Made by a program: the position numbers and the translations under genes. Under the pieces are notes generated by a model, which searched no databases, was not told the DNA's origin, and saw only the letters and a program-made list of their open reading frames with translations. A DNA stretch of 64,000 bases, from positions 15,228 to 79,227 of the forward strand of contig JAAOMT010000057.1 in assembly GCA_016748015.1 (NCBI GenBank), read 5' to 3'. This DNA comes from Geosiphon pyriformis uo1. Lineage: Eukaryota > Fungi > Glomeromycota. Numbering within the stretch: position 1 is the first letter of the stretch; each line of letters starts with the position of its first letter. Below are positions 1-64,000 of this stretch, piece by piece.

Positions 1-2010
1 ACTATAAAATGCAATTCAGTTTTGTTTCTACCAGTGTATGCAATAAGTGAGACACTTTGATTTGTAAAGGCTTAAAGTTTAAGTCTGGTTTGCTGTGCAA
101 CTTCCCCAATAATGCAATTTATCATCCTTTTCTGTATGATTTAAAGACTTTTGAGCAGATTCAGGCTGAAAGCAAAGTGGCCTTGGTCATTTTTTTTGTA
201 AACTCTGTTGAAATTTTGGGTAGACTGTTCTTTTACCAGTCACATAATCTTCAGGTTCTCTGTTGGCATCCACTTCACCCTTTGCAATACTCAGTTTATA
301 TCAAAATCAACTTTTTAAATAATTTTTTAGCAGGTATGATGTGTATTTTCTCTGAAAGTAAATTGACTTTGAGTGGGTCTCTGGTCAGTGCTTTTTGTCA
401 TCATGGCAGAACCCCTATGTCTCTTGTTCTTGGTGAATCAAATTATCTTAGGTATGTCTTTTCACTTTGGCATTATGGAATTGCTTTTATAGACCAACTT
501 TGTAACTAGAGTGAAGCTATTTTCGGTTGAAAGACCTTCAAACAATGGAAGTAGTTAGACTTACATGGTTCAGTTCCCACCTGGTTTGAGCTTTCTGTTC
601 AGTTTCTTAGTGGTGTGTCTTTTTAGTCTGTCTGTTCTTCACTTTTAGACAATTATGGCTCTTTAAATGTTCTTCAGTCTCATGAGTATGGTGTTATTAG
701 TGATGGTTTGTTGTGTGCTGATATTGATTATCTTTCTGTCTATATGGATAAATCATTGAGCAGTTTAGGAACTTTTAATATGAAAGCTGGGGCTGCTGTT
801 TTCTTTGAAGACATAGATATGGGTCTGGATGTGGGAGTGTCTGGTTTGATGTCTTCTACCATGACAAAATTGCAGACCATTGCTCTGGTTCTTGAGTGTG
901 TTCCTTCTTTTTGCTTAGTCAACTTGTTCTCAGACAGTCAAGTGGCTTTGGACACATACAAGTTGGAGTTGAAATTGGCTTATCTGGATTTCAGAAATTG
1001 GTGTTGAATTGAACACTGCCACATTGCCAGTGTCATTCATCATAAGAATTTAAATATTAATTGGCATAAGATTAAAGATCACTTGGAAGTTTCAGACAAT
1101 GAGTGTGCTAATGAGTTGGCCAGGACTGCTGTCCTCTCTAGTTGGCATCTGCCCTATTTAGTTAATAAACACTTTCTTAAAGTTGGTGGTACAGCTGTTT
1201 TTGGTAATTCTAGGCATTTTGTTTGGAATGTTTTTTGGTCTGTTTATTGTGTGCATTGGGAAGTTAGTTCCAGTTCCCAGGTAGTAGTGGCCCATTTGTA
1301 TACAGATATTAACTGGCTTAGATTATTTATGGTTTGGCATCTGGATTCTTACATGGCTGCTGGTTTTACTAGCAAGCAAACTGCTGGCTTCTAGACATAT
1401 TTCATAAAAGCCTTGCACTATTGGCTCTCTGTTGTTGTACATAAACAACTTTATAATAAGCAGTATCCTAGTATGGTGTGTTTGTTCTGTGGTGATGTCA
1501 AAGTCTCAGACCATGCTTTTTCTTGTTTATTTGATGTTGCAGATTGTTGGTGAACATTCATGCATCTACTTGGGGAGTGCACTCTGGTTTAATTCATTTT
1601 TCCTCAAGTATTTTGCAGCTGTTGTCTACTTGTGTTTCTGACATTTTGGTCAGCACTGCTCTATGTAAGGACTTTGTTTTCAGAGATTGGTTTCATAAAT
1701 CTGTTTCCGTTTTTACAGACTTCAAGATAGTGGGTTAAAATATTGTAGCCTTTGTGCATGAGTTTAGTTTTGCATTTTGGAAAAACATTTGGTTGGTTTG
1801 TGCCAAGCACCATGCATTTATGAAAAAAAATAGGCTTATTCTATGTAATAGATCTGTTCTTCCTCTGACTTCTGGGTTTTTTTCAATGCTTTTAACTGGC
1901 ATGGCCAGGTTGTTGGGTGTTGCCAAAGCATTTGGTGTTGGTTTTAGGCTTTATAAGCCCTGTTTATTCTTTTCAGGTATAAATAACATGTTTTCTGTTC
2001 ATATAGATGT

Positions 2011-2970
2011 TGTTACCAGACAAAATTAGAGATATTGTTTAGCATGAAATTACCCTTATAAATCTTATCAATAATTAGCATATATTATCATTTCAAATTA
2101 TCACTTATTACATTAGCAAAATATCCGAAATTATTATTTAATTAATAACTCAATTTGTACATAACACAAATATAACCTAATTGTGATGATTAATCATGCA
2201 ATACCCCAAACTATGTAATATTCAAAAAGTTTGCCAAAATAATTGATAGTTTGCCAAAATATCTAATAGTTCACAGAAATAACTTGTAGTTTACCAAAAT
2301 GTATCTTTAGTTCAGCAAAATTATAGAAAATAGCAAAGTTCAAGTTCATAGAATAGTGTTATGACAAGTTGTATAAAAGAAGAGCTTCTCTCTTCAAAGA
2401 AATATATCTTACTTTAGATTTAACAATTAGGATCATTCTTTACACACAAAAATGAAATAAATATCAAATAATTTGAAAAATCAAATTCTTAATTATTTCC
2501 CTTTTGAAATTAACCAATTCTTACTAAACAGTTTTGAAATTGATTAGCTACCAATTTCAATAAACTGTTAGTGACTTCAGGCCTGGATAGAAAACATTTC
2601 CCTTGATAAAATTCTATTTCTTTTACATTTCTTTTATTTTTCTTTTCTTTTCTTATTACAATCATTAAGGTAGCCTACAGACAAGATTCCTGTAGAAGAG
2701 TTGACTTTCATAGCAAAGTAACTACACAATTTTAGTGAGCTTCCAAACGAGCATTTCCTAGAAAAGAGTTGATGTTTACTACAATGTAACTACACAAGTA
2801 ATTGACATAGAATTGGCCATTCTACTTATAAGCCCAGCAGTTTAAATTATAGAAGATAATTTGAAGATAAATTCAGTTATTGGAGGTTCAAACACTTCCC
2901 ATAATCATGAATTAACAGCATTACAACAAACATACAAGAGCTAAGCAAAGACCAAAAACCTCTGATAATA
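2011..2970 (+). mobile_element. Solo LTR (LTR family 2), 960 bp, 4-bp TSD ATGT
   Basis: Starts TGTTACCAGA and ends TCTGATAATA (decayed TCTGGTAACA). ATGT flanks both sides (2007-2010, 2971-2974). Removing it restores CATATAGATGTTTAGTG, as in the uninterrupted LINE end at 62281-62297 (minus). Homologous to 62500-63479 in reverse orientation. Confidence 0.95.
2228..2322 (+). repeat. About 21-bp tandem motif array in U3 of the solo LTR
   Basis: AGTTTGCCAAAAT / AGTTCACAGAAAT / AGTTTACCAAAAT / AGTTCAGCAAAAT units, upstream of a TATA-like GTATAAAAG at 2371-2379. Confidence 0.8.
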
Positions 2971-3366
2971 ATGTTTAGTGTTGTTCTGATTGGTCTAAGT
3001 GGCTGGTCACATGTAGAAAGTACATGATTTACACCTAGTTTAGATTATTTACATAATGTATAATGCTAGGCAGTGTTTGGATTTTACTTGTTAATAAATA
3101 AAATAAAATAAAAAAACAAACATAAGTTAAATTATTATTTAAAGATATTTAGAATTGGAAAATTTACACAGCTAATTACAAATTTAAAATTAAATATTTT
3201 AAAATTATGTTATAATTTTTAATTATATTATTATTTAGAATAATAATTTTATCAATATTATATTACAGACTTATAAAATATTATAAAATATTTTACTTTC
3301 TTTATAAGTATAGTTTAATAAAAAATTTTATAAATGTTTAAATATTATAAAAATTAAAGCTTAAAT

Positions 3367-3445
3367 TTATTTTGTTTTGTTTTGTTTTATTTTGTTTTAT
3401 TTTATTTTATTTTATTTTATTTTATTTTGTTTTGTTTTGTCTTAT
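3367..3445. repeat. (TTTTA/TTTTG)n pentanucleotide microsatellite, probably the tail of the adjacent minus-strand element
   Basis: Direct reading. It abuts a degraded LINE-type 3' UTR at about 3480-3570. Confidence 0.8.
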
Positions 3446-3449
3446 TTAA

Positions 3450-5135
3450 TTTTAATTCTATTTTATTTTTGTTTTTTGTTTTTTAATACTCTTGTAGTCT
3501 AATTATTAACTATTTTTATATGGTCTATTATTATAAATTATACAACTAGCTATTTTTTTATATTATTATAATAATTTAATTAACTTTATAATTTTAAAAC
3601 AAATTAATTTTGCTTAAGTTTTTTAAGTTTTTTAACATATTTAAAAGTTTTTTATACAGTTTTAATATGTTTAAATTATTATATTATAAACTATTATATT
3701 TAAATTTAATCTAAAAAATTTAATAACAATTATTTAAAACTTTAAAGTTTTATTAATTAGATTTATACAACTTTATTTTTATTATTATTTAAATAATATT
3801 AGCCAATTAGACTTATTAATTTATTTTTTATAAATAAAATTTGTATATTTAACAAATGTTTATTTATTTTTAATATATTTATATAGTTATTTTTTAATTA
3901 TATTTTTATTAAATTTAATTTAATTTTTTAATATATTATATATATTATATACTTTTTTATAAGTAATTTAAAATTTTAAAATTTATAAATATTTATATTT
4001 TAAACTTTGTACTTAATTTTTAATTAATTAAAATTTTTAAATATAATAGTATTTAAATTAACAATATACTTAATTTAAGCTTTTAAAAAACAAAACAACT
4101 TAATATTTATAATAAAATTAATTTTAACAATTACAAAAAAAAAATCTTTATTATTATTAATTTAATTAATTAAACTTGATAAGTTTTGCAATTTAAATAT
4201 ATATTTTATATTATTAAAGTTATTAAAAAAACCAAATTAAATTTTAACAAAAAAGCAATAATTTTAACATATAATTTTAAGTTAATAAATTAATTAACAA
4301 AAAATTTAAATACAGCAAAAAATTGAAAACCAATTTTATAATTAAATATTAATAATTTAAACTTAAATATTTATAATAATACTAATATTCAAAAAATTTT
4401 ACCAAATACAATTTTTGTATAAAATATTATTTAATAATTGTTTATTAAATTTCAAAATAACAATAATAAAAAATAAAATAATTATTAACTTAAAAAACCA
4501 AATAATTAATTTTAAAAATTACATAATTAAAAACAAAATTAATTAACTTAATTTTAAAAAATAATAACTTTTTTTAATTAATAAAAAAAATTTTGATACT
4601 GATTTTTATTATTAAAATCAACTAATAAATAAAAATAAATTTAATAATATTAAAAAAATTAAATATATTATTACAAACCAACAAATTTTAATTTATAATT
4701 TATAATTTTATTAAAAAAATATGCAAAAAAATACTATCTAAAGTTATAATAACAAAAACAAAATATATAAAAAAATTAATTAATATAATTTAAATAACAG
4801 TATTTAAAAAATTTAAGATGTAAATTTTACATAAAAACGTTTAATATTGTTTTTAATAATTCAAAAAAACCACATAAAAACTAAAATACAACTTTAATAT
4901 AAGTTAATTTAATCTTAATAACTTTATAAAATATTAAAATAAAAACTATTTATTTAAAAAAATTTAAATATTTTTTAAATATTATTAAAATTAACAGTAT
5001 TTTTTAAAATAAAATGGTTTAATTTTTGTTTAATTGTTTCAATTTTTATATTAAACAACTTAATAATTTAATTAATAAAAATTACATATAAAAATATAAC
5101 TTGTTTTGCTTTTAAAATTGGCAAAATAAGTAAAA
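3450..5135 (-). mobile_element. Extremely decayed copy of the ORF1-only element found at 5161-7420
   Basis: 4801-4920 aligns by eye to 6541-6670, and 5100-5125 aligns to 6817-6840. A 3' UTR remnant at about 3480-3570 sits about 1.65 kb from that point, as in the younger copy. Confidence 0.65.
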
Positions 5136-5160
5136 TTTAATATAATTAATTAATTATATA

Positions 5161-7420
5161 CTTTTTTTTTATTACTATTTTACAAGTACAATTTAATTAC
5201 TATTTAGTATATAGAGTCAAGACAATAGACTTTAGCTAAATATAATTCACACTCTTACTATATGTAATTAACTACTTAAACCAGTTCAAACTATACTATA
5301 TTGATATTTTTTTAGAAAAAAACTTATTTAAAGAAAACATTTTTTGAATAATTTCAAATAATATAGTATTATTATTAATTAATCCAACCAGTTATTTAGC
5401 TGTTTTAAAGACATAAGTTTTTACAACAACAGATTTATGTTTTCAAAGTAACATCAAATTAGAAAACATATTATCATTAATAGAAAACAAACTTGTATAA
5501 AAACCAAACATATTAATGTTTTTATAGCTACACTTTGTCTTTAAAGCAATTATTTTTTATTCTAGTTTATTAATAGTTTTATTAAAAATATTCATGTATA
5601 TTAAAACTTTATTGATCTTAAAGTCAAAAACACTACTTAAAACCAAATTTCTATTAACAAATTGTTTAAACACTTTAATCATAAAACCAACAAGTTTAAC
5701 AATAAAATTAACCAGAACAAAAAGCTTGGCCATTTTAGATTTCAAAAAAGTCAACTGAAAAAAAACCACAAGATTATTAGTTATTATATTAATAAACAAA
5801 GCTAAACCAATTAAAGGACAAAAAACCAAAAGAGACACAGAAGCAACAACCTTAACATAAAACTTGTTGCCAATAATACAAGAAACAAAAATCTTAAGAA
5901 TCTTAGAAAAAAAAAGTAAAGACACTTTATAATTTAAAGTTAGATGATTCAAATTTTGGCACCAAAAGCAGTGCTAATTTCCAAGAGTTTTTTACCAGAT
6001 ATAACATTTTTTCAGTATAGTAGTCTTGACAACTACAGCATTTAAATCTTTTTAAAAGCCAAATATAACCAGAACAAACCAAAAACAATGACCAAAATTA
6101 GAAAAATAAGGAATAAAACATGGCTGATTACCAATTTGAGAAATTATATTACTGATTTCAAAGACAGTACAGCCAAAAAAAAGATTAATCAACTTGGTCT
6201 TAAACCTATTATAAGACAGAATAGTTTCATTTTAATTTATTAAAAAAAGAATCTTAATATTATTCTTATCCACCAAAACTAACCAATTATTCAAAGTGAA
6301 TACAGCAAAGTTTAGTTTTTTAAAATAAACAACTATATATTGCCAAATACTAATAGGCTTTTACATAACACAAATAATTTTACCAAACACACTGAAAACT
6401 GTCTTAAAATCAGCAGCAAATATATCTAAAAACACATCATATAGCACAAAAAAAGAACCAGACTTAGAAATTACCAAAAACTTGGCAATCTTAAAAGTGA
6501 CTAAATGAATAAAACTTGTAAGTTCAACCAAAAAGACAGTTTTCAAAGACTTTTGAGAAGTAAACTCTATATAAAAAAGCTTTATATTGTCTTTTAATAC
6601 TGACTTTGCATCCAAAAAACTATGTACAGATTGGAAAATAGTCTTAATATAAGCCAATTTAATTTTAAAAGTAGTACCAAACACCAAAGTAGAAACTATT
6701 TATTTAGTAAACTTTTGACAATTAGTAATAGTTTCCCAAACACTATTAGTAACAGCACCAGAAATTAACAAAAAAGATGATTTAGTTTTTAAGAACAGGT
6801 AACTTTACAGAAAATAGTTGTTTGCTTTTAAAACCAGCAATAATCTGCTAAAAAACACCATATTTGACAATACAGTCAGTGGTTGATCTTGGCCTATTTT
6901 GGATAACATGCTAGATAATACAACAGAAATTTTATCTAAGATTTTATTAGAAACTATAAAAAGGTTTGGTATAATATTAGCAAAAATAAGTAACTGCTTC
7001 CATTTTTTTGAACTTTTGGTTTTTTTGATTATTTTTTTAAAAAAGAGACACTAGCAATATCTGATATAAAAACTATAAAAAAAACACAGTTTGTTAATTG
7101 GTTTGTTATTAAAAATTTTTGGGCTCTTTAAAAGAATAGAAACAATACTAGAACTGATTTAAGTATGTTTTTTTAAAAAAATTTTGACTGGTAAAAAACC
7201 AGTCAAAGATAAAAAAAATGCTTTAATAGCTACTAAAGACAGCTTTTCATAATTATTAGATAAAAAAAAGACTTTTAAAATATTCTGCTTAATTGTTTTT
7301 ATAATAAAAAGAGCTTTTTTGATTAAAATTTTATAAATATTTTAAGAGAAATATTAAGTACAGCTTTTTTACTTTTTGCTTTGGTTGTGATTATAAAATT
7401 AAGAAAACAAAAAGTTTTTA
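5161..7420 (-). mobile_element. ORF1-only (HAL1-like) non-autonomous LINE derivative, decayed
   Basis: RRM-like ORF1 fragments (6361-6687) and a CCHC-like knuckle CFWCQNLNHL near 5935-5975. The ORF ends at about 5297 and runs straight into the LINE-type 3' UTR (5175-5297) and poly-A (T-run at 5162-5170). No endonuclease or RT sequence. Confidence 0.75.
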
Positions 7421-7465
7421 ATAGTAATTTTATTATATACTAATTAAAATTAATTTTAATAAATA

Positions 7466-7495
<30 letters not shown>

Positions 7496-7496
<1 letters not shown>

Positions 7497-9268
7497 TTTT
7501 TTTTTATTAAGTTTTTACGAGTGCAGCCCAACCACAACCTAAGTACATAGATCAAATTAATCTAAATTAAGCATGGCTCATGCTTTTTCTACACATAACC
7601 AGCCACTTGGGCCAATCAAGACAACACTATACACCCAAACACTCTGCTACAGAAATACCACAGAGAAAACCAAAATCTAAACTAGTCAAACATGGATGCA
7701 ATCCAAAACACACATGGATATCTAACTTGAAACCAAAATTCCGGATTATCTTAGTAGACCACAACGAAGATAAACCAGACACCAAAGGAATAGGCAATCT
7801 ATCACGTAGCAGAAAATTATGTTTCTCATAATAGGCCTTTAGCTTAGCCACTGGCAGTCAAACGGCAAACCTGTGATTCTCAGCGAAATGGCAAATGAAA
7901 TTGACCACTAATGTACCCCCATCAGAGTCAGCACCCAACTGGCCTACTGTGTTAACCATCCAACTCTTTAGCACAAAACTTTTAGCCAATACTGTGTACA
8001 AGTTAATAGAAGAAGCAGCCTCATTTAGTGAAATAGCAATTGCATTTCCATTGAAAAAAGTGCTCAGCAACACATCCCACTCCAAAGTAGCATTAGATAA
8101 CAAAATATTTCTAATATTCATATTATGACTGCAAGAGAAAATGTGATTAGAATCCTTCACTAAGCCACACCAAATACAGGCAACACTCAGATAACTCAGA
8201 TTATACATTTTTTTTCTTTTAGCCATAGGCAAGCGATGATGAAACACTTTTATAAAGTATGACCAAAGTGTTGCCAACACAGTGCCCGTGTAACCAATCC
8301 TGCCATCAAAATGCCAAACACAAAAGGTTCTGGCTTTATCAAAACGGTTACTAAGATCTATACTGATAACACTACCAACACATTTGGCCTTCCAACCAAC
8401 AAAGTAAACAGCATTGAACAATTTTTTGACAACATGACGAGTATTTCCAGAAACAGATCTGTCTTCAACAACGAAAAAGTGATAAGGCACTACAACAGAA
8501 AGGAAAAACTTAGAAGTGACAACTGCATTGGCATAGAAATCAGCACATTTATTTCCAACAACACCAGAATGGCCTTTAACCTTATTCTATGTAACTGACA
8601 AATCTTTTTTTGCAATAACATGGCGAATATGTTCTTTCTCAATCCAGCATTTATTACAAAAGTCAGAACCAGCTATACCACTGGTGAATTTACACAAGTC
8701 TAATGAGGCTTGGCTGTCCATATATAAAACAACCAACCGAAAAGTGAGCACACATTCCAAAGCAAGTGCAATGGCCTGCATTTCTGCCAAAGTTGATGAC
8801 AGCAACCCATATACCTTAACCCAACACTAGTGTTCACATCTGAAAAATAGGTGACAGCACTATCATAAGCATGAGATAAACCCAAATTCTTGACAGAACC
8901 ATCAGTATAGACAGTTATAAAGTCCAACTTGGAATCTAGCAGACATTCACTAACATAACCAAAGTTACAAGGAGATTCAGTAGGAGCAAAATGAGAAGAC
9001 AACATCACCCCATTTGACAAGCCACTTTTGTTGATAAATTTTACCAGAGAAACAAACCAGACAGGAACTGGGCTCTTAGGGTTCAGCTTCTTTCACCTCT
9101 GAAAAGTGTTCTACATAAAACATCTGCTGTGGTGGTCCAGAAGCTGGTTCGCAAACACCATACTGTATCTCTTAAGAGACTTCACTATGCTCAAATAGGA
9201 CTCAAAACCGAGTACATCCAAGACTGCTATATTATTTCTTGCCTGAAAAACATTAGGCAGGTCACCAC
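7496..9268 (-). mobile_element. LINE copy B, 3' part (RNase H, zinc finger, 3' UTR, poly-A)
   Basis: RNase H ITVYTDGS...LAEMQAIALALEC...YMDSQ (8587-9020) and CIWCG...NHIFSC. The 3' UTR is at 7512-7629 and the T-run abuts (TTA)n at 7468-7495. The reading frame LSLGGDLPNVF is restored across the Gypsy insertion. Confidence 0.93.
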
Positions 9269-10093
9269 TGTTACAGATGATTATTTAGAGTCTTAAATCA
9301 AATAACAAATCTATAACTTGGTGCTCAATAACTTGACAAGACTGGTGACACTAGTACATTGGTTGTATCTGAAGGTTTTAGAGTTGAGTCTTTTGTATAA
9401 TGAACAGAGATTTAATTGATGATTTTATCCGTAGCTTCCTGAAACTGCAGTTTCATCAAATTTTTTTCTCAGTGTGGTGGCCAGTAATCTTCCTGGTAAG
9501 CTATTCTCAAATCTATGAGTGTTCTACCCTTGTTTCACAGGTCTTTTACCAGTCCCTATGATGTCTGTATCTCAGTGCTTAATCTTTAATCACTTTTAGT
9601 AAAACCAAAAAAATAACAAAAGAAATAAAAGAAAATAAAAGAAAATAAAGAAATTAACAAAAAGCAATTGCAAATTAGTATTCTGTCAATAGCTGTGATC
9701 AAGAGCTATTGTTCCAGTGTGGTTAAGTATCAATTACTATTAACATGAAGTGTTGATAGTAAAGAGTGAATTAAGATAGTGAATAATTATTTATTGATAT
9801 TTGTGATTTGGAAAGTTGCTTAAATAAAATCTAAATGGAGAGGTCTTCTAACTAAGGATTCTTCTTTTTCTACTTCTAATGCTACCACTATATATACATA
9901 ATTGATGTTCTATAAGATCACTCATATTTTTAAGTAATGTGCTATGATTTCTTAAGCAATGCTCATATTGCTGAGCAATGTATTCTAATTTTCTGACATT
10001 GCTTCACATTGCTGAGCAATGTATTCACGTACTAAATACTATTTTCTTATTGGTCTGCTATTTTTTATATCTGTTTTTTTTTTATGAGTAACA
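9269..10093 (-). repeat. 3' LTR of Gypsy family 1
   Basis: Reads TGTTACAGATG...ATGAGTAACA on + and is a direct repeat of 18405-19228. Confidence 0.96.
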
Positions 10094-10108
10094 TTATCTC
10101 CTCCTTTT
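10094..10108 (-). promoter_or_regulatory. Polypurine tract
   Basis: AAAAGGAGGAGATAA on the minus strand, immediately before the 3' LTR. Confidence 0.88.
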
Positions 10109-10741
10109 AATATTGAACTTCATTAAAATCTTCGTTTTGAATTAATTCTAATACTTTTTTTTCAAGTATTGTTTGTTTAACTCTGTTCTTCACTTTTTCT
10201 ACTTGTGTATTGTTCATTCTTCCCTATTGGTTAATAGTTATGGTTTCCATGTCAAAGTATAATAGTATTTCTGAATAGTTCTGAAATATGTTGTGCAGTC
10301 AATAAATTGTTCTCACATGTAGTGTCAAGTTCGTCTTTTTTCTGATAAATTCTTCAATTTGCTGTATTATGTTTTGGTTAAATACTCTCTTGGATTTGTT
10401 GATATACAACTTCTGAATATTCAACTTTCGACCTAATTGGTAGTAACAATATAATATTGGAAGTTGTTCTGTCTATTGCTTCCAATTCTTTTTGTAAGTT
10501 CTTCTGTTGGTGCCATAATAAGTATTCTCCCAAAAGTGTTCTTTACTTTTTCTATTATGTTATCTGACCAGTTTTTATTATTTTTTGGTAACTGCTGATA
10601 TGGTATATTCTTTGTCTTTCTTTTGGTGTTTCAATAGCAAATTGTTTGGTTGTTAACAATAATTTTCATGTCTAATGGTTGTTGACTTATGGCCTGGAAT
10701 AATTGTTGAGCTATGGCATGAATATAATCTGGTATTTTCAT
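10108..10741 (-). pseudogene. Accessory ORF3 (about 210 aa, unknown function) between integrase and PPT
   Basis: MKIPDYIHAIAQQLFQ...WSDNIIEKVKNTFGRILIMAPTEEL / frameshift / TEQLPILYCYYQLGRKL...VRTIY*LHNIFQNYSEIL...INQ*GRM. Stops fall at CGA>TGA and TGG>TAG-type positions. Similar to the ORF at 63448-64000. Confidence 0.7.
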
Positions 10742-10874
10742 TTTTTTTGGTTGCCTTTGTTGCGTATACTGTGTTTTTATATACTTTTTTATTTGTTTAA
10801 TTTTACGTGTTTGGTTCAATAATTATGATTGGTTCCAGATCTTGTGGAATTTCATCTGGTTGGACTAGTATTCA

Positions 10875-12165
10875 TTGTACTCCTAATTGTGGAATGTTAT
10901 TGGTGAATAATGGTGCTATTTGGTGATATGGTTTTAGTCAATCACCATGTGCTGCTTTGGCTAAGATTTTGTTGTCTCATCTTAGTTTATAAGCTTCATT
11001 TCCAAGAATTTCTTTTATGTAAAATGGTCCATCTTATTTGGGATCAAATTTTCCACTCCATTGTTTTTCCACTTTGGTATGATATAGAAGTACTTTGTCT
11101 TCAATCTTGAATTCAACTGGTTTATTTGGTAATTGGTTATCATGCCGTTTTTTTTGCTTTTTTTGAGACTTTTGAATGTTATCAGCTGCTTTTTGTTGTC
11201 TGTTTTCTAGTGTTTCTATTAGGTCATATGTTCTTCTTAACAATGTTTTTTGGAAATTAGCTTCTGTTATTGGTTCCGTTGGATATGTGCTGACCTCTCT
11301 CTCAACTGGTAATGTTGCTGTCTTACTATATACCAATTCAAATAGTGTTGCTTGTGTAGTGTCTTGTCTTATTGTCTAATAAGCAAATAATACTGATGGT
11401 ATAAACAAATCCCATTCATCTTTGTTTTTTTGACTGATTTTGGCGATTACTTTACACAGTGTTCTGTTAAACCTTTCGACTAGTCTATTTGTTTATGAAT
11501 GATATGGTGATAATAATGGTCTTTTTATCCTAAATCTCTGACTTAATTCTGTTAATGTTCTATTTACAAAGGGAGTTTCTTGATCTGATAATAATTCTTT
11601 TGGACATCCATGTTAACAAATCAAATCTTGATGAATGAATTTGGCAACAGATTCTGCATCTGCTCTTTGAATGGCTTTTGCTTCTGGCCATTTTGTGAGA
11701 TAGTTCATAGCTACTGCAATATATCTGTTGCCTCTGTTGGTGATTGTTAATGGTCTAACTAAGTTGATTCCAATGTAATCAAATGGTTTGCTGGGTTTTG
11801 TTCCTCCTTTTCTTTGACAAGCATCACAACTTTAAACATATTAAATGATGTTTGAATACATTGATGGCCAATAGTATCTTCTTCTGGTTTTTTCTATGGT
11901 TGTTTTTTTATAAAAATGTCCTGCTGTTGAATCTGAGTGCATGTTAAACAATATTGTTTCTTTTTCTGATTCTGTAATTACTCTGGTTGGTTGGTCTGGA
12001 TTTCTTCTGTTTTTCTGGTAAAGTATATTTTGATGATTGATAAAATATTTTGATTGCTGTTTTATGTTGTTTTGTTTTTTTTGAGATAATTTCTCCTTGA
12101 ATGATTGAGTATTTATATAATGCTGGAGTTGTTGATATTTTTGTGTGTTCATCTTTTGTTATATT
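10875..12165 (-). pseudogene. Gypsy integrase (H2C2 zinc finger, DDE core, C-terminal domain)
   Basis: MHSDSTAGH...RRYYWPSM...SCDACQ, DYIGINLVRPL, LVERFNRTL, FKIEDKVLL...KFDPK*DGPF. Confidence 0.9.
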
Positions 12166-12199
12166 TTTGGGTTGAAATGTTTTTAGATTTGTCTTATTC

Positions 12200-13480
12200 A
12201 CAACAATCCATTGGCATTTCCATTGTTTTTTCTCTTTTTATAATGTACCATATAATTGAATGGTAAAAGTTCTATTTTCTATTTGACATGGCAATCATCT
12301 GCAAATTTTTGTTTCTGGATTGAAGTCAATCCTTTGTGATCCATATATATTTCAAACTTTTGGCTCAAGTATTCTCTCTATTTGATAACAGCCCAATAGA
12401 TTGCTAAGTGTTCCAGTGCTGGAGTTCCATAGTTCTTTTTTGCTGGGCTTAAATTTCTACTGGCATAAGTTACTGGATGCTCTTTTCCATTGGGTCTTTT
12501 CTGTGATAGTACTACTCCCAATGCTTAACCTGATGCATTGGTGGTAATTATGAATGGTTTGCTGTGATCTGAATACATTAATATTGGAGCTTGGATAAGC
12601 TTTTTTCTTAATGTGTCAAATGCTTCTTGTTGAGCTTTGATCCATTCATACTTCACATTTTTGGTCTGTAGATGGTGAAGTGGCTGAGCCAGTTTTGAAA
12701 AGTCTTTGATAAAATGGCAATAATAGTCTGTAAAATCTAAAAATACTCTTAGTTCTGTCAAGTTGATTGGTACCAGAAAGTTCTTAACTACTTCAATCTT
12801 GTCTGGATTTATTTTAATTCCATTTTTGCTCACTACATGTCCCAAAAACTTGAGTTCAGTTTTTTCAAAGAAACATTTGGTTGCATTTAGTTTTAATTCT
12901 GCTCTTCTCAACCTTTCGAATACTTGTTGGAAATAATGTAAATGATTATCAAATGTTTTTGAAAACACATTGGTGTTATCCAAGTATACAACTACTGATT
13001 TCCATAATAATTCAGTATAGACAATTTTCATGAGTTATTGGAATGTTGCTGGAGCATTTATCAAGCCAAATGGCATGACTTCAAACTCAAAATTTCCTTC
13101 TCTTGTGGTGAATACTATTTTTTCTTTGTTAGCTGGATCCATGGCTACTTGCCAGTAACCACTATCTAAGTCCAGTATTAAGAACCATTTATTTCCTCCA
13201 AAAGCATCGAATAGTTTTTGGATCTTTGGAGTTGGATAGCTATCACCTTTTGTTACTCCATTCAGTTTCCGATAGTCTACACAAAAATGGATTTTTTTAT
13301 TTTTCTTATGGACCAGTACTACTGGTGACAACCATGGACTTATTGATGGCTGAATTAGCCTATTGTTAAGCATTCAGTTGATTTCTTAATGAATGATTTT
13401 ATGGCTAGCAGGTAGTACTCTGTATGCTCTTTGTTTAATTGGCATTGTATTTCCAGTCTTGATCTGATGCTAGATGATGT
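12200..13480 (-). pseudogene. Gypsy reverse transcriptase and RNase H
   Basis: SPWLSPVVLVHKK...FCVDYRKLN...LDLDSGYWQV...VMPFGLINAPATFQ, VYLDN (decayed YLDD), KCFF...FLGHVV, PFIITTNASG. Confidence 0.95.
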
Positions 13481-13900
13481 TGATTCAGCCAAATTTATTT
13501 TTGCTAACAAAAATGTCATTAAAATTGTTGAGTAACATCTTGAGTTGCATCCATTGAAGTGGATCTAGATTCCCCATGTTCATCTGTTCCAATTGTTCTG
13601 ATTGGAGCAAGTAATATTCACTATGTCCATATATTGTTTGTGATGTGATGTCAACATATCCACAAAGCTGTGAAAAGTCTGAAATGTGATTTGGTAATTG
13701 ATCCTCAACTTCAGTGGTCAAATATTCAATAATAGTTCTCTTTGGTATTTCAATAACACTTCCAGTTGTGTTGTAGATAGAAATTTTGATGTTTTTGGGG
13801 CTTTTGGCTAATATGTAAAGATTAGTGAGTCCAATCTCTCCTGATTTGCAAATAGTGACTTCTGCTTTAAACAACTGAGCCTGATTCTTTACTTCTCTTT

Positions 13901-14420
13901 TTATATGTAACATATACTAGTTATATGGTGGAATGAAATTAATTGACAGTTTGAGATAATTTCTCTTTTGTCAATAACCTCTTCCTCTATTATATTAACT
14001 GGTATGTTTATTCTACCCATTGATCCAAATCCCTGTATCTTTTTAGCAGTAATCCCTAATTCTTCCCTGTTTCTCACTGACACTAATTGAGCTATTTTTA
14101 CCAAAGATAGGAATATTGCTTGTGCTATCTTTTCATTTGGCTCTATGATATAGGCCTTTTCAAAGTCATTTTGTAGCATAGCAATGATATTTCTCACATA
14201 CCTTGCATTAATTATTCCTTCTCTGATGTTGATTCCCTTTTTTGCTAGGCTACTCCCAAATGCTAATTGAACCATAGTTGTTGCTGGAATTTCCAGAGCT
14301 ATTTTGAGATCAATACATATGCACAAATTTGGTTCCAATTTAATGGCTTTTTTTTCTGGATATCTCAGATCAAACTCTGTGTTGGTATCATGCACACATT
14401 CTGGCATGATACCTTTATCA
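13901..14420 (-). pseudogene. Trimeric-type dUTPase domain within Gypsy pol
   Basis: Decayed dUTPase motifs: EFDL (AGFDL), GSSLAKKG (RSSLA), GIINARYVRNI (GIIDAGYVGNI), KIAQAIF, TAKKIQGFGSMG (RG..GFGSTG). Confidence 0.9.
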
Positions 14421-14659
14421 TTGTTACTATACTATTTGAGTTCCTGCTCTTTAGATAGATTAGGAAGTGCAATATATATTTTGGGATTTGAATCAGAATC
14501 TGAATTGCTGATATTTTCGTTGTTATTTTGAGCAGAGCTAGAACTGGTGTTTTCATTATCATCATTGTCGGAGTTTGAATTGGGATCAAAAACTGATTTT
14601 AATTCCAATGTGCAGCTGCTGATTGGTTCTTTTTCCTCTGGAATCGTGTAGATTATGTA

Positions 14660-15310
14660 CGGTGGTGAATTGTAAATGAGATCACACTCATTACAATATT
14701 GAAAGTCACATAGAATCAAACAGTGGTCACATAGTCGAGTGTTTAACTGTACTAACCACTCTTCCTGTTCTTCTCTTGTGAGTGCTAATTGCTGGTAGTG
14801 TTCATGGAATTCTTCCGGGTTATTCTCAATGTTGCCAAAAATGTCAAAAATTTAGATGTATTTGGGTTTAAGAAGAGATAAAAGATTGTTCTTTATTTCC
14901 AGTAATTTGCTGGTTGTTGCACCTTCTGCTTTTGTATATGCCATTCTCTAAAGTTCATGTTTATTGTGGAGATATCTTTCCAATCATTGTAATGCTTTTT
15001 TCTATGTGTCATCGATTAGTGTTCTCTTGCATACCTAGTTGTTTATCAAGATGATGTACTAACATGTCTCATTGCACATTCCTCTTTGCCCAGGAATGTC
15101 ATTCCACATTTCTTTGTCAGACAAGATTGTTCCACATACAAGACATGATTGGTTGTCCTACTTTCTTTGTCATTTTAGTTGTCCAAAGCACTTTATAACA
15201 CATGGGCGGCAGTAAAATCTGGTGGCAGTGGAGTATTCTTCATTATCGCCACAGCATGTGCCCATTGATGACAGTTTCTTGCCACAATTGATGCATATAA
15301 GCTTTGGTCA
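14660..15310 (-). pseudogene. Cys-rich putative zinc-finger region in pol, between protease and dUTPase
   Basis: Manual translation: LICINCGKKL...FYCRPCVI...SCLVCGTIL...GMCNETC...LCDHCLILCDFQYCNECDL. Confidence 0.7.
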
Positions 15311-15639
15311 ATAATAGTTGGTTGGTTGTAGTGGTGGGTGAGTATAAGTGGTATGGCTGTCTGTGAATGTTGATTCTTTTTCTTTTGTTTTTTCCTTCCC
15401 TTTTTCATTTTTATTCTCTTCCTACTCCCAATTTATCACTTCCTCTTGGTCTTTATTGGTTTCTCAGTTGTTGTTGATGTCTTAGATAAGTTCAGTTTCC
15501 TTTTGTTTCTCTTTTTCTTGGTCATCTCATGATATTATTGGCAGCAGTTCATTGTGGTCTTTGTCAGCCCACGAGACTTGGTAGGCTTCCCAGGTAGGTT
15601 TTTTTTTCTCCTCTTCAAACTCAATTAGGGGTGTTGTTG

Positions 15640-16030
15640 GGTTGGTCATCTTGAAGTGGCCACATGTGGCTGGTACCCATATGTGTTGACCGTTCTGACT
15701 GAGAGCCAGTTTTTGAGTCATCCAGTCAAGTACAGTGTTGGTTTTGGACAACCAGTCATTGCCAATGAGTGCCTAATATTGTGTTGCTTTCATCATGAAA
15801 ACTTTGATGGGTGTAATGATGCCATTGATTTCAATCAGTAAATTTTCAATTTTGCTGATTGGAGTTTTGGTTGCTCTATCAGCTGTGATGATGCGTGCAA
15901 TGGCAGCTCAATCAACTTGGCGACCTAATTGGTCTATGAGTTGTTTTGTGATAATGCTGCCAGCTAATCCACTATCTAATATTAGTTTGATAGACTGACC
16001 ATCAACTTTGGCATCCATGTACATGGCAGT
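15640..16030 (-). pseudogene. Retropepsin (aspartic protease)
   Basis: AKVDGQSIKLILDSGLAGSII (DSG motif), followed by an ALIGNDWL flap/C-terminal motif. Confidence 0.9.
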
Positions 16031-16239
16031 AATGGGTTTCTCCTCAAAGGCAGCTCCACTAAATAAAGGAGTTACTAATGGTTCTTTAAGTTCAAATGGG
16101 AAGATCGCAGCTAACAATTTGTTGTGGAAGATAGTTGTGAGTAGAATGTTGTTGGTAAGTGTCCTTTGGTTGATTTTCTGTGTACTGGGTGCAGCATCTT
16201 CTGGGCTAACCAAAAGACTTAAGTAGTTCTAAGAACTCA

Positions 16240-18350
16240 AGTTTTGGTTATACCCGGTTTTTGAACTCTACTGGCATGATCCTGATGGTTAATTTGATAA
16301 ACTGGGAATTGGTTGGTGAACCACTATCGCCAATCTTCAGTTTTGGGTTACTCTGGATCTGGGGTTTTCTAATGTTATTTGAACTGGGTTGAATGGTGGT
16401 GTTTGAACTACAAGTGCCTAATAAATTATTTGTGGTTGCAGTGGTTGATACATTACTGGTGGCTGTGGTTGATAGACTAGAGGTTAATATATGGGTGGTT
16501 AATATATTGGCTGTTGTGTTATTGGCAGGTAAGTCGGTTGATATGGTGCTGAGTTGGATTGGTAATTTGGAGTTAGGAACCAGCAATCGGGATTTTGATA
16601 TTGATTTCCTAATTGTTGATTATCTATTCTTAACCTACAGTCAATTCTTAAATGCCCTTGTTTACCACAGTAGTGGCAAACATGCATCTCCTGCTGTTAC
16701 TGCTGATTGGTCAAAGATGATATGCACAACTGATTCTAGAAACAATTCGCGTTTCCTTGATTATTGTGTCATTGTGGAGGTTGATAGATTGTCTGATTGT
16801 TAGCTAAGTATTCCTCTAATTTTTGGTTGATGAACTTACTGAATTGTTTTAACTTGGAATCCAATTCAGATGATCCATTCATCATTAGATTGACAGCTTG
16901 GACATGGTTAGCTTCGAGTTCAGCTGCTTCAAAATCTTTGGCATTGGTAACTGCAGCTTGAAGATCTGTTGGATGCATTGGATGTATGTGTTGGAGAATA
17001 CTACTATGCAGACCTCTAATAAATTGGTTTAGAATTTGTGGCACTGTGAAATAGTCAGTCTGGATTGCTTGAATTTGGCACAGATTCCTGTGGAAGCATC
17101 CTAAATAAGTAGTGACTGCTTCATTTTCTCCTTGTTTGATAGTGGTGAAAGTGTTTGCTAGTCAATTAATACTATTATTATTGTTGAAGTATTGTAGGAA
17201 TGCAAGCTTGAATGCATTATAATCCTGGAGTTTGTTAGTTAAGCTTTGATACCATGAGTCAGCAGTATCCTGAAGAAAATAAAGAAGGTCTACATGGCTC
17301 TGGCATCATTCCATCTATTGGCTGCAATGGCTTTTTCCGCTATACTTAGGCATCATCCTCTTTGCTGGTGAATTTTTCAATTTTGGCAATAGGAGCATAT
17401 GCCATTGGCACTACAATGTGTTATTGTGGTGGTTGAAGTGGCTGTGGTTGAATTAGTTTAATAATCAGTTCAATTGGTGGTTGATTTATGATGATATTTG
17501 GAGGTAAGTTTGGTTGATTGATTAAATCAGAGTTTAGAATATTCTGATTCTGCAGTGTTTAAATATTCTCGATTTTCAGATTTTTTTGATTTGTATTTTT
17601 CGGAGTTTGAACGTTCAGGATTTTAACTTCTGGGTTTTCTGGAATTGGGTTCTGGTAAGTAAATTCTTGATCTTCAGATTCTCTTTCTTCTTCCAATTCT
17701 GATGTTTCCTACAGATTGGCTATTCCAAAATCTGGTGGAGGTGGTAGTGATCGGATTTCTGATGGCGTTGATATTTGCGATTGAAATCCTTTAAAATATT
17801 CACCATATGGGCCTAGTAATTCTGTTTTCTTTTGTTTACTTTGGAATAAAAATTGTCTAAATGTTGATGTTGTATTTGATGTGGACACATTTGGTAATGT
17901 GATACAGATGGCGCTTCCAGAAGTATAATGATATGATGAATTTATAGGTGATTCAACTCTGTGTTTCTTCTAAGTAAGTAGTTGGATCCGTTGAGGTGTT
18001 ACTGTTGGTGTTTGTAGTTTTTCTTTGCCTTTACTTAAGTAGGTGATTGGGTATCTTTGTTGTGTGTGATGTTCAATTTTTTTGTTAATCTCAGTGATAA
18101 TAAATGTAAAATTATGATTTGTTGATAAGCTGGTGTTTTGTATTAATTTGTGGTAGAAAGTTCTCTTGCTGATTCAGTGTTTACTGGTGTTCTTAATAAA
18201 TAAGCAATTTTCTCATTGATGTAGAAATTGAAGGCTGATTCTACTGATATATGATTGTGATTTAATCCCAAGTGTTAACAGTAATGTTGAAATAAGGATT
18301 TTACAAATCCTAAATGGTTTGCTCCTATATTTTCTGATTCTGCCACTGTT
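16240..18350 (-). pseudogene. Gag (long N-terminal region, capsid, CCHC knuckle)
   Basis: QILNQFIRGL...AVTNAKDFEAAE capsid-like segment and CHYCGKQGHLRIDC zinc knuckle (about 16637-16678). Start codon not located. Confidence 0.85.
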
Positions 18351-18386
18351 GATTAGTTGTTAATGCTGGTTTTCTGTAGGATTATA

Positions 18387-18403
18387 CCTCACAGGGAGCA
18401 CCA
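18387..18403 (-). promoter_or_regulatory. Primer-binding site
   Basis: TGGTGCTCCCTGTGAGG, 1 nt inside the 5' LTR boundary. Complementary to a tRNA 3' end ...CACAGGGAGCACCA; the tRNA is not firmly identified. Confidence 0.85.
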
Positions 18404-18404
18404 A

Positions 18405-19228
18405 TGTTACAGATAATTATTTAGGGTCTCAAATCAAATAACAAATCCATAACTTGGTGCTTAATAACTTAACAAGGCTGGTGACACTAGTACATTGGTT
18501 GTATCTGAAGGTTTTAAAGTTGAGTTTTTTGTATAATAAACAGAGATTTAATTGATAGTTTTATCTATAGCTTTCCAAAACTGCAGTTTCATCAAATTTT
18601 TTTTCAGCATGATGGCCAGTAATCTTCTTGGTAAGCTATCCTCAAATCTATAAGTGTTTTACCCTTGTTTCACAGGTCTTTTACCAGTCCCTATGATGTC
18701 TGTATTTCAATACTTAATTCTTAATCAATTTTAGTAAAACCAAAGAAATAACAAAAAAAATAAAAGAAAATAAAAGAAGATAAAGAAATTAACAAAAAGC
18801 AATTACAAGTTAGTATTCTGTCAATAGTTGTGATCAAGAGCTATTATTCTAGTGTAGTTAAGTATCAATTACTATTAATATGAAGTATTAATAGTAGAGA
18901 GTGGATTGAGATAGTGAATAATTATTTATTAATATTTGTGATTTGGAAAGTTGCTTAGATAAAATCTAAACAGAGAGATCTTCTAACTAAGGATTTTTCT
19001 TTTTCTACTTCTAATGTTACCACTATATATACATAATTGATGTTCTACAAGATCACTAACATTTCTGAGCAATGTGCTATGATTTCTTGAGCAATGTTCA
19101 TATTGCTGAGTGATGTGCTCTAATTTTCTGACATTGCTCCACATTGCTGAGCAATGTGCTTATGTGCTAAATACTATTCTCTTATTGGTCTGCTATTTTC
19201 TATATCTGTTTTTTTTTTATGAGTAACA
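18405..19228 (-). repeat. 5' LTR of Gypsy family 1
   Basis: Direct repeat of 9269-10093, differing almost only by transitions. Contains a TATA-like GTATATATAG (about 19023-19032, minus) and palindromic U3 repeats. Confidence 0.96.
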
Positions 19229-22200
19229 CTGCCCAATGACAGATTGCACAGTTTGAGAGCATGTATAGTGCCAGCCAAAAAGCAATTTACCAGATCGACC
19301 AGTAACTTAATCGGAAATTTGAGAGGGTGCCAGGGCATCTAGCTAGTGGCCTGCAACTTCATCACTCTGTGTTTGAATAATTCACTGAGGATTCCATCAG
19401 CATTGGCAAATTTAACCAAACCAGCCAGCATATTCTCAGCCAGTATTTGCTTAAAAGTCCTCAAACTATATAGCTCTGGATGATACAAAGCTTTACTTGG
19501 AAAATTCTTGATCAGATTGGCCTTAAGCTTCAAACTCTTTCTTAACATTTTGTCCCACTTCTCACATACACTCTTGGAAACACAGCTGAACTGTAATCTA
19601 TATCCAATTATGAGCTGCAGAACAGCCAAAACCAAATACAGAAATTGTTTCTCAGTGATGGCTTTCTTTAAAACCACATTTGAAAAGAACTTGACATTTG
19701 AATGAGCTTTGGCCAAGCTTAACTTAGACATGCCATCTATAGAAACAAAAATCTCCAAATAATGGTGAGATTCACCCTTTTTGGCAATAGATATTTTAGA
19801 ACCACTGATGGACAATAAAACTTCTCTGGTCTCTTGATTGATAGGAATAGCAACTGTTTTGTCTGTGTTAATAATGATGTTATTCATCAAGAAGAAATCA
19901 CTTGCAATATCCAAAATGCATTGTGTTGCCACCAGGCAGTTCCCAACTCAAATAGTATCATCCACAAAAGCACCAGCTGCAAAGAAAAATGTTTTGCCAC
20001 CTTTAGACTCAGCTCTGCCAGTCTTAGTAAAAATTTTTAAATTCAACCTATATCTACACAATTGTTCATGCTTTTTGACCTCACAAAGCAAAGGATCATA
20101 AAAAATTCTCTACAGCAATGGTAAGAAAACTTCCCCTTGGTCCAACTTATCATAAACAGTGTATTCACTAGTCAGCCCAAAGTCTGTCATCATCTGATTG
20201 GTCCGATCATTGTGTATGTTTCCAAAAAATTCAATAAAATGGGAACACATCTTTATTTTAACTAAACTGTTCCATAAATATGGCCATCTGACTGAATTGT
20301 AAGCCTTTCACATATCCTGAAGTACCAGCCACAGTTCCCTATTCTTTTCAAGTGCATTCTTAATGATAGAGCCAATGGTAAAAATTGGAGTTTGAGTAGA
20401 TGTACCCTTCAGAACTAAGAAGTTATTACCATGAAAAACACCAAATTTACTACATGTCAGAGATATCCTGTCAGAAAGAATTTTAGACAGTATCTTCCAG
20501 GCTGTCTCAACTAATGCTATAGGCCTGGTATTAGTAAGTGTCCCTTCCCATTCATATGGTTTTGGTATCATAGACACTCAGACTTGCCTCTACTGTAGAG
20601 GGACTGCACCTAACTCCAAACACACATTGAGAAGACTTAACAAGCCACCCAGAATCTGAGCATCTCCATGCTTCCATAGCTCATTAGGAATACCAGAAAT
20701 GCCAACAGCTTTCCCATTAGGCAGGTTTTTAACCACCAGGAAAAACTCATCTGATCTAATCACATCTATTACACTCAAAAATGCATTATCACTAACATAG
20801 TCTAAAGACACATATTGGTTAGACCAACAAACAGGCAGAGAGGCGAGAGCAACTTTTTTTCTTGTCCACCCTTCCATAATATTATTAACAGCAGATTTAA
20901 CTTTCTCAAGTTCCAAAATTAATTTATTATTCACCACCAGATGATCTAATACCACTTTCTTAAATAGCCAGTCCAAAACACTCTTGATCATATGATCTTT
21001 ATTGGAGCTGAAGGTTTCCATGCATTTGTCTATCACTTTTCTGATTGAAATGTCCTTGGCAACCCTAGACTTATAGTATTTGGACTTTCAATACAATTTT
21101 TTAATTTTTGAAAGGTGTAACAAAATGCCCTCTCTACTTTCCTTATTATCAAACATTGCATGAACTTTAAATGCTCCCTTACTATTAAGAGTAGACCACA
21201 CCTCAAAGAGATGAGCAGCTTCTGACTCCTAATCTGAGCTCAAACACTTCACCAATTTGGTCACCAACAATTCCAGCTTAAAGAACTATAAAGACTGCTT
21301 ATTTTTTCAGCAATCAATCTTACCAAACCAATGTCTAGAAAACACACTATTAGCTGAGCTTGTAACCACTTTTTTGAGAATTCCCCACATAGTATCCAAA
21401 TTTTTATTAATTTTTACATTATTGAACATATCTACATACATCAAGAACTTGTCCAACAAATGTTCTCTAAATTGTGCCTACTTATCAGCATCTGCATCTT
21501 TGATCCTGAATTTCCACCTATCTTTATTGGCCTGCTTATACATATTACTAAGCTGAGCATCCAAAAGACCTCCCAAACTGATTGAGACCAAAACAGCATT
21601 ATGATTAGTATCAAAAAAATCAGACACAGAAGAAACTTTGTGACCAGCCAATGCAAATAACAAACTTTTGCTTACAAAAATGTAGTCGATAACCCTCACA
21701 GCACTCCAAGAATTGTCCTAAGTGGGAGCCTTAATCAGAGAGTGTCCTCTAAAGGAGTTGACCAACCCCAAATCTGTACAGAACTTAAAGCTAGCACTCT
21801 TCTTAATTCCATCTTCATTGAAATCACCATCCAGAACCACAAATGTAAAGAAGTTAGCAGCCTTAGCAATAAGAGAGTTGATTTCACAGACTTAACCAAA
21901 CCTGGTTTCTGCAGAAGCACCAGTGTATATGCCCAAAAACACTACAAACATCTTGCTCTTAAAAAGAAGCCAAATAGAAATAAGATGACCAGAAATCTTC
22001 TCAATCTTAGCCACATAACATACAAAAAAATTGTTCATAATAATAGCCACTTCAGTGCCAAGAAATTCTTTGTCCAAACCAGAAGAAAATATCCTCATTT
22101 TATTAAACTTATTTATAATCCATGGCTTAGTATTGGCCCTCAACTTTGTTTTCATGACAATAGAAACCATACTTCCAGAATTTACATGCCAACAAACAAT

Positions 22201-24220
22201 GTTTTTCTGCTTGGCAGAGACATTGATATTACAAACATTGCATGTTGCAATTTTCCACACCAGATTCATTATTGGGAATGATAAACAGCAGGAACCAAAC
22301 CAGCATTGTCTATTTTGGCCAAGAGGCCCATAACCATTATTGAAAGGTTGCACAATATTTCCTCCATTTTCGAAACAACAGAAACATCAAAACCCACTGC
22401 TCCCGGTACAGTCTCACCACTAGTAGCCACATCCAAACTCTCACTCATCACTATATCCACCTTTTGATTCTGTGATAAAGGAGTCATCAACAGCTGACAT
22501 CCAGGGCTAAGCTGAGAAACCATCAGCTTAGGTGCATCCAACTTCTTAGCCAGCTCATCAATGCACTCTATGAGGCTGGCGAGACTGCATTCAAGAATGG
22601 CAAACCTGTTATCCAATTCCGAAGACACCAATGGAGTGGGCTTTATTTCCAAAGAGGAGTCAGCATTCAACAAACCATTTTGAACAAGAGAAAAGGGGAC
22701 AGAAAAACTACCAGCAATCTGTGTCCAAGACATACCACTGAAAGAAACAGGACAAGCAACTGAAGCTGAGCATTTGGTATAAATGGCAGCCAGCCTACTT
22801 TTATCAGAATTTGAAAGAGTTTTCTGTGGTAAAGCACCAGAAAGAGAAGATTTTTTCTCACCAACAGGACAGGCCAAAGATGTATGATCCAATTTTCTAC
22901 ATCCAGCATACTTAGCTGAAATAAGATTAGACCAGTGCAGATTGGCCTCCTTTAAAACTGGCATGGTCTTTATAACAGTCTCTAATAATTCAGCAGAATT
23001 AAAACAAACAGTAGTGCATCTGAGTTGGGCATAAGTAACCAAATGACAATCAATAGTACATGTTTTCTTACCCATTGAAGTGACATAATCCCAAATATCA
23101 TGTGCATTGGTCCCTATTGGCAAAGTATATAACAGAGCTTTATAAACGTTTCTTGCATTCCATGATTTTTTGTCCACATCAGATCTGGCAACTTGCACTG
23201 TATTTTTCCCGATCAGGATAGATCATCTTGCTGCGACCAAATCAGCTTAATCTGATTGCTCAAATTCCACTATAGCTTTTTGCCACAGCCCCACCAATTG
23301 TATCTTGATTGACTTAATTATACCAAATTTGGATAGTGCAGTGTGCACAGCCTCAGCTGACATTTCAACTGGAATTTCTTTTACTACCACAGTCCAATCT
23401 AAACGACCAGTAGATTTCTTGAGATTAGTGTTTATTAAAATATCTACTGCTCTTGTTTTTTCTGTAGCCTGTGCCAAACTGGATTCAGAAGTGAACATTG
23501 CTCTGATAATCTCAGCAAATTTTGAGGAGGTAAAGGCCCCCCCAAAACCATTGATTTTTGAAAACAATTTTCTAATCACAGCCAACTTATCCTGAGCAGA
23601 TTTTCCAATCACTTTATCCAAGCCAATATTCAAAGCAAAAGATTTTCTGACAGAAACTGGGACCAAATTTTTTAAGAGAGAGGGGAGCTCTAGAGAGGTA
23701 TTCGAGAGAACATTATCATCATCATCATTATCATCATGACCTAAAAAATTTATCTTACTCAATGACTTGCCTAATGCCTTAGTAGTTTTAACACTTGGTT
23801 TTTTAGATGTATGCTCATGATCTCTATCCATTAAGATGCTTTTCTCACCATAGTCAAAGCTGGTTTCCTCAATCAGACATTCTTCCTCCATGTCAATGCT
23901 TTCAGATTTGGTGGTATCACCAGTCTCAGAACCCCAAGAATGATTTCTTGGCACCTCAGTAGACACTCCTTTGCTACCAATACCCTTCTCTAAAGTAATA
24001 CTCTTCCTTTTTTTCTTTGACAACACAGGCTTGAAACCACCACCAGAGCCAGAATCTTTAACAACCTTCTTCATGATGGCAATACTAAGACCAACAGTGG
24101 TCTCAAAATCAAAAAACGATTTGGTTTTATTGTACTGAATGTTGAAAAAACTTCTTTTAAAAAACTACTGACTCTTTTTTGGAAATTTTGGGATGAATAA
24201 AAAAAAGAAGTTTTTTTTAA
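19229..24220 (-). mobile_element. LINE copy B, 5' part (5' UTR, ORF1 24074-22269, ORF2 from 22269: AP endonuclease, RT)
   Basis: ORF1 has an RRM-like segment and a knuckle remnant. Endonuclease motifs KIATCNV, IDYIFVS, DTNH. RT motifs TRPIALVET, LWLVLQDM, AGAFVDDTI. Confidence 0.94.
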
Positions 24221-24714
24221 GTCAGTTAAAATTAAATTAAACTAAATTATTATTTAAATTAGAAATAATTATTGTTTATAACTAAATTTAATTAAAAATT
24301 ATGTTTAATATATTTATAAATATTAAAAAAATTAAATAAATTTAATATTTTATTTTTTACCAAAAAAAAGCTTTAAATTAAAAATATTGTTTTAAGAAAT
24401 ACCAAAAATTTTTTTTTTAATTATTTAATCAAATATAAAAATAATTATTGTAAGAAAAAATAAATTAATTATAAATATTATTAAATTTTTAACTATTTTT
24501 TTTAATAATAATTAATTTAATTTAAAAATTAATAATTTAATATTTGAAACAAATTTTTTTTATAATAAAAATTACAATAATTATTTATAATTAATTACTT
24601 ATTAAAATTATTAAATTATATATATTATTATTATTATTTTTAATATTTGGTTTATTAAAGCAAATAGATATTAATAATATTTATTCAATCTTCATTTACT
24701 ATTAATTTTAAAAT

Positions 24715-27700
24715 TATATTTCTTTCTTTTTTATGTCTTAAATTTTCCAAAAAGTATTTTTTAAAAAAAAAGTTTTTTATTTTTTACTTTTCTGTCTTTG
24801 TTTTTCTTGTATTATTATTTTCAACATTTTTTAAACAAGTAATCCTTTTGTAGTGGACTTGATAACTGCTTTTAATAACAATATGTCTAAAAAAAAAATG
24901 CCCAAAAAAACTTTTTATAGACCTATTAAAAGTTTTTTTTCTTAGAAGTAGAGAGTTTTTATAAGCAGTATCAAATACTTTAGCAATAAAAAAAATATTT
25001 TTTTAGTTAAATCTGGTAAAAATAAAAGTATATATTCGGACATAAATAGTAAATTTAGTAATAATAATAATAAAAATGTCTTAACAAATATTGGTAGTGG
25101 TTTTTTTTTTGGTTTGGCAGCAACAACTCTTAAAACAAAAAAAATTGTTAATAACTTAAAATATGATTTTTTTTTGGTAAAATCGATTTTGACATAGATA
25201 AAAATAAAAAACCTTTTCTTTCTTTTCTTAACATATTTCTGAAGAAAAAATAGATAGATCTAAAAATAGTAAAAACTCAAGTGGAAGTAGCAATAAAAAA
25301 TTTTTTGTATTAAATATTAATCTTTTAGCTGTGAAAAAAAAATTGGCAACAACAAAAACTCAATTTATTAGAAAAAATTTTTTATTAATTAATGGTTTTA
25401 AAAGGACTACTATCTTTTCAAAATTTAAAGAAATTATTTAATCAATGTTTATATCTGAAAAAAGTATAGAAAAAGCCATATTATTGGCTAAAAATAAAGA
25501 AATTATTATAAACAACAATATCAAAAAACAAAAAATTCATTCAGATTAAGCCATAGTTATTAAAAAAATTTCCATAAATATATTAAAAAAAATAATTGTT
25601 ATAGCTCTCTATAAGTTTAGACAAGTAGTGTCAATTTATTTACAATTAATTAGGTTGTGACAAAAGACTGTGATAAAATTTGCCAAATTGGCTTAAGCAG
25701 ATTAATTGGTGGCAAAGTGGTTGTTCTTAATTGAGAAAAATTTAATGTATATGACAAAAGCCATAAAAGACTGAAATATAGTATAGGACAAAAAAAATTG
25801 AACACAAAAAACTAATTATTGTGCTTTAATTAATGGATCAAATTTTACAAAAAATATATTATTAGAAAGATAAAAAGCACATTATTTTATTAAAAAAAAT
25901 TAATAAAATATTAATATGATATTCTTTCTCCCTTATTTGCAATTATCATCTTACAACACTATTTTATTGATCTTACTAACCCAATAAAGGTAGATCCAGA
26001 AATCATTTATCACTCTTCTTCTATAAACTGCATTAACTGGTCACAATTTTCAGGCATTTACTTTTCTACTTTATTCTTAACAATAGCACACAAGTTTTCA
26101 ATAGAGTTCAAGTCGGGTGAGTTGGCAAACCAGTCAAGAACATTATTAATATTGGCAGCTATAAAGGCTTGGGAAACTTTGCTTTTGTGTTTCAAATTAT
26201 TGTATTGCTGGAACTACTACCTATGTCCAAGCATTTTTCTAATTTCAAGCAAGTAAGTATAAAGAATTTTTATGTAAAAATAACTATCTATTATTCTAAT
26301 AAAACAAAATAAACTTGTCTTTTCTCCTTTATAGAAACCACTCCAAGCAAAAACTTTTGTTTGATCTTTTGAAATGACATAGATGGGCCGTAAATCTTTA
26401 TACCAATGCTTTAGTGTGTTCCAGAATAAACAAAAAGCTGTTTTATCTGTAAAAACAGTTCAGTCCCAATTGTCATTTAAGTGTTGGTAAGTCTATTCTA
26501 AATGTTTCTCTTTATGTTTATTAGTAAGCATTAAGATGGCCTGAAAAAAGTTTTTTTTGTAACCAAGAAATACTAAATGTCTTCCAATTGTTCTATAAGA
26601 TATTTTTATATTTATTTTTGACAGCTTTGTTGTCAAAGTTTTCATTGAAATTGAGGAATTCTATTTGATGTATGATTGTAATACTCACAAAACAACTCTT
26701 TTAATCTTTTTTGGCTGATTATTTCCACCTACATGCTTTACCACCCAGTTTTTTCAAGTTTTTTAAGATATTGTAAATAGTAGAACATAATATATTTGTT
26801 TACTTCTATATTTCTGCTGCAATTCATATTTCTTGGTTCCAAAAATACAATACTATTTGTTATTGTATTTCTTGCTTGGATGTTGCCATTTTTACATGAG
26901 AATTAAAAAAAAATTAATAAAATGCACAAAAAAAATATATAAGTCAATAGCCACTTATTTTCACATTCATTTCCAACTAACCTTATCACAATTTAACTAA
27001 AATTGGTTAAACTAAATCAAATCTTGTAAGATGCATTTTTTGTCCAATTTTTTTTGTTTCAGATTTTACTTGAATGTTTAGGAATTGTTTTAAAGCATTG
27101 TTGTTTACTTTACCTATGGAAACAACTGCTTATAATCTTGGTAATTTGTTAGAAAAAACTGGTAAAAAAACTTATATTATTAACTATTTATTTGAATTTG
27201 ACAATAAAATTTGTTATACAGTTATTAGTTTTGAATCAAAAGAGAAGTTGAAGTCAGCTTTTTTTATGAAGCCTATTTTGAGTAATGTTAAACTTTTTTG
27301 GACTAGAATAAATTTAGTTTACTGTAAAAAATATGGGCATTTTGGTTATTTATTTCTTGAATGTAATTTTTTAAGTTTATTTGTCTCTGCTTTAAAAAGA
27401 GTTTATAAAAAAAATGTCTTAAATAAGAACTGCTTTTAGTTGGCTTATCTTTACACTAAAAAAAATGTTTTCATTGTTTATTTTGCTGCTTTTAATGGCA
27501 AATTCTGAAAGCAGATAATTTTTCCAATTAACAATTCTGTTGGTATTTGTTTTGGTTCTTTTTTTAAGCTCTTTTTTTCTAGTAGTTTTTATCTTGGCAA
27601 TGTTTTTTTTGTATTATAAAACATATTTTTAATTAGTGATTGGCTGGCCTCTCTAAAACATTTACTAAAATTGCTAATTGACCAGGTATTAATAATTATT

Positions 27701-29688
27701 TACAAGTTAAGCAATATAAAGTTGGTACCTTTTATATTTGTTTCCTCTTCTTTTTCTTCTATATTGGTAAATTTTTTGGCTTTTGATACAAATAAAACTT
27801 CAAACTTAGTTACAAACACTCTTATAATATCTTCTCTTTACATAAAATTGAACTTGTTTTTGAATAATCTACAGAATTTGTTTATCTTTTCTTTATTGGT
27901 TACAGTAGAAGCTCTAATTTTGGGCTTAAACAATTTAAAAATTCTAACCACCAAGATTGGAGATTTGGAATCTAAAATGATTGCTCTTAAAATTTTTATT
28001 GGCTCAGTTTTAACTAAATTAAATCAGTTATATACTAGCTTAGACTTTTTATTACTTTTATTATCTTAATAACTGATTTGATTTAGAAGTTTACTATGTG
28101 TAATATTAGAGATATAAACAATTCTGCCAAGCAAAAAGATGTCATTTGTTGATACAGAGTTAAAGGTAATTCAATATCTATTATTACAAAAATAAAAATA
28201 AAAGAAAAAGTTCATTCTTAGATAATAAACAAATTTGATGATATTAAAATCTTTATCTTGTGTGTTGATTTCAATTACATGAGTTTTGGTGTTGCTGTAA
28301 TAATTAATAGTAATATTGTTAGACATGTTTACAAAAATTCAGAGGTGGCTGGTTAGCTTTTGTTAATATGCTTACAATTTAAAAATAGTTTTCTTGTTTA
28401 TATTTTGGGTTTATATGCTGGGGTTACTCTGGAAAAAAAGTTGACTCAGTTCTGTAAAGTTAATTCAATAGTGGTTGAAACTTTAAACAATAGTGTATTT
28501 ATAGTTTTTAATAATAATTTCAACAAAAATGATTCTGGTTACAAACAAGTTTCAAGAAAATTTTGAATATAAAATTATGCAACTTTTTAGGTAGTTCTTT
28601 AGTATACAAAACACTTATGTAGTCCAATTCTAAAGAAGTTAATAAGTTTATAGACTTTATTTTAATTAGTGATAATCTTTAGAATTTATTTTTTAATCAA
28701 CAAATTTATAGTTTGAACAAGTTTTTTAATACCAATCATATAATTGTCTTGGTGAATATTGGTTTAAAAAAACTTCTAAGCTCTCAGCTCATTTTAATAT
28801 GCAAACAGGCTGTTAAAAATAAGTGAAAATTCAAAGTCAGTGGTGTTGACAAAAAGATTTAAAAGAAATTTGGAAATCTGTTGTTGGTTGCTGCTGTGAT
28901 TGCTGTTAATAACTTTAAGAGCTATAAAAAAAGATTTAACATTAATGAAATATAAGAACTGCTTGTTCAGATGTTATGCTCTGCTGTTAAAACTGCTCTT
29001 TTGAAAACATAATACAGAAACAAAAATACATTCAAGTGTGCTGTATCTTCTAAGTTTTATAAGCTAAAATTATTAATGTTTAAAATATTAAAAACATATA
29101 AATTAGATTATTTGAAAAAACTTCATTCTTTGTTCAATAAATAGTTTAAATTAGATCCAGATTATGTAGTTGAATGTAGAATATTTTTTGATAATGGCTG
29201 CAACAAATTCTTAATTAAACAATTATTGGCTTAATTTAGGAGGTTTTATAAATTTCACAAAATATCAAAAGCTAAGGCTATTAAAGACTTTTATATTAAG
29301 ACCATTATTACCAAATACATAGAAGCTTTGTTAGTAACAAAGACCAAATAATAAGAAGTGTGCTGAAATGGCTCTTTAGAAAAGTTATGCTGGACTATTT
29401 GGTTATTGATAGTAATTTAGTTTTGGAATTCAATTTGGTTATGTACAAAGTTGACTTAATTATAGAAAATTGAACCAGAAAATACACTGTTATAGATTTT
29501 ATTTTTCTTTGTTGGCAAAGGCAATTTATGCTTCTTAATTATGTTGAGGATAAAATATTTTCTAGTGTTATAAAAACTATTAATTTAGATAAATTTTTAT
29601 TGGTTAAGAATCTCTTTGATAGCAAAGCAGTTAGTCTGTCTAATATCTTTAATAAGATATGGAAGCATTATAATAAACAGTATCTTTA
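24715..29688 (+). mobile_element. LINE copy C (5' UTR, ORF1, endonuclease, start of RT), 3'-truncated, heavily decayed, contains a Tc1 insertion
   Basis: ORF1 fragments FKALLFTLPMETTAYNLG and KILTTKIGDLESK, endonuclease fragment ILGLYAG. Ends at ...IWKHYNK, near the start of RT. Confidence 0.85.
25779..27066 (-). mobile_element. Tc1/mariner (DD34E) DNA transposon, decayed
   Basis: Degenerate TIRs TAGTATAGGACAAAAAAAATTGAACA and (reverse complement) AAATCTGAAACAAAAAAAATTGGACA, with TA on both flanks. Minus-strand transposase motifs VFTD, then FQQ(D>Y)N, 34 aa, then E in WFANSPDLNSIENL. Removing it restores LINE ORF1. Confidence 0.9.
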
Positions 29689-32462
29689 ATTTTAAATTTC
29701 CATTTATCTTTATTGGTTTATTTGTATATGCTATTTAATTAAGTATCTAGAAAACCATCCAAACCAATTGAAATCAAAACAGTCTTGTAATCTATATTAA
29801 AAAAATCTGAAACAGAAATAACTTTGTAATTAGCAACAGCAGACAATAAACTTCTATTAACAAAAATGTAATCTATAATCCTTTCAACTCCTTTCAAGTT
29901 GCTTCAAATAAAAACTTTAACCAACAAATGTTTATTAAACAAATTAACCAAATTTAGATCCAAATAGAACTTGAAACTCATACTTTTCTTGGATTTATCT
30001 TTATTAAAATTTTTATTTAAAACCATAAAAGTGCTAAAGTTAACTGCTTTAGTAATAAAAAAGTTGGTATTTACAATCTAATCAAATCTAGTTTCAAAAG
30101 AAACACCAGCATATAAACCCAAAATTGTAATTAAAAACTTGTCTTTGAAAAGAAGCTGTACTAAAATAACCCAATCTAGAACTTTTTTCATCTTAAAAAC
30201 ATGTTAAGCCAAAAAATTTTTCATAATAATAGTCATTTTAGCACTGAAAAAACTTTTATTTAAACCAGATATAAAAATTTGCATTTTATTAAACTTATTC
30301 ATAACTTATGGCCTAGTACTAGATTTTAATTTTGTTTCTATGATAATGAAAATTATATTACTTATACTTGTGTACCAATAAACAATGTTTTTTTGCTTTG
30401 TATAAATATTAATATCTCAAATATTGTATATAATAAACTTTTATATTAAGCTGGTTATTAAGATAAAGAGAAAACCAAAGAACTCAAACTAAAGCACAAT
30501 TAATCTAATCTTATTAAAACCAAATTAATTAATACTTCAAAACCCACCATTTTTGATTTCAAGTCATTCACTTTAGTGATTAAAATTTTCGAATTATTTG
30601 AATTAAAATTTAAAGCCTTATTTTTTGCAATTGAAAAAAAGAGAATAAATAATACTAATAAGTTTTTTAAGACTATATTTAAGTTTAAGTTTGAACTTAA
30701 AGATACAGAAATAGTTAAAAAAAAAGTATAAGAAGCAAATATCAAAGGCATTAGTTACACAAAACTTAATTTTTATATAATATTAAACACTTAATTTGCC
30801 AAAAGCTCTAAAAAGTGTTTTAAAAAGACCAAATTAGCATTCAAAAAGAAGTCAATTAATAAAGTGAAAGAAAGTTTACCATTAGAATCTAAAGTACCAA
30901 GAAGAAAAAAGCCAGAACCAAAACCAGTAAACAAATTATTAAAAACAGAAACTGTCAAAACTATTTGAGTCCATGATTTGTTACTAAAAGCAGCAGGATG
31001 AGAAATAAAAATTTTTTTTTTTGCATACAATTTGGCCAGCTAAAAATAATTTTCATTTGAAACAAACTTTTTAAATATTCTTAAAAAAAAAATAAGAAAA
31101 CCAGAAATACTATACTTTAAAACAAAATAACTAAAATATTTATATTTTTTATATCAAACCAAATCCAATCTAATCTAACTCAAAAAAGTTTCATTACATT
31201 AAAAATTGGTTCTGTACAAAAAATAAATTTTAGCTTTTTATCTAAATTAAAACCAATTACAGCACAATAAATTTTGTTGCCAGTTTCAAATAATTAATTT
31301 ATAATGCCAGTTTTTTTACCAGTTTTTTCTAATAGATTACTAAAATTATAAGCAGTTGTTTTTATAGACAAAATAAACAAAAGTGCTCTAAACTGGTTTT
31401 TTGACATTTAGATTTTACAATCTCTTATAGTCTTTGTTATATATATTAAATTTTTTTTGATAAAGAATAACTACTTTACTGCCAATTAATTAGTCTGACT
31501 TGATTTAGCAAATTTTATTACTGTTTTTTGCTATAGTCTAATTAATTGTAATTGAATTAACACTATTTGACCAAACTTAAAAAGAACTGTAACAATTATT
31601 TTTTTTGGCATATTTATAAAAATCTTTTTAATAGCTATGGCCTAATTTAAATAAATTTTTTGTCTCTTGATATTGTTGTTTATGATAATCTTTTTATCTT
31701 TAGCCAATAATGTGGTTCTCTTCATACTTTTTTTTAATGTAAATGTTAATTAGATAATTTCTTCAAATTTTGAGGAAGTAGTGACCTCTTTAAAACCATT
31801 AATTAATAAAAAAAATTTTCTAATAACTTAAGTTTTTGCCATTGCCAATTTTTTTTTCACAGTTAAGAAATTAATGTCCAATACAAAAGATTTTTTAACA
31901 GCCACCTCAATTTGAGTTTTTATTATATTAGAATTAATCTATTTTTTGTCAAGAAAAATATTAAAAAAAGAAAAAAAGATACTTGTATTTTTATTTATTC
32001 TAAAGTTAATTATACCAATAAAAAAACCACAATTTAAATTAACATTAAACTTTTTAGCTTTGAAAATTGTTATAGCTGAACCAAGAAAAGAATTACTATC
32101 AAATTCTATCATAGTATTACTTATCTTATTGTTATTAGACTTACTATTCATATTTAAATACATGTTACTATTAAGACCAAGTTTGACCAAAAAAATTTTT
32201 TTTTTATTACCAAAATGTTTAATATTGTTCATTAAACCTCTTTTTTTTAAAAAAAAGTACCATCAATAAGATCATAAAAAATCTTCTTAAACACTTTTTT
32301 TCTAAACATATTATTACTTAAAGCAGCTTTTAGATTTATTATAAAAAAATTATTAGCTTGAAAAATATTAAAAGAAATATAACTAAAAAAAAATAAAAAC
32401 CATTTTTTTTTTAAAAAAATGCTCTTTGAGAAATTTTGAATATAAGAGAAAAAAAAGTTTTT
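29689..32462 (-). mobile_element. LINE copy D (5' UTR, ORF1, endonuclease), 3'-truncated, heavily decayed
   Basis: ORF1 is related to copy C (IKHFGNKKKIFLVK; YAKKKIFISHPAAF). The endonuclease remnant ends at KDKWKFKI at the junction with copy C. Confidence 0.85.
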
Positions 32463-32881
32463 TTAATTGGTTTTATTAATTAAATTAATTATTAAAATTA
32501 TAAAATTAATTTGTATTTTTTTTTAAAATATTAAAATAAAGAAAAAAATTTTTACAATTAAAAAAATATTGGTAATTTAAACAAAAAAATAATAAATTTT
32601 AAAAAATATTTTTGGTGTTATAAATAATTTAAATTATATAATTAATAAAAAATATTTGTTTAAATAATAATTTTTTGAAATTATTAATTTCAAATATTAA
32701 AATTAAGATTAATATAAATGTTAAATAATTAGATAATATAATTAAAAATAATATTTAAATATATATAAAAAGTATATAATTATGTTTATTTTAAATTTTT
32801 TAAATATTAAAATTATTAAAAACAATAAAAATAAAATTTATATTATAAATTTATTATTGTTATTATTATTATTATTGTTGT

Positions 32882-35007
32882 TTTTCGTTGGTATGTGCAA
32901 CAAATGGAATGCTTTGATTCGTAAGGACTTGAAATTTAAATCCAGTCTACCTCTCAATTTTCTTAGTGATACAATTCATCACTCTTCCTTTTATGATTTA
33001 AAATTTTTCTTTTAAGTTCAGTCTGAAAGCAAAGTAGTTTCTTTTGTTAGTTTTGCAAACTTGGATGGCATCTTAAATCGTTTGTTCTTTTATAGATTCC
33101 ATGACTTGCAGATCTTGTGCTGGTGCCCTGTTCATCTATTGAGTTTTCTTGTGTGTATTCATATCAGTGCTTTCGATAACTTTCTTATAAGCATAGTTCG
33201 CGTTCTTCTTGATTGCAATTTGTCCTTGGATGGCTTTTTGGCCAACCCCTTTCAGTTTTATGGTGGGGTTCCTATGTCTGCTGTTCTGAATGAGTCACAG
33301 TTTCTCAAGTTTTTCTCTTCTCTCTAATAGTATAATATTGTCTTTGTGAACCAACTTCATGATCATCATGGTTCTGTTTTTGATTGATACATTTTTAAAT
33401 GTTGAAAAAAATTAGACTCTCATGGCCCTGTTCCTGAGTGGTTTAAGCTTTTTGTTGCATTTCTTGATAGTAAAAGTTTCTCTCTTACTCACCTTCCAGT
33501 TTCAGATGATGTTGGTTCTTTGAATATTCTTGAATCTAGTGATTTTGCTTCTGTCTGTGATCATCTCTCGCAAGTTGGTGCTGACAGTTTGTCAGTGTAT
33601 ACAGATAGATCTCTTAGTAATCTGAACACAGTTGGTTGTAGAACTGGTGCTGCAGCTTTTTTTGAGGACATTGATTTGGGTTTGGGTGTTAGTGTGTCAG
33701 GTTTAATGTCATCCACTTTGGCGGAGCTGCAGGCTATTGCACTGGCTCTAAAAAGTATTCTTCCACTGAGCTCTGTTAGATTGTTTTCGGATAATCAATC
33801 TGCACTAGATGTCTGTAAGTTTGAATTAAGTCTGGCAGTTCCTGACTTTTATTATCAGTGTTGGGTCAAACATTATCATATTGTCAATATTATTCACAGT
33901 AAAAATTTGAAGGTTAGCTGGCATAAGATTAAAGGCCACTCTGGTGTTTCAGAGAATGAGTGCATTGATGCAATTGTTGATAATGCTTCTCTTTCTAGTT
34001 GATATCTTCCTTTCCATGTGGATGAACACTTTATAATGGCTGGTGGTAGTGTGGTTTCAGGCAATTTTAGACACTTTGTACATGATATTTATCATTCGGT
34101 CTGTTGTATGCACTGAGAGATTGGTTCTGGTTTCAAGTTTTTGGCAGGCAGTTTGCTTTTTGAAGTTGACTGGCTCTGTTCTTCTTTGGTTTGGCACTCT
34201 GACTTGTACATGGCTGCTGGTTTTACCAGCAGACCTTTGGCTAATACACATACTTATTTTATAAAGGCTTTGCACTACTGGCTGCCAGTTGTTATTTGAA
34301 AGCACCTGTATAATAGACTATATCTGAGTGTATTGTGCTTATATTGTGACAATATGGAGATATCAGATCATGTGTTCTCTTAAAAGATTGATGATTCTGT
34401 CTGACGTCAGTTGCTGGAATTCTATGTGGACTTCTAAAAGGCAGTTTCTGGTCTCTCTCATTCTTTTTCGGACATACTACAATTGTTGTTTTCATGTGTT
34501 TCTGACTACTTTTTGTCCATGACTCTTTATAAGAGTTTTGTTTTTAATAATTGGTTTCACAAGGTGGTCACTATCTTTCAAGATCCCAAGGTTGCTGGTT
34601 TGGAGATTGTCAAATTTGTGCACTCTATTAGTCTTGATTTTAGGAGTAATGTCTGGTTTGTTCATGCTAAACATCATGCTTTTATGGAGAAATATGGATT
34701 GATTCCTCTTAATGGTTCAGTTCTCATCTCGGTTTCTGGTTTGGCCTCAGGGTTGTCAGCTGGAGTGGTCAAATTGCTTGGCATTACTGATGCTTTTGGT
34801 GTTTATTTTGGTTTTCGCAAATCTTGTTTGTTTTTTTCAGGTGTAAGTGACTCAGTTTCAGTTCACATAGCTGTATAGTGTTGTTCTAATTGGCCTGAGT
34901 GGCTGATTATGTGTAAAAAATACATGATTCATGCTTAGTTTAGATCATTTTTGATGTATAGCACTAGGTAGTATTTGAACCTTACTTGTAAAACAAGAAA
35001 AAAAAAA
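32882..35007 (+). mobile_element. LINE copy E, 5'-truncated (RT end, RNase H, zinc finger, 3' UTR, poly-A)
   Basis: RNase H LSVYTDRS...LAELQAIALAL...FSDNQ...KIKGHSGVSENECID. 3' UTR at 34876-34992 with an A-tail. (TTA/TTG)n on both flanks, a possible TSD. Confidence 0.92.
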
Positions 35008-35374
35008 TTATTATTGTTATTGTTGTTGTTTTTATTGTTTTAGAATAATTAATTATTGAATTAATAAATTTTTGCTTTTTTCCAAAAATTATTTTTTTTG
35101 ATTTTATTATAATATTTAATATTTTTAACATAAGTGTTTAATGCTTTTTGATAATATTTTTTATGTAAAATAATATTATATTGTAATTTAAATACTAATA
35201 TTGATTCAATTTTTTTATTTAAAAAATTAACATATTATTTAATTTATTTAACTTTGGTTTTATTCAAATAATAATAATTTATATAAATTTTTTCTACTTT
35301 AAATATTATTTTTTATCACTTATGAAGCTAATAATATTAATCTCATTATAGAGTTTAAAAATTATGATATTTAA

Positions 35375-37042
35375 TCACGATAAAGAGTCGTCTAAATATG
35401 ATAGATAGTAAAATAAATATTATTGATCAATTGCACATACTGTAATTATATTCTCAATTTTGTTCAAGTTCTTACCTTCAGGCAAATATATTAATTCTTT
35501 TATAATCAACATAAATTTTTAATATTAATATATACTGTATAATAATTGAATCAATCAATTAATTACTTTTAAATTAAATTAAATAAACTAACCTTTAGAA
35601 AAATCAACTATCTGTGCAGTTAAAAGACGACTTGTATAAACTGCTTCTGGATGAATTAATGTTGTTGTTGTCGCGTCGTTCTTCAACATTCCTTTTATAT
35701 AATTTTCTGATTCTAAAAACTGGCGACACACAGTTTTAGACACTTCATCTGTAGACACCTTAAAAAGATATCGCTCATGAATCCTCGAAAGTTCAAGCAA
35801 CTTTTCCAGAACTTCTTCCGCAGTAGGACGATTCTTAGGATTAACATCCCAACACTTTATAATAATTTCGGCAATTGAAGGTGGAATAAGGGGGAAGGTA
35901 ATTTCAGGTCTTTGACCATTTAAAATATCCATTATAAGAAGGTGGTCATGAGAACGATCATGAAAAGGAGGTTTCCCTGTTGCTAATTCCCATAATAACA
36001 TTCCTAAACTATAAATATCACCAGCGATTGTAAACTTTTCTCCTCTTAAAACTTCTGGTGGAATGTATGGAATCACTCCAAATATTCCTTTCTTTTCCTC
36101 TGTTACTTTTCCTCTTGTTGTTGCGTCTATTATTATTGTTGTTGTTTCATGGTTTGTAGGTTGACATAATCCGAGGTCTCCAATCTCTACCCTATTAATT
36201 TCTGATTGTAGTATGTTGCCCGAGTGTAGGTCATGATGAATCATACCAGAAGAATGAATTGAATCAAGTCCTTCAGCTATAGAACGTGCGATCCATAATT
36301 TATTAGACCAACTAGTAGAATGAAAATTTGTTGATAAATATTTTCGCATGTCTCCATGTTCGGCAAACTCCATCACAATTCCATACTCGAGCGTTTCAGC
36401 GTTTTGCGTAATCCCCCATATTGAAGAGATATAAGTTAAGTCTTTACCGTTATTATTAATAAACATAGCTCTTTGAATATTTAACTATCAACACAGTTTA
36501 AAAAAGTAAATAGATAATATACAGTAAATAAATAAATAAATAATAGGTAAATATGAATTAAATATAAATATAAATAATAATACATTATTTACCTCTTTAA
36601 ACACTTCTGAACTGTTCGTTAGAATAATTTTTATAGCTACTTCTGTTCCTTTCAATCTTTCATATTTCATTGAACCATAATGTTTTATAGTCCACGTATC
36701 AATTAATCCATCAATTAGGGTTGCTTTATAAATTATACCGAACCCTCCTTTAGCAATTTCCTTGATATTCGAAAAACGCTCCCATGGAATCCATTCATAG
36801 TAATTCAATCTAGCATATTCATTATTATTATTATTAGGTGGAATATAGATTGGATTCTTAATGATTTCATCAACTACTTTATTGCCGCTTGAAAAGTTCT
36901 GGTAAAGTTTTTGAAAAAATATGAATTGGCATGCCGTACATGAATTCCCTTTATTATTATTTTGAATACTTTCTTGACACAGTTTACATTTGTTACAATC
37001 ATGAGCATATTGACGATGTCTATTAATTTCTTTGTTTTCCAT
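35375..37042 (-). CDS. Tyrosine-kinase-like (TKL) protein kinase, paralogue 1. Exons 37042-36593, 36484-35593, 35496-35476, 35391-35375
   Basis: AKGGFGIIY, VAIK, FKE|L, HHDLHSGN, DLG, GVIPYIPPE, DIYSLG, CWD...RP, with an N-terminal Cys-rich segment. GT-AG introns sit at identical positions in paralogue 2. No premature stops, CpGs retained. Confidence 0.9.
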
Positions 37043-37509
37043 GATGTGAATAAAGGACAAAGAATAAAATATGAATAGGTTATTATTCGAAGAGGGTTTC
37101 TTTTAAAAAGTTTATTTGATAGTACATTTAGAAATGAACAAATTTAATTAAGTAGCTATATTACACGTCAAACAAGTTTCCTAAATGAGCTAGTCAATTT
37201 ATTTATAAAAAACAAGAAGGCTTCATCAAATATATAAAAAACCTTATTTCGGATTGAAGTTATGGTTTAAATGATAATTTTTTTTGTTATTATAAAACTT
37301 TATTAATAACCACTTTTCATTTCATGTCTTTGACTTAACTTTAAATGCTTCAACCATAAACTTTCGAATTTCTTTTTTAAAAAACCAAGTGTTTTTAAAA
37401 TTTCAAACTGGTTTTATTATCAGTATTTTTTTGTTTTATAATATATATAAATAACTATTAATTATGGTGCTTGAATAATTTTATGAAATAAAATAAACTT
37501 GATAATTAT

Positions 37510-40500
37510 ATTTTTTTTTTATTAAAGTTTAATGAGTGGAGTCCAAACGCCACCTAGTGCTATACATTATACAAATGATTTAAACTAGGCATGAATCATG
37601 CCTTTGCTACACGTGACCAAACACTCAGACTAGTCAGAACAATACTATGCACTTATATAAACTGAAGTCATGTCACCAACACCCGCATAAAACAAACAAT
37701 GCTTACAATACCTAAAACTAATGCCGAGTGCATCAGCAACACCCAACAATCTAATCACCCCAGCTAAAAGCCACACAGAAAAACCAGAAACAGTGACAGG
37801 AATAGAACCATCACATAGAATCAACTTATTCTTTTCCATAATGGCCTGGTATTTCACACAGACCAGCCAGATATTATTACGAAATGCAAGACAAAACTCC
37901 TGTACAAAATTCACAACATTGACCACTGCCACCTTAGGATTCTTGTAAACAGAAACAAACTCGCAATACCAATCACCGAAAACAAAACCCTTACACAGAG
38001 CCATACTAACAGTCACATTTGAAATGCAAGTTGACAACAATTGTGATACACATGAAGATGAATGAAACAGACCAGAACACATCTCCCAAGCAGCTGTATA
38101 AGTATCCAACAAATTGACATGACTATTAGTGTCAGAAGAGCAAGAAAAGACATGGTCTGAGACTTTAATCTCACCACAGAACAAACAAACTACACTGGGA
38201 TAACCCCTATCATACAGACGCTTTTGCACAGCAACAGAAAGGCAATAATGAAGGGCTTTCATGAAATATGTATGAAAGCCAGCCACCCGAATACTAGTAA
38301 AACCAGTCACCATGTGGGAATCCGGATGCCACACCAGAGAGGACCTCAACCAGTCAATATCAGCATGTAAACAATCTGGAACAACCCAGGAACCAGAACC
38401 AACCTCCCAATGTGTGCGATAAATTGACCTGAATACGTCATGAACAAAATGCTTCGAATTACCAAAAACCATATCAACACCAACCTTCAAAAACCTCTCA
38501 CTAACCAAGTAGGACAGATGCCAAGCAGAAAAGACAGTATTCTTAGCCAGCGCATTAGCACACTCATTGTCTGAAACACCCAAATAGCTCTTAACCTTAA
38601 TTCAATTAACATCCAAATTTTTGTGATGAATGATATTGGTAATGTGATGACGCTCAACCCAACAACAATTCCTGAAATCAGGGCCAACTGATAAAGACTC
38701 CGACCTGCAAGCATCAATAGCTGCCTGACTGTCCGAGAACAAGTCAACCAAATAAAAAAAAGGAACACATTCAAGAGCTAAAGCAATGGCCTGCAACTCC
38801 ACTAAAGTAGAAGAAACCAAACCAAAAACCCCCACATCCAGACCTGAACCAATGTTCTCAAAGAAAACCACAGTACCAGTTAATATGTCAACAGTGCCCA
38901 AATTACTCAGAGACCCATCTGTGTATACAGAGAGGCAGACGGCACCTACACTCAACAGATCTTTACAAATAACACCAAAACCAAGAGACTAATGGATGTT
39001 AGAAGACTCACCAACACCCTCATAAAGGGAATGACCAGAAGAAAAAACTACACCACCAAGAAAACACACAAAGAAATCAAACCAGGAGGGGACCGGGCCA
39101 TGGGGATCCAGTCTTTTCCAACACTTGAAAGTTTTCCAATCAAAAACAATGCCATTCCGATCACAAAGCTTTTCTATAAAAGCAATACCATAACGCCTGA
39201 GAAAGGAGACATATTTGAAGAAAATTGTCTCACCAAGTACTAGAAACATAGAAGTACTGCAATGAAGATGAAAAGTACCAGCCAGAGAGCCATCCAAAGA
39301 CAAATCACACCCAGAAAAAATACAAACCACACCTGCCAAAAAGTTGTTTAAAGGGCTGACTCTAACCCGAACAGGAAACAACAAAGGGTGACGAGGACGC
39401 CAGCTAAGAACCTGAAGATTATGAGACCTATGAGAAAACAAGCAACCCAAAACACCAACCAAATTCACAAAAGCAATAACAGAAGCTGACTTGCTCTCAG
39501 CCTGAATTTGCTCAAAAGTCTTTAAATTGTACAAGGAAAAATGATGAAATATATCATTGGGAAAGTCCAGAGGCAGCCCAGATTTGGATTTTAGGCTCTT
39601 GCATATCAAAGCATCCCATTTGTTACATACACTAAGAGAAATAAAACTGAACTGAGTTCTGTAACTGATGATAGAAAAGAGAACCGAAGACACCAAATAA
39701 GCAAACTGTTTATCTGAAATAACTTTTCTCAGAATAAGATTGACAAAAACCAAACATCCAAATGCACTTTAACCAAGTTAGACTTTGAAAGACCATCAGA
39801 AGATAAAAAAATACCCAGATAATGATGAGGTTCACTTCTATTAGTGATGGAAATTGGCATACCACTGATAGTTAGATAAGGAGTAGCGACCCGACAATTG
39901 ATAGGAATGGCCACAGTCTTGTCATTGTTTATTGAAATGTCATTTAAACGAAAGAACTTACTAGCAACATTGAGGATGTGTTGTGTAGCAGCTTGGCTGC
40001 TATTAATTCAGATAGTGTCATCAACAAAAGCACCAGCAGCCAGAAACGATGTCAGCCCAGCTTAAGATTCCACTTGGCCAGTCTTAAAAATGAAATAAGA
40101 AATCAATCTGTAATCATAAATGCTCTCTTGTCTTTTAACCTCACACAAAAGTGAGTCATAAAATATGCACCAGAGAAGTGGTGAAAAAACCTCCTTCTGA
40201 TCCAATCTATCATGAACATAATATCTATTAGTCAAACCAAAATCTGTCATCACTCTGTTAGTGTGACCATTATGAATGCTACCAAAAAATCTGATAAATT
40301 TGTTACACATTTTGATCCTGGTTAAACTCCTCTTGAGATGCTCCCAACTAACAGAATCATAAGCTTTGCACATATCCTGTAAAACCAGTTACAACTCTTG
40401 GTTCTTCTCCAAGGCATCTTTGATCACCGAACCAATAGCAAAGATAGGCAATTGAGTAAACGTACCTTTTAGGACAGAGAAATTGTCCCCGCAGAGGACA

Positions 40501-43500
40501 TCAAAAGTATTACAAACCAGAGAGATCCAATCTGAGAGAATCTTGGAAAAGACTTTGTAAGCTGTCTCAATTAAAGCAATAGGGCAGGTATTTGTAAGAA
40601 CCCCCTTCCACTTGTAAGATTTAGGAATCATTGAGACCCAGACTTTCCTCCAAGGTTTAGGTACTGACTTACAACCCAAACAAAAATTTAAGAGCACCAA
40701 AAGCATATCCAAGACCGACTTGTCACAGTGTTTCCAGAGTTCATTAGGAATACCAAAAAGACCAGCCGCTTTCCCATCGGACAAATTTGAAATAACACCA
40801 AACATCTTATCAAAACCAATTAAATGCATTATATCAGAGAAGACATCATTAAAGACATGATTCAAAGGCAGGAATTGCCTTGCCCAATCATCAGAGATAT
40901 CAGAAGCCATCACACATTTCCTAGTCCAACCCTCCATAATTCCATCCACCTTAGATTTAACCAACTCAGGCTCCAGGACTAACTCCCCACCATCCACCAA
41001 ATGATTCAACACCACTTTACAAAAAGGACACTTCAAAACACTTCTAATAGTGTGATCCTTATCCACTTCAAAACTCTCCATCCTTCTCTCAATAGCCTGC
41101 CTTATACTAGATTCCTTAGCAGGCTTTAATTTTAACAACTTAGAAGTGCAATAAGACTTCCTTGTCTTAGCCAGTCCAGAACGGATTGCATCAAAACTGG
41201 CACCAAAAAGAAACAGAGATCTAACTGACAAAGTGCCCACAGAATCAAGCCTGTTCCAAGTATCCAACAACAAGACAAAATCTCCACCAGAAACCAACCA
41301 AGAAGCCTTCACCAGTTTAGACACAAGTAGCTCCAGTTTATAAAACTGGGAAGATATCTTATTAAAAACACAATCGAAACTCCTAAACCATTTTTTCTTG
41401 AACGTTTTACCAGCCGAAAAAACCATAACCTTACAAACAATGTTTTATATTGCATCCAGATCAGACAACTGCTTAGCCACAACAAACTCATCCAAAAACA
41501 TAACAGCATTAGCAGCCATAGCATTCCTGAATTCTGACCACTTAATCTCACTGGTAATTTTGATATCATACTTCCAACAATCTCTATTAGCTTGTTTGCA
41601 CAGTGAATTTAGCTGGACATTGAGCAGGCCACCCAGTTCCACAGAAACATAAACAGTCTTGTGATCAATATTAAAGTATTCCTCAATGCCATCCACACCA
41701 CGATCTACCACTGCACCAACCAAATTAGAAGAAACAAACACATAGTCAATTGTCTTAGTAATACTATGAGAATTGCACCAAGTAGGTGACTTTACAAAAA
41801 AGCTCCCCCCCAGAGAGTTAATCAAACCCAAATCAAAACATTTTTTGAAACTGACACATTTGTGCAAACCATCCTTATTAAAATTACCACTAAGAATAAT
41901 GAAAGAAGACTCATTAATGGCTTTAGCAATGAGAGAGTTAATCTCACCAGCCTGAAAAAACTGAGCCACTGATGAAGCACCAGCATAGAGCCCCAAAATA
42001 GACACTGAGAGTTTATTTTTGAAAAGCAACTTGATGGATAGGAGCTAACCAGGCACCTCAGAGACTTTGTAGATGTGCTTTACTAAAGAAGAATTCACAA
42101 TGATTAACATCCCAGCACTCAAAAAACCAGAATCTAGACCAGAAGTAAAAACCTGAACACCATCAAATTTGTCGGCCAACCATGGGCGAACTTTCCCTTT
42201 AAGCTTTGTGAAAATAGAAACCAAATTGTCCATATTCTTGTGTCAATGAATGACATCATCTTGCTTCACAGAATTGTTCAAACCACGAATATTACACATA
42301 GCAATTTTCCATACCAGACTACTCATTGAAAAAGAGGTAGAGGAAAAGCACCACCTGCCAAAGCCAAACCATCCAAGTGCACTGATAGGCTCATGACCAA
42401 AGCAGAAAGACCTTCCAACATGTTTTCCAATTTCATAACCTCAGGTGAGGCAGTTGAACCAAGAATGGCAGCAGTTTTGTCACTAGTAGCATCACCTGAA
42501 CCCATTCCCATCACTATATCTTTCCCTTGATTCTGCAATAGGGAGGTTACTGGCAGCTGACATCCAGGGCTAGGCTGGGAAACTGCCGGCATAAATGAGT
42601 CCAATCTCTTAGCCAACTCACTAATTTGTTCTGCGAGGCTGACAAAACTGCTTTCAATATTTTTCAAATGGTCTTCCAATTCACCATTAACAGTCAGAAG
42701 AGGTTTACCATAAGATATGGAACCAGATTGAGCTGAACCACCAAAAGACACTAATGGGAGTGGTTTACCAATCACAGAGGCCCAAGTTTTTTTACCGAAA
42801 GCCAAAGGACAAAAAACAGAGGCAGATTTTTTTTCATATATCTTTGCCAGATGGAACTGATCCTAAGCTGAGAGAAGAGCTCTCTTGCTCCTAGAACTTG
42901 AGGACGCACCAGCAGTATGACAAGCAAAAGAAGTATGACTGGAAGTTTTGCAAATTGAGCACAGTGCAGTGGTTAAATGAGACTATCAAAGACTAACACC
43001 TTTTATAACAAGAGTGTTTGCCATTGTCTGAATAAGGCTACCTTCAGAATCAAAACACACAGTGGCACAGTGTGTTTGGACATAATTGACAGAACTGTGT
43101 TTAATAACACATGTTTTTCCACTGACTAAACCAATGAAGTCCCAAAGATCATGAGTGTTGATGCCCATGGGGAAAGTATAAAGCAAAGCTCTAAACTCAT
43201 CTCTGGCATTCCATGTTTGTTTGTCAACATCGGCCTGGACCACACGCACCGTATCTTTTCCAATAAGGATAAACCACTTAGCTGCCAAGAGATCAGCCTA
43301 AATTTGATCCTCCAATTTGACAATCGCCTTTTGCCATAGACCTACCAACTACATCTTGATTGACTTAATAAACCCAAATTCAGAAATGGCTGCACACACT
43401 GCCTTAATGGAAGTTCCCACAGAAATTTTTTTCAACACAATTGCCCAATTCATACAATTGTTGATGGGACACTTGAGATCAGTGTTTACCACAATACTAT

Positions 43501-44265
43501 AATCATTTGCCAACTGCACAGCTGTCATCATTGCCTTTTCAGAAATGAAAGATGTCCGAATGATTCCACCAAATTTTGAGAGGGTAGAGGCCCCCCCAAA
43601 ACTATTTATACCTAAAAAGATTTTTCTGACAAAATTGACTTTTTTCTAAGATGATTTTCCAGCCACCACTACAAGATCAATATCTAAAGTAAAGGATTTG
43701 CGAACAGGCACTTGAATGGATGGCTTGACTGGAAGAGGAGGTGGAAGAAGAAGAAAATCATCCAACACATCATTTTCTACATTGACAGTATCATAATCAA
43801 TTACACCCAGTGGCTTTCTTAACACTTTCTTGGTCTTCACATACAAACCCTTTGGTGTTTAATCAGAATTTCTTCCTGCAAAAGTACTATTATCATCATA
43901 GTCTACACTGGTTTCTTCAACCAAGCATTCTTCTTCCATGTCAATACTCTCAGATTCCATAGTGTCACCAGTCTTAGAACTCCATGAATGAGCACCAAGA
44001 GCTTTGGCAGCAACCCCTTTATTATCAATACTCTCTTCCAACACACTTCCCTTCCTCTTCTTCCTTGATACAACAGCCTTAAAACCACCCTCAGAACCAG
44101 AAGCTTTAATGGTCTTCTTCATAACAGCAATAACAAAGTCAACAGTGATCTCGTAATCAAAGAATGATTTTGATTTATCATACTGAATGGTAAAAAACTT
44201 CTTTCGAAAAAACTATAGACTCTTTTTTGGGATTTTTGGATGAAGGAAAGAAAGAAGTTTTTACT
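37510..44265 (-). mobile_element. LINE copy F, full length (ORF1 44122-42323; ORF2 42326-37645: EN-RT-RNase H-ZnF)
   Basis: Complete colinear domain set: KIAMCNIRGLN, IDYVFVS, AYDSVSW, AGAFVDDTI, VYTDGS, CLFCGE..SDHVFSC. 3' UTR at 37528-37647 and poly-A. The 5' end resembles copies B and H. Confidence 0.95.
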
Positions 44266-45097
44266 ATTATATTAAGTTAATATTTTTGAAATTTTAATAT
44301 AAAAATTGGTTCAATTAATTAAATTTATAATTATATTAATATATTCAAAAAATAATAATTAAAAAACTTTTATAAAAATTAACAAACTCTTTTTTTTTTT
44401 ATCATACTTAAAGCAAAGAGTAAAATAATTATAATCTCTTATTTTTGATCTTGTTTTTATTTATCAATTCTTTTTTTTTTATGTAATATAAAAATAAAGC
44501 AGTTTTTTAACTATTTTTAGAACATCATTTTTGGTTTTATGTAAAAGTTTTTTCCCAAGTAATTATAATTATTATAAAAAATTAACAACAAATTAATAGC
44601 AAAAATTATTTTTATTTTTTATTATTTTTTTATATTTACTTAAATAATTAAAAAAGCCAAAAAAATTAAAAAGCAACTTTTTTATTTTTTTTATTTTAAA
44701 GTTTGTTTGTTTTTTTGTAAAAAATAAAATATTGGTTTTATTTAATTTATTGATATTTACATTAGTTTTGTTAAAATTATATTAATTATAATATTTATTT
44801 TAAATTTAATTATAAATAATAACTTTTTTTTTAAATAATAATAATAATAACATATATATTAAAATTAATTTAAATTAATATATAATTAAATTATTTAATA
44901 TATATAAAATATAACAAAAAAATAAATATGTATAATTATTTTAAATTTAAATATATTTATAAATTATTTTAAAAAATTTTAAAAATTTAATATTTTTAAT
45001 TTAAAAATAAAAAAGTATTTATTAAATAAATAATTATAATTTATAAATAATAAATAATTTATGTAAAAATAATTTATAATTAAACTATAATAATATA

Positions 45098-48000
45098 TTT
45101 TTTTTTATTCATTTTAACAAGTGCAGCCTAACCACTATTTAGCATACAGAAATAAAGCAAAATATTCCAAACTAAACATGACTCATGTGCTTACTACATG
45201 TGACTGACCACTTAGACTTATCAAGACAACACTATACACTCATCAGAACTTCCTTACCATCATCCAAACCAGAAAAAAACAAACAATACTTATGTGAACC
45301 AAAACTGACAGCAAAAGACTTCACCACATCTAGCATGTGAACAACACCATCAGATAGCAACCTGGGTAGACCTTGTGACAGAGCAAAATTCCCACCATCA
45401 TTGCAAATCAGACCAATCTTTTCTATATCAACTCTAAACTTAGATCTCAACAGCCACAGATGATCATGATGATCATCTACAAGATGACAAACAAACTTAA
45501 CAACAATTGACTGGGCCTTCTTCCCGTCACCAAAAATGGAAACAGCCTTACCAATCCAATCTTGAAAAACAAAACTCTTGCACAAAACAGCATATATACT
45601 GACATCTAAAGTATTTGCAAGTGTGTTTAGCACTGAGAATGATGCAGGAAAGTGAACACCCACCAAAGATTTCCACAATTCAATATGATCAGTCATGACC
45701 TTCGAATGTAAAAGAGAATTTGCAGAACACATAAAAACATGATCAGAGAATTCGACATCACTACACATCAGACACAAAACACTCAGATAACCAATGTTAT
45801 ACAATCTTTTACAGACAGCCACTGGCAACCTATTGTGAACAGCTTTTATCAAATAGATGTGCAGAACAGCTAACCTTCTGCTAGTAAAACCTGCCAGCAT
45901 ATGAGAATTCAGATGCCAAACAGAAGCAGTACACTCTTAATTAACGCAATGAAGAAAAGAGCTGGACAAGACATTTACACCAGGACCAGCTTCTCACAAG
46001 ACATGGCACACAGTTCTGCAAACATCATGGATAAAATGCCAAGCATTACCAGAAACCACTAGACCATTTGCCACAAGAAACCTATTATGAACTCCAACTG
46101 GAAGAAACAAGCTATATCAAGATGCAACAGAGGCCATGGTATCAGCCTGATCATTGCCAAACACTCCAAAATGTTCCTTTACCTTAACTCATCTTACAGT
46201 AACGTTCTTAGATTTGATCAAATTAGCAATATGCCATTGTTCTACCTAGCATCTGTTGCAAAAGTCAGTTGACCCAACTTACATTCAGATACACACACAT
46301 CCAAAGCTGCTTGACTATCAGAATGAATAACTACAGAGCAGGATAAAGAAACACACTCCAAAGCCACAGCAATTGCTTGCAATTTTGCCAGCATAGAAGA
46401 CAACAAACCCTGAACTTTAACACCAACACCTATATTAATCTTAGAGAAATAAGCAGCTGCTCCACAAGCCACACTTAAAGTACCCAGACCACTCAATGAG
46501 CTATTAGTGAAAATATTCAACTCCCCTGTCCAAATCTTATGCAGGTACTTGCAAACAACCAAAAAATCACTTGAACAGAAGAGACCAGAACTATCCAACA
46601 CTTCACTATTGTTTAAATCTACTAGACTATTACACATGTACACAAAAGCCTTATTGAACCAAACTGGTACTAGACCCCTAGGACTCAATCTCTTCCAGCA
46701 ATGAAAAGTCTTCCAATCTATGACTTGATCCTGCTTAGTCAGCAAACAGTCACCAAAAGCAATGCCGAAGCATTTCAACAAGCGGACCACATCAAAATAG
46801 CATAAAGCACCCAGAATATCAGACATTGGGAAATGTTCAGGCTTATGAAATGCACAAGATAATTTGTTATCCAAGAAAACACCTGTATCCAAGAAGATCC
46901 TTACAACCCCAGCCAGAAAATTGTTCAGCAGACAAACTCTCAACTTAACCAAATGGCACAAGGAATTCAAAGAAGTCCAACTCAAAACTTGCAAGTTCAA
47001 AGCACAGTGTTCAAACATATGACCAAGAATCCCAGGAGCATTGGAGAAACCAATCACTGAAGCAATCTTGGCTTCAGCTTGTACTTGCTCAAAAGGCTTT
47101 AAACTATATAGAAACAGATAATGTAACGCCTTGCTGGGGAAATCCTTTGGCAAAAACGCCTTAGTTCTAAGTCCTTTTTTGATCATGATATCTCACTTTT
47201 GACACACACTTTTAGCAACAAAACTGAATTGCATATAATAACATATAATAAGCTGAAGAACTGCCAAAACCAAGTAAGAAAATTGCTTATCTGACACTGT
47301 TTTTTTAAGAACCAAATTAGAAAAAAACCTAACATCCACATGTGTTTTGGTAAGACTTGGTTTCAAAAGACCCTCTGTAAACAAAAAAATACCAAGATAC
47401 CTATGAAATTCACCCTTTTTTACAACAGAGATGGGTTGGTCACTGATGTACAAAGAGGCATCCTTCACCCTCTAATTGATGAAAATCGCCACAGTTTTGT
47501 CATTATTAATAGAAATATTATTTATATCAAAAAATTTACTTGCTATATTCAGAATATACTATGTCAAGATCTGGCCATTACCAATCCAGATTGTATTATC
47601 AACAAAAGCACTTGTAGCAAAAAAGAATGACATGCCACCACTAGATTCGACTCTGCCAGACTTCACCACAAAACTCGAATTGATCCTGTAGCCGCACAAA
47701 TGTTTTTGCCTCTTAACTTTGCACAAAAGAGGATCATAAAAAATCCTCCAGAGAAGTGGAGAAAATATCTCACTCTAATCCAAACCATCATAAACAACAT
47801 AACTATTTGACAAACCAAAATCAGTCATAATTTTATTAATTCTATTCTTATGAATATTTCCAAAAAACTCAATGAATCTGCTATACATCTTGATATGCTT
47901 CAAACTGGATCTCAAATGATGCCATCCAACTGAATCATAAGCTTTATGCATATTCTGTAGAACCAGCCAAATTTTCCGGCCTTTTTCCAAAACATCCTCC

Positions 48001-51000
48001 ACAATCAAGCCAATGGCAAACACTGGGGACTGAGTTGAAGTACTTCTTAAAACTGAAAAATTGTCACCATAAAAAACATCAAACTCACTGCAGACCAAGA
48101 AGATCCAATCTAATAAAATCTTAGATAAGATTTTTTTCACCATTTTAATTAAGGCAATTGGCCTGGTGTTAGTTAGAATATCATCTTATTCATAGGGCTT
48201 AGAGATCATAGAAACCCAAGCTCTTTTTCACAAACCAGGTACATCACTAGCTCTCAAACAAGAATTCAGCAAATCAAGAAGACAAGCCAACACATCAGCA
48301 CTACTGTGCTTCCACAACTCATTAGTAATACCAGAAAGACCAGCAGCTTTGCTATTGAACAGCCCACTGATAACCAGAGACAATTCACTCAAGCTAATAT
48401 CACTTATCACGCCCAAAAAGGCATTATCATTTACATGATCTAAAGAGGCATACTGATGAGTCCACAGACCAGAGAGAGCTGAAAGAATCCTCCGCTTATG
48501 AATTCAGCCCATTATGATTTCATCCACTCTAGACCGAACCTCCATGAGGTCCAAAATCAACTCATCATCAACTACCAAATAATCCAACACAATTTTGTGA
48601 AAAGGACACTCCAAGACACTCCTAATCATCTTACCTTTATTAGAATTAAAATTCTCTATATGTTTGTCTATTGCGTCCCTAATGTGTTTGCATCTAGCCA
48701 ACTTAGTCTCATGGTATTTGGATTTCTGATAACATTTCTTGACTTTTAACAAAAGACTGTACAGCTCATGTAACTTTGAACCATTCTCAAGCAAAATAGC
48801 AACCTCTGAGGCGTTAACAGCATCAAGAGCTGACCAAGCCTGAACAAAATGCTCCACCTCTACCAACCTACCTGAACATAAACTCTTTGTAATCTTGGCA
48901 ACCAAAGATTTTAGCTTAAAAAACCTCAAAGATTGTTTGTTTTTAGGACCATCAAATTTACAAAACCAATGTTTAGAGAAAGTTTTATCAGCTAAGTTGT
49001 AAACAGCACTTCTCAATATCTCCCACATCCCATCCAGATTTTCTCCTTCTTTTGAGACCAAAAAAGTATCTGAAAGCTCAAACAACTTGACCAAAAAGCA
49101 ATCTCTAAAGCAATTCCATTTGACAGCATCCACATCTTTAATCTTATACTTCCAGTGGTCTTTATTAGCCTGCTTGCAAATACTATTCAGACAAGCATCA
49201 ACCAAACCCTTCAACCCAACCAAGATATCAATCATATCATGATCAGTGTCAAAAAATTCAGACACAGAGACAATACTATGCCCAACAACAGCCAAAGACA
49301 GAATCTTACTTACAAAAACATAATCAATAGTTTTTTCAACTCCTCAGAAATTTTTCCAAGTAGATGAATTATCCAGAGGATGACCATCCAACAAGTTGAC
49401 CAACCCCAAATCTGAACACTTCCTAAAACTAGCACACTTTCTAGCACTGTTCTCATTGAAATCTCTACCAATGACCACAAAAGAACTACAATTAACCATT
49501 TTAGAGATGAGTGAGTTAATACTAAGAGCTTGAGCAAAATGTGTTTTGGCAAAAACACCAGCATATAAATCCAGAAAAGTAACCAAAAGCTTATTCTTAA
49601 ACAACAAATGAACAGAGATGACCTAACCAGGAACCTCCTTAACTTTTAAAACATGCCAAGCTAAAGAACCATCCATGACCACAGCCACATCCATACCAAG
49701 AAAACCCTCTTCCAGACCAGACATAAAAATTCTGACACCCTCAAACTTGTCCTTAATCCAAAAACCAGCACTCACTCTTAACTTAGTCTTAGTGAGAAAA
49801 GAAACCATGTTACCAGATTCTAGATCCAACAAACAATGTCCTTTTGTTTCTCCAAATTAGTCATGCTCTTGATGTTACAAGTAGCCACCTTTTAAACTAG
49901 ACTATTCATAGAGAGGAAGAAAGCAATGATGAACTCGAAACAGAACATAAAAGATCCAACTTAGCCAAGACAGAACTGACTGACACCTCCAGAGCTGATA
50001 TTTTAGATTCCAAACCACCCACTTTGGAAGTCAGAATCTTCGAACTGCTTGAACTGAAACCAACAACCAATTCACCAACATTTGGAAGAAAGAAAGGGGA
50101 TGATGCCAACATGCCATCCAAAACCATATTTGAATCCAAAACAGGAGCCATAAGCACAGAAACAGCCAGAGATGAAACACAAAAAAGAGGTGCCAAGAAC
50201 ACCAACTCAACAAAACTCAACTTTTTCAGAATACCAGAAACCTGGTCAGATAAGATTTCCAAAGAGCGTTCCAGGAAAGCCAAATGATTATTCAACCCAG
50301 AGACAACAAGAAAAGTAGAAGCCAAAGAAGGAGAATTTGCATCTGAAACTGAACCAACACCAAGAGCAGCCAAAGGAACCACATGAAGTGAGGAGCCCCT
50401 AGTAATTTGGGCCCAAGTTTTCTTACCAAAAGAAACAGGACATGCAATAAGAGCCTGCTTTTTCTTATAAATATTAGCCAAATAAACTTGATCCCAATTA
50501 GTTACCACCTATTTCCCATGAATCCCAGAATTCCCACTAACCAAACACACATCAAAAATATGACCAAATTGTTTACATTTGGCACAACACGCCAATGAAA
50601 GACTAGCCCAGTGCAAACTAATATCCTTGAAAACTAGAACAGAACAAATAGCAGCCAACTTAGATGCCTCATCCTCAAAACAAATGACAGTGCACCTGTT
50701 TCATATGTATGATACAGGATTACAACTGATGAAACAAGTTTTCCCATCATATGCCCCCACTAAACCAAAAAGATTATGAGCCATAATGCCAACTGGAAGA
50801 GTATAAAGCAAAGTCTAATGCTAATTCCTAAATACTCACACTTGTTTGTCCTTATTTGCCAAAGCCACATGCACAGAATTTTTTCTCATGAACACTGACC
50901 ATTTAGAAGCAACCAGACTGGCCACCTCAGATAATTCAAACTCCACTAGGGCTTTCTGCCAAAGTCCAATCAACTGTATTTTAATTGAAATAATTTTGCC

Positions 51001-51991
51001 AAATTTGGAGAAAACCGATTCCACTATTGATCTGAAAAAATCCACTGGGATCTCCTTAACAATTACCTCCCGATTTGACTGACTGTTTATCTTTCTAAGA
51101 TCATTATTAACAAGAATTTTATTACTAATCACCAGCACTTTAGCCTTATTTAAACTGGATTCTAACATAAAAGATAATCTAATAATCCCAGGGAACTTTA
51201 AGGAAGTGAAAGCACCCCTAAAACCATTCACTTAATAAAAAATTTTTTTTATTGAAATTAATTTATCACCAACTAATTTGCCAAACACTGCAGAAAGCTC
51301 AATATCAAGTGTGATAGATTTTATCGAATTAAAACACTGCATTTCTAGGGCATGTGATTTGAGTAGTGGCAAATGATTGAATCTGATATCTACACAAGAA
51401 AGAAATTCCAGCACAACATTGTCATCACTCATACTTTCAAAAGAAGACTACTTTAGTGAATTGCCCAGTGTATACATCTGAGTGCAAGTCTTTCTCAGTA
51501 TGTCATTGTCCATGTTGTCATTCTCACCTGATTCTGCGTAACTGGTTTCTTTGGCTACTGTGTTTGCCATGTTTTCTATATCTAAGAGATTGCTTATACT
51601 GCCAGCAACACTGCCAACCTTGCTTCCCCAGAACACACCAGACTTGATGCCAGTACCACTAATATTTTTCATGCTTAATGGACCAGTAGACGAGTTGATT
51701 ACATCACTAGTAACAGGCTTCTTTGGCTTCTTATAGGATGCACTATGCGAGTAAACCATATCTACATGCTTACTTTTTGCACTTTAGCAGGTCTTCAAAC
51801 CAGCTGAAATCAAACCCAAGCCACTAGCAGAAGGGCCCACTGGTTTTATCATGACAAATGGAGGTAAAGTAGAAGAAATAGTTAATAGAGATTAGGGGAA
51901 AGGAAGAAAAAAAAGCTACTTCTTCAAAGTTATTAATGCTTTCATCATGGTCAGAAGATCGACAAGAGAAAAATTTTATGTGACTTTTTTT
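45098..51991 (-). mobile_element. LINE copy G, full length, distinct ORF1 subfamily (ORF1 about 51852-49906; ORF2 49909-45232)
   Basis: Same ORF2 domain set and 3' UTR (45113-45234). Candidate low-complexity TSD TAATAATATA at 45088-45097 and 51992-52001. Confidence 0.93.
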
Positions 51992-52006
51992 TAATAATAT
52001 AATATA

Positions 52007-52007
<1 letters not shown>

Positions 52008-52056
<49 letters not shown>
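52008..52056. repeat. (AAT)n microsatellite
   Basis: Direct reading, next to the 5' end of LINE G. Confidence 0.95.
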
Positions 52057-52062
<6 letters not shown>

Positions 52063-52411
52063 AATATTATTTTTAAATAAATTAATTTTAACAATTATAT
52101 TTGTTTAAAATATAATTTATAAATTAAAATAAAACTTAATTTAACAATTAATTTAAAATTCAAATAATTTTATGACTAAAATAATATTCTAAACACTTTA
52201 AATTTCAAGCTCAGTTAAAAAAACTTCAATAAAAATTTTTATTATCATCCAATTTAAATTTATAAAAATTTTTAAGTTTAAATATAAATAAAAGTATATT
52301 GAAATAAATATAATTTAAGATTTATTATATATTAAAATCATATAAAATATATCTTTTATAAAAGATTTAAATAATTATTATTATTTGCCAATGAAAAATA
52401 AATTATATCTA

Positions 52412-54148
52412 TTAAGAGTTGTCTAAATATAATAAATAGTAAAATCAGTATTAATTAATGGCACCACATAATTATATTATCAATTTTTTTTCAGCTACTT
52501 ACCTTCAGGCAAATAGACTAATTCTTTTATAAATTAAAATAAAATTTTAATATAAAATACTATATACACTGTATAATAATTAAATAAATGAATTAATTAC
52601 TTTTAAATTAAATTAAAATAAACTAACCTTTAGAAAAATCAACTATTTGTGCAGTTAAAAGACGACTTGTATAAACTGCACCTGGATGAATTACTGTTGT
52701 TGTTGTTGTTGTAGTTTTTGTTGTTAAGTAATTTGTTGTCGCGTCGTTCTTCCACATTTCTTTTATATAGTTTTGTGATTCTAAAAACTGGCGACATACA
52801 GTTTTAGACACTTCATCCGTAGACATCTTTGCTAAATACTGCTTATATATCTCCCAAAGTTCCTCCAACTTTTTATCAACTTCCTTGGCAGTAGGACGAT
52901 TCTCAGGATTAACATCCCAACACTTTATAATAATTTCGGCAATTGAAGGTGGAATAAGGGGGAAGGTAATTTCAGGTCTTTGACCATTTAAAATATCCAT
53001 TATAAGAAGGTGGTCATGAGAACGATCATGAAAAGGAGGTTTCCCTGTTGCTAATTCCCATAATAACATTCCTAAACTATAAATATCACCAGCTGTTGTA
53101 AACTTTTCTCCTCTTAAAACTTCTGGTGGAATGTATGGAATCACTCCAAATATTCCTTTCTTTTCCTCTGTTGCTTTTCCTCTTGTTGTTGCTTCATTAT
53201 TGTTTACTGATTGACATAATCCGAGGTCTCCAATATTTACGCTATAAGTATTTGATTGTAGTATATTGCCCGAGTGTAGGTCACGATGAACCATACCAGA
53301 AGAATGAATTGAATCAAGTCCAATAACTAATTGATGCACGATCCTTAATTTATCAGACCAACTAGTAGAATGAAAATTTGTTGATAAATATTTTCTCATG
53401 TCTCCATGTTCGGCAAACTCCATCACAATTCCATACTCGAGTGTTTCAGCGTTTTGGGTAATCCCATAAATTCTAGAGATACGATATAAGCGCTCACCGT
53501 TATTAATAAACATAGCTCTTTGAATATTTAACTATCAATAGAGTATAAAAAATCATAAATTAATAATAAATAGATAATAGAATAAATAATAGACGTTAAT
53601 ATACAGTAAATAAATAATAGGTAAAATATGAAATAATTAAATCTGAACTAAAGTTTAAATAATAATACTTTGTTTACCTCTTTGAACACTTCTAAACTGT
53701 TCGTTGGGATAATTTTTATTGCTACTTCCTTTTCTCGCTTTCTTTCATATTTCATTTCACCATTATGTTTTATAGTAGATTTATTAATTAATCCATTAAA
53801 CCATGTTGCTTTATAAATTATACCGAACCCTCCTCTAGCAATTTCCTTAATATTCGACAAACGTTCCCATGGAATCCATTCATAATAAATCAAATAATCA
53901 TCATCATATTCATCATCATCATCATCATCATGATTATTATTAGGTGGAATATAGATTGGATTCTTTATTATTTCATCAGCTTCTTTATTGCCGCTTGAAA
54001 AATCTTTATAAAGTTTTTCAAAAAATATGAAGTGGCATGCATTACAATAATTATCACCATTATCTTTAATACTCTTTTGACACGGTTTACATAAGTTGCA
54101 ATCATGAGCCTCTGGACGAGTTGTTCTTTTAATTTCTTTGTTTTTCAT
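52412..54148 (-). CDS. TKL protein kinase, paralogue 2. Exons 54148-53678, 53531-52628, 52523-52503, 52422-52412
   Basis: ARGGFGIIY, VAIK, HRDLHSGN, DLG, GVIPYIPPE. Same intron positions and 21-nt micro-exon as paralogue 1, reading frame intact. Confidence 0.92.
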
Positions 54149-55149
54149 GATATGGAATAAAGGAAAAAGGAAAAAGGAAAAAATGTGAATAGGTTATTTA
54201 TTCGAATAAGGATTATTTAAAGGTTTATTTGATAGTACGTTTAGAAAATAATTTGTTTAAAGTTCTTATTTAAATTGTTTCTCAATTTATTTATCAGACT
54301 GTGATTCGTTACAACAGTAACAATAACAGTAACAGTAACAAATTAGGCTTCGTGTGAAGCATATGATTTAATTATAAGACTAACTCCTAAATTTACTTGG
54401 ATTCTCTAAATATTAAACCTAATTTTGGAAGTTATGGTTTAATAATAATTTTTTGGTTGTATAACACTAAAACAGAAAAGGTTTATTAATAGTCGCTTTC
54501 TATTTTATGTTTTGACCTCAGTTTTAATATTCTTAATATATAATATATTTAAAAAAAATTTTATTATTATTTTATTGTTGTTTTTTGTTTTATATTTAAA
54601 TATACATAAATTTTTAACCTTTTTATTATTTTTTCTACTTTTTCTTTTTTTTAAGTATAAAAAAAAACTTGTTTTAACTTTGTATCTTTTATTGTTTGTT
54701 TTTTGTTTTTTTTACTATTAATAATTAAGATTTGTGTTAATTATAATAATATTTTTAATTAGATTATTAGCTATAAAATTGAATAATAAATTATTTTATA
54801 TATATAAATACAATAATAATTTTTGTATTATTAAAGTAATAATAACAAAGTTAATATTAATAAATAATTATAATCTAAATACTAAATAATAAATATAAAA
54901 CTTTATTTTCAAACAATAAAAAGTAAAAAATATATAAAAATTCAGTAATAATTAATTAATATTTAATAAAAATATTAATTATATTATTAAATTTTATAAA
55001 TCTTTGATTTTTAATTAATATAATTAAAATATTATTTAAATATTAAAATATATTATATTAAACAATATTAATTTAAATAAACTTTAATAAATATAAAAAA
55101 TTGCTAAATTAACTCATCTATAATATGTAATATTATTTTATATTATAGT

Positions 55150-58100
55150 TTTTTATTTATTATTTATTTATTTTATATAATACTTTATAAGTAAAATTCA
55201 ACTATTATCTAATACATAGACCCAAACTAAGTGGTCCAAACTAAATACAGTTTATGTTTTTACTACATATAGCCAGCCATTTAGACCAAACAAAACAACA
55301 CTATACATATATATTAACATAAACATTCCCACTTAAACCAGAAAAAAAAGAGCACAGCTTATATTTACTAAAACTAATAGTAAAAAATTTCACAATATTA
55401 AACATTCAAACTATTTTATCTAATAACATAAAAACTATACTACAAGATATATCCAAAACCAAATCATTATTTTTGACCAAACTAGCTTTTTTCATGACTG
55501 CTTTATGTTTGAATTTTATAAGCTATGTTTTAGTACAATATAATTTTACCAAATAATTCACATACTTAACAAAAACAGAGGCAGTTTTCTTTTTTCTATT
55601 AAAAACCATAACAGCTTCAACATATCAGTTTTTTAACACAAAGCTTTTGCAAATTGTTATATACAAATTCATATCAAAAGAACACAAAACAAACAATTGC
55701 AAAACAACAAAAGAAAACAAGCAAGAAACACTCATCAATAACACATAATTTACAGAAGCTTTAACCAAAATGTCTTCTTGAATACTAATATTCTCAACAC
55801 AAGTAAAAACATGATCAGATAATTTCATCTTATCATACAATAAACACAACACATTAGGATATACTTTATTATATAATCTCTTCTTAATCACTATTGACAG
55901 TTATTTATGTACTACCTTTATCAAATATGTGTGTAGATTGGCAGAATTTTTACTAATAAATCCAGACAGCATATATAAGTTAAGATATTAGATTTTCACA
56001 GTAGCTATCCAATCTATTTTTTTTAATAACACACTAGAAACCATATTATAACTAAAACCAGCTTTTTATTAAACACAACAAATTGACCTGTACAAATCAC
56101 AAATAAAATAACAAGTATTGTTAGATACAGCCATTTTTTTAACCATCAAAAACCATTTTTAAATCCCAACCAGCAAAGAAAAAGAAGAGTGAGCAACTGT
56201 ACTTGTAAGCATATTAGTTCTGATATTGTCTAGAACACCTGAATGTTTTTTAACCTTCACTTACTTAACAAAAAAATTTTTGTCTATAATCAGATTAAAA
56301 ACATGCTTTTATTTAATCTAACATTGATTATGAAAGTTAAATATATTAAACAAAGTTTTAAAAACACATACATCAATTGCAGATTGGCTATCCAAATACA
56401 AAACAACTACACAAAAAGATAAAACACACTCTAAAACTAAAACAACAGCTTGTAATTTAGCTATAGTAGAGAAAAAAAGCTCATGCATTTTAACACTAAT
56501 ACTTATATTTAAAGCTAAAAAGTAAGCAGCCACTTTACTAGCAATCTTAACAGAATCAGTATATTGCAAAGATCTATTCATGTAAATCTTGAAAAAATCA
56601 GACTATATCTCAAGCAAACTTTTTTACATACCAAAAAACTTTACAGATTCCAAAACACCCAAATTAATTAACTCACAGATAATAACAAATCCAACTATTA
56701 AAAAATTCTTACTATGTAAAAACTCAAATGCTAACTTAAATCAATAAGGCACAAAACTCTTTGAATTTAATCTTTTCTATTACCAAAATGTTTTTTAGTC
56801 TATTATAATCTCTTTTCTGTTTAGAAATTTGTTACTAAACACAATACCAAACTGTTTCAAAAAAAGAACAAAGCTGTAATACAAAGATTGTTTTAAGATA
56901 TTAGATATTAGAAATCTACCAAAACCACAAAAAACATTAGGCAAATTGTTTGCCAATAATAATTAGTTGTTTAAAAAAATTTTTACTATTTTTGCCAAAA
57001 AATTATTTATTGGATTAACATGTAATTTAACAAAAAACTGCAAAAAATTCAGAAAAAACTATCCTAAAATCTGTAAATCCAAAAATCTATGCTCAAATAA
57101 GCATCCAAAAATGCTCTGAACATTAAAAAAAGCAATCAATAAAACCACTTTGTTTTTAAACTGCACTTGTTTAAAGAGTTCAAATCATATAAAAATGAAT
57201 AATACAAAGTCTTATTAGAAAAGTTCTATAATAAACCAATCTTGGCTTTAAAACTCTTTTTAATTATTATATCTTACTTGTAATACACACCCAATAAAAC
57301 AAAACTAAACTGTATTTAATAGCTAACTATAGACTATAAGACAGCTGACATTAAGTAAGAAAACTGTTTATTTGTAATTGTTTTTCTTAATACTATATTG
57401 GAAAAAAATCTGACATTTGCATAAACCCAAGTCAAGCTAAGCTTAAAAAAACTCTTAATAAACAAAAAAATATCCAAGTACCTATGTAATTCACTTTTTT
57501 TGACAATTAAAATTAGCAAACTACTAATTAACAATAAGACAGTTCTAATGTCTTGATTAATAAGAATAGTTACTGTTTTATTATTATTAATTAAGATATT
57601 ATTAATATTAAAAAACTTACTGGCAATATTCAAGATATACTGTGTAAAAGCTTGACTACTCTTAATTTAAATTGTATTATCAACAAAGACATCAACAGTA
57701 AAAAAAAAAAGTCATCTTACTAATAGCTTCAATTTGACCAATCTTTGTCATAAACTTAGTATTAATTTAGTACTTATATAAATAATTATGCCTCTTAATC
57801 TTGTACAACAACAAATCATAGAAAATTTTTCAAAAGAAAGAAGAAAACACTTCACCTTAATCCAAATCATTGTGTACTCTATAACTATTTGAAAGTCCAA
57901 AATTCATCATTATTCTGTTAATCTGATTCTTATAAATACTATTAAAAAACTTAATAAACTGGCTGTATATCTTAATGTATTACAAATTGGCTCTTAGATA
58001 ATATCAGTCTACTAAATTATAAGCTTTGTGTATATTCTGCAATACCAACTAAAGCTCTCTATTTTTTTCTAAAGTGTTTTTAATAATTAATTCAATGGCA

Positions 58101-61100
58101 AAAATAAGAGATTGTATTGAAATACTTTTTAACACTGAAAAGTTATTACTATAAAAAATGTCAAATTTGTTATATGCTAATGATATCCAATCAAAAAAAA
58201 TCTTAGATAAAATTTTCTGAATCATTTTTATCAGAGCAATAGACTGAGTATTTGTTAAGATGTTATTTTATTTATAAGATTTCAAAATTATTAAAACTGA
58301 TATTCTTGTTTAAGAAATTAAAACCACATCTGAAGTCAAACACAAATTTAAAATTCCAAAAAACAATTTAACATCTTATTATCACAATGTTTCTACAGTT
58401 CATTAAGTATCTTTGACAACTCAGCAGTCTTGCTATTTAGCAAATTATCAACAACCAAAATTAACTTTTTCATATCAATTTTTTTTATTACATCAAAAAA
58501 AACATTATCATCTATATAATTCAGAGACATATATTGGTAAGACTAAAGGTCAAACAATCTTAAAAACACTGACCACTTCTTTATCCACTTTTCTATTATT
58601 TTATTGTTTCTAAGTTATATCTCATCAGATTTTGTCACCAATTTATCTCTTTTTACTAAATAATTCAAAACAACTTTGTAAAATGGTTTTTTTAAAATGC
58701 TCTTTATCATTTACCCCTTATCAGAACAGAAATTTTCCATGTAATACTTAATCATCTTCCTAATAGCTGTATTTTCAGATGCTTTTAATTTATAATACTT
58801 AGATTTCTAATACCTTTTCTTTATTATTAACAAATGTTTCATTAATTTCATTAAACTTATATCAATTTAAATCATGTTAGTAATCTTACATGTTTTAACA
58901 ACATCAACAGTTAACTAAATACTAACAAAACAGTTAAATTTCACCAGATTTCCAGGACATTATTTTTTTACAATTTTTGCAATAAGCAGTTTTAATTTAA
59001 AAAACTTTAAAGATTATTTGTTTTTTTAACAATCATATTTACTATATCAATGTTTAGAAAACACCACATTAGCAGCTTGTACTATGGTCTTCTTTAGTAT
59101 TTTCTATATTACATCCAAGTTATTACAGTTTTTTGTCTTTTCAAACACATTTGAATTTATTTATAACTTATTAAAAAATAGCTCTTTAAATCATAACTAC
59201 TTAATATTATTTATACCTCTTAGTTTGAACTTCTACTGATTCTTATTAACTTGTTTGTGAATACTACCAAAACAAACATTTAGAAAACCACCCAAACTGA
59301 TTGATACTGAAACTGTTTTATAATCTGTATTAAAAAATTTTGACACAACATTGATTTTATGGCATGTAACTGCAGATGCCAAATTTTCATTCACAAAAAT
59401 AAAATCCAACACCTTCTTAGCTCTTCTAAAATTGCTCTAAGTATAAGCTATAGCCAATAAATATCTATTAAATGTATTAACCAGATTTAAATCCAAACAA
59501 AACTTGAAACTTACACTTTTTTTAAATCTATTTTCATTAAAGTCACTACTTAGAATCACAAAAAAACTAGAGTTAACTGCTTTAGAGATTATGAAATTGA
59601 TATCAAAAACTTGACCAAATCATATATCAACAGATATACCAACATATAAATTCAAAATTGTAACTAAAAGCTTATTTTTGAATAAAAGGCATATTAAAAT
59701 CAACTGACTTGAAATTTTATTCACTTTTAAAACATGTTGAACTAAAAAGCTGTTCATATTTACAGCAATACCAGCACTTAAAAAACTCTTATTCAAATCA
59801 GAAATAAAAATATGAACTCTATCAAACTTATTTATAATCCACAGCCTAATTTTAGACTTCAATTTTGTTTTAGTAATAATAAAAATTATGTTACTTAAAT
59901 TCATATGCCAACAAACAATATCTTTTTACTTAGCAAAGACATTGAAATTTCTAATATTATAAGTAGCAAACTTCTATACTAGATCTATTATTAAGAAAAA
60001 AAATCTTTTATACTTAAACTAAAATTGTCTATTTTGGCCATTAAGCCTATAACTGTAGTTAACAGATTGTTTATATTTTTTCCAACTTTGAAATAAACAA
60101 TTAATCAAAAACTACTGTTTCTACAACAGTCTTATTACTAGTAACTATATCTAAACCTTCACTTATTATTATATCTGCTTCTTAATTCTGTGATAAAAGA
60201 GTCATTAACAGCTAATGTCTAAGGCTAGACTGGAAAACTGTTGGCTCAAATATGTCCAATCTCTTAGTTGGCTTATTAATCTGCTTTACAAAACTGGCAA
60301 AACTGTATTCAAAAGTGGCAAATCTATTATTTATATTCAAAAAAACCAGTGGAAGAGACTTCATCTTTAAAAAAAAGCCAGAATTTAATAAACTATTATG
60401 TACAAAAAGAGAAAAAAAAGACTTACCACCAATTTTAGTTCAAGAAACACCACCAAAAGCCATTAAACAAGCAATAAAAACTAAGTATTTGGCATAGATA
60501 ACTGCCAATTTGCTTTTATCTGTGTTCAATAATACTTTCTAAAAAAAAGCACTATAGAAAAAATTTCTATTTACAGAATAGCTCAATAATATATAATCTA
60601 AATTTTTACACTTGGCAGAGCTTAAATAAGACCAGTATAGATTGGCATCTTTTAGCATTGATGTGGTTTTTATGGTAGCATTCAATAATACAGCAAAGTC
60701 AAAACAAACAACTGCACATCTGGTTTAAGCATATATAACTGAATAACAGTTAATAATACATGTTTTTCATCTACTGAATTAATATAATTCCAAATATTAT
60801 GTGCATTTGTTTCTATTGATAAAGTATACAGCAGTACTCTATAATCATCTCTTGTATTCTATAATTTCTTGTTCTTATCAGTTCTAGCTATACATATTGT
60901 ATTTTTCCCAATTAGGACAGACTATCTTGTTGTAACCAAATTACCATGATTTATCTTATTGAATTTAATTACAGTTTTTTGTCACAGTCTTACTAACTGT
61001 ATTTTGATTGACTTAATCAATCCAAAATCAGAAAGCACAGTACATACAGCCTTAGCCAACTTTTAATTGGAATTTTTTTATCATTACAGTTTGATTTGAG

Positions 61101-61870
61101 CACATTATCAATTTTTTTAGATTGGTGTTTACCAAAATATTCACAGTTTTTGCTTTTTTAATAGTCTATAGCAAGTTTAATTTAAATGTAAAAATAGCAC
61201 AAATAATTTTAGCAGGTTTTAAAGGAGTAAAAACTCTCCTAAAACTATTTATTTTTGAAAACAACTTTTTAATCACCACAAGCTTTTTTTGAAACAACTT
61301 TTTAATAACTTTGTCCAGACTAATATCCAAAACAAATAATTTCTTAAACTAAATTTTTTAGTGGTAGAGGAAAAAACACAGAAGCATCCAAAAAAATTTC
61401 ATTATTATCTATATTTAAGAAGTTGATTTTTTTTAGAAATGTACTTAAAGCTTTTTTTGTTATTAATATTAGTTTCTTTAGCATTTGGCTATGATTTTTT
61501 CTGTTAAGCACATTTTTTTTGCCATAATTTATACTGGTTTTCTCTACTAAAAACTTTTTTTTCATATTAATACTATCAAATTCAGTTATATTATCAATAT
61601 TAAAATTTCAAGAAGTCTCAACTACTCTTTCTAAAAAAACTATCTTATTAATAGCACTATTCTTCAAAGTGCTTTTTTTTTTTCTAGAAACAATATCTTT
61701 GTTATTAGCATCAAAACCAAAGTTCTTGATAAATTTTTTATAACAACAATACTACAGCCAATAATAGCTTTATAATTAAGTAAAAACAGTTTGGATTTAT
61801 TATACTAAATAGAAAAAACTTTTTTGACTTTTTTTTGAAAATTTGGGATGAAAAAAAAAGAAGTTTTTTT
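55150..61870 (-). mobile_element. LINE copy H, full length but heavily decayed
   Basis: Fragments of all domains in order: KKKFLVEKTS (from EEECLVEETS), LFKNKLLVTILNLY, NNKTVTILIN, KLQAVVLVLECV, CLLY..SDHVFTC. 3' UTR at 55185-55304, 5' end like copies B and F. Confidence 0.9.
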
Positions 61871-62149
61871 ATATTTTCAATTATATATATATAAACATAT
61901 TAAAAAATATTATAATTGTTTATAACAAAGTTTTTTTTAATTATAAAACATTATAAATTATTTAAGATATAATAAAAAATAATATAATCTATATTTAATT
62001 TTATATAAGAATAAATTTATTTTAATTAAACTAATATTTATTAAAATTATTAATAAATAAATATTAAGATTCTATATATATTAATATTACATATTATGAA
62101 TAAGTCTAATAATTTTCTAAATATATTATTATTACTATTTTAAATATAT

Positions 62150-62499
62150 ATTTTTTTTATTAACATTTTACAAGCAAGGTCCAAATATTACCTAGTACAA
62201 TACATCAATTGATTAATCTAAACTAGGTGTGAATCATGTATTTTCTACACGTGACCAGCCACTCAGGTTAATCAAAACCACACTAAACATCTATATGCAC
62301 TAAGACCAAGTCTCCAATACCTGAAAAAAACAAACAAAATTTACAAAAACCAAAACCAACACCAACTGTCTCAGCAATACTCAGCAACTTAACAACATCT
62401 GCAAAAAGCAATGCAGGCAGCCCTGAAATTGAAACTACAGCTGAACCGTTACTAAGTATTATACCACTCTTCTCTATACAGGCATGATGCTTAGCACGG
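62150..62499 (-). mobile_element. LINE copy I, 3' end, interrupted by LTR family 2
   Basis: Terminal ORF2 codons (RAKHHACIEKS...FGFCKFCLFFSGIGDLVLVHIDV*), 3' UTR at 62165-62285 and poly-A. Confidence 0.9.
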
Positions 62500-63479
62500 T
62501 GTTACCAGAGGTTTTTGGTCTCTTTTCTGTAATGTTGTTGATATTTATTTGCTGTGAATTCACGTTTTCTGGATGTGGTTGAACCTCCAGTAACTGAATT
62601 TATCTTCAAATTATCTCCTATAATTTGAACTTGCTGGGCTTATGAGTGGAATGGCCAATTCCATGCCAGTTGCTTTATGTAGTTACATTGTAGTAAACAT
62701 CAACTCTTTCCCAGGAATTGCTCGTCTGGAAGCTCAATAAAAAATGTGTAGTTACTTTGCTGTGAAAGTCAACTCTTCTACAGGAATCTCATCTGTAGGT
62801 TACCCTAATGATTATGATAAGAAAATAAAAGAAAATAAAAGAAATGTAAAAGAAATAGAATTTTATCAAGGGAAACGTTTTCTATCCAGGTCTGGAGTCA
62901 CTAACAGTTTACTGAAATTGGTAGCTAATTAATTTCAAAACGTTAGTTGGGTTTTGGGGATTTTTTCAAGTACAATAATTAAAGAATTTGGTTTTTCGAA
63001 TTATTTGATATTTATTTTTTTTGTGTGTATAGGAACAGTTCTAAGTGATAAATCCAAAGTAAGATACATTTTCTCGAAGAGAGAAGCTCTTCTTTTATAC
63101 AACTTATTGTAACACTATTCTATGAACTTGAACTTTGCTATTTTCTATGATTTCGCTGAACTAAAGATACATTTTAGCAAACTACAAGTTATTTCGGCGA
63201 ACTATTAGATATTTCGGTGAACTATCAATTATTTCGGCGAATTTCTACAAATTTCGGCAAACTTCTAAATGTTACATAGTTCGGAGTATTGTATGATTGA
63301 TCATCACAATTAGGTTACATTTGTGTTGTGTACAATTTGAGTTATTAATTAAATGATAATTTCGGATATTTTTGCTAATGTAATAAGTGATCATTTAAAA
63401 CGATAATATATGCTAATTAATAATAGGAATTATAAGATAATTTCATGCTAAATAATATCTCTAATTTCGTCTGGTAATA
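62500..63479 (-). repeat. 3' LTR of an LTR family 2 element that continues beyond the window
   Basis: Reverse complement of solo LTR 2011-2970, with ends TGTTACCAGA...TCTGGTAATA. It retains more CpG. U3 array (TATTTCGGCGAACT)n at 63170-63265. Confidence 0.94.
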
Positions 63480-64000
63480 TAACCTCCTCCTCAAGACTGA
63501 GCTCCATCAAAGTCCAAGTACTGTCTGTTATTTCCAGATAATAATCCAAAATTATTGAAGAAATTTGGTTTGAAAATTGTTGAAATTTCAGTTCTGTGAG
63601 CTTTCCAATGTATTGAATCTTCAAAGATTGAAAAATTGGGTTTTGTAGTACATTTTTACAGGTGTAAAATAGGTCATAAAGTCTAAGAGCAGCTCTAAGC
63701 CTGTAGCGACTATTTGTTAATCCAGCTGTTGTCTTGAATTCATTGTGGAGTTGTTTCTGAATAGCTTCTTTTGTGAGGTTTGCTGTTGTAAGTTCCAGTT
63801 TCCATTTGTAGAGTGTTTTTCCAATGTGAAAATATCTATAGATTGGAGGATATTCAGTGTTTTCCTCATTGAGGCACAGTTGAAGTTTTTGTTGAATTGT
63901 AGCATTTGGTGGAATACTAATCAGAGTGAGCATTAGGTTTTCTCTTAAAGCAAGCTTTAAAAGTTCTGGCAGGTGAATTCCAGTATAACTTCTTGTGTTC
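63448..64000 (-). CDS. Accessory ORF3 of LTR family 2 (5'-partial, unknown function), reading through the PPT into the LTR
   Basis: Open frame from the window edge: NTRSYTGIHLPELLKLALRENLMLTLISIPP...YPPIYRYFHIGKTL...RAALRLYDLF...IQYIGKLT...EEEVILPDEIRDII*. Confidence 0.75.
   Translation of the reverse strand, partial: NTRSYTGIHLPELLKLALRENLMLTLISIPPNATIQQKLQLCLNEENTEYPPIYRYFHIGKTLYKWKLELTTANLTKEAIQKQLHNEFKTTAGLTNSRYRLRAALRLYDLFYTCKNVLQNPIFQSLKIQYIGKLTELKFQQFSNQISSIILDYYLEITDSTWTLMELSLEEEVILPDEIRDII
63480..63492 (-). promoter_or_regulatory. Polypurine tract of LTR family 2
   Basis: GAGGAGGAGGTTA on the minus strand, directly before the LTR. Confidence 0.85.

Follow-up and report, generated by a model that had tools for sequence, protein, structure and literature searches.

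Two predicted TKL-type kinase genes and their family

The window analyzed here, the whole stretch of 64,000 nucleotides from one contig of Geosiphon pyriformis, carries two related genes whose models were drawn from open reading frames (ORFs) and alignment; these and all other features described below lie on the minus strand. Gene A (G9A89_016525, P0001; 448 aa) occupies positions 35588-37042, with exon 1 at 36593-37042, an intron at 36485-36592, and exon 2, including the stop codon, at 35588-36484, and it has a 100% protein match. Its predicted product is a TKL-type protein kinase with a Cys-rich N-terminal extension of ~85 aa, for which only sub-threshold C1-like matches were obtained in Pfam. 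Gene B, at 52623-54148 (exon 1, 53678-54148; intron, 53532-53677; exon 2 including the stop codon, 52623-53531), is located 17 kb from gene A; each of its two exons is open, and no corresponding protein was present among the matches of the protein database search. The spacer between the genes (37645-51759) contains two runs of broken retroelement ORFs, in which the Pfam matches to reverse transcriptase (RVT_1) and RNase H were weak and all sub-threshold.

Profile searches were run on the exons separately, a database entry supplied the full-length protein of gene A, and the fold was predicted for gene A only (AlphaFold pLDDT, 87). Exon 2 of gene A matched the Pfam PK_Tyr_Ser-Thr profile (3e-35), and gene B gave a Pfam match of 1e-38; the exon 2 scores were 122 bits (A) and 134 bits (B) against PF07714 (cut-off, 23.1) and 111 and 120 bits, respectively, against PF00069. 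The β3 Lys, αC Glu, HRD Asp, catalytic-loop Asn, and DFG Asp are all present in both genes, at columns that are near-invariant, along with several departures from the usual motifs: DLG for DFG and PPE for APE in A and B, HHD in place of HRD in gene A, and His for the catalytic-loop Lys in A, B, and the family consensus. The best structural matches in Foldseek were RIPK2 and RIPK4, intermixed with the tyrosine kinases EGFR, JAK, and SYK, and the best phmmer matches were RIPK1, RIPK4, Roco4, MET, and MLKL. As judged by profile, catalytic residues, and nearest relatives, the predicted products of genes A and B are eukaryotic protein kinases of the TKL group.

At least 139 genomic matches, drawn from 746 candidates, belong to the same family. 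Pairwise identity within the family is 55-78%, against 37-41% for the closest homologues found beyond Geosiphon, and homologues in Rhizophagus, Funneliformis, Gigaspora, and Diversispora show 35-41% identity. From these sequence comparisons, the family is large, tandemly clustered, and specific to G. pyriformis. Kinase expansions in arbuscular mycorrhizal fungi (Glomeromycotina) are high-copy, partly tandem, and situated in repeat-rich regions (bioRxiv 10.1101/2021.03.30.436303). The Geosiphon family is likewise high-copy and partly tandem in a repeat-rich setting, and resembles in this respect expansions such as that of Rhizophagus irregularis, with more than 2000 kinases, but it represents a separate, Geosiphon-specific burst.

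Variable patches on the kinase domain

Between genes A and B, 57 of the 291 aligned exon 2 codons differ, and these differences are strongly clustered: the longest identical run spans 63 codons and 24 differing codons adjoin another, neither of which was reached in any of 20,000 shuffles. The preliminary description had reported a near-identical stretch at 35841-36104 (gene A) and 52909-53172 (gene B), and exactly two differing bases, adjacent to each other, were counted in these 264 nt; the block extends to 35820-36124, with 4 mismatches in 305 nt. The near-identical backbone described for the two genes held as an A/B-specific feature of the 3' half of exon 2 only, whereas over the αE-β8 segment their identity was 85%, within the 84-87% seen with other paralogues. 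Outside the patches dN was 0.006 and dS 0.064, in contrast to a dN of 0.35 and a dS of 0.28 within them.

The four patches named previously were correctly placed, and their secondary-structure labels agreed with the AlphaFold model (αC-β4 loop, residues 161-171; αE, 209-228; β7-β8, 245-250; αI, 372-390). Patch 1, the αC-β4 loop, lies at 36416-36457 (B: 53466-53504), varies in length across the family, and differs between A and B as much as between members picked at random (rank 49 and 36 of 66). Patch 2 comprises an exposed stripe of αE at 36272-36304 (B: 53322-53354) and contains sites 214 and 218, with site 210 just outside. Patch 3, the β7-β8 turn at 36185-36202 (B: 53235-53252), has the highest mean entropy of all elements (3.1 bits) without a non-synonymous excess. 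A further patch that had been overlooked, patch 4, contains a 6-codon indel and lies at 36125-36160 (B: 53193-53210), where the activation loop starts, and a T-rich indel in the tail of the two genes had also escaped notice. Patch 5 covers the exposed face of αI at 35756-35836 (B: 52824-52904), where pS (0.41) is no lower than pN (0.28).

Changes within the patches had been described as unlike the C>T decay of the repeats and as mostly non-synonymous. The first statement was confirmed by 34 transitions and 33 transversions, a ratio that also rules out an origin of the patches by RIP-like C>T decay. The second held for the raw counts (Nd, 60.8; Sd, 13.2) but not per site, where pS (0.23) approached pN (0.28).

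Throughout the family, variation falls at the same places: in the αC-β4 loop and the β7-β8 turn, on the exposed sides of αE and αI, and where the activation loop begins. Columns at which A and B differ had a mean family entropy of 2.54 bits compared with 1.00 for the others (p 5e-16). The helical periodicity noted earlier for αI was reproduced, and it extends family-wide to both αE and αI, which vary in stripes; αD, αF, αG, αH, and the catalytic loop are conserved. Entropy within the family correlated with that among distant homologues (rho, 0.65); since these positions are variable in distant TKL homologues as well, they are likely to be sites of generically low constraint. Trp, Tyr, and Arg are overrepresented at the hypervariable sites relative to the rest of exon 2, with whole-exon composition used as the baseline and intron composition discarded as too T-rich.

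Mosaic ancestry and probable gene conversion

Gene conversion or recombination among paralogues, which the preliminary description had proposed, was supported by segment-specific closest paralogues and by significant maximum chi-square breakpoints. Genes A and B were mutually rank 1 in backbone segments and ranked only 32-49 of 66 in patches 1, 2, and 4, and in exon 1, the intron, and patch 1 they are not each other's closest relatives. Their special kinship is confined to the 305-nt tract, the C-terminal tail, and ~150 nt of the 3' flank. The tract itself, 35820-36124 in A and 52888-53192 in B, runs from the end of the activation segment to αH, and the next-closest paralogue is 7-8% different there. 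For a neutral comparison with its 2 differences in 264 nt, the intron gave a K of 0.19 and the 3' flank a K of 0.12, and the next-best paralogue showed a difference of 0.073 in this segment, so that tract divergence is far below that of the adjoining intron and flanks.

Gene B also carries a segment at 53441-53729, covering the end of exon 1, the intron, and patch 1, that resembles the paralogue L017 rather than gene A (maximum chi-square, 47; reached in 0 of 200 permutations). Its intron is 95.9% identical to that of L017 over 146 nt, and patch 1 differs between the two copies by 4-5 synonymous and 2 non-synonymous changes. In triplet comparisons, breakpoints gave maximum chi-square values of 38-57, with the observed value again reached by 0 of 200 permutations. 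The PHI recombination test yielded p 0.047 over all sites and 0.38 and 0.75 for the backbone, with incompatibility near saturation, and this weak signal probably reflects saturated data.

Genes A and B can be rejected as simple recent tandem duplicates: because their exon 1, intron, and outer flanks are not sister sequences, they are not young duplicates. The same observation weighs against an account in which the patches are recent imports, that is, in which two young duplicates were overwritten by short conversion tracts from paralogues in a cassette-like diversification. Some segments do fit such imports. The intron and patch 1 of B are L017-like, patch 4 of B is identical to L013/L038 (46/46 nt) and that of A to L037/L028/L005 (39/39 nt), and a copy on contig C771 matches the first half of patch 5 of B at 94% identity. 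However, a genome-wide search returned no donor above about 87% for patches 2-3, none above 94% for patch 5, and none for patch 5 of gene A, so recent import does not account for patches 2, 3, and 5. Patch 5 is, from these comparisons, an island of old divergence flanked by two A-B tracts. Overall, we consider this account very unlikely.

The large size of the family and the similarity of its members could also have led to mis-mapping of paralogue reads, so that the identical block or the mosaic junctions would be artefacts of assembly or polishing. This is barely credible, given that the A-B block is at least 7% different from every other copy and thus is not a family consensus, that the junctions involve introns and flanks as well, and that independent pairs located on other contigs show this pattern too.

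The probable explanation of the pattern, in our judgment, is that paralogues undergo ectopic gene conversion and that the tracts end at surface patches which are old and nearly free of constraint. Family members swap short stretches of DNA, and each gene is consequently a patchwork. The 305-nt block is near-identical because DNA was copied between family members, as a recent A-B conversion tract; the tail and proximal 3' flank represent an older shared A-B tract, and in both genes exon 1, the intron, and patch 1 come from other lineages of the family. The patch positions evolve near the neutral rate on average and carry old synonymous as well as non-synonymous divergence. Dense mismatches in the patches may block heteroduplex extension, in which case tracts would begin and end in the conserved backbone, leaving the backbone homogenized and the patches old.

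Selection and the possible role of the variable surface

The preliminary description had read the patches as a single surface on the kinase's back face that diversifies for recognition or dimer specificity and is maintained by selection while the rest is homogenized, with the family perhaps acting as a variable sensing system. Parts of that reading stood, namely recombination among paralogues, the same variable sites across the family, and the helical stripes, whereas it was opposed by an omega of about 1 and by raised synonymous divergence. The distribution of the variation favors it: changes cluster in the αC-β4 loop and β7-β8, along a single stripe of αE, and on a single face of αI, while the exposed front (αD, αG, αH, and the P+1 loop) is conserved, and the enrichment in Trp, Tyr, and Arg at hypervariable sites points in the same direction. 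It also has structural precedent. The αC-β4 loop, αE, and β7/β8 are adjacent in the kinase fold, the loop is anchored to αE in every kinase, its tip residue lies in the BRAF dimer interface, and the loop and the neighboring αE are elements used in RAF dimers (PMC11616992). RIPK- and RAF-type TKL kinases dimerize via the back or side of the kinase domain, and RIPK2, RIPK4, RIPK1, and Roco4 are the closest solved relatives by fold and sequence. In canonical kinases the αC-β4 loop is stable and conserved, whereas in the Geosiphon family it is hypervariable, differing in both sequence and length.

Diversifying selection in the patches, in the sense of dN/dS above 1, was not borne out. Maximum-likelihood omega was 0.95 in the patch windows and 0.34 in the backbone, and at the 41 columns that differ between A and B it was 1.12 among the other 65 paralogues, which is not significantly above 1 (2ΔlnL, 1.9; p about 0.17). 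Patch dN/dS values of 1 or below across more paralogues had been set beforehand as the outcome that would speak against the recognition surface, and the estimates came close to it (P1, 1.19; P2, 1.01; P3, 0.99; P5, 0.61). A pooled patch omega of about 1.3 in close pairs was marginal and was summed from pairwise numbers. Synonymous divergence was raised equally in the patches: among same-amino-acid codons, synonymous differences were 2.6 times more common there when nine independent close pairs were pooled (p 4e-4), and between A and B they occurred at 6 of 34 such codons in patches and 4 of 154 elsewhere (p 0.003). The patches thus appear to be older segments rather than fast-evolving ones on a young backbone.

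Site tests, in which marginal likelihoods were computed on an alpha/beta grid and three trees were tried, identified 12 sites at p<0.05 with one tree, whereas only 210, 214, 218, and 359 remained with local trees, and no site with beta>alpha in patches 1, 3, or 5 survived them. Sites 210, 214, and 218 of αE, spaced i, i+4, i+8, were the only ones with a non-synonymous excess under all three trees (p from 4e-8 to 5e-3). A mixture model with beta>alpha classes fitted much better (2ΔlnL, 81), with a posterior above 0.9 at 14 sites, 11 of them in patches. Both results favor a recognition surface, but recombination inflates site tests, and variability at these positions extends to distant TKL homologues, which points to generic low constraint. 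One stripe of αE may be under a little positive selection, and a selection-maintained recognition surface is unlikely as an account of the patches in general. We regard as quite doubtful the broader proposal that each of more than 130 kinases owes an individual specificity for partners or dimers to the variable back face (αC-β4 loop, αE stripe, β7-β8 turn, and αI), with conversion shuffling patch variants on a conserved catalytic scaffold to form a kinase-based recognition repertoire in an early-diverging symbiotic fungus. Taken together, the A/B pattern mostly reflects an ordinary process, and selection for diversity remains a weak hint.

In Podospora, the NWD/HNWD WD40-repeat genes form a fungal multigene family in which exchange homogenizes a scaffold and a few exposed positions are highly variable; they encode repeat sensors of the NLR type that function in non-self recognition, and their variable positions are clearly under positive selection. 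The Geosiphon family resembles them in its homogenized scaffold and few highly variable exposed positions. In the plant RPP8 NLR family, a tandem cluster evolving by intergenic exchange, duplicated neighbors exchange tracts, giving mosaic genes with heterogeneous divergence (PMC6771003), and the Geosiphon kinase neighbors are comparable in exchanging tracts and forming mosaic genes. Unlike RPP8, which has a dedicated ligand-binding repeat domain and demonstrated diversifying selection, the variation here falls on scattered exposed positions of a catalytic domain with an omega of about 1. No description of this patch and backbone anatomy or of its mosaicism was found in the literature searched.

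Glomeromycotina genomes are characterized by kinase expansions, and the present case shows how one such family evolves, with short conversion tracts on a conserved catalytic scaffold and variation restricted to the same set of exposed positions, whose evolution is about neutral. It argues against the view that patchy divergence between a pair of paralogues proves diversifying selection. Positions 210, 214, and 218 of αE form a small, testable set of candidate sites, and binding experiments could be guided by the difference, seen across the family, between the conserved front of the kinase domain and its variable back.

Two kinase genes and the distribution of their differences

The finding covers a pair of minus-strand genes, each intact and with two exons: gene A (exon 1, 37042-36593; intron of 108 nt; exon 2, 36484-35588) and gene B (exon 1, 54148-53678; intron of 146 nt; exon 2, 53531-52623). 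The second exon of each matched protein kinase profiles far above threshold, and fold and sequence placed the kinase in the TKL group, close to RIPK1, RIPK2, RIPK4, and Roco4. In exon 1, β1-αC is preceded by an N-terminal extension of ~85 residues that contains conserved cysteines. The exons were searched one by one, and the sole full-length sequence used was that of the gene A protein (P0001). A protein database search identified gene A as the annotated 448-aa protein G9A89_016525 (P0001), with which our gene model agrees, as 448 aa is the combined length of the two exons. No protein matching gene B was found among the database matches of this search; both of its exons (52623-54148, minus strand) are open with all catalytic residues present, and public records may lack an annotation for it.

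The preliminary description had reported near-identical 264-nt blocks in the two genes, which was borne out, with only two adjacent bases differing; near-identity in fact reaches over 305 nt (35820-36124) with four mismatches. Across exon 2, 57 of the 291 aligned codons differed, and these were far more clustered than by chance: neither the longest identical run (63 codons) nor the number of adjacent differing codons (24) was attained in any of 20,000 shuffles. Outside the patches, dN was 0.006 and dS 0.064, compared with 0.35 and 0.28 inside them. The AlphaFold model of P0001 (mean pLDDT, 87; pTM, 0.88) located the patches in the elements originally named, namely, the αC-β4 loop (residues 161-171), αE (209-228), the β7-β8 turn (245-250), and αI (372-390). 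A fifth patch, which carries a six-codon indel, lies where the activation loop begins, and the tails of the two genes differ by a T-rich indel. The ratio of transitions to transversions (34:33) indicated that the patch changes are not C>T decay, in agreement with the preliminary description.

Several further features accompany these genes. The cysteine-rich extension (gene A residues 1-85, 36800-37042, minus strand; gene B counterpart, 53900-54148) was modeled as three helices (pLDDT, 81-95), with Cys19, Cys35, and Cys38 nearly invariant family-wide, and gave only faint, sub-threshold C1-domain-like matches in Pfam (E about 0.1); it may represent a small zinc-binding module specific to this kinase family. 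In the catalytic loop (~36230-36240, minus strand), gene A has HHD in place of the HRD of gene B and the family consensus, which makes it a non-RD variant. Both genes and the consensus have His for the catalytic-loop Lys (HRDLHSGN), DLG for DFG, and PPE for APE. Approximately 150 nt 3′ of the stop codons (35438-35587 and 52473-52622, minus strand) are conserved between the genes (K, 0.12), with partial conservation in other paralogues. The stop codon sits within GGTTAG, which is also splice-donor-like, and many paralogues read through beyond it; there may be a further small exon or a 3′-UTR intron. The 14 kb separating the genes contains two runs (37645-44122 and 45232-51759, minus strand) of broken retroelement open reading frames that match RVT_1 and RNase H weakly; their G+C content is 0.35-0.41 versus 0.2-0.3 in the kinase genes.

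Variable positions across the kinase family

The two genes belong to a large, clustered family: exon 2 of gene A had at least 139 matches among 746 candidates in its own genome, many on the same contigs and most open over 270-320 codons, and the closest proteins outside Geosiphon shared only 37-41% identity. AM fungi are well known for expanded kinase families (bioRxiv 10.1101/2021.03.30.436303), and no description of the patch anatomy of this family was found in the literature searched. From several hundred members, 70 loci were retrieved and 67 intact copies aligned. Per-site entropy, a check named in the preliminary description, revealed that the patches are variable columns family-wide, with a mean of 2.54 bits at columns that differ between A and B versus 1.00 elsewhere (Mann-Whitney p, 5e-16). 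The map was the same for 59 annotated proteins taken as an independent set. Variability in this set was high in the αC-β4 loop, the β7-β8 turn, the start of a C-terminal helix, a stripe of αE (210/211, 214, 217/218, 221, and 224/225), and a face of αI (373, 376/377, 380, 383/384, and 387/388), and low in αD, the catalytic loop, the P+1 loop, αF, αG, and αH. In αE and αI, buried positions were conserved, so the helical periodicity noticed between the two genes is genuine and extends across the family.

αE anchors the αC-β4 loop in all kinases, and β7 and β8 pack on it (PMC11616992); the adjacency proposed for the patch elements therefore holds for three of four (αC-β4 loop, αE, and β7-β8). The RAF dimer interface includes the αC-β4 loop residue that corresponds to BRAF R509 (PMC11616992). 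Variability within the family tracked that in eight distant homologues belonging to other genera (Spearman rho, 0.65), so these positions are under low constraint generally in kinases of this type. The enrichment of Trp, Tyr, Arg, Ser, and acidic residues at hypervariable sites, compared with the remainder of exon 2, is compatible with exposed, possibly interactive positions, although it proves nothing.

Mosaic genes and conversion tracts

In backbone segments, A and B were mutually nearest, yet only one segment stood out, running from where the activation segment ends to αH (difference, 0.007; next paralogue, 0.073). At patches 1 (αC-β4 loop), 2 (αE), and 4 (activation-loop start), they were as distant as randomly drawn family members (rank 32-49 of 66), and in the αE-to-β8 segment (85% identity), each had an equal or closer paralogue (84-87%). 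The genes were not nearest relatives in exon 1 and the intron; the intron of B is 95.9% identical to that of the family locus L017, and that of A is nearest to locus L007. Windowed nearest-neighbor painting showed that B resembles L017 across the end of exon 1, the intron, and patch 1, and resembles A thereafter, except for breaks at the patches. At patch 4, B is identical to two other loci (L013 and L038) and A to three (L037, L028, and L005). Triplet max-chi-square tests (38-57; observed value reached in 0 of 200 permutations) confirmed the breakpoints, placing the L017-like segment of gene B at 53441-53729 (minus strand). The PHI recombination signal across the family was weak (p, 0.047 on all sites; 0.38 and 0.75 on the backbone), with incompatibility close to saturation. 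As L017 (G000:C609:356542-360375) and gene B (C694) lie on different contigs, exchange is not restricted to immediate neighbors.

Neutral divergence between A and B was far higher (intron K, 0.19; 3′ flank, ~0.12 over the first 150 nt and ~0.3-0.46 beyond) than that of the 305-nt block (<1.5%), which is thus a recent conversion tract. An older shared tract comprises the tail (4-8%) and the proximal 3′ flank. Patch 5 (αI), flanked by both tracts, had a pS of 0.41, at least as high as its pN (0.28), and no close donor was found in a genome-wide search; it is an old segment left uncrossed by conversions.

Selection on the patches

Evidence for DIVERSIFYING selection on the patches was weighed both ways using omega and site tests. 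The preliminary description read the patches as a diversifying recognition surface, a reading that we retain as a minority possibility centered on αE. Diversifying selection over the patches as a whole was not supported: maximum-likelihood omega (iqtree, GY+F3X4) was 0.95 across the patch windows (P1, 1.19; P2, 1.01; P3, 0.99; P5, 0.61) against 0.34 in the backbone, and was 1.12, not significantly above 1, at the 41 kinase-domain columns differing between A and B when estimated from the other 65 paralogues, independently of column choice (likelihood ratio test against 1: 2ΔlnL, 1.9), arguing against a general non-synonymous excess. Synonymous divergence was raised as well. At codons for the same amino acid, pooled from nine independent close pairs, synonymous differences were 2.6 times commoner in patches (27/328) than in the backbone (42/1257; p, 4e-4), as they were between A and B (6/34 versus 4/154; p, 0.003), indicating that the patches have a deeper history, beyond a faster protein clock. 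Within the B-L017 shared tract, patch 1 had four to five synonymous and two non-synonymous differences.

Site tests, run on fixed trees with our own likelihood-grid implementation along FEL lines, pointed to some positive selection. Beta exceeded alpha at 12 sites (p<0.05), nine of them in patches, with purifying selection at 95 sites, and a mixture model with beta>alpha classes improved the fit (2ΔlnL, 81; posterior >0.9 at 14 sites, 11 in patches). Recombination is known to inflate such site-wise and mixture tests. With a patch-only tree and local segment trees, αE sites 210, 214, and 218, spaced i, i+4, and i+8, alone stayed significant (p down to 4e-8), besides αH site 359, which was also retained; the αI sites were lost. 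Weak diversifying selection may act on the exposed αE stripe.

The sequence observation is confirmed. We regard it mostly as what gene conversion would ordinarily produce in a large family of paralogues whose nearly unconstrained surface positions form a fixed set. Since conversion would require homology, tracts would start and finish in the conserved backbone and halt at the densely mismatched patches. The backbone would be homogenized again and again while the patches retain or gain divergence, and some patch variants (patches 1 and 4) may also travel between genes together with flanking DNA.

Follow-up and report, generated by a model that had tools for sequence, protein, structure and literature searches.

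The window analysed here, 64,000 nucleotides of a Geosiphon pyriformis contig, is AT-rich and consists almost entirely of repeats, with LINE remnants and LTR elements nested in one another. It is depleted in CpG, the observed to expected ratio across the whole window being 0.2. There are three LTR insertions and all of them are inside LINE remnants. One is a full-length, decayed element, family 1, on the minus strand at 9269-19228. It starts with a 5′ LTR (18405..19228, minus strand, as are all the features of this element) and a putative primer-binding site that begins TGG (18387..18403). Next comes a decayed internal region (10810..18386) with capsid, protease, a Cys-rich insert, dUTPase, reverse transcriptase (RT), RNase H and integrase. 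The capsid match is weak and of Ty3 type, and the protease is an aspartyl protease. A broken copy of a further reading frame, here called ORF3 (10107..10741), is followed by the polypurine tract (PPT, 10097..10108) and by a 3′ LTR (9269..10093) with CATTGCT-N-AGCAATG palindromes in its U3. The two LTRs are 91% identical (5′ and 3′ copies differ by 70 transitions and 3 transversions). The succession of protease, dUTPase, RT, RNase H and integrase is that of Gypsy elements, and the paired LTRs, primer-binding site, PPT and PR-RT-RH-IN order of pol place family 1 in Ty3/Gypsy.

Family 2 is present as the 3′ end of an element on the minus strand at 62500-64000, and as a solo LTR on the plus strand at 2011..2970 with a 4-bp target duplication, ATGT. 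Its part within the window is ORF3, PPT and LTR; pol lies outside. The 3′ LTR (980 bp; 62500..63479, minus strand) sits in the 3′ part of a LINE and has 17 CpGs (observed to expected ratio 0.79), compared with 1 in its ORF3 and 2 left in the solo LTR, to which it is 85% identical. An array of CpG-bearing, TTCGNCGAAA-like near-palindromes, spaced at about 20 bp, occupies 63150..63261 (minus strand) in its U3, and these are candidate binding sites. The PPT, GAGGAGGAGG (63483..63492, minus strand), is inside ORF3 (63448..64000, minus strand), of which the C-terminal 183 of about 239 codons are in the window and open, with the start beyond the window end. The LTRs of the two families have TGTTAC...GTAACA-type ends and a T-rich patch of 37–41 nt in common and nothing else. 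The view of a first-pass annotation of this DNA that they are unrelated is borne out, the similarity being limited to the termini and this short patch.

The family 2 frame (63448-63999, minus strand), which the window end truncates to 183 codons, corresponds to residues 57–239 of a 239-aa Geosiphon protein, with 90% identity. It crosses the PPT (63492-63483) and its stop is about 30 nt inside the 3′ LTR. In family 1 the ATG is at 10741 and the stop at 10109-10107, with the PPT immediately after; this copy is broken by a frameshift near 10490 and by four in-frame stops, and its intact relative is a protein of 211 aa (P0196). The first-pass annotation described a sense ORF right before the PPT in both families. 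This is accurate for family 1 and not for family 2, whose frame runs through the PPT into the LTR. The env position which it ascribed to both is seen in the window for family 1; for family 2, the place after integrase is seen in other copies only. The peptides it quoted are found in the window sequence.

Its main observation, that two LTR families carry an extra ORF with homologous protein products, is supported by BLASTP, by shuffles, by profile-profile comparison and by a bridge protein, all of which agree. The family 2 and family 1 proteins are 19% identical over 103 aa (BLASTP, E=3e-4). Their local score is 72, the mean for shuffled sequences is 33.5, and none of 2000 shuffles reaches 72. 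For the full-length proteins P0009 and P0196, likewise, none of 2000 shuffles reaches the score. The profile-profile comparison, which the earlier annotation had proposed as a check, yields E=1e-4 and a probability of 57% over 163 columns, N-termini included. A metagenome protein, P0151, bridges the families, being 32% identical to family 2 and 25% identical over 203 aa to the intact family 1 copy P0196 (E=7e-12). The direct match between the two ORF3s is, at the level of sequence, weak yet beyond chance.

Of 315 candidates from a search with the family 2 ORF, 212 proteins reach E<=0.001. Among the 120 matches listed, 119 are Geosiphon pyriformis hypothetical proteins (67–94% identity) and 1 is unnamed. 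A mixed-profile search of 1.84 billion representatives found 72 proteins. By lineage, the 196 matches collected are F2a (97), F2b (45), F1 (15), F3 (13), F5 (18), F4 (4) and 4 single metagenome proteins; 16 of the 20 representatives that were looked up are from Geosiphon and 4 from metagenomes. In Geosiphon the family has five or more lineages, with four further relatives from metagenomes, and more than 200 ‘hypothetical proteins’ matching ORF3, the named ones nearly all Geosiphon gene models, are one retrotransposon gene. A tree of 18 ORF3 cores, with long branches and a backbone that does not resolve, supports the lineage groups and not a donor or a direction of transfer. IMG/VR scans with ORF3 and with integrase gave no relative.

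At least one locus, L001, came from a metagenome scan of 597 stretches. It has RT-RNase H and integrase, then a gap of 316 bp, an ORF3 that starts with an ATG of its own, and last the PPT and an LTR beginning TGTTAC. In 15 of the 196 gene models an integrase tail stands in front of the ORF3 part; these are in lineages F2a, F2b, F3 and F5, and none is in F4. ORF3 is a conserved additional ORF (aORF) of LTR elements, lying after pol and ahead of the 3′ LTR in numerous copies from several lineages and being under selection (below).

The integrase tails of family 1 and family 2 are 55% identical. For L001 and family 1, identity is 55% in integrase and 48% in RT-RNase H, and for ORF3 of L001 and of the window it is 24–32%; ORF3 pairs across these lineages are 19–32% identical. 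Judged from these sequence comparisons, the elements are of one clade in which ORF3 and the LTRs diverge much faster than pol. Because their integrase tails are 55% identical, the two families are not distant Gypsy groups, and ORF3 was probably inherited within one clade. The suggestion that ORF3 is an old gene is supported, and protein similarity has been kept across lineages whose LTRs have lost theirs. Codon-position identities are about 0.6 at position 2 and 0.3–0.46 at positions 1 and 3, values that are biased by the protein-guided alignment and so do not constitute proof.

Selection was assessed from variants in the contigs of one run, X1, in the region 63480-64000, at a threshold of >=12% of depth and with single-site scoring (contig depth in this run is not equivalent to copy number). 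There are 40 variants at that level and no indel; in the family 2 LTR, two 1-bp deletions are above 10% of depth. Of the 33 shared variants (12–80%), 19 are synonymous, against an expectation of 10.0 for identical mutation classes (P=4e-4). When CpG sites are set aside, 17 of 26 shared variants are synonymous and 7.8 expected (P=5e-5). The near-fixed differences private to the window look neutral (2/7 synonymous, 2.7 expected). In the five other frames 5–10 of the 33 are synonymous, except for the antisense frame with shared third positions (16, P=0.04), and the ORF frame has the strongest synonymous signal, with a ratio of about 0.34. Two of the 40 variants score as stops, both in one codon that varies at all three positions, where single-site scoring is unreliable. 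The synonymous excess among shared variants, taken from one run's contigs and not from whole copies, sustains the expectation of purifying selection on ORF3.

ORF3 does not have the character of an env gene. No transmembrane segment is present, the maximum Kyte-Doolittle value for a 19-mer being 0.27–1.29 in 10/10 proteins. There is no signal peptide as judged by hydropathy alone rather than by a dedicated predictor (N-terminal 11-mer at most 1.3 in 8/8). The proteins have 0–3 cysteines, and no match to a viral fusion glycoprotein or env was found in Pfam, PDB sequences, PDB structures or BFVD. The earlier conclusion that this is not env is supported. Nor was a match of ORF3 to an env or chromodomain family, which had been named as contrary evidence, found in Pfam, PDB sequences or viral structures. 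A Pfam scan of the family 1 integrase-tail ORF (decayed) also gave no chromodomain match, and no chromodomain was found after the L001 tail; both tails end 40–45 aa beyond the SH3-like part. The description of the proteins as small, basic and helical is right as to helical, in the predicted model. Basic holds for the predicted helix-turn-helix segment only. This segment (124–160 in P0151 numbering) is net basic in 10/10 proteins; for whole proteins the pI is 4.9–9.3 (nine proteins), and the family 2 fragment in the window has 20 K+R and 20 D+E.

A first AlphaFold model, from the family 2 alignment alone, had a pLDDT of 44.8. With an alignment of 23 sequences that includes P0194 (see below), the model of P0151 reaches pLDDT 79.7 and pTM 0.64. 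Its N-terminal part is a helix followed by a beta-hairpin, and a loose linker leads from there to a helical core with pLDDT 85–97. In the core, helix 126–141, a G-K-T-N-like turn and helix 146–160 form the predicted basic segment. ORF3 is accordingly predicted, on this model, to be a small N-terminal alpha-beta-beta module joined to a helical core. The module is weakly common to the family, the family 2 profile beating shuffles (5/300 or better) in 6/9 other proteins. In the core, G108 and F160 are present in 10/10 lineage representatives and Y102, L111, R155, L167 and I195 in 9/10.

Fold searches with the model gave no Foldseek match at E<=0.001 in PDB or BFVD, and no VIA-align match at Z>=5 among 48,161 chains or in a second comparison with 984 chains. 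The VIA-align top 50 of the 48,161 includes Spo0J (Z 3.9, rmsd 5.3, 90 aligned over model 78–207), KorB (Z 3.6, rmsd 5.1, 95 aligned of 114), ParB on parS (Z 3.2, rmsd 3.1, 59 aligned) and sigma-F (Z 3.6, rmsd 2.4, 57 of 57). Unrelated helical bundles outscore the ParB rows (Z 4.0–4.6), and by the tool's own calibration the matches of the model to the ParB-family chains and to sigma-F are leads only. PDB sequence searches returned nothing below E=0.3, and PHROGs and NCBIfam only scattered weak matches. For the window protein, ESM Atlas gave low recognition and unnamed clusters. An FtsQ match in 5/23 members, confined to family 2, was rejected.

The commonest Pfam match is DUF1016_N (PF17761), in 7 of 38 family 2 members with a best E of 0.004 and all below cut-off; for P0009 the score is 12.9 bits and the gathering cut-off is 32.8 bits. 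According to PMC3424549, DUF1016 may be a nucleic-acid-binding element and is found next to genes of restriction systems and mobile elements. In profile-profile comparison of ORF3 with 10 DUF1016_N proteins the probability is about 2%, and 2/10 beat shuffles at the 1% level. The HTH_ParB profile weakly matches two DUF1016_N regions (E=1e-4 and 7e-4 per record), and the ParB and DUF1016_N leads are therefore one structural neighbourhood. Comparison of ORF3 with ParB sequence gave no signal but is uninformative, as the 3-sequence profile also failed its DUF1016_N comparison. Motif spacing in DUF1016_N (the N-terminal part of YhcG) and the ParB-family helix-turn-helix is similar to that in ORF3, and the ParB-family rows cover the whole helical core. 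However, the nuclease or ParB N-terminal domain of those systems is absent from ORF3, and all scores are below cut-off.

Outside the elements there is a relative in Entrophospora sp. SA101, P0194. It was the last match of the search of 1.84 billion representatives (E=8e-4), and was not itself part of the profile used. P0194 is the C-terminal domain of RING-finger proteins and has relatives P0202-P0205; its nearest ESM Atlas clusters are unnamed Mucoromycota proteins (0.93–0.96). The ORF3-core profile scores 20 bits against it (0/300 shuffles, reversed 0.4), and with hhalign it matches the P0194 family over 83 columns at 44% (E=2e-4); with the family 2 profile by itself the figure is 14%. DUF1016_N is also the only Pfam match of P0194 (16.8 bits, E=0.008, below cut-off). 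No match of P0194 to plasmids was found. The Entrophospora proteins have the Y-x-x-x-G-x-x-L and R-x-Y-x-x-F pattern of the ORF3 core, but they are fused to a RING finger and are without the ORF3 N-terminal module. From these profile matches, homology of the ORF3 core and the Entrophospora C-terminal domain is probable. The resemblance to a Glomeromycota protein family that the first-pass annotation had suggested so gains moderate support, by way of the P0194 match.

The LTR motifs were chosen by eye from the LTRs in which they were counted, and the counts therefore describe the motifs and do not test them. The family 2 LTR has 7 TTCGNCGAAA-like matches (up to 2 mismatches) where 1.3 are expected, the family 1 LTRs have 3 and 4 matches to CATTGCT-N-AGCAATG where under 0.1 is expected, and the L001 LTR has 3 matches to TTGCCCTAG, and 1 on the other strand, where 0.07 is expected. 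TGCCCT is the most over-represented 6-mer in the L001 LTR, with 4 occurrences. It is also found twice in the L001 gap upstream of ORF3 (0.05 expected; 0/300 simulations). Upstream of the family 1 ORF3 the LTR motif is absent. Tandem motifs in the U3 of LTRs are ordinary enhancers for host factors, and this counts against taking them as targets of ORF3. At twelve CpG positions of the family 2 3′ LTR the solo LTR has TG or CA; that this copy, whose motif array is the same, has lost its CpGs counts against a DNA-binding activator. A CpG-rich 3′ LTR fits a protected LTR, and equally a younger copy or an ordinary promoter. In Rhizophagus there is CpG methylation of transposable elements (TEs), and it is low in many recent Gypsy copies (PMC8647823); by analogy, Geosiphon likely methylates CpG as well.

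The preferred reading, with a probability of about 0.4, is that ORF3 is a DNA-binding regulator of its own LTR and sustains transcription from it. For a DNA-binding LTR regulator of either sign, with activator and repressor variants combined, the chances are about even. A soluble ORF3 protein of helix-turn-helix type would bind the lineage-specific repeats in its own LTR, and once bound would maintain the element's transcription in a fungus that likely methylates CpG. ORF3 would be expressed through an internal promoter, or else by way of a spliced RNA, because it has its own ATG, separate from pol. We infer the DNA binding, the LTR repeats as its targets, the co-divergence of protein and site, and activation or anti-silencing in preference to repression. 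Counted in favour of a DNA-binding regulator are the same position across lineages, selection, fast divergence, the basic segment and the LTR motifs proper to each lineage, together with, as weak leads, the DUF1016_N matches and the ParB-family rows, as well as the recurrence of TGCCCT ahead of ORF3 in L001 and the CpG depletion of the window. Counted against it are that no structural match is significant, that the DUF1016_N profile-profile probability is so low, that whole proteins are not uniformly basic and that family 1 has no LTR motif ahead of its ORF3.

A protein with the same fold and the opposite sign, which damps its own LTR and so controls copy number, would be served equally well by the DNA-binding leads, and the repetition of the LTR motif upstream of ORF3 in L001 is like a feedback loop. 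Self-repression is, however, doubtful for families that reached high copy number (212 protein matches; LTR elements are 41.2% of the G. pyriformis genome, PMC11952901). Less doubtful, if still unlikely, is that ORF3 is an integration-targeting or pre-integration-complex factor, which binds chromatin or cDNA ends and steers insertion in the stead of a chromodomain. Most fungal Gypsy elements carry a chromodomain (PMC3248453), and here none was found after the integrase tail of family 1 (decayed) or of L001. The basic helical segment is compatible with chromatin binding, and the three LTR insertions of the window are all in LINE remnants. Nested insertion is nevertheless expected in so repeat-rich a window, and recognition of a shared host mark would not require divergence much above that of integrase. 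The chances of an accessory acting at the RNA level, by Rev-like export, packaging or suppression of RNA silencing, are placed between those of targeting and of self-repression. It would bind element RNA through basic helices. A small soluble protein with a basic segment would suit this, an ESM Atlas cluster of phage translation repressors comes up at 0.89–0.91 (with few shared features), and small RNAs target TEs in a related fungus (PMC8647823). The case is weakened by the lack of any RNA-binding family match in Pfam, PHROGs or NCBIfam and of any Rfam match in the window, and most of the weak structural leads are domains that bind DNA.

Two further explanations are less probable than any of these. 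A structural or movement protein could have replaced env without membrane fusion, for instance by carrying particles from one nucleus or compartment of the coenocytic mycelium to another. The env position and an ESM Atlas cluster of closterovirus coat proteins (0.91–0.93, few shared features) speak for this improbable role; the lack of a transmembrane or signal segment, the 0–3 cysteines and the lack of a viral structure match in BFVD speak against it. Least probable by far, and largely refuted, is that ORF3 is a passenger, a captured fragment of a host gene that has no function. The related domain in Entrophospora RING proteins and the broken family 1 copy in the window speak for such a passenger, but decay extends over the whole of the family 1 element and affects pol as well. 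The synonymous excess among shared variants, the lack of a common indel in the ORF and the retention of protein similarity where LTR similarity has been lost also count against it.

VANDAL elements are DNA transposons, unlike the LTR elements considered here. Their anti-silencing proteins in Arabidopsis, VANC (PMC5735166), are like the regulator proposed for ORF3, each being a fast-diverging TE protein with family-specific tandem motifs in non-coding TE DNA and a methylating host. No sequence or fold link between VANC and ORF3 was found, and the likeness is a functional analogy. In a more extended form of the regulator reading, unlikely when taken as a whole, a Gypsy clade of an early-branching mycorrhizal fungal lineage would have filled the env slot with a helix-turn-helix gene of ParB/DUF1016_N-like ancestry, common to fungal RING proteins. 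Each protein would have co-diverged with the CpG-bearing array of its own LTR, giving a sequence-specific anti-silencing system that would resemble VANC yet have arisen independently, and with its help LTR elements would have come to occupy about 41% of the Geosiphon genome.

Gypsy elements with extra ORFs are already known. Those of plants can have a conserved additional ORF placed after pol and ahead of the 3′ LTR, with roles that are unsettled (PMC7264820), and Retand has an antisense ORF, TRP28, for which DNA binding and a part in regulating transposition have been proposed (PMC11963269). Plant aORFs are like ORF3 in lying between pol and 3′ LTR in most copies. ORF3 differs from the plant env-like sense ORFs and from TRP28 in being fungal, sense, without a membrane segment and without a TRP28 match or a Pfam match above cut-off. 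LTR elements of bdelloid rotifers have non-env ORF3s, a GDSL esterase and a DEDDy exonuclease (PMC5408684). These elements resemble those of Geosiphon in bearing a dUTPase and in having a non-env ORF3 common to lineages; however, the rotifer ORF3s are recognisable enzymes, and the Geosiphon ORF3 is a helical orphan that matches no catalytic family. A survey of fungal Gypsy elements has an ‘additional ORF with unknown function’ in a figure legend and includes the dUTPase-bearing PosPlaTy3 (PMC2864245). PosPlaTy3-5 is, like family 1, a fungal Gypsy element with dUTPase between protease and RT. The additional ORF in the legend is likened to ORF3 by description, and no chromodomain was found in family 1.

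No description of the ORF3 family was found in the literature searched, whose coverage is incomplete and excludes repeat libraries (Repbase, Dfam). ORF3 is a real and selected non-env family, and apparently an undescribed one. It bears on the role of non-env extra ORFs in LTR retrotransposons and gives a first handle on an unnamed Glomeromycota domain. The family also lends itself unusually well to testing: a single genome supplies five or more lineages, intact copies are many, the structural model is confident, and three LTRs each have a candidate motif distinct from the others.

The ORF3 of family 2, the extra sense ORF between integrase and the 3′ LTR, does not end at the PPT; its frame continues across it into the LTR to give an ELSLEEE-type tail (window 63448–63500). 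The same read-through with the same type of tail occurs in L001, a metagenome contig carrying a related element (L001 3080–3148), and, judged by peptide, in the collected relative P0160. Unlike these three, family 1 ORF3 has its stop immediately 5′ of the PPT. The family 2 3′ LTR (window 62500–63479) retains 17 CpGs (observed/expected 0.79; window overall 0.2), which are gone from the solo LTR of the same family, and the adjoining ORF3 has a single CpG. Within the gap 5′ of ORF3 in L001 (2230–2290) are TTGCCCT-like repeats, spaced 21–22 bp apart, that correspond to the motif of its LTR, and these constitute a possible internal promoter.

The Pfam HTH_ParB profile weakly matches the N-terminal regions of bacterial DUF1016 proteins at loci L004 and L010 (W02 1548–1739; W08 57301–57435), and because of this match DUF1016_N, itself a below-threshold lead for the ORF3 core, is suggested to be a ParB-like HTH.

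Family 1 pol has, between protease and dUTPase, a Cys-rich insert of ~350 aa (window 14500–15600, minus strand) which contains several CxxC pairs, is without a Pfam match and may be a second, zinc-binding, accessory domain. The dUTPase (13904–14431, minus strand) is between protease and RT, the same placement that PMC2864245 gives for some fungal Gypsy elements.

All three LTR insertions in the window are in LINE copies, which are many and diverged, with RT, RNase H and AAT-rich tails (1–2005, 7480–9260, 19230–24350, 32890–35010, 37500–44370, 45000–51250 and 55000–62496). The family 1 flanks, GCAG and GTGG on the element strand (9265–9268 and 19229–19232), are separated by transitions at two of four positions, while a clean 4-bp duplication flanks the solo LTR. 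Also among the repeats are two tyrosine-kinase-like genes (35380–37134 and 52411–54247, minus strand), 82% identical to each other; such genes are typical of the expanded gene families of Glomeromycota.
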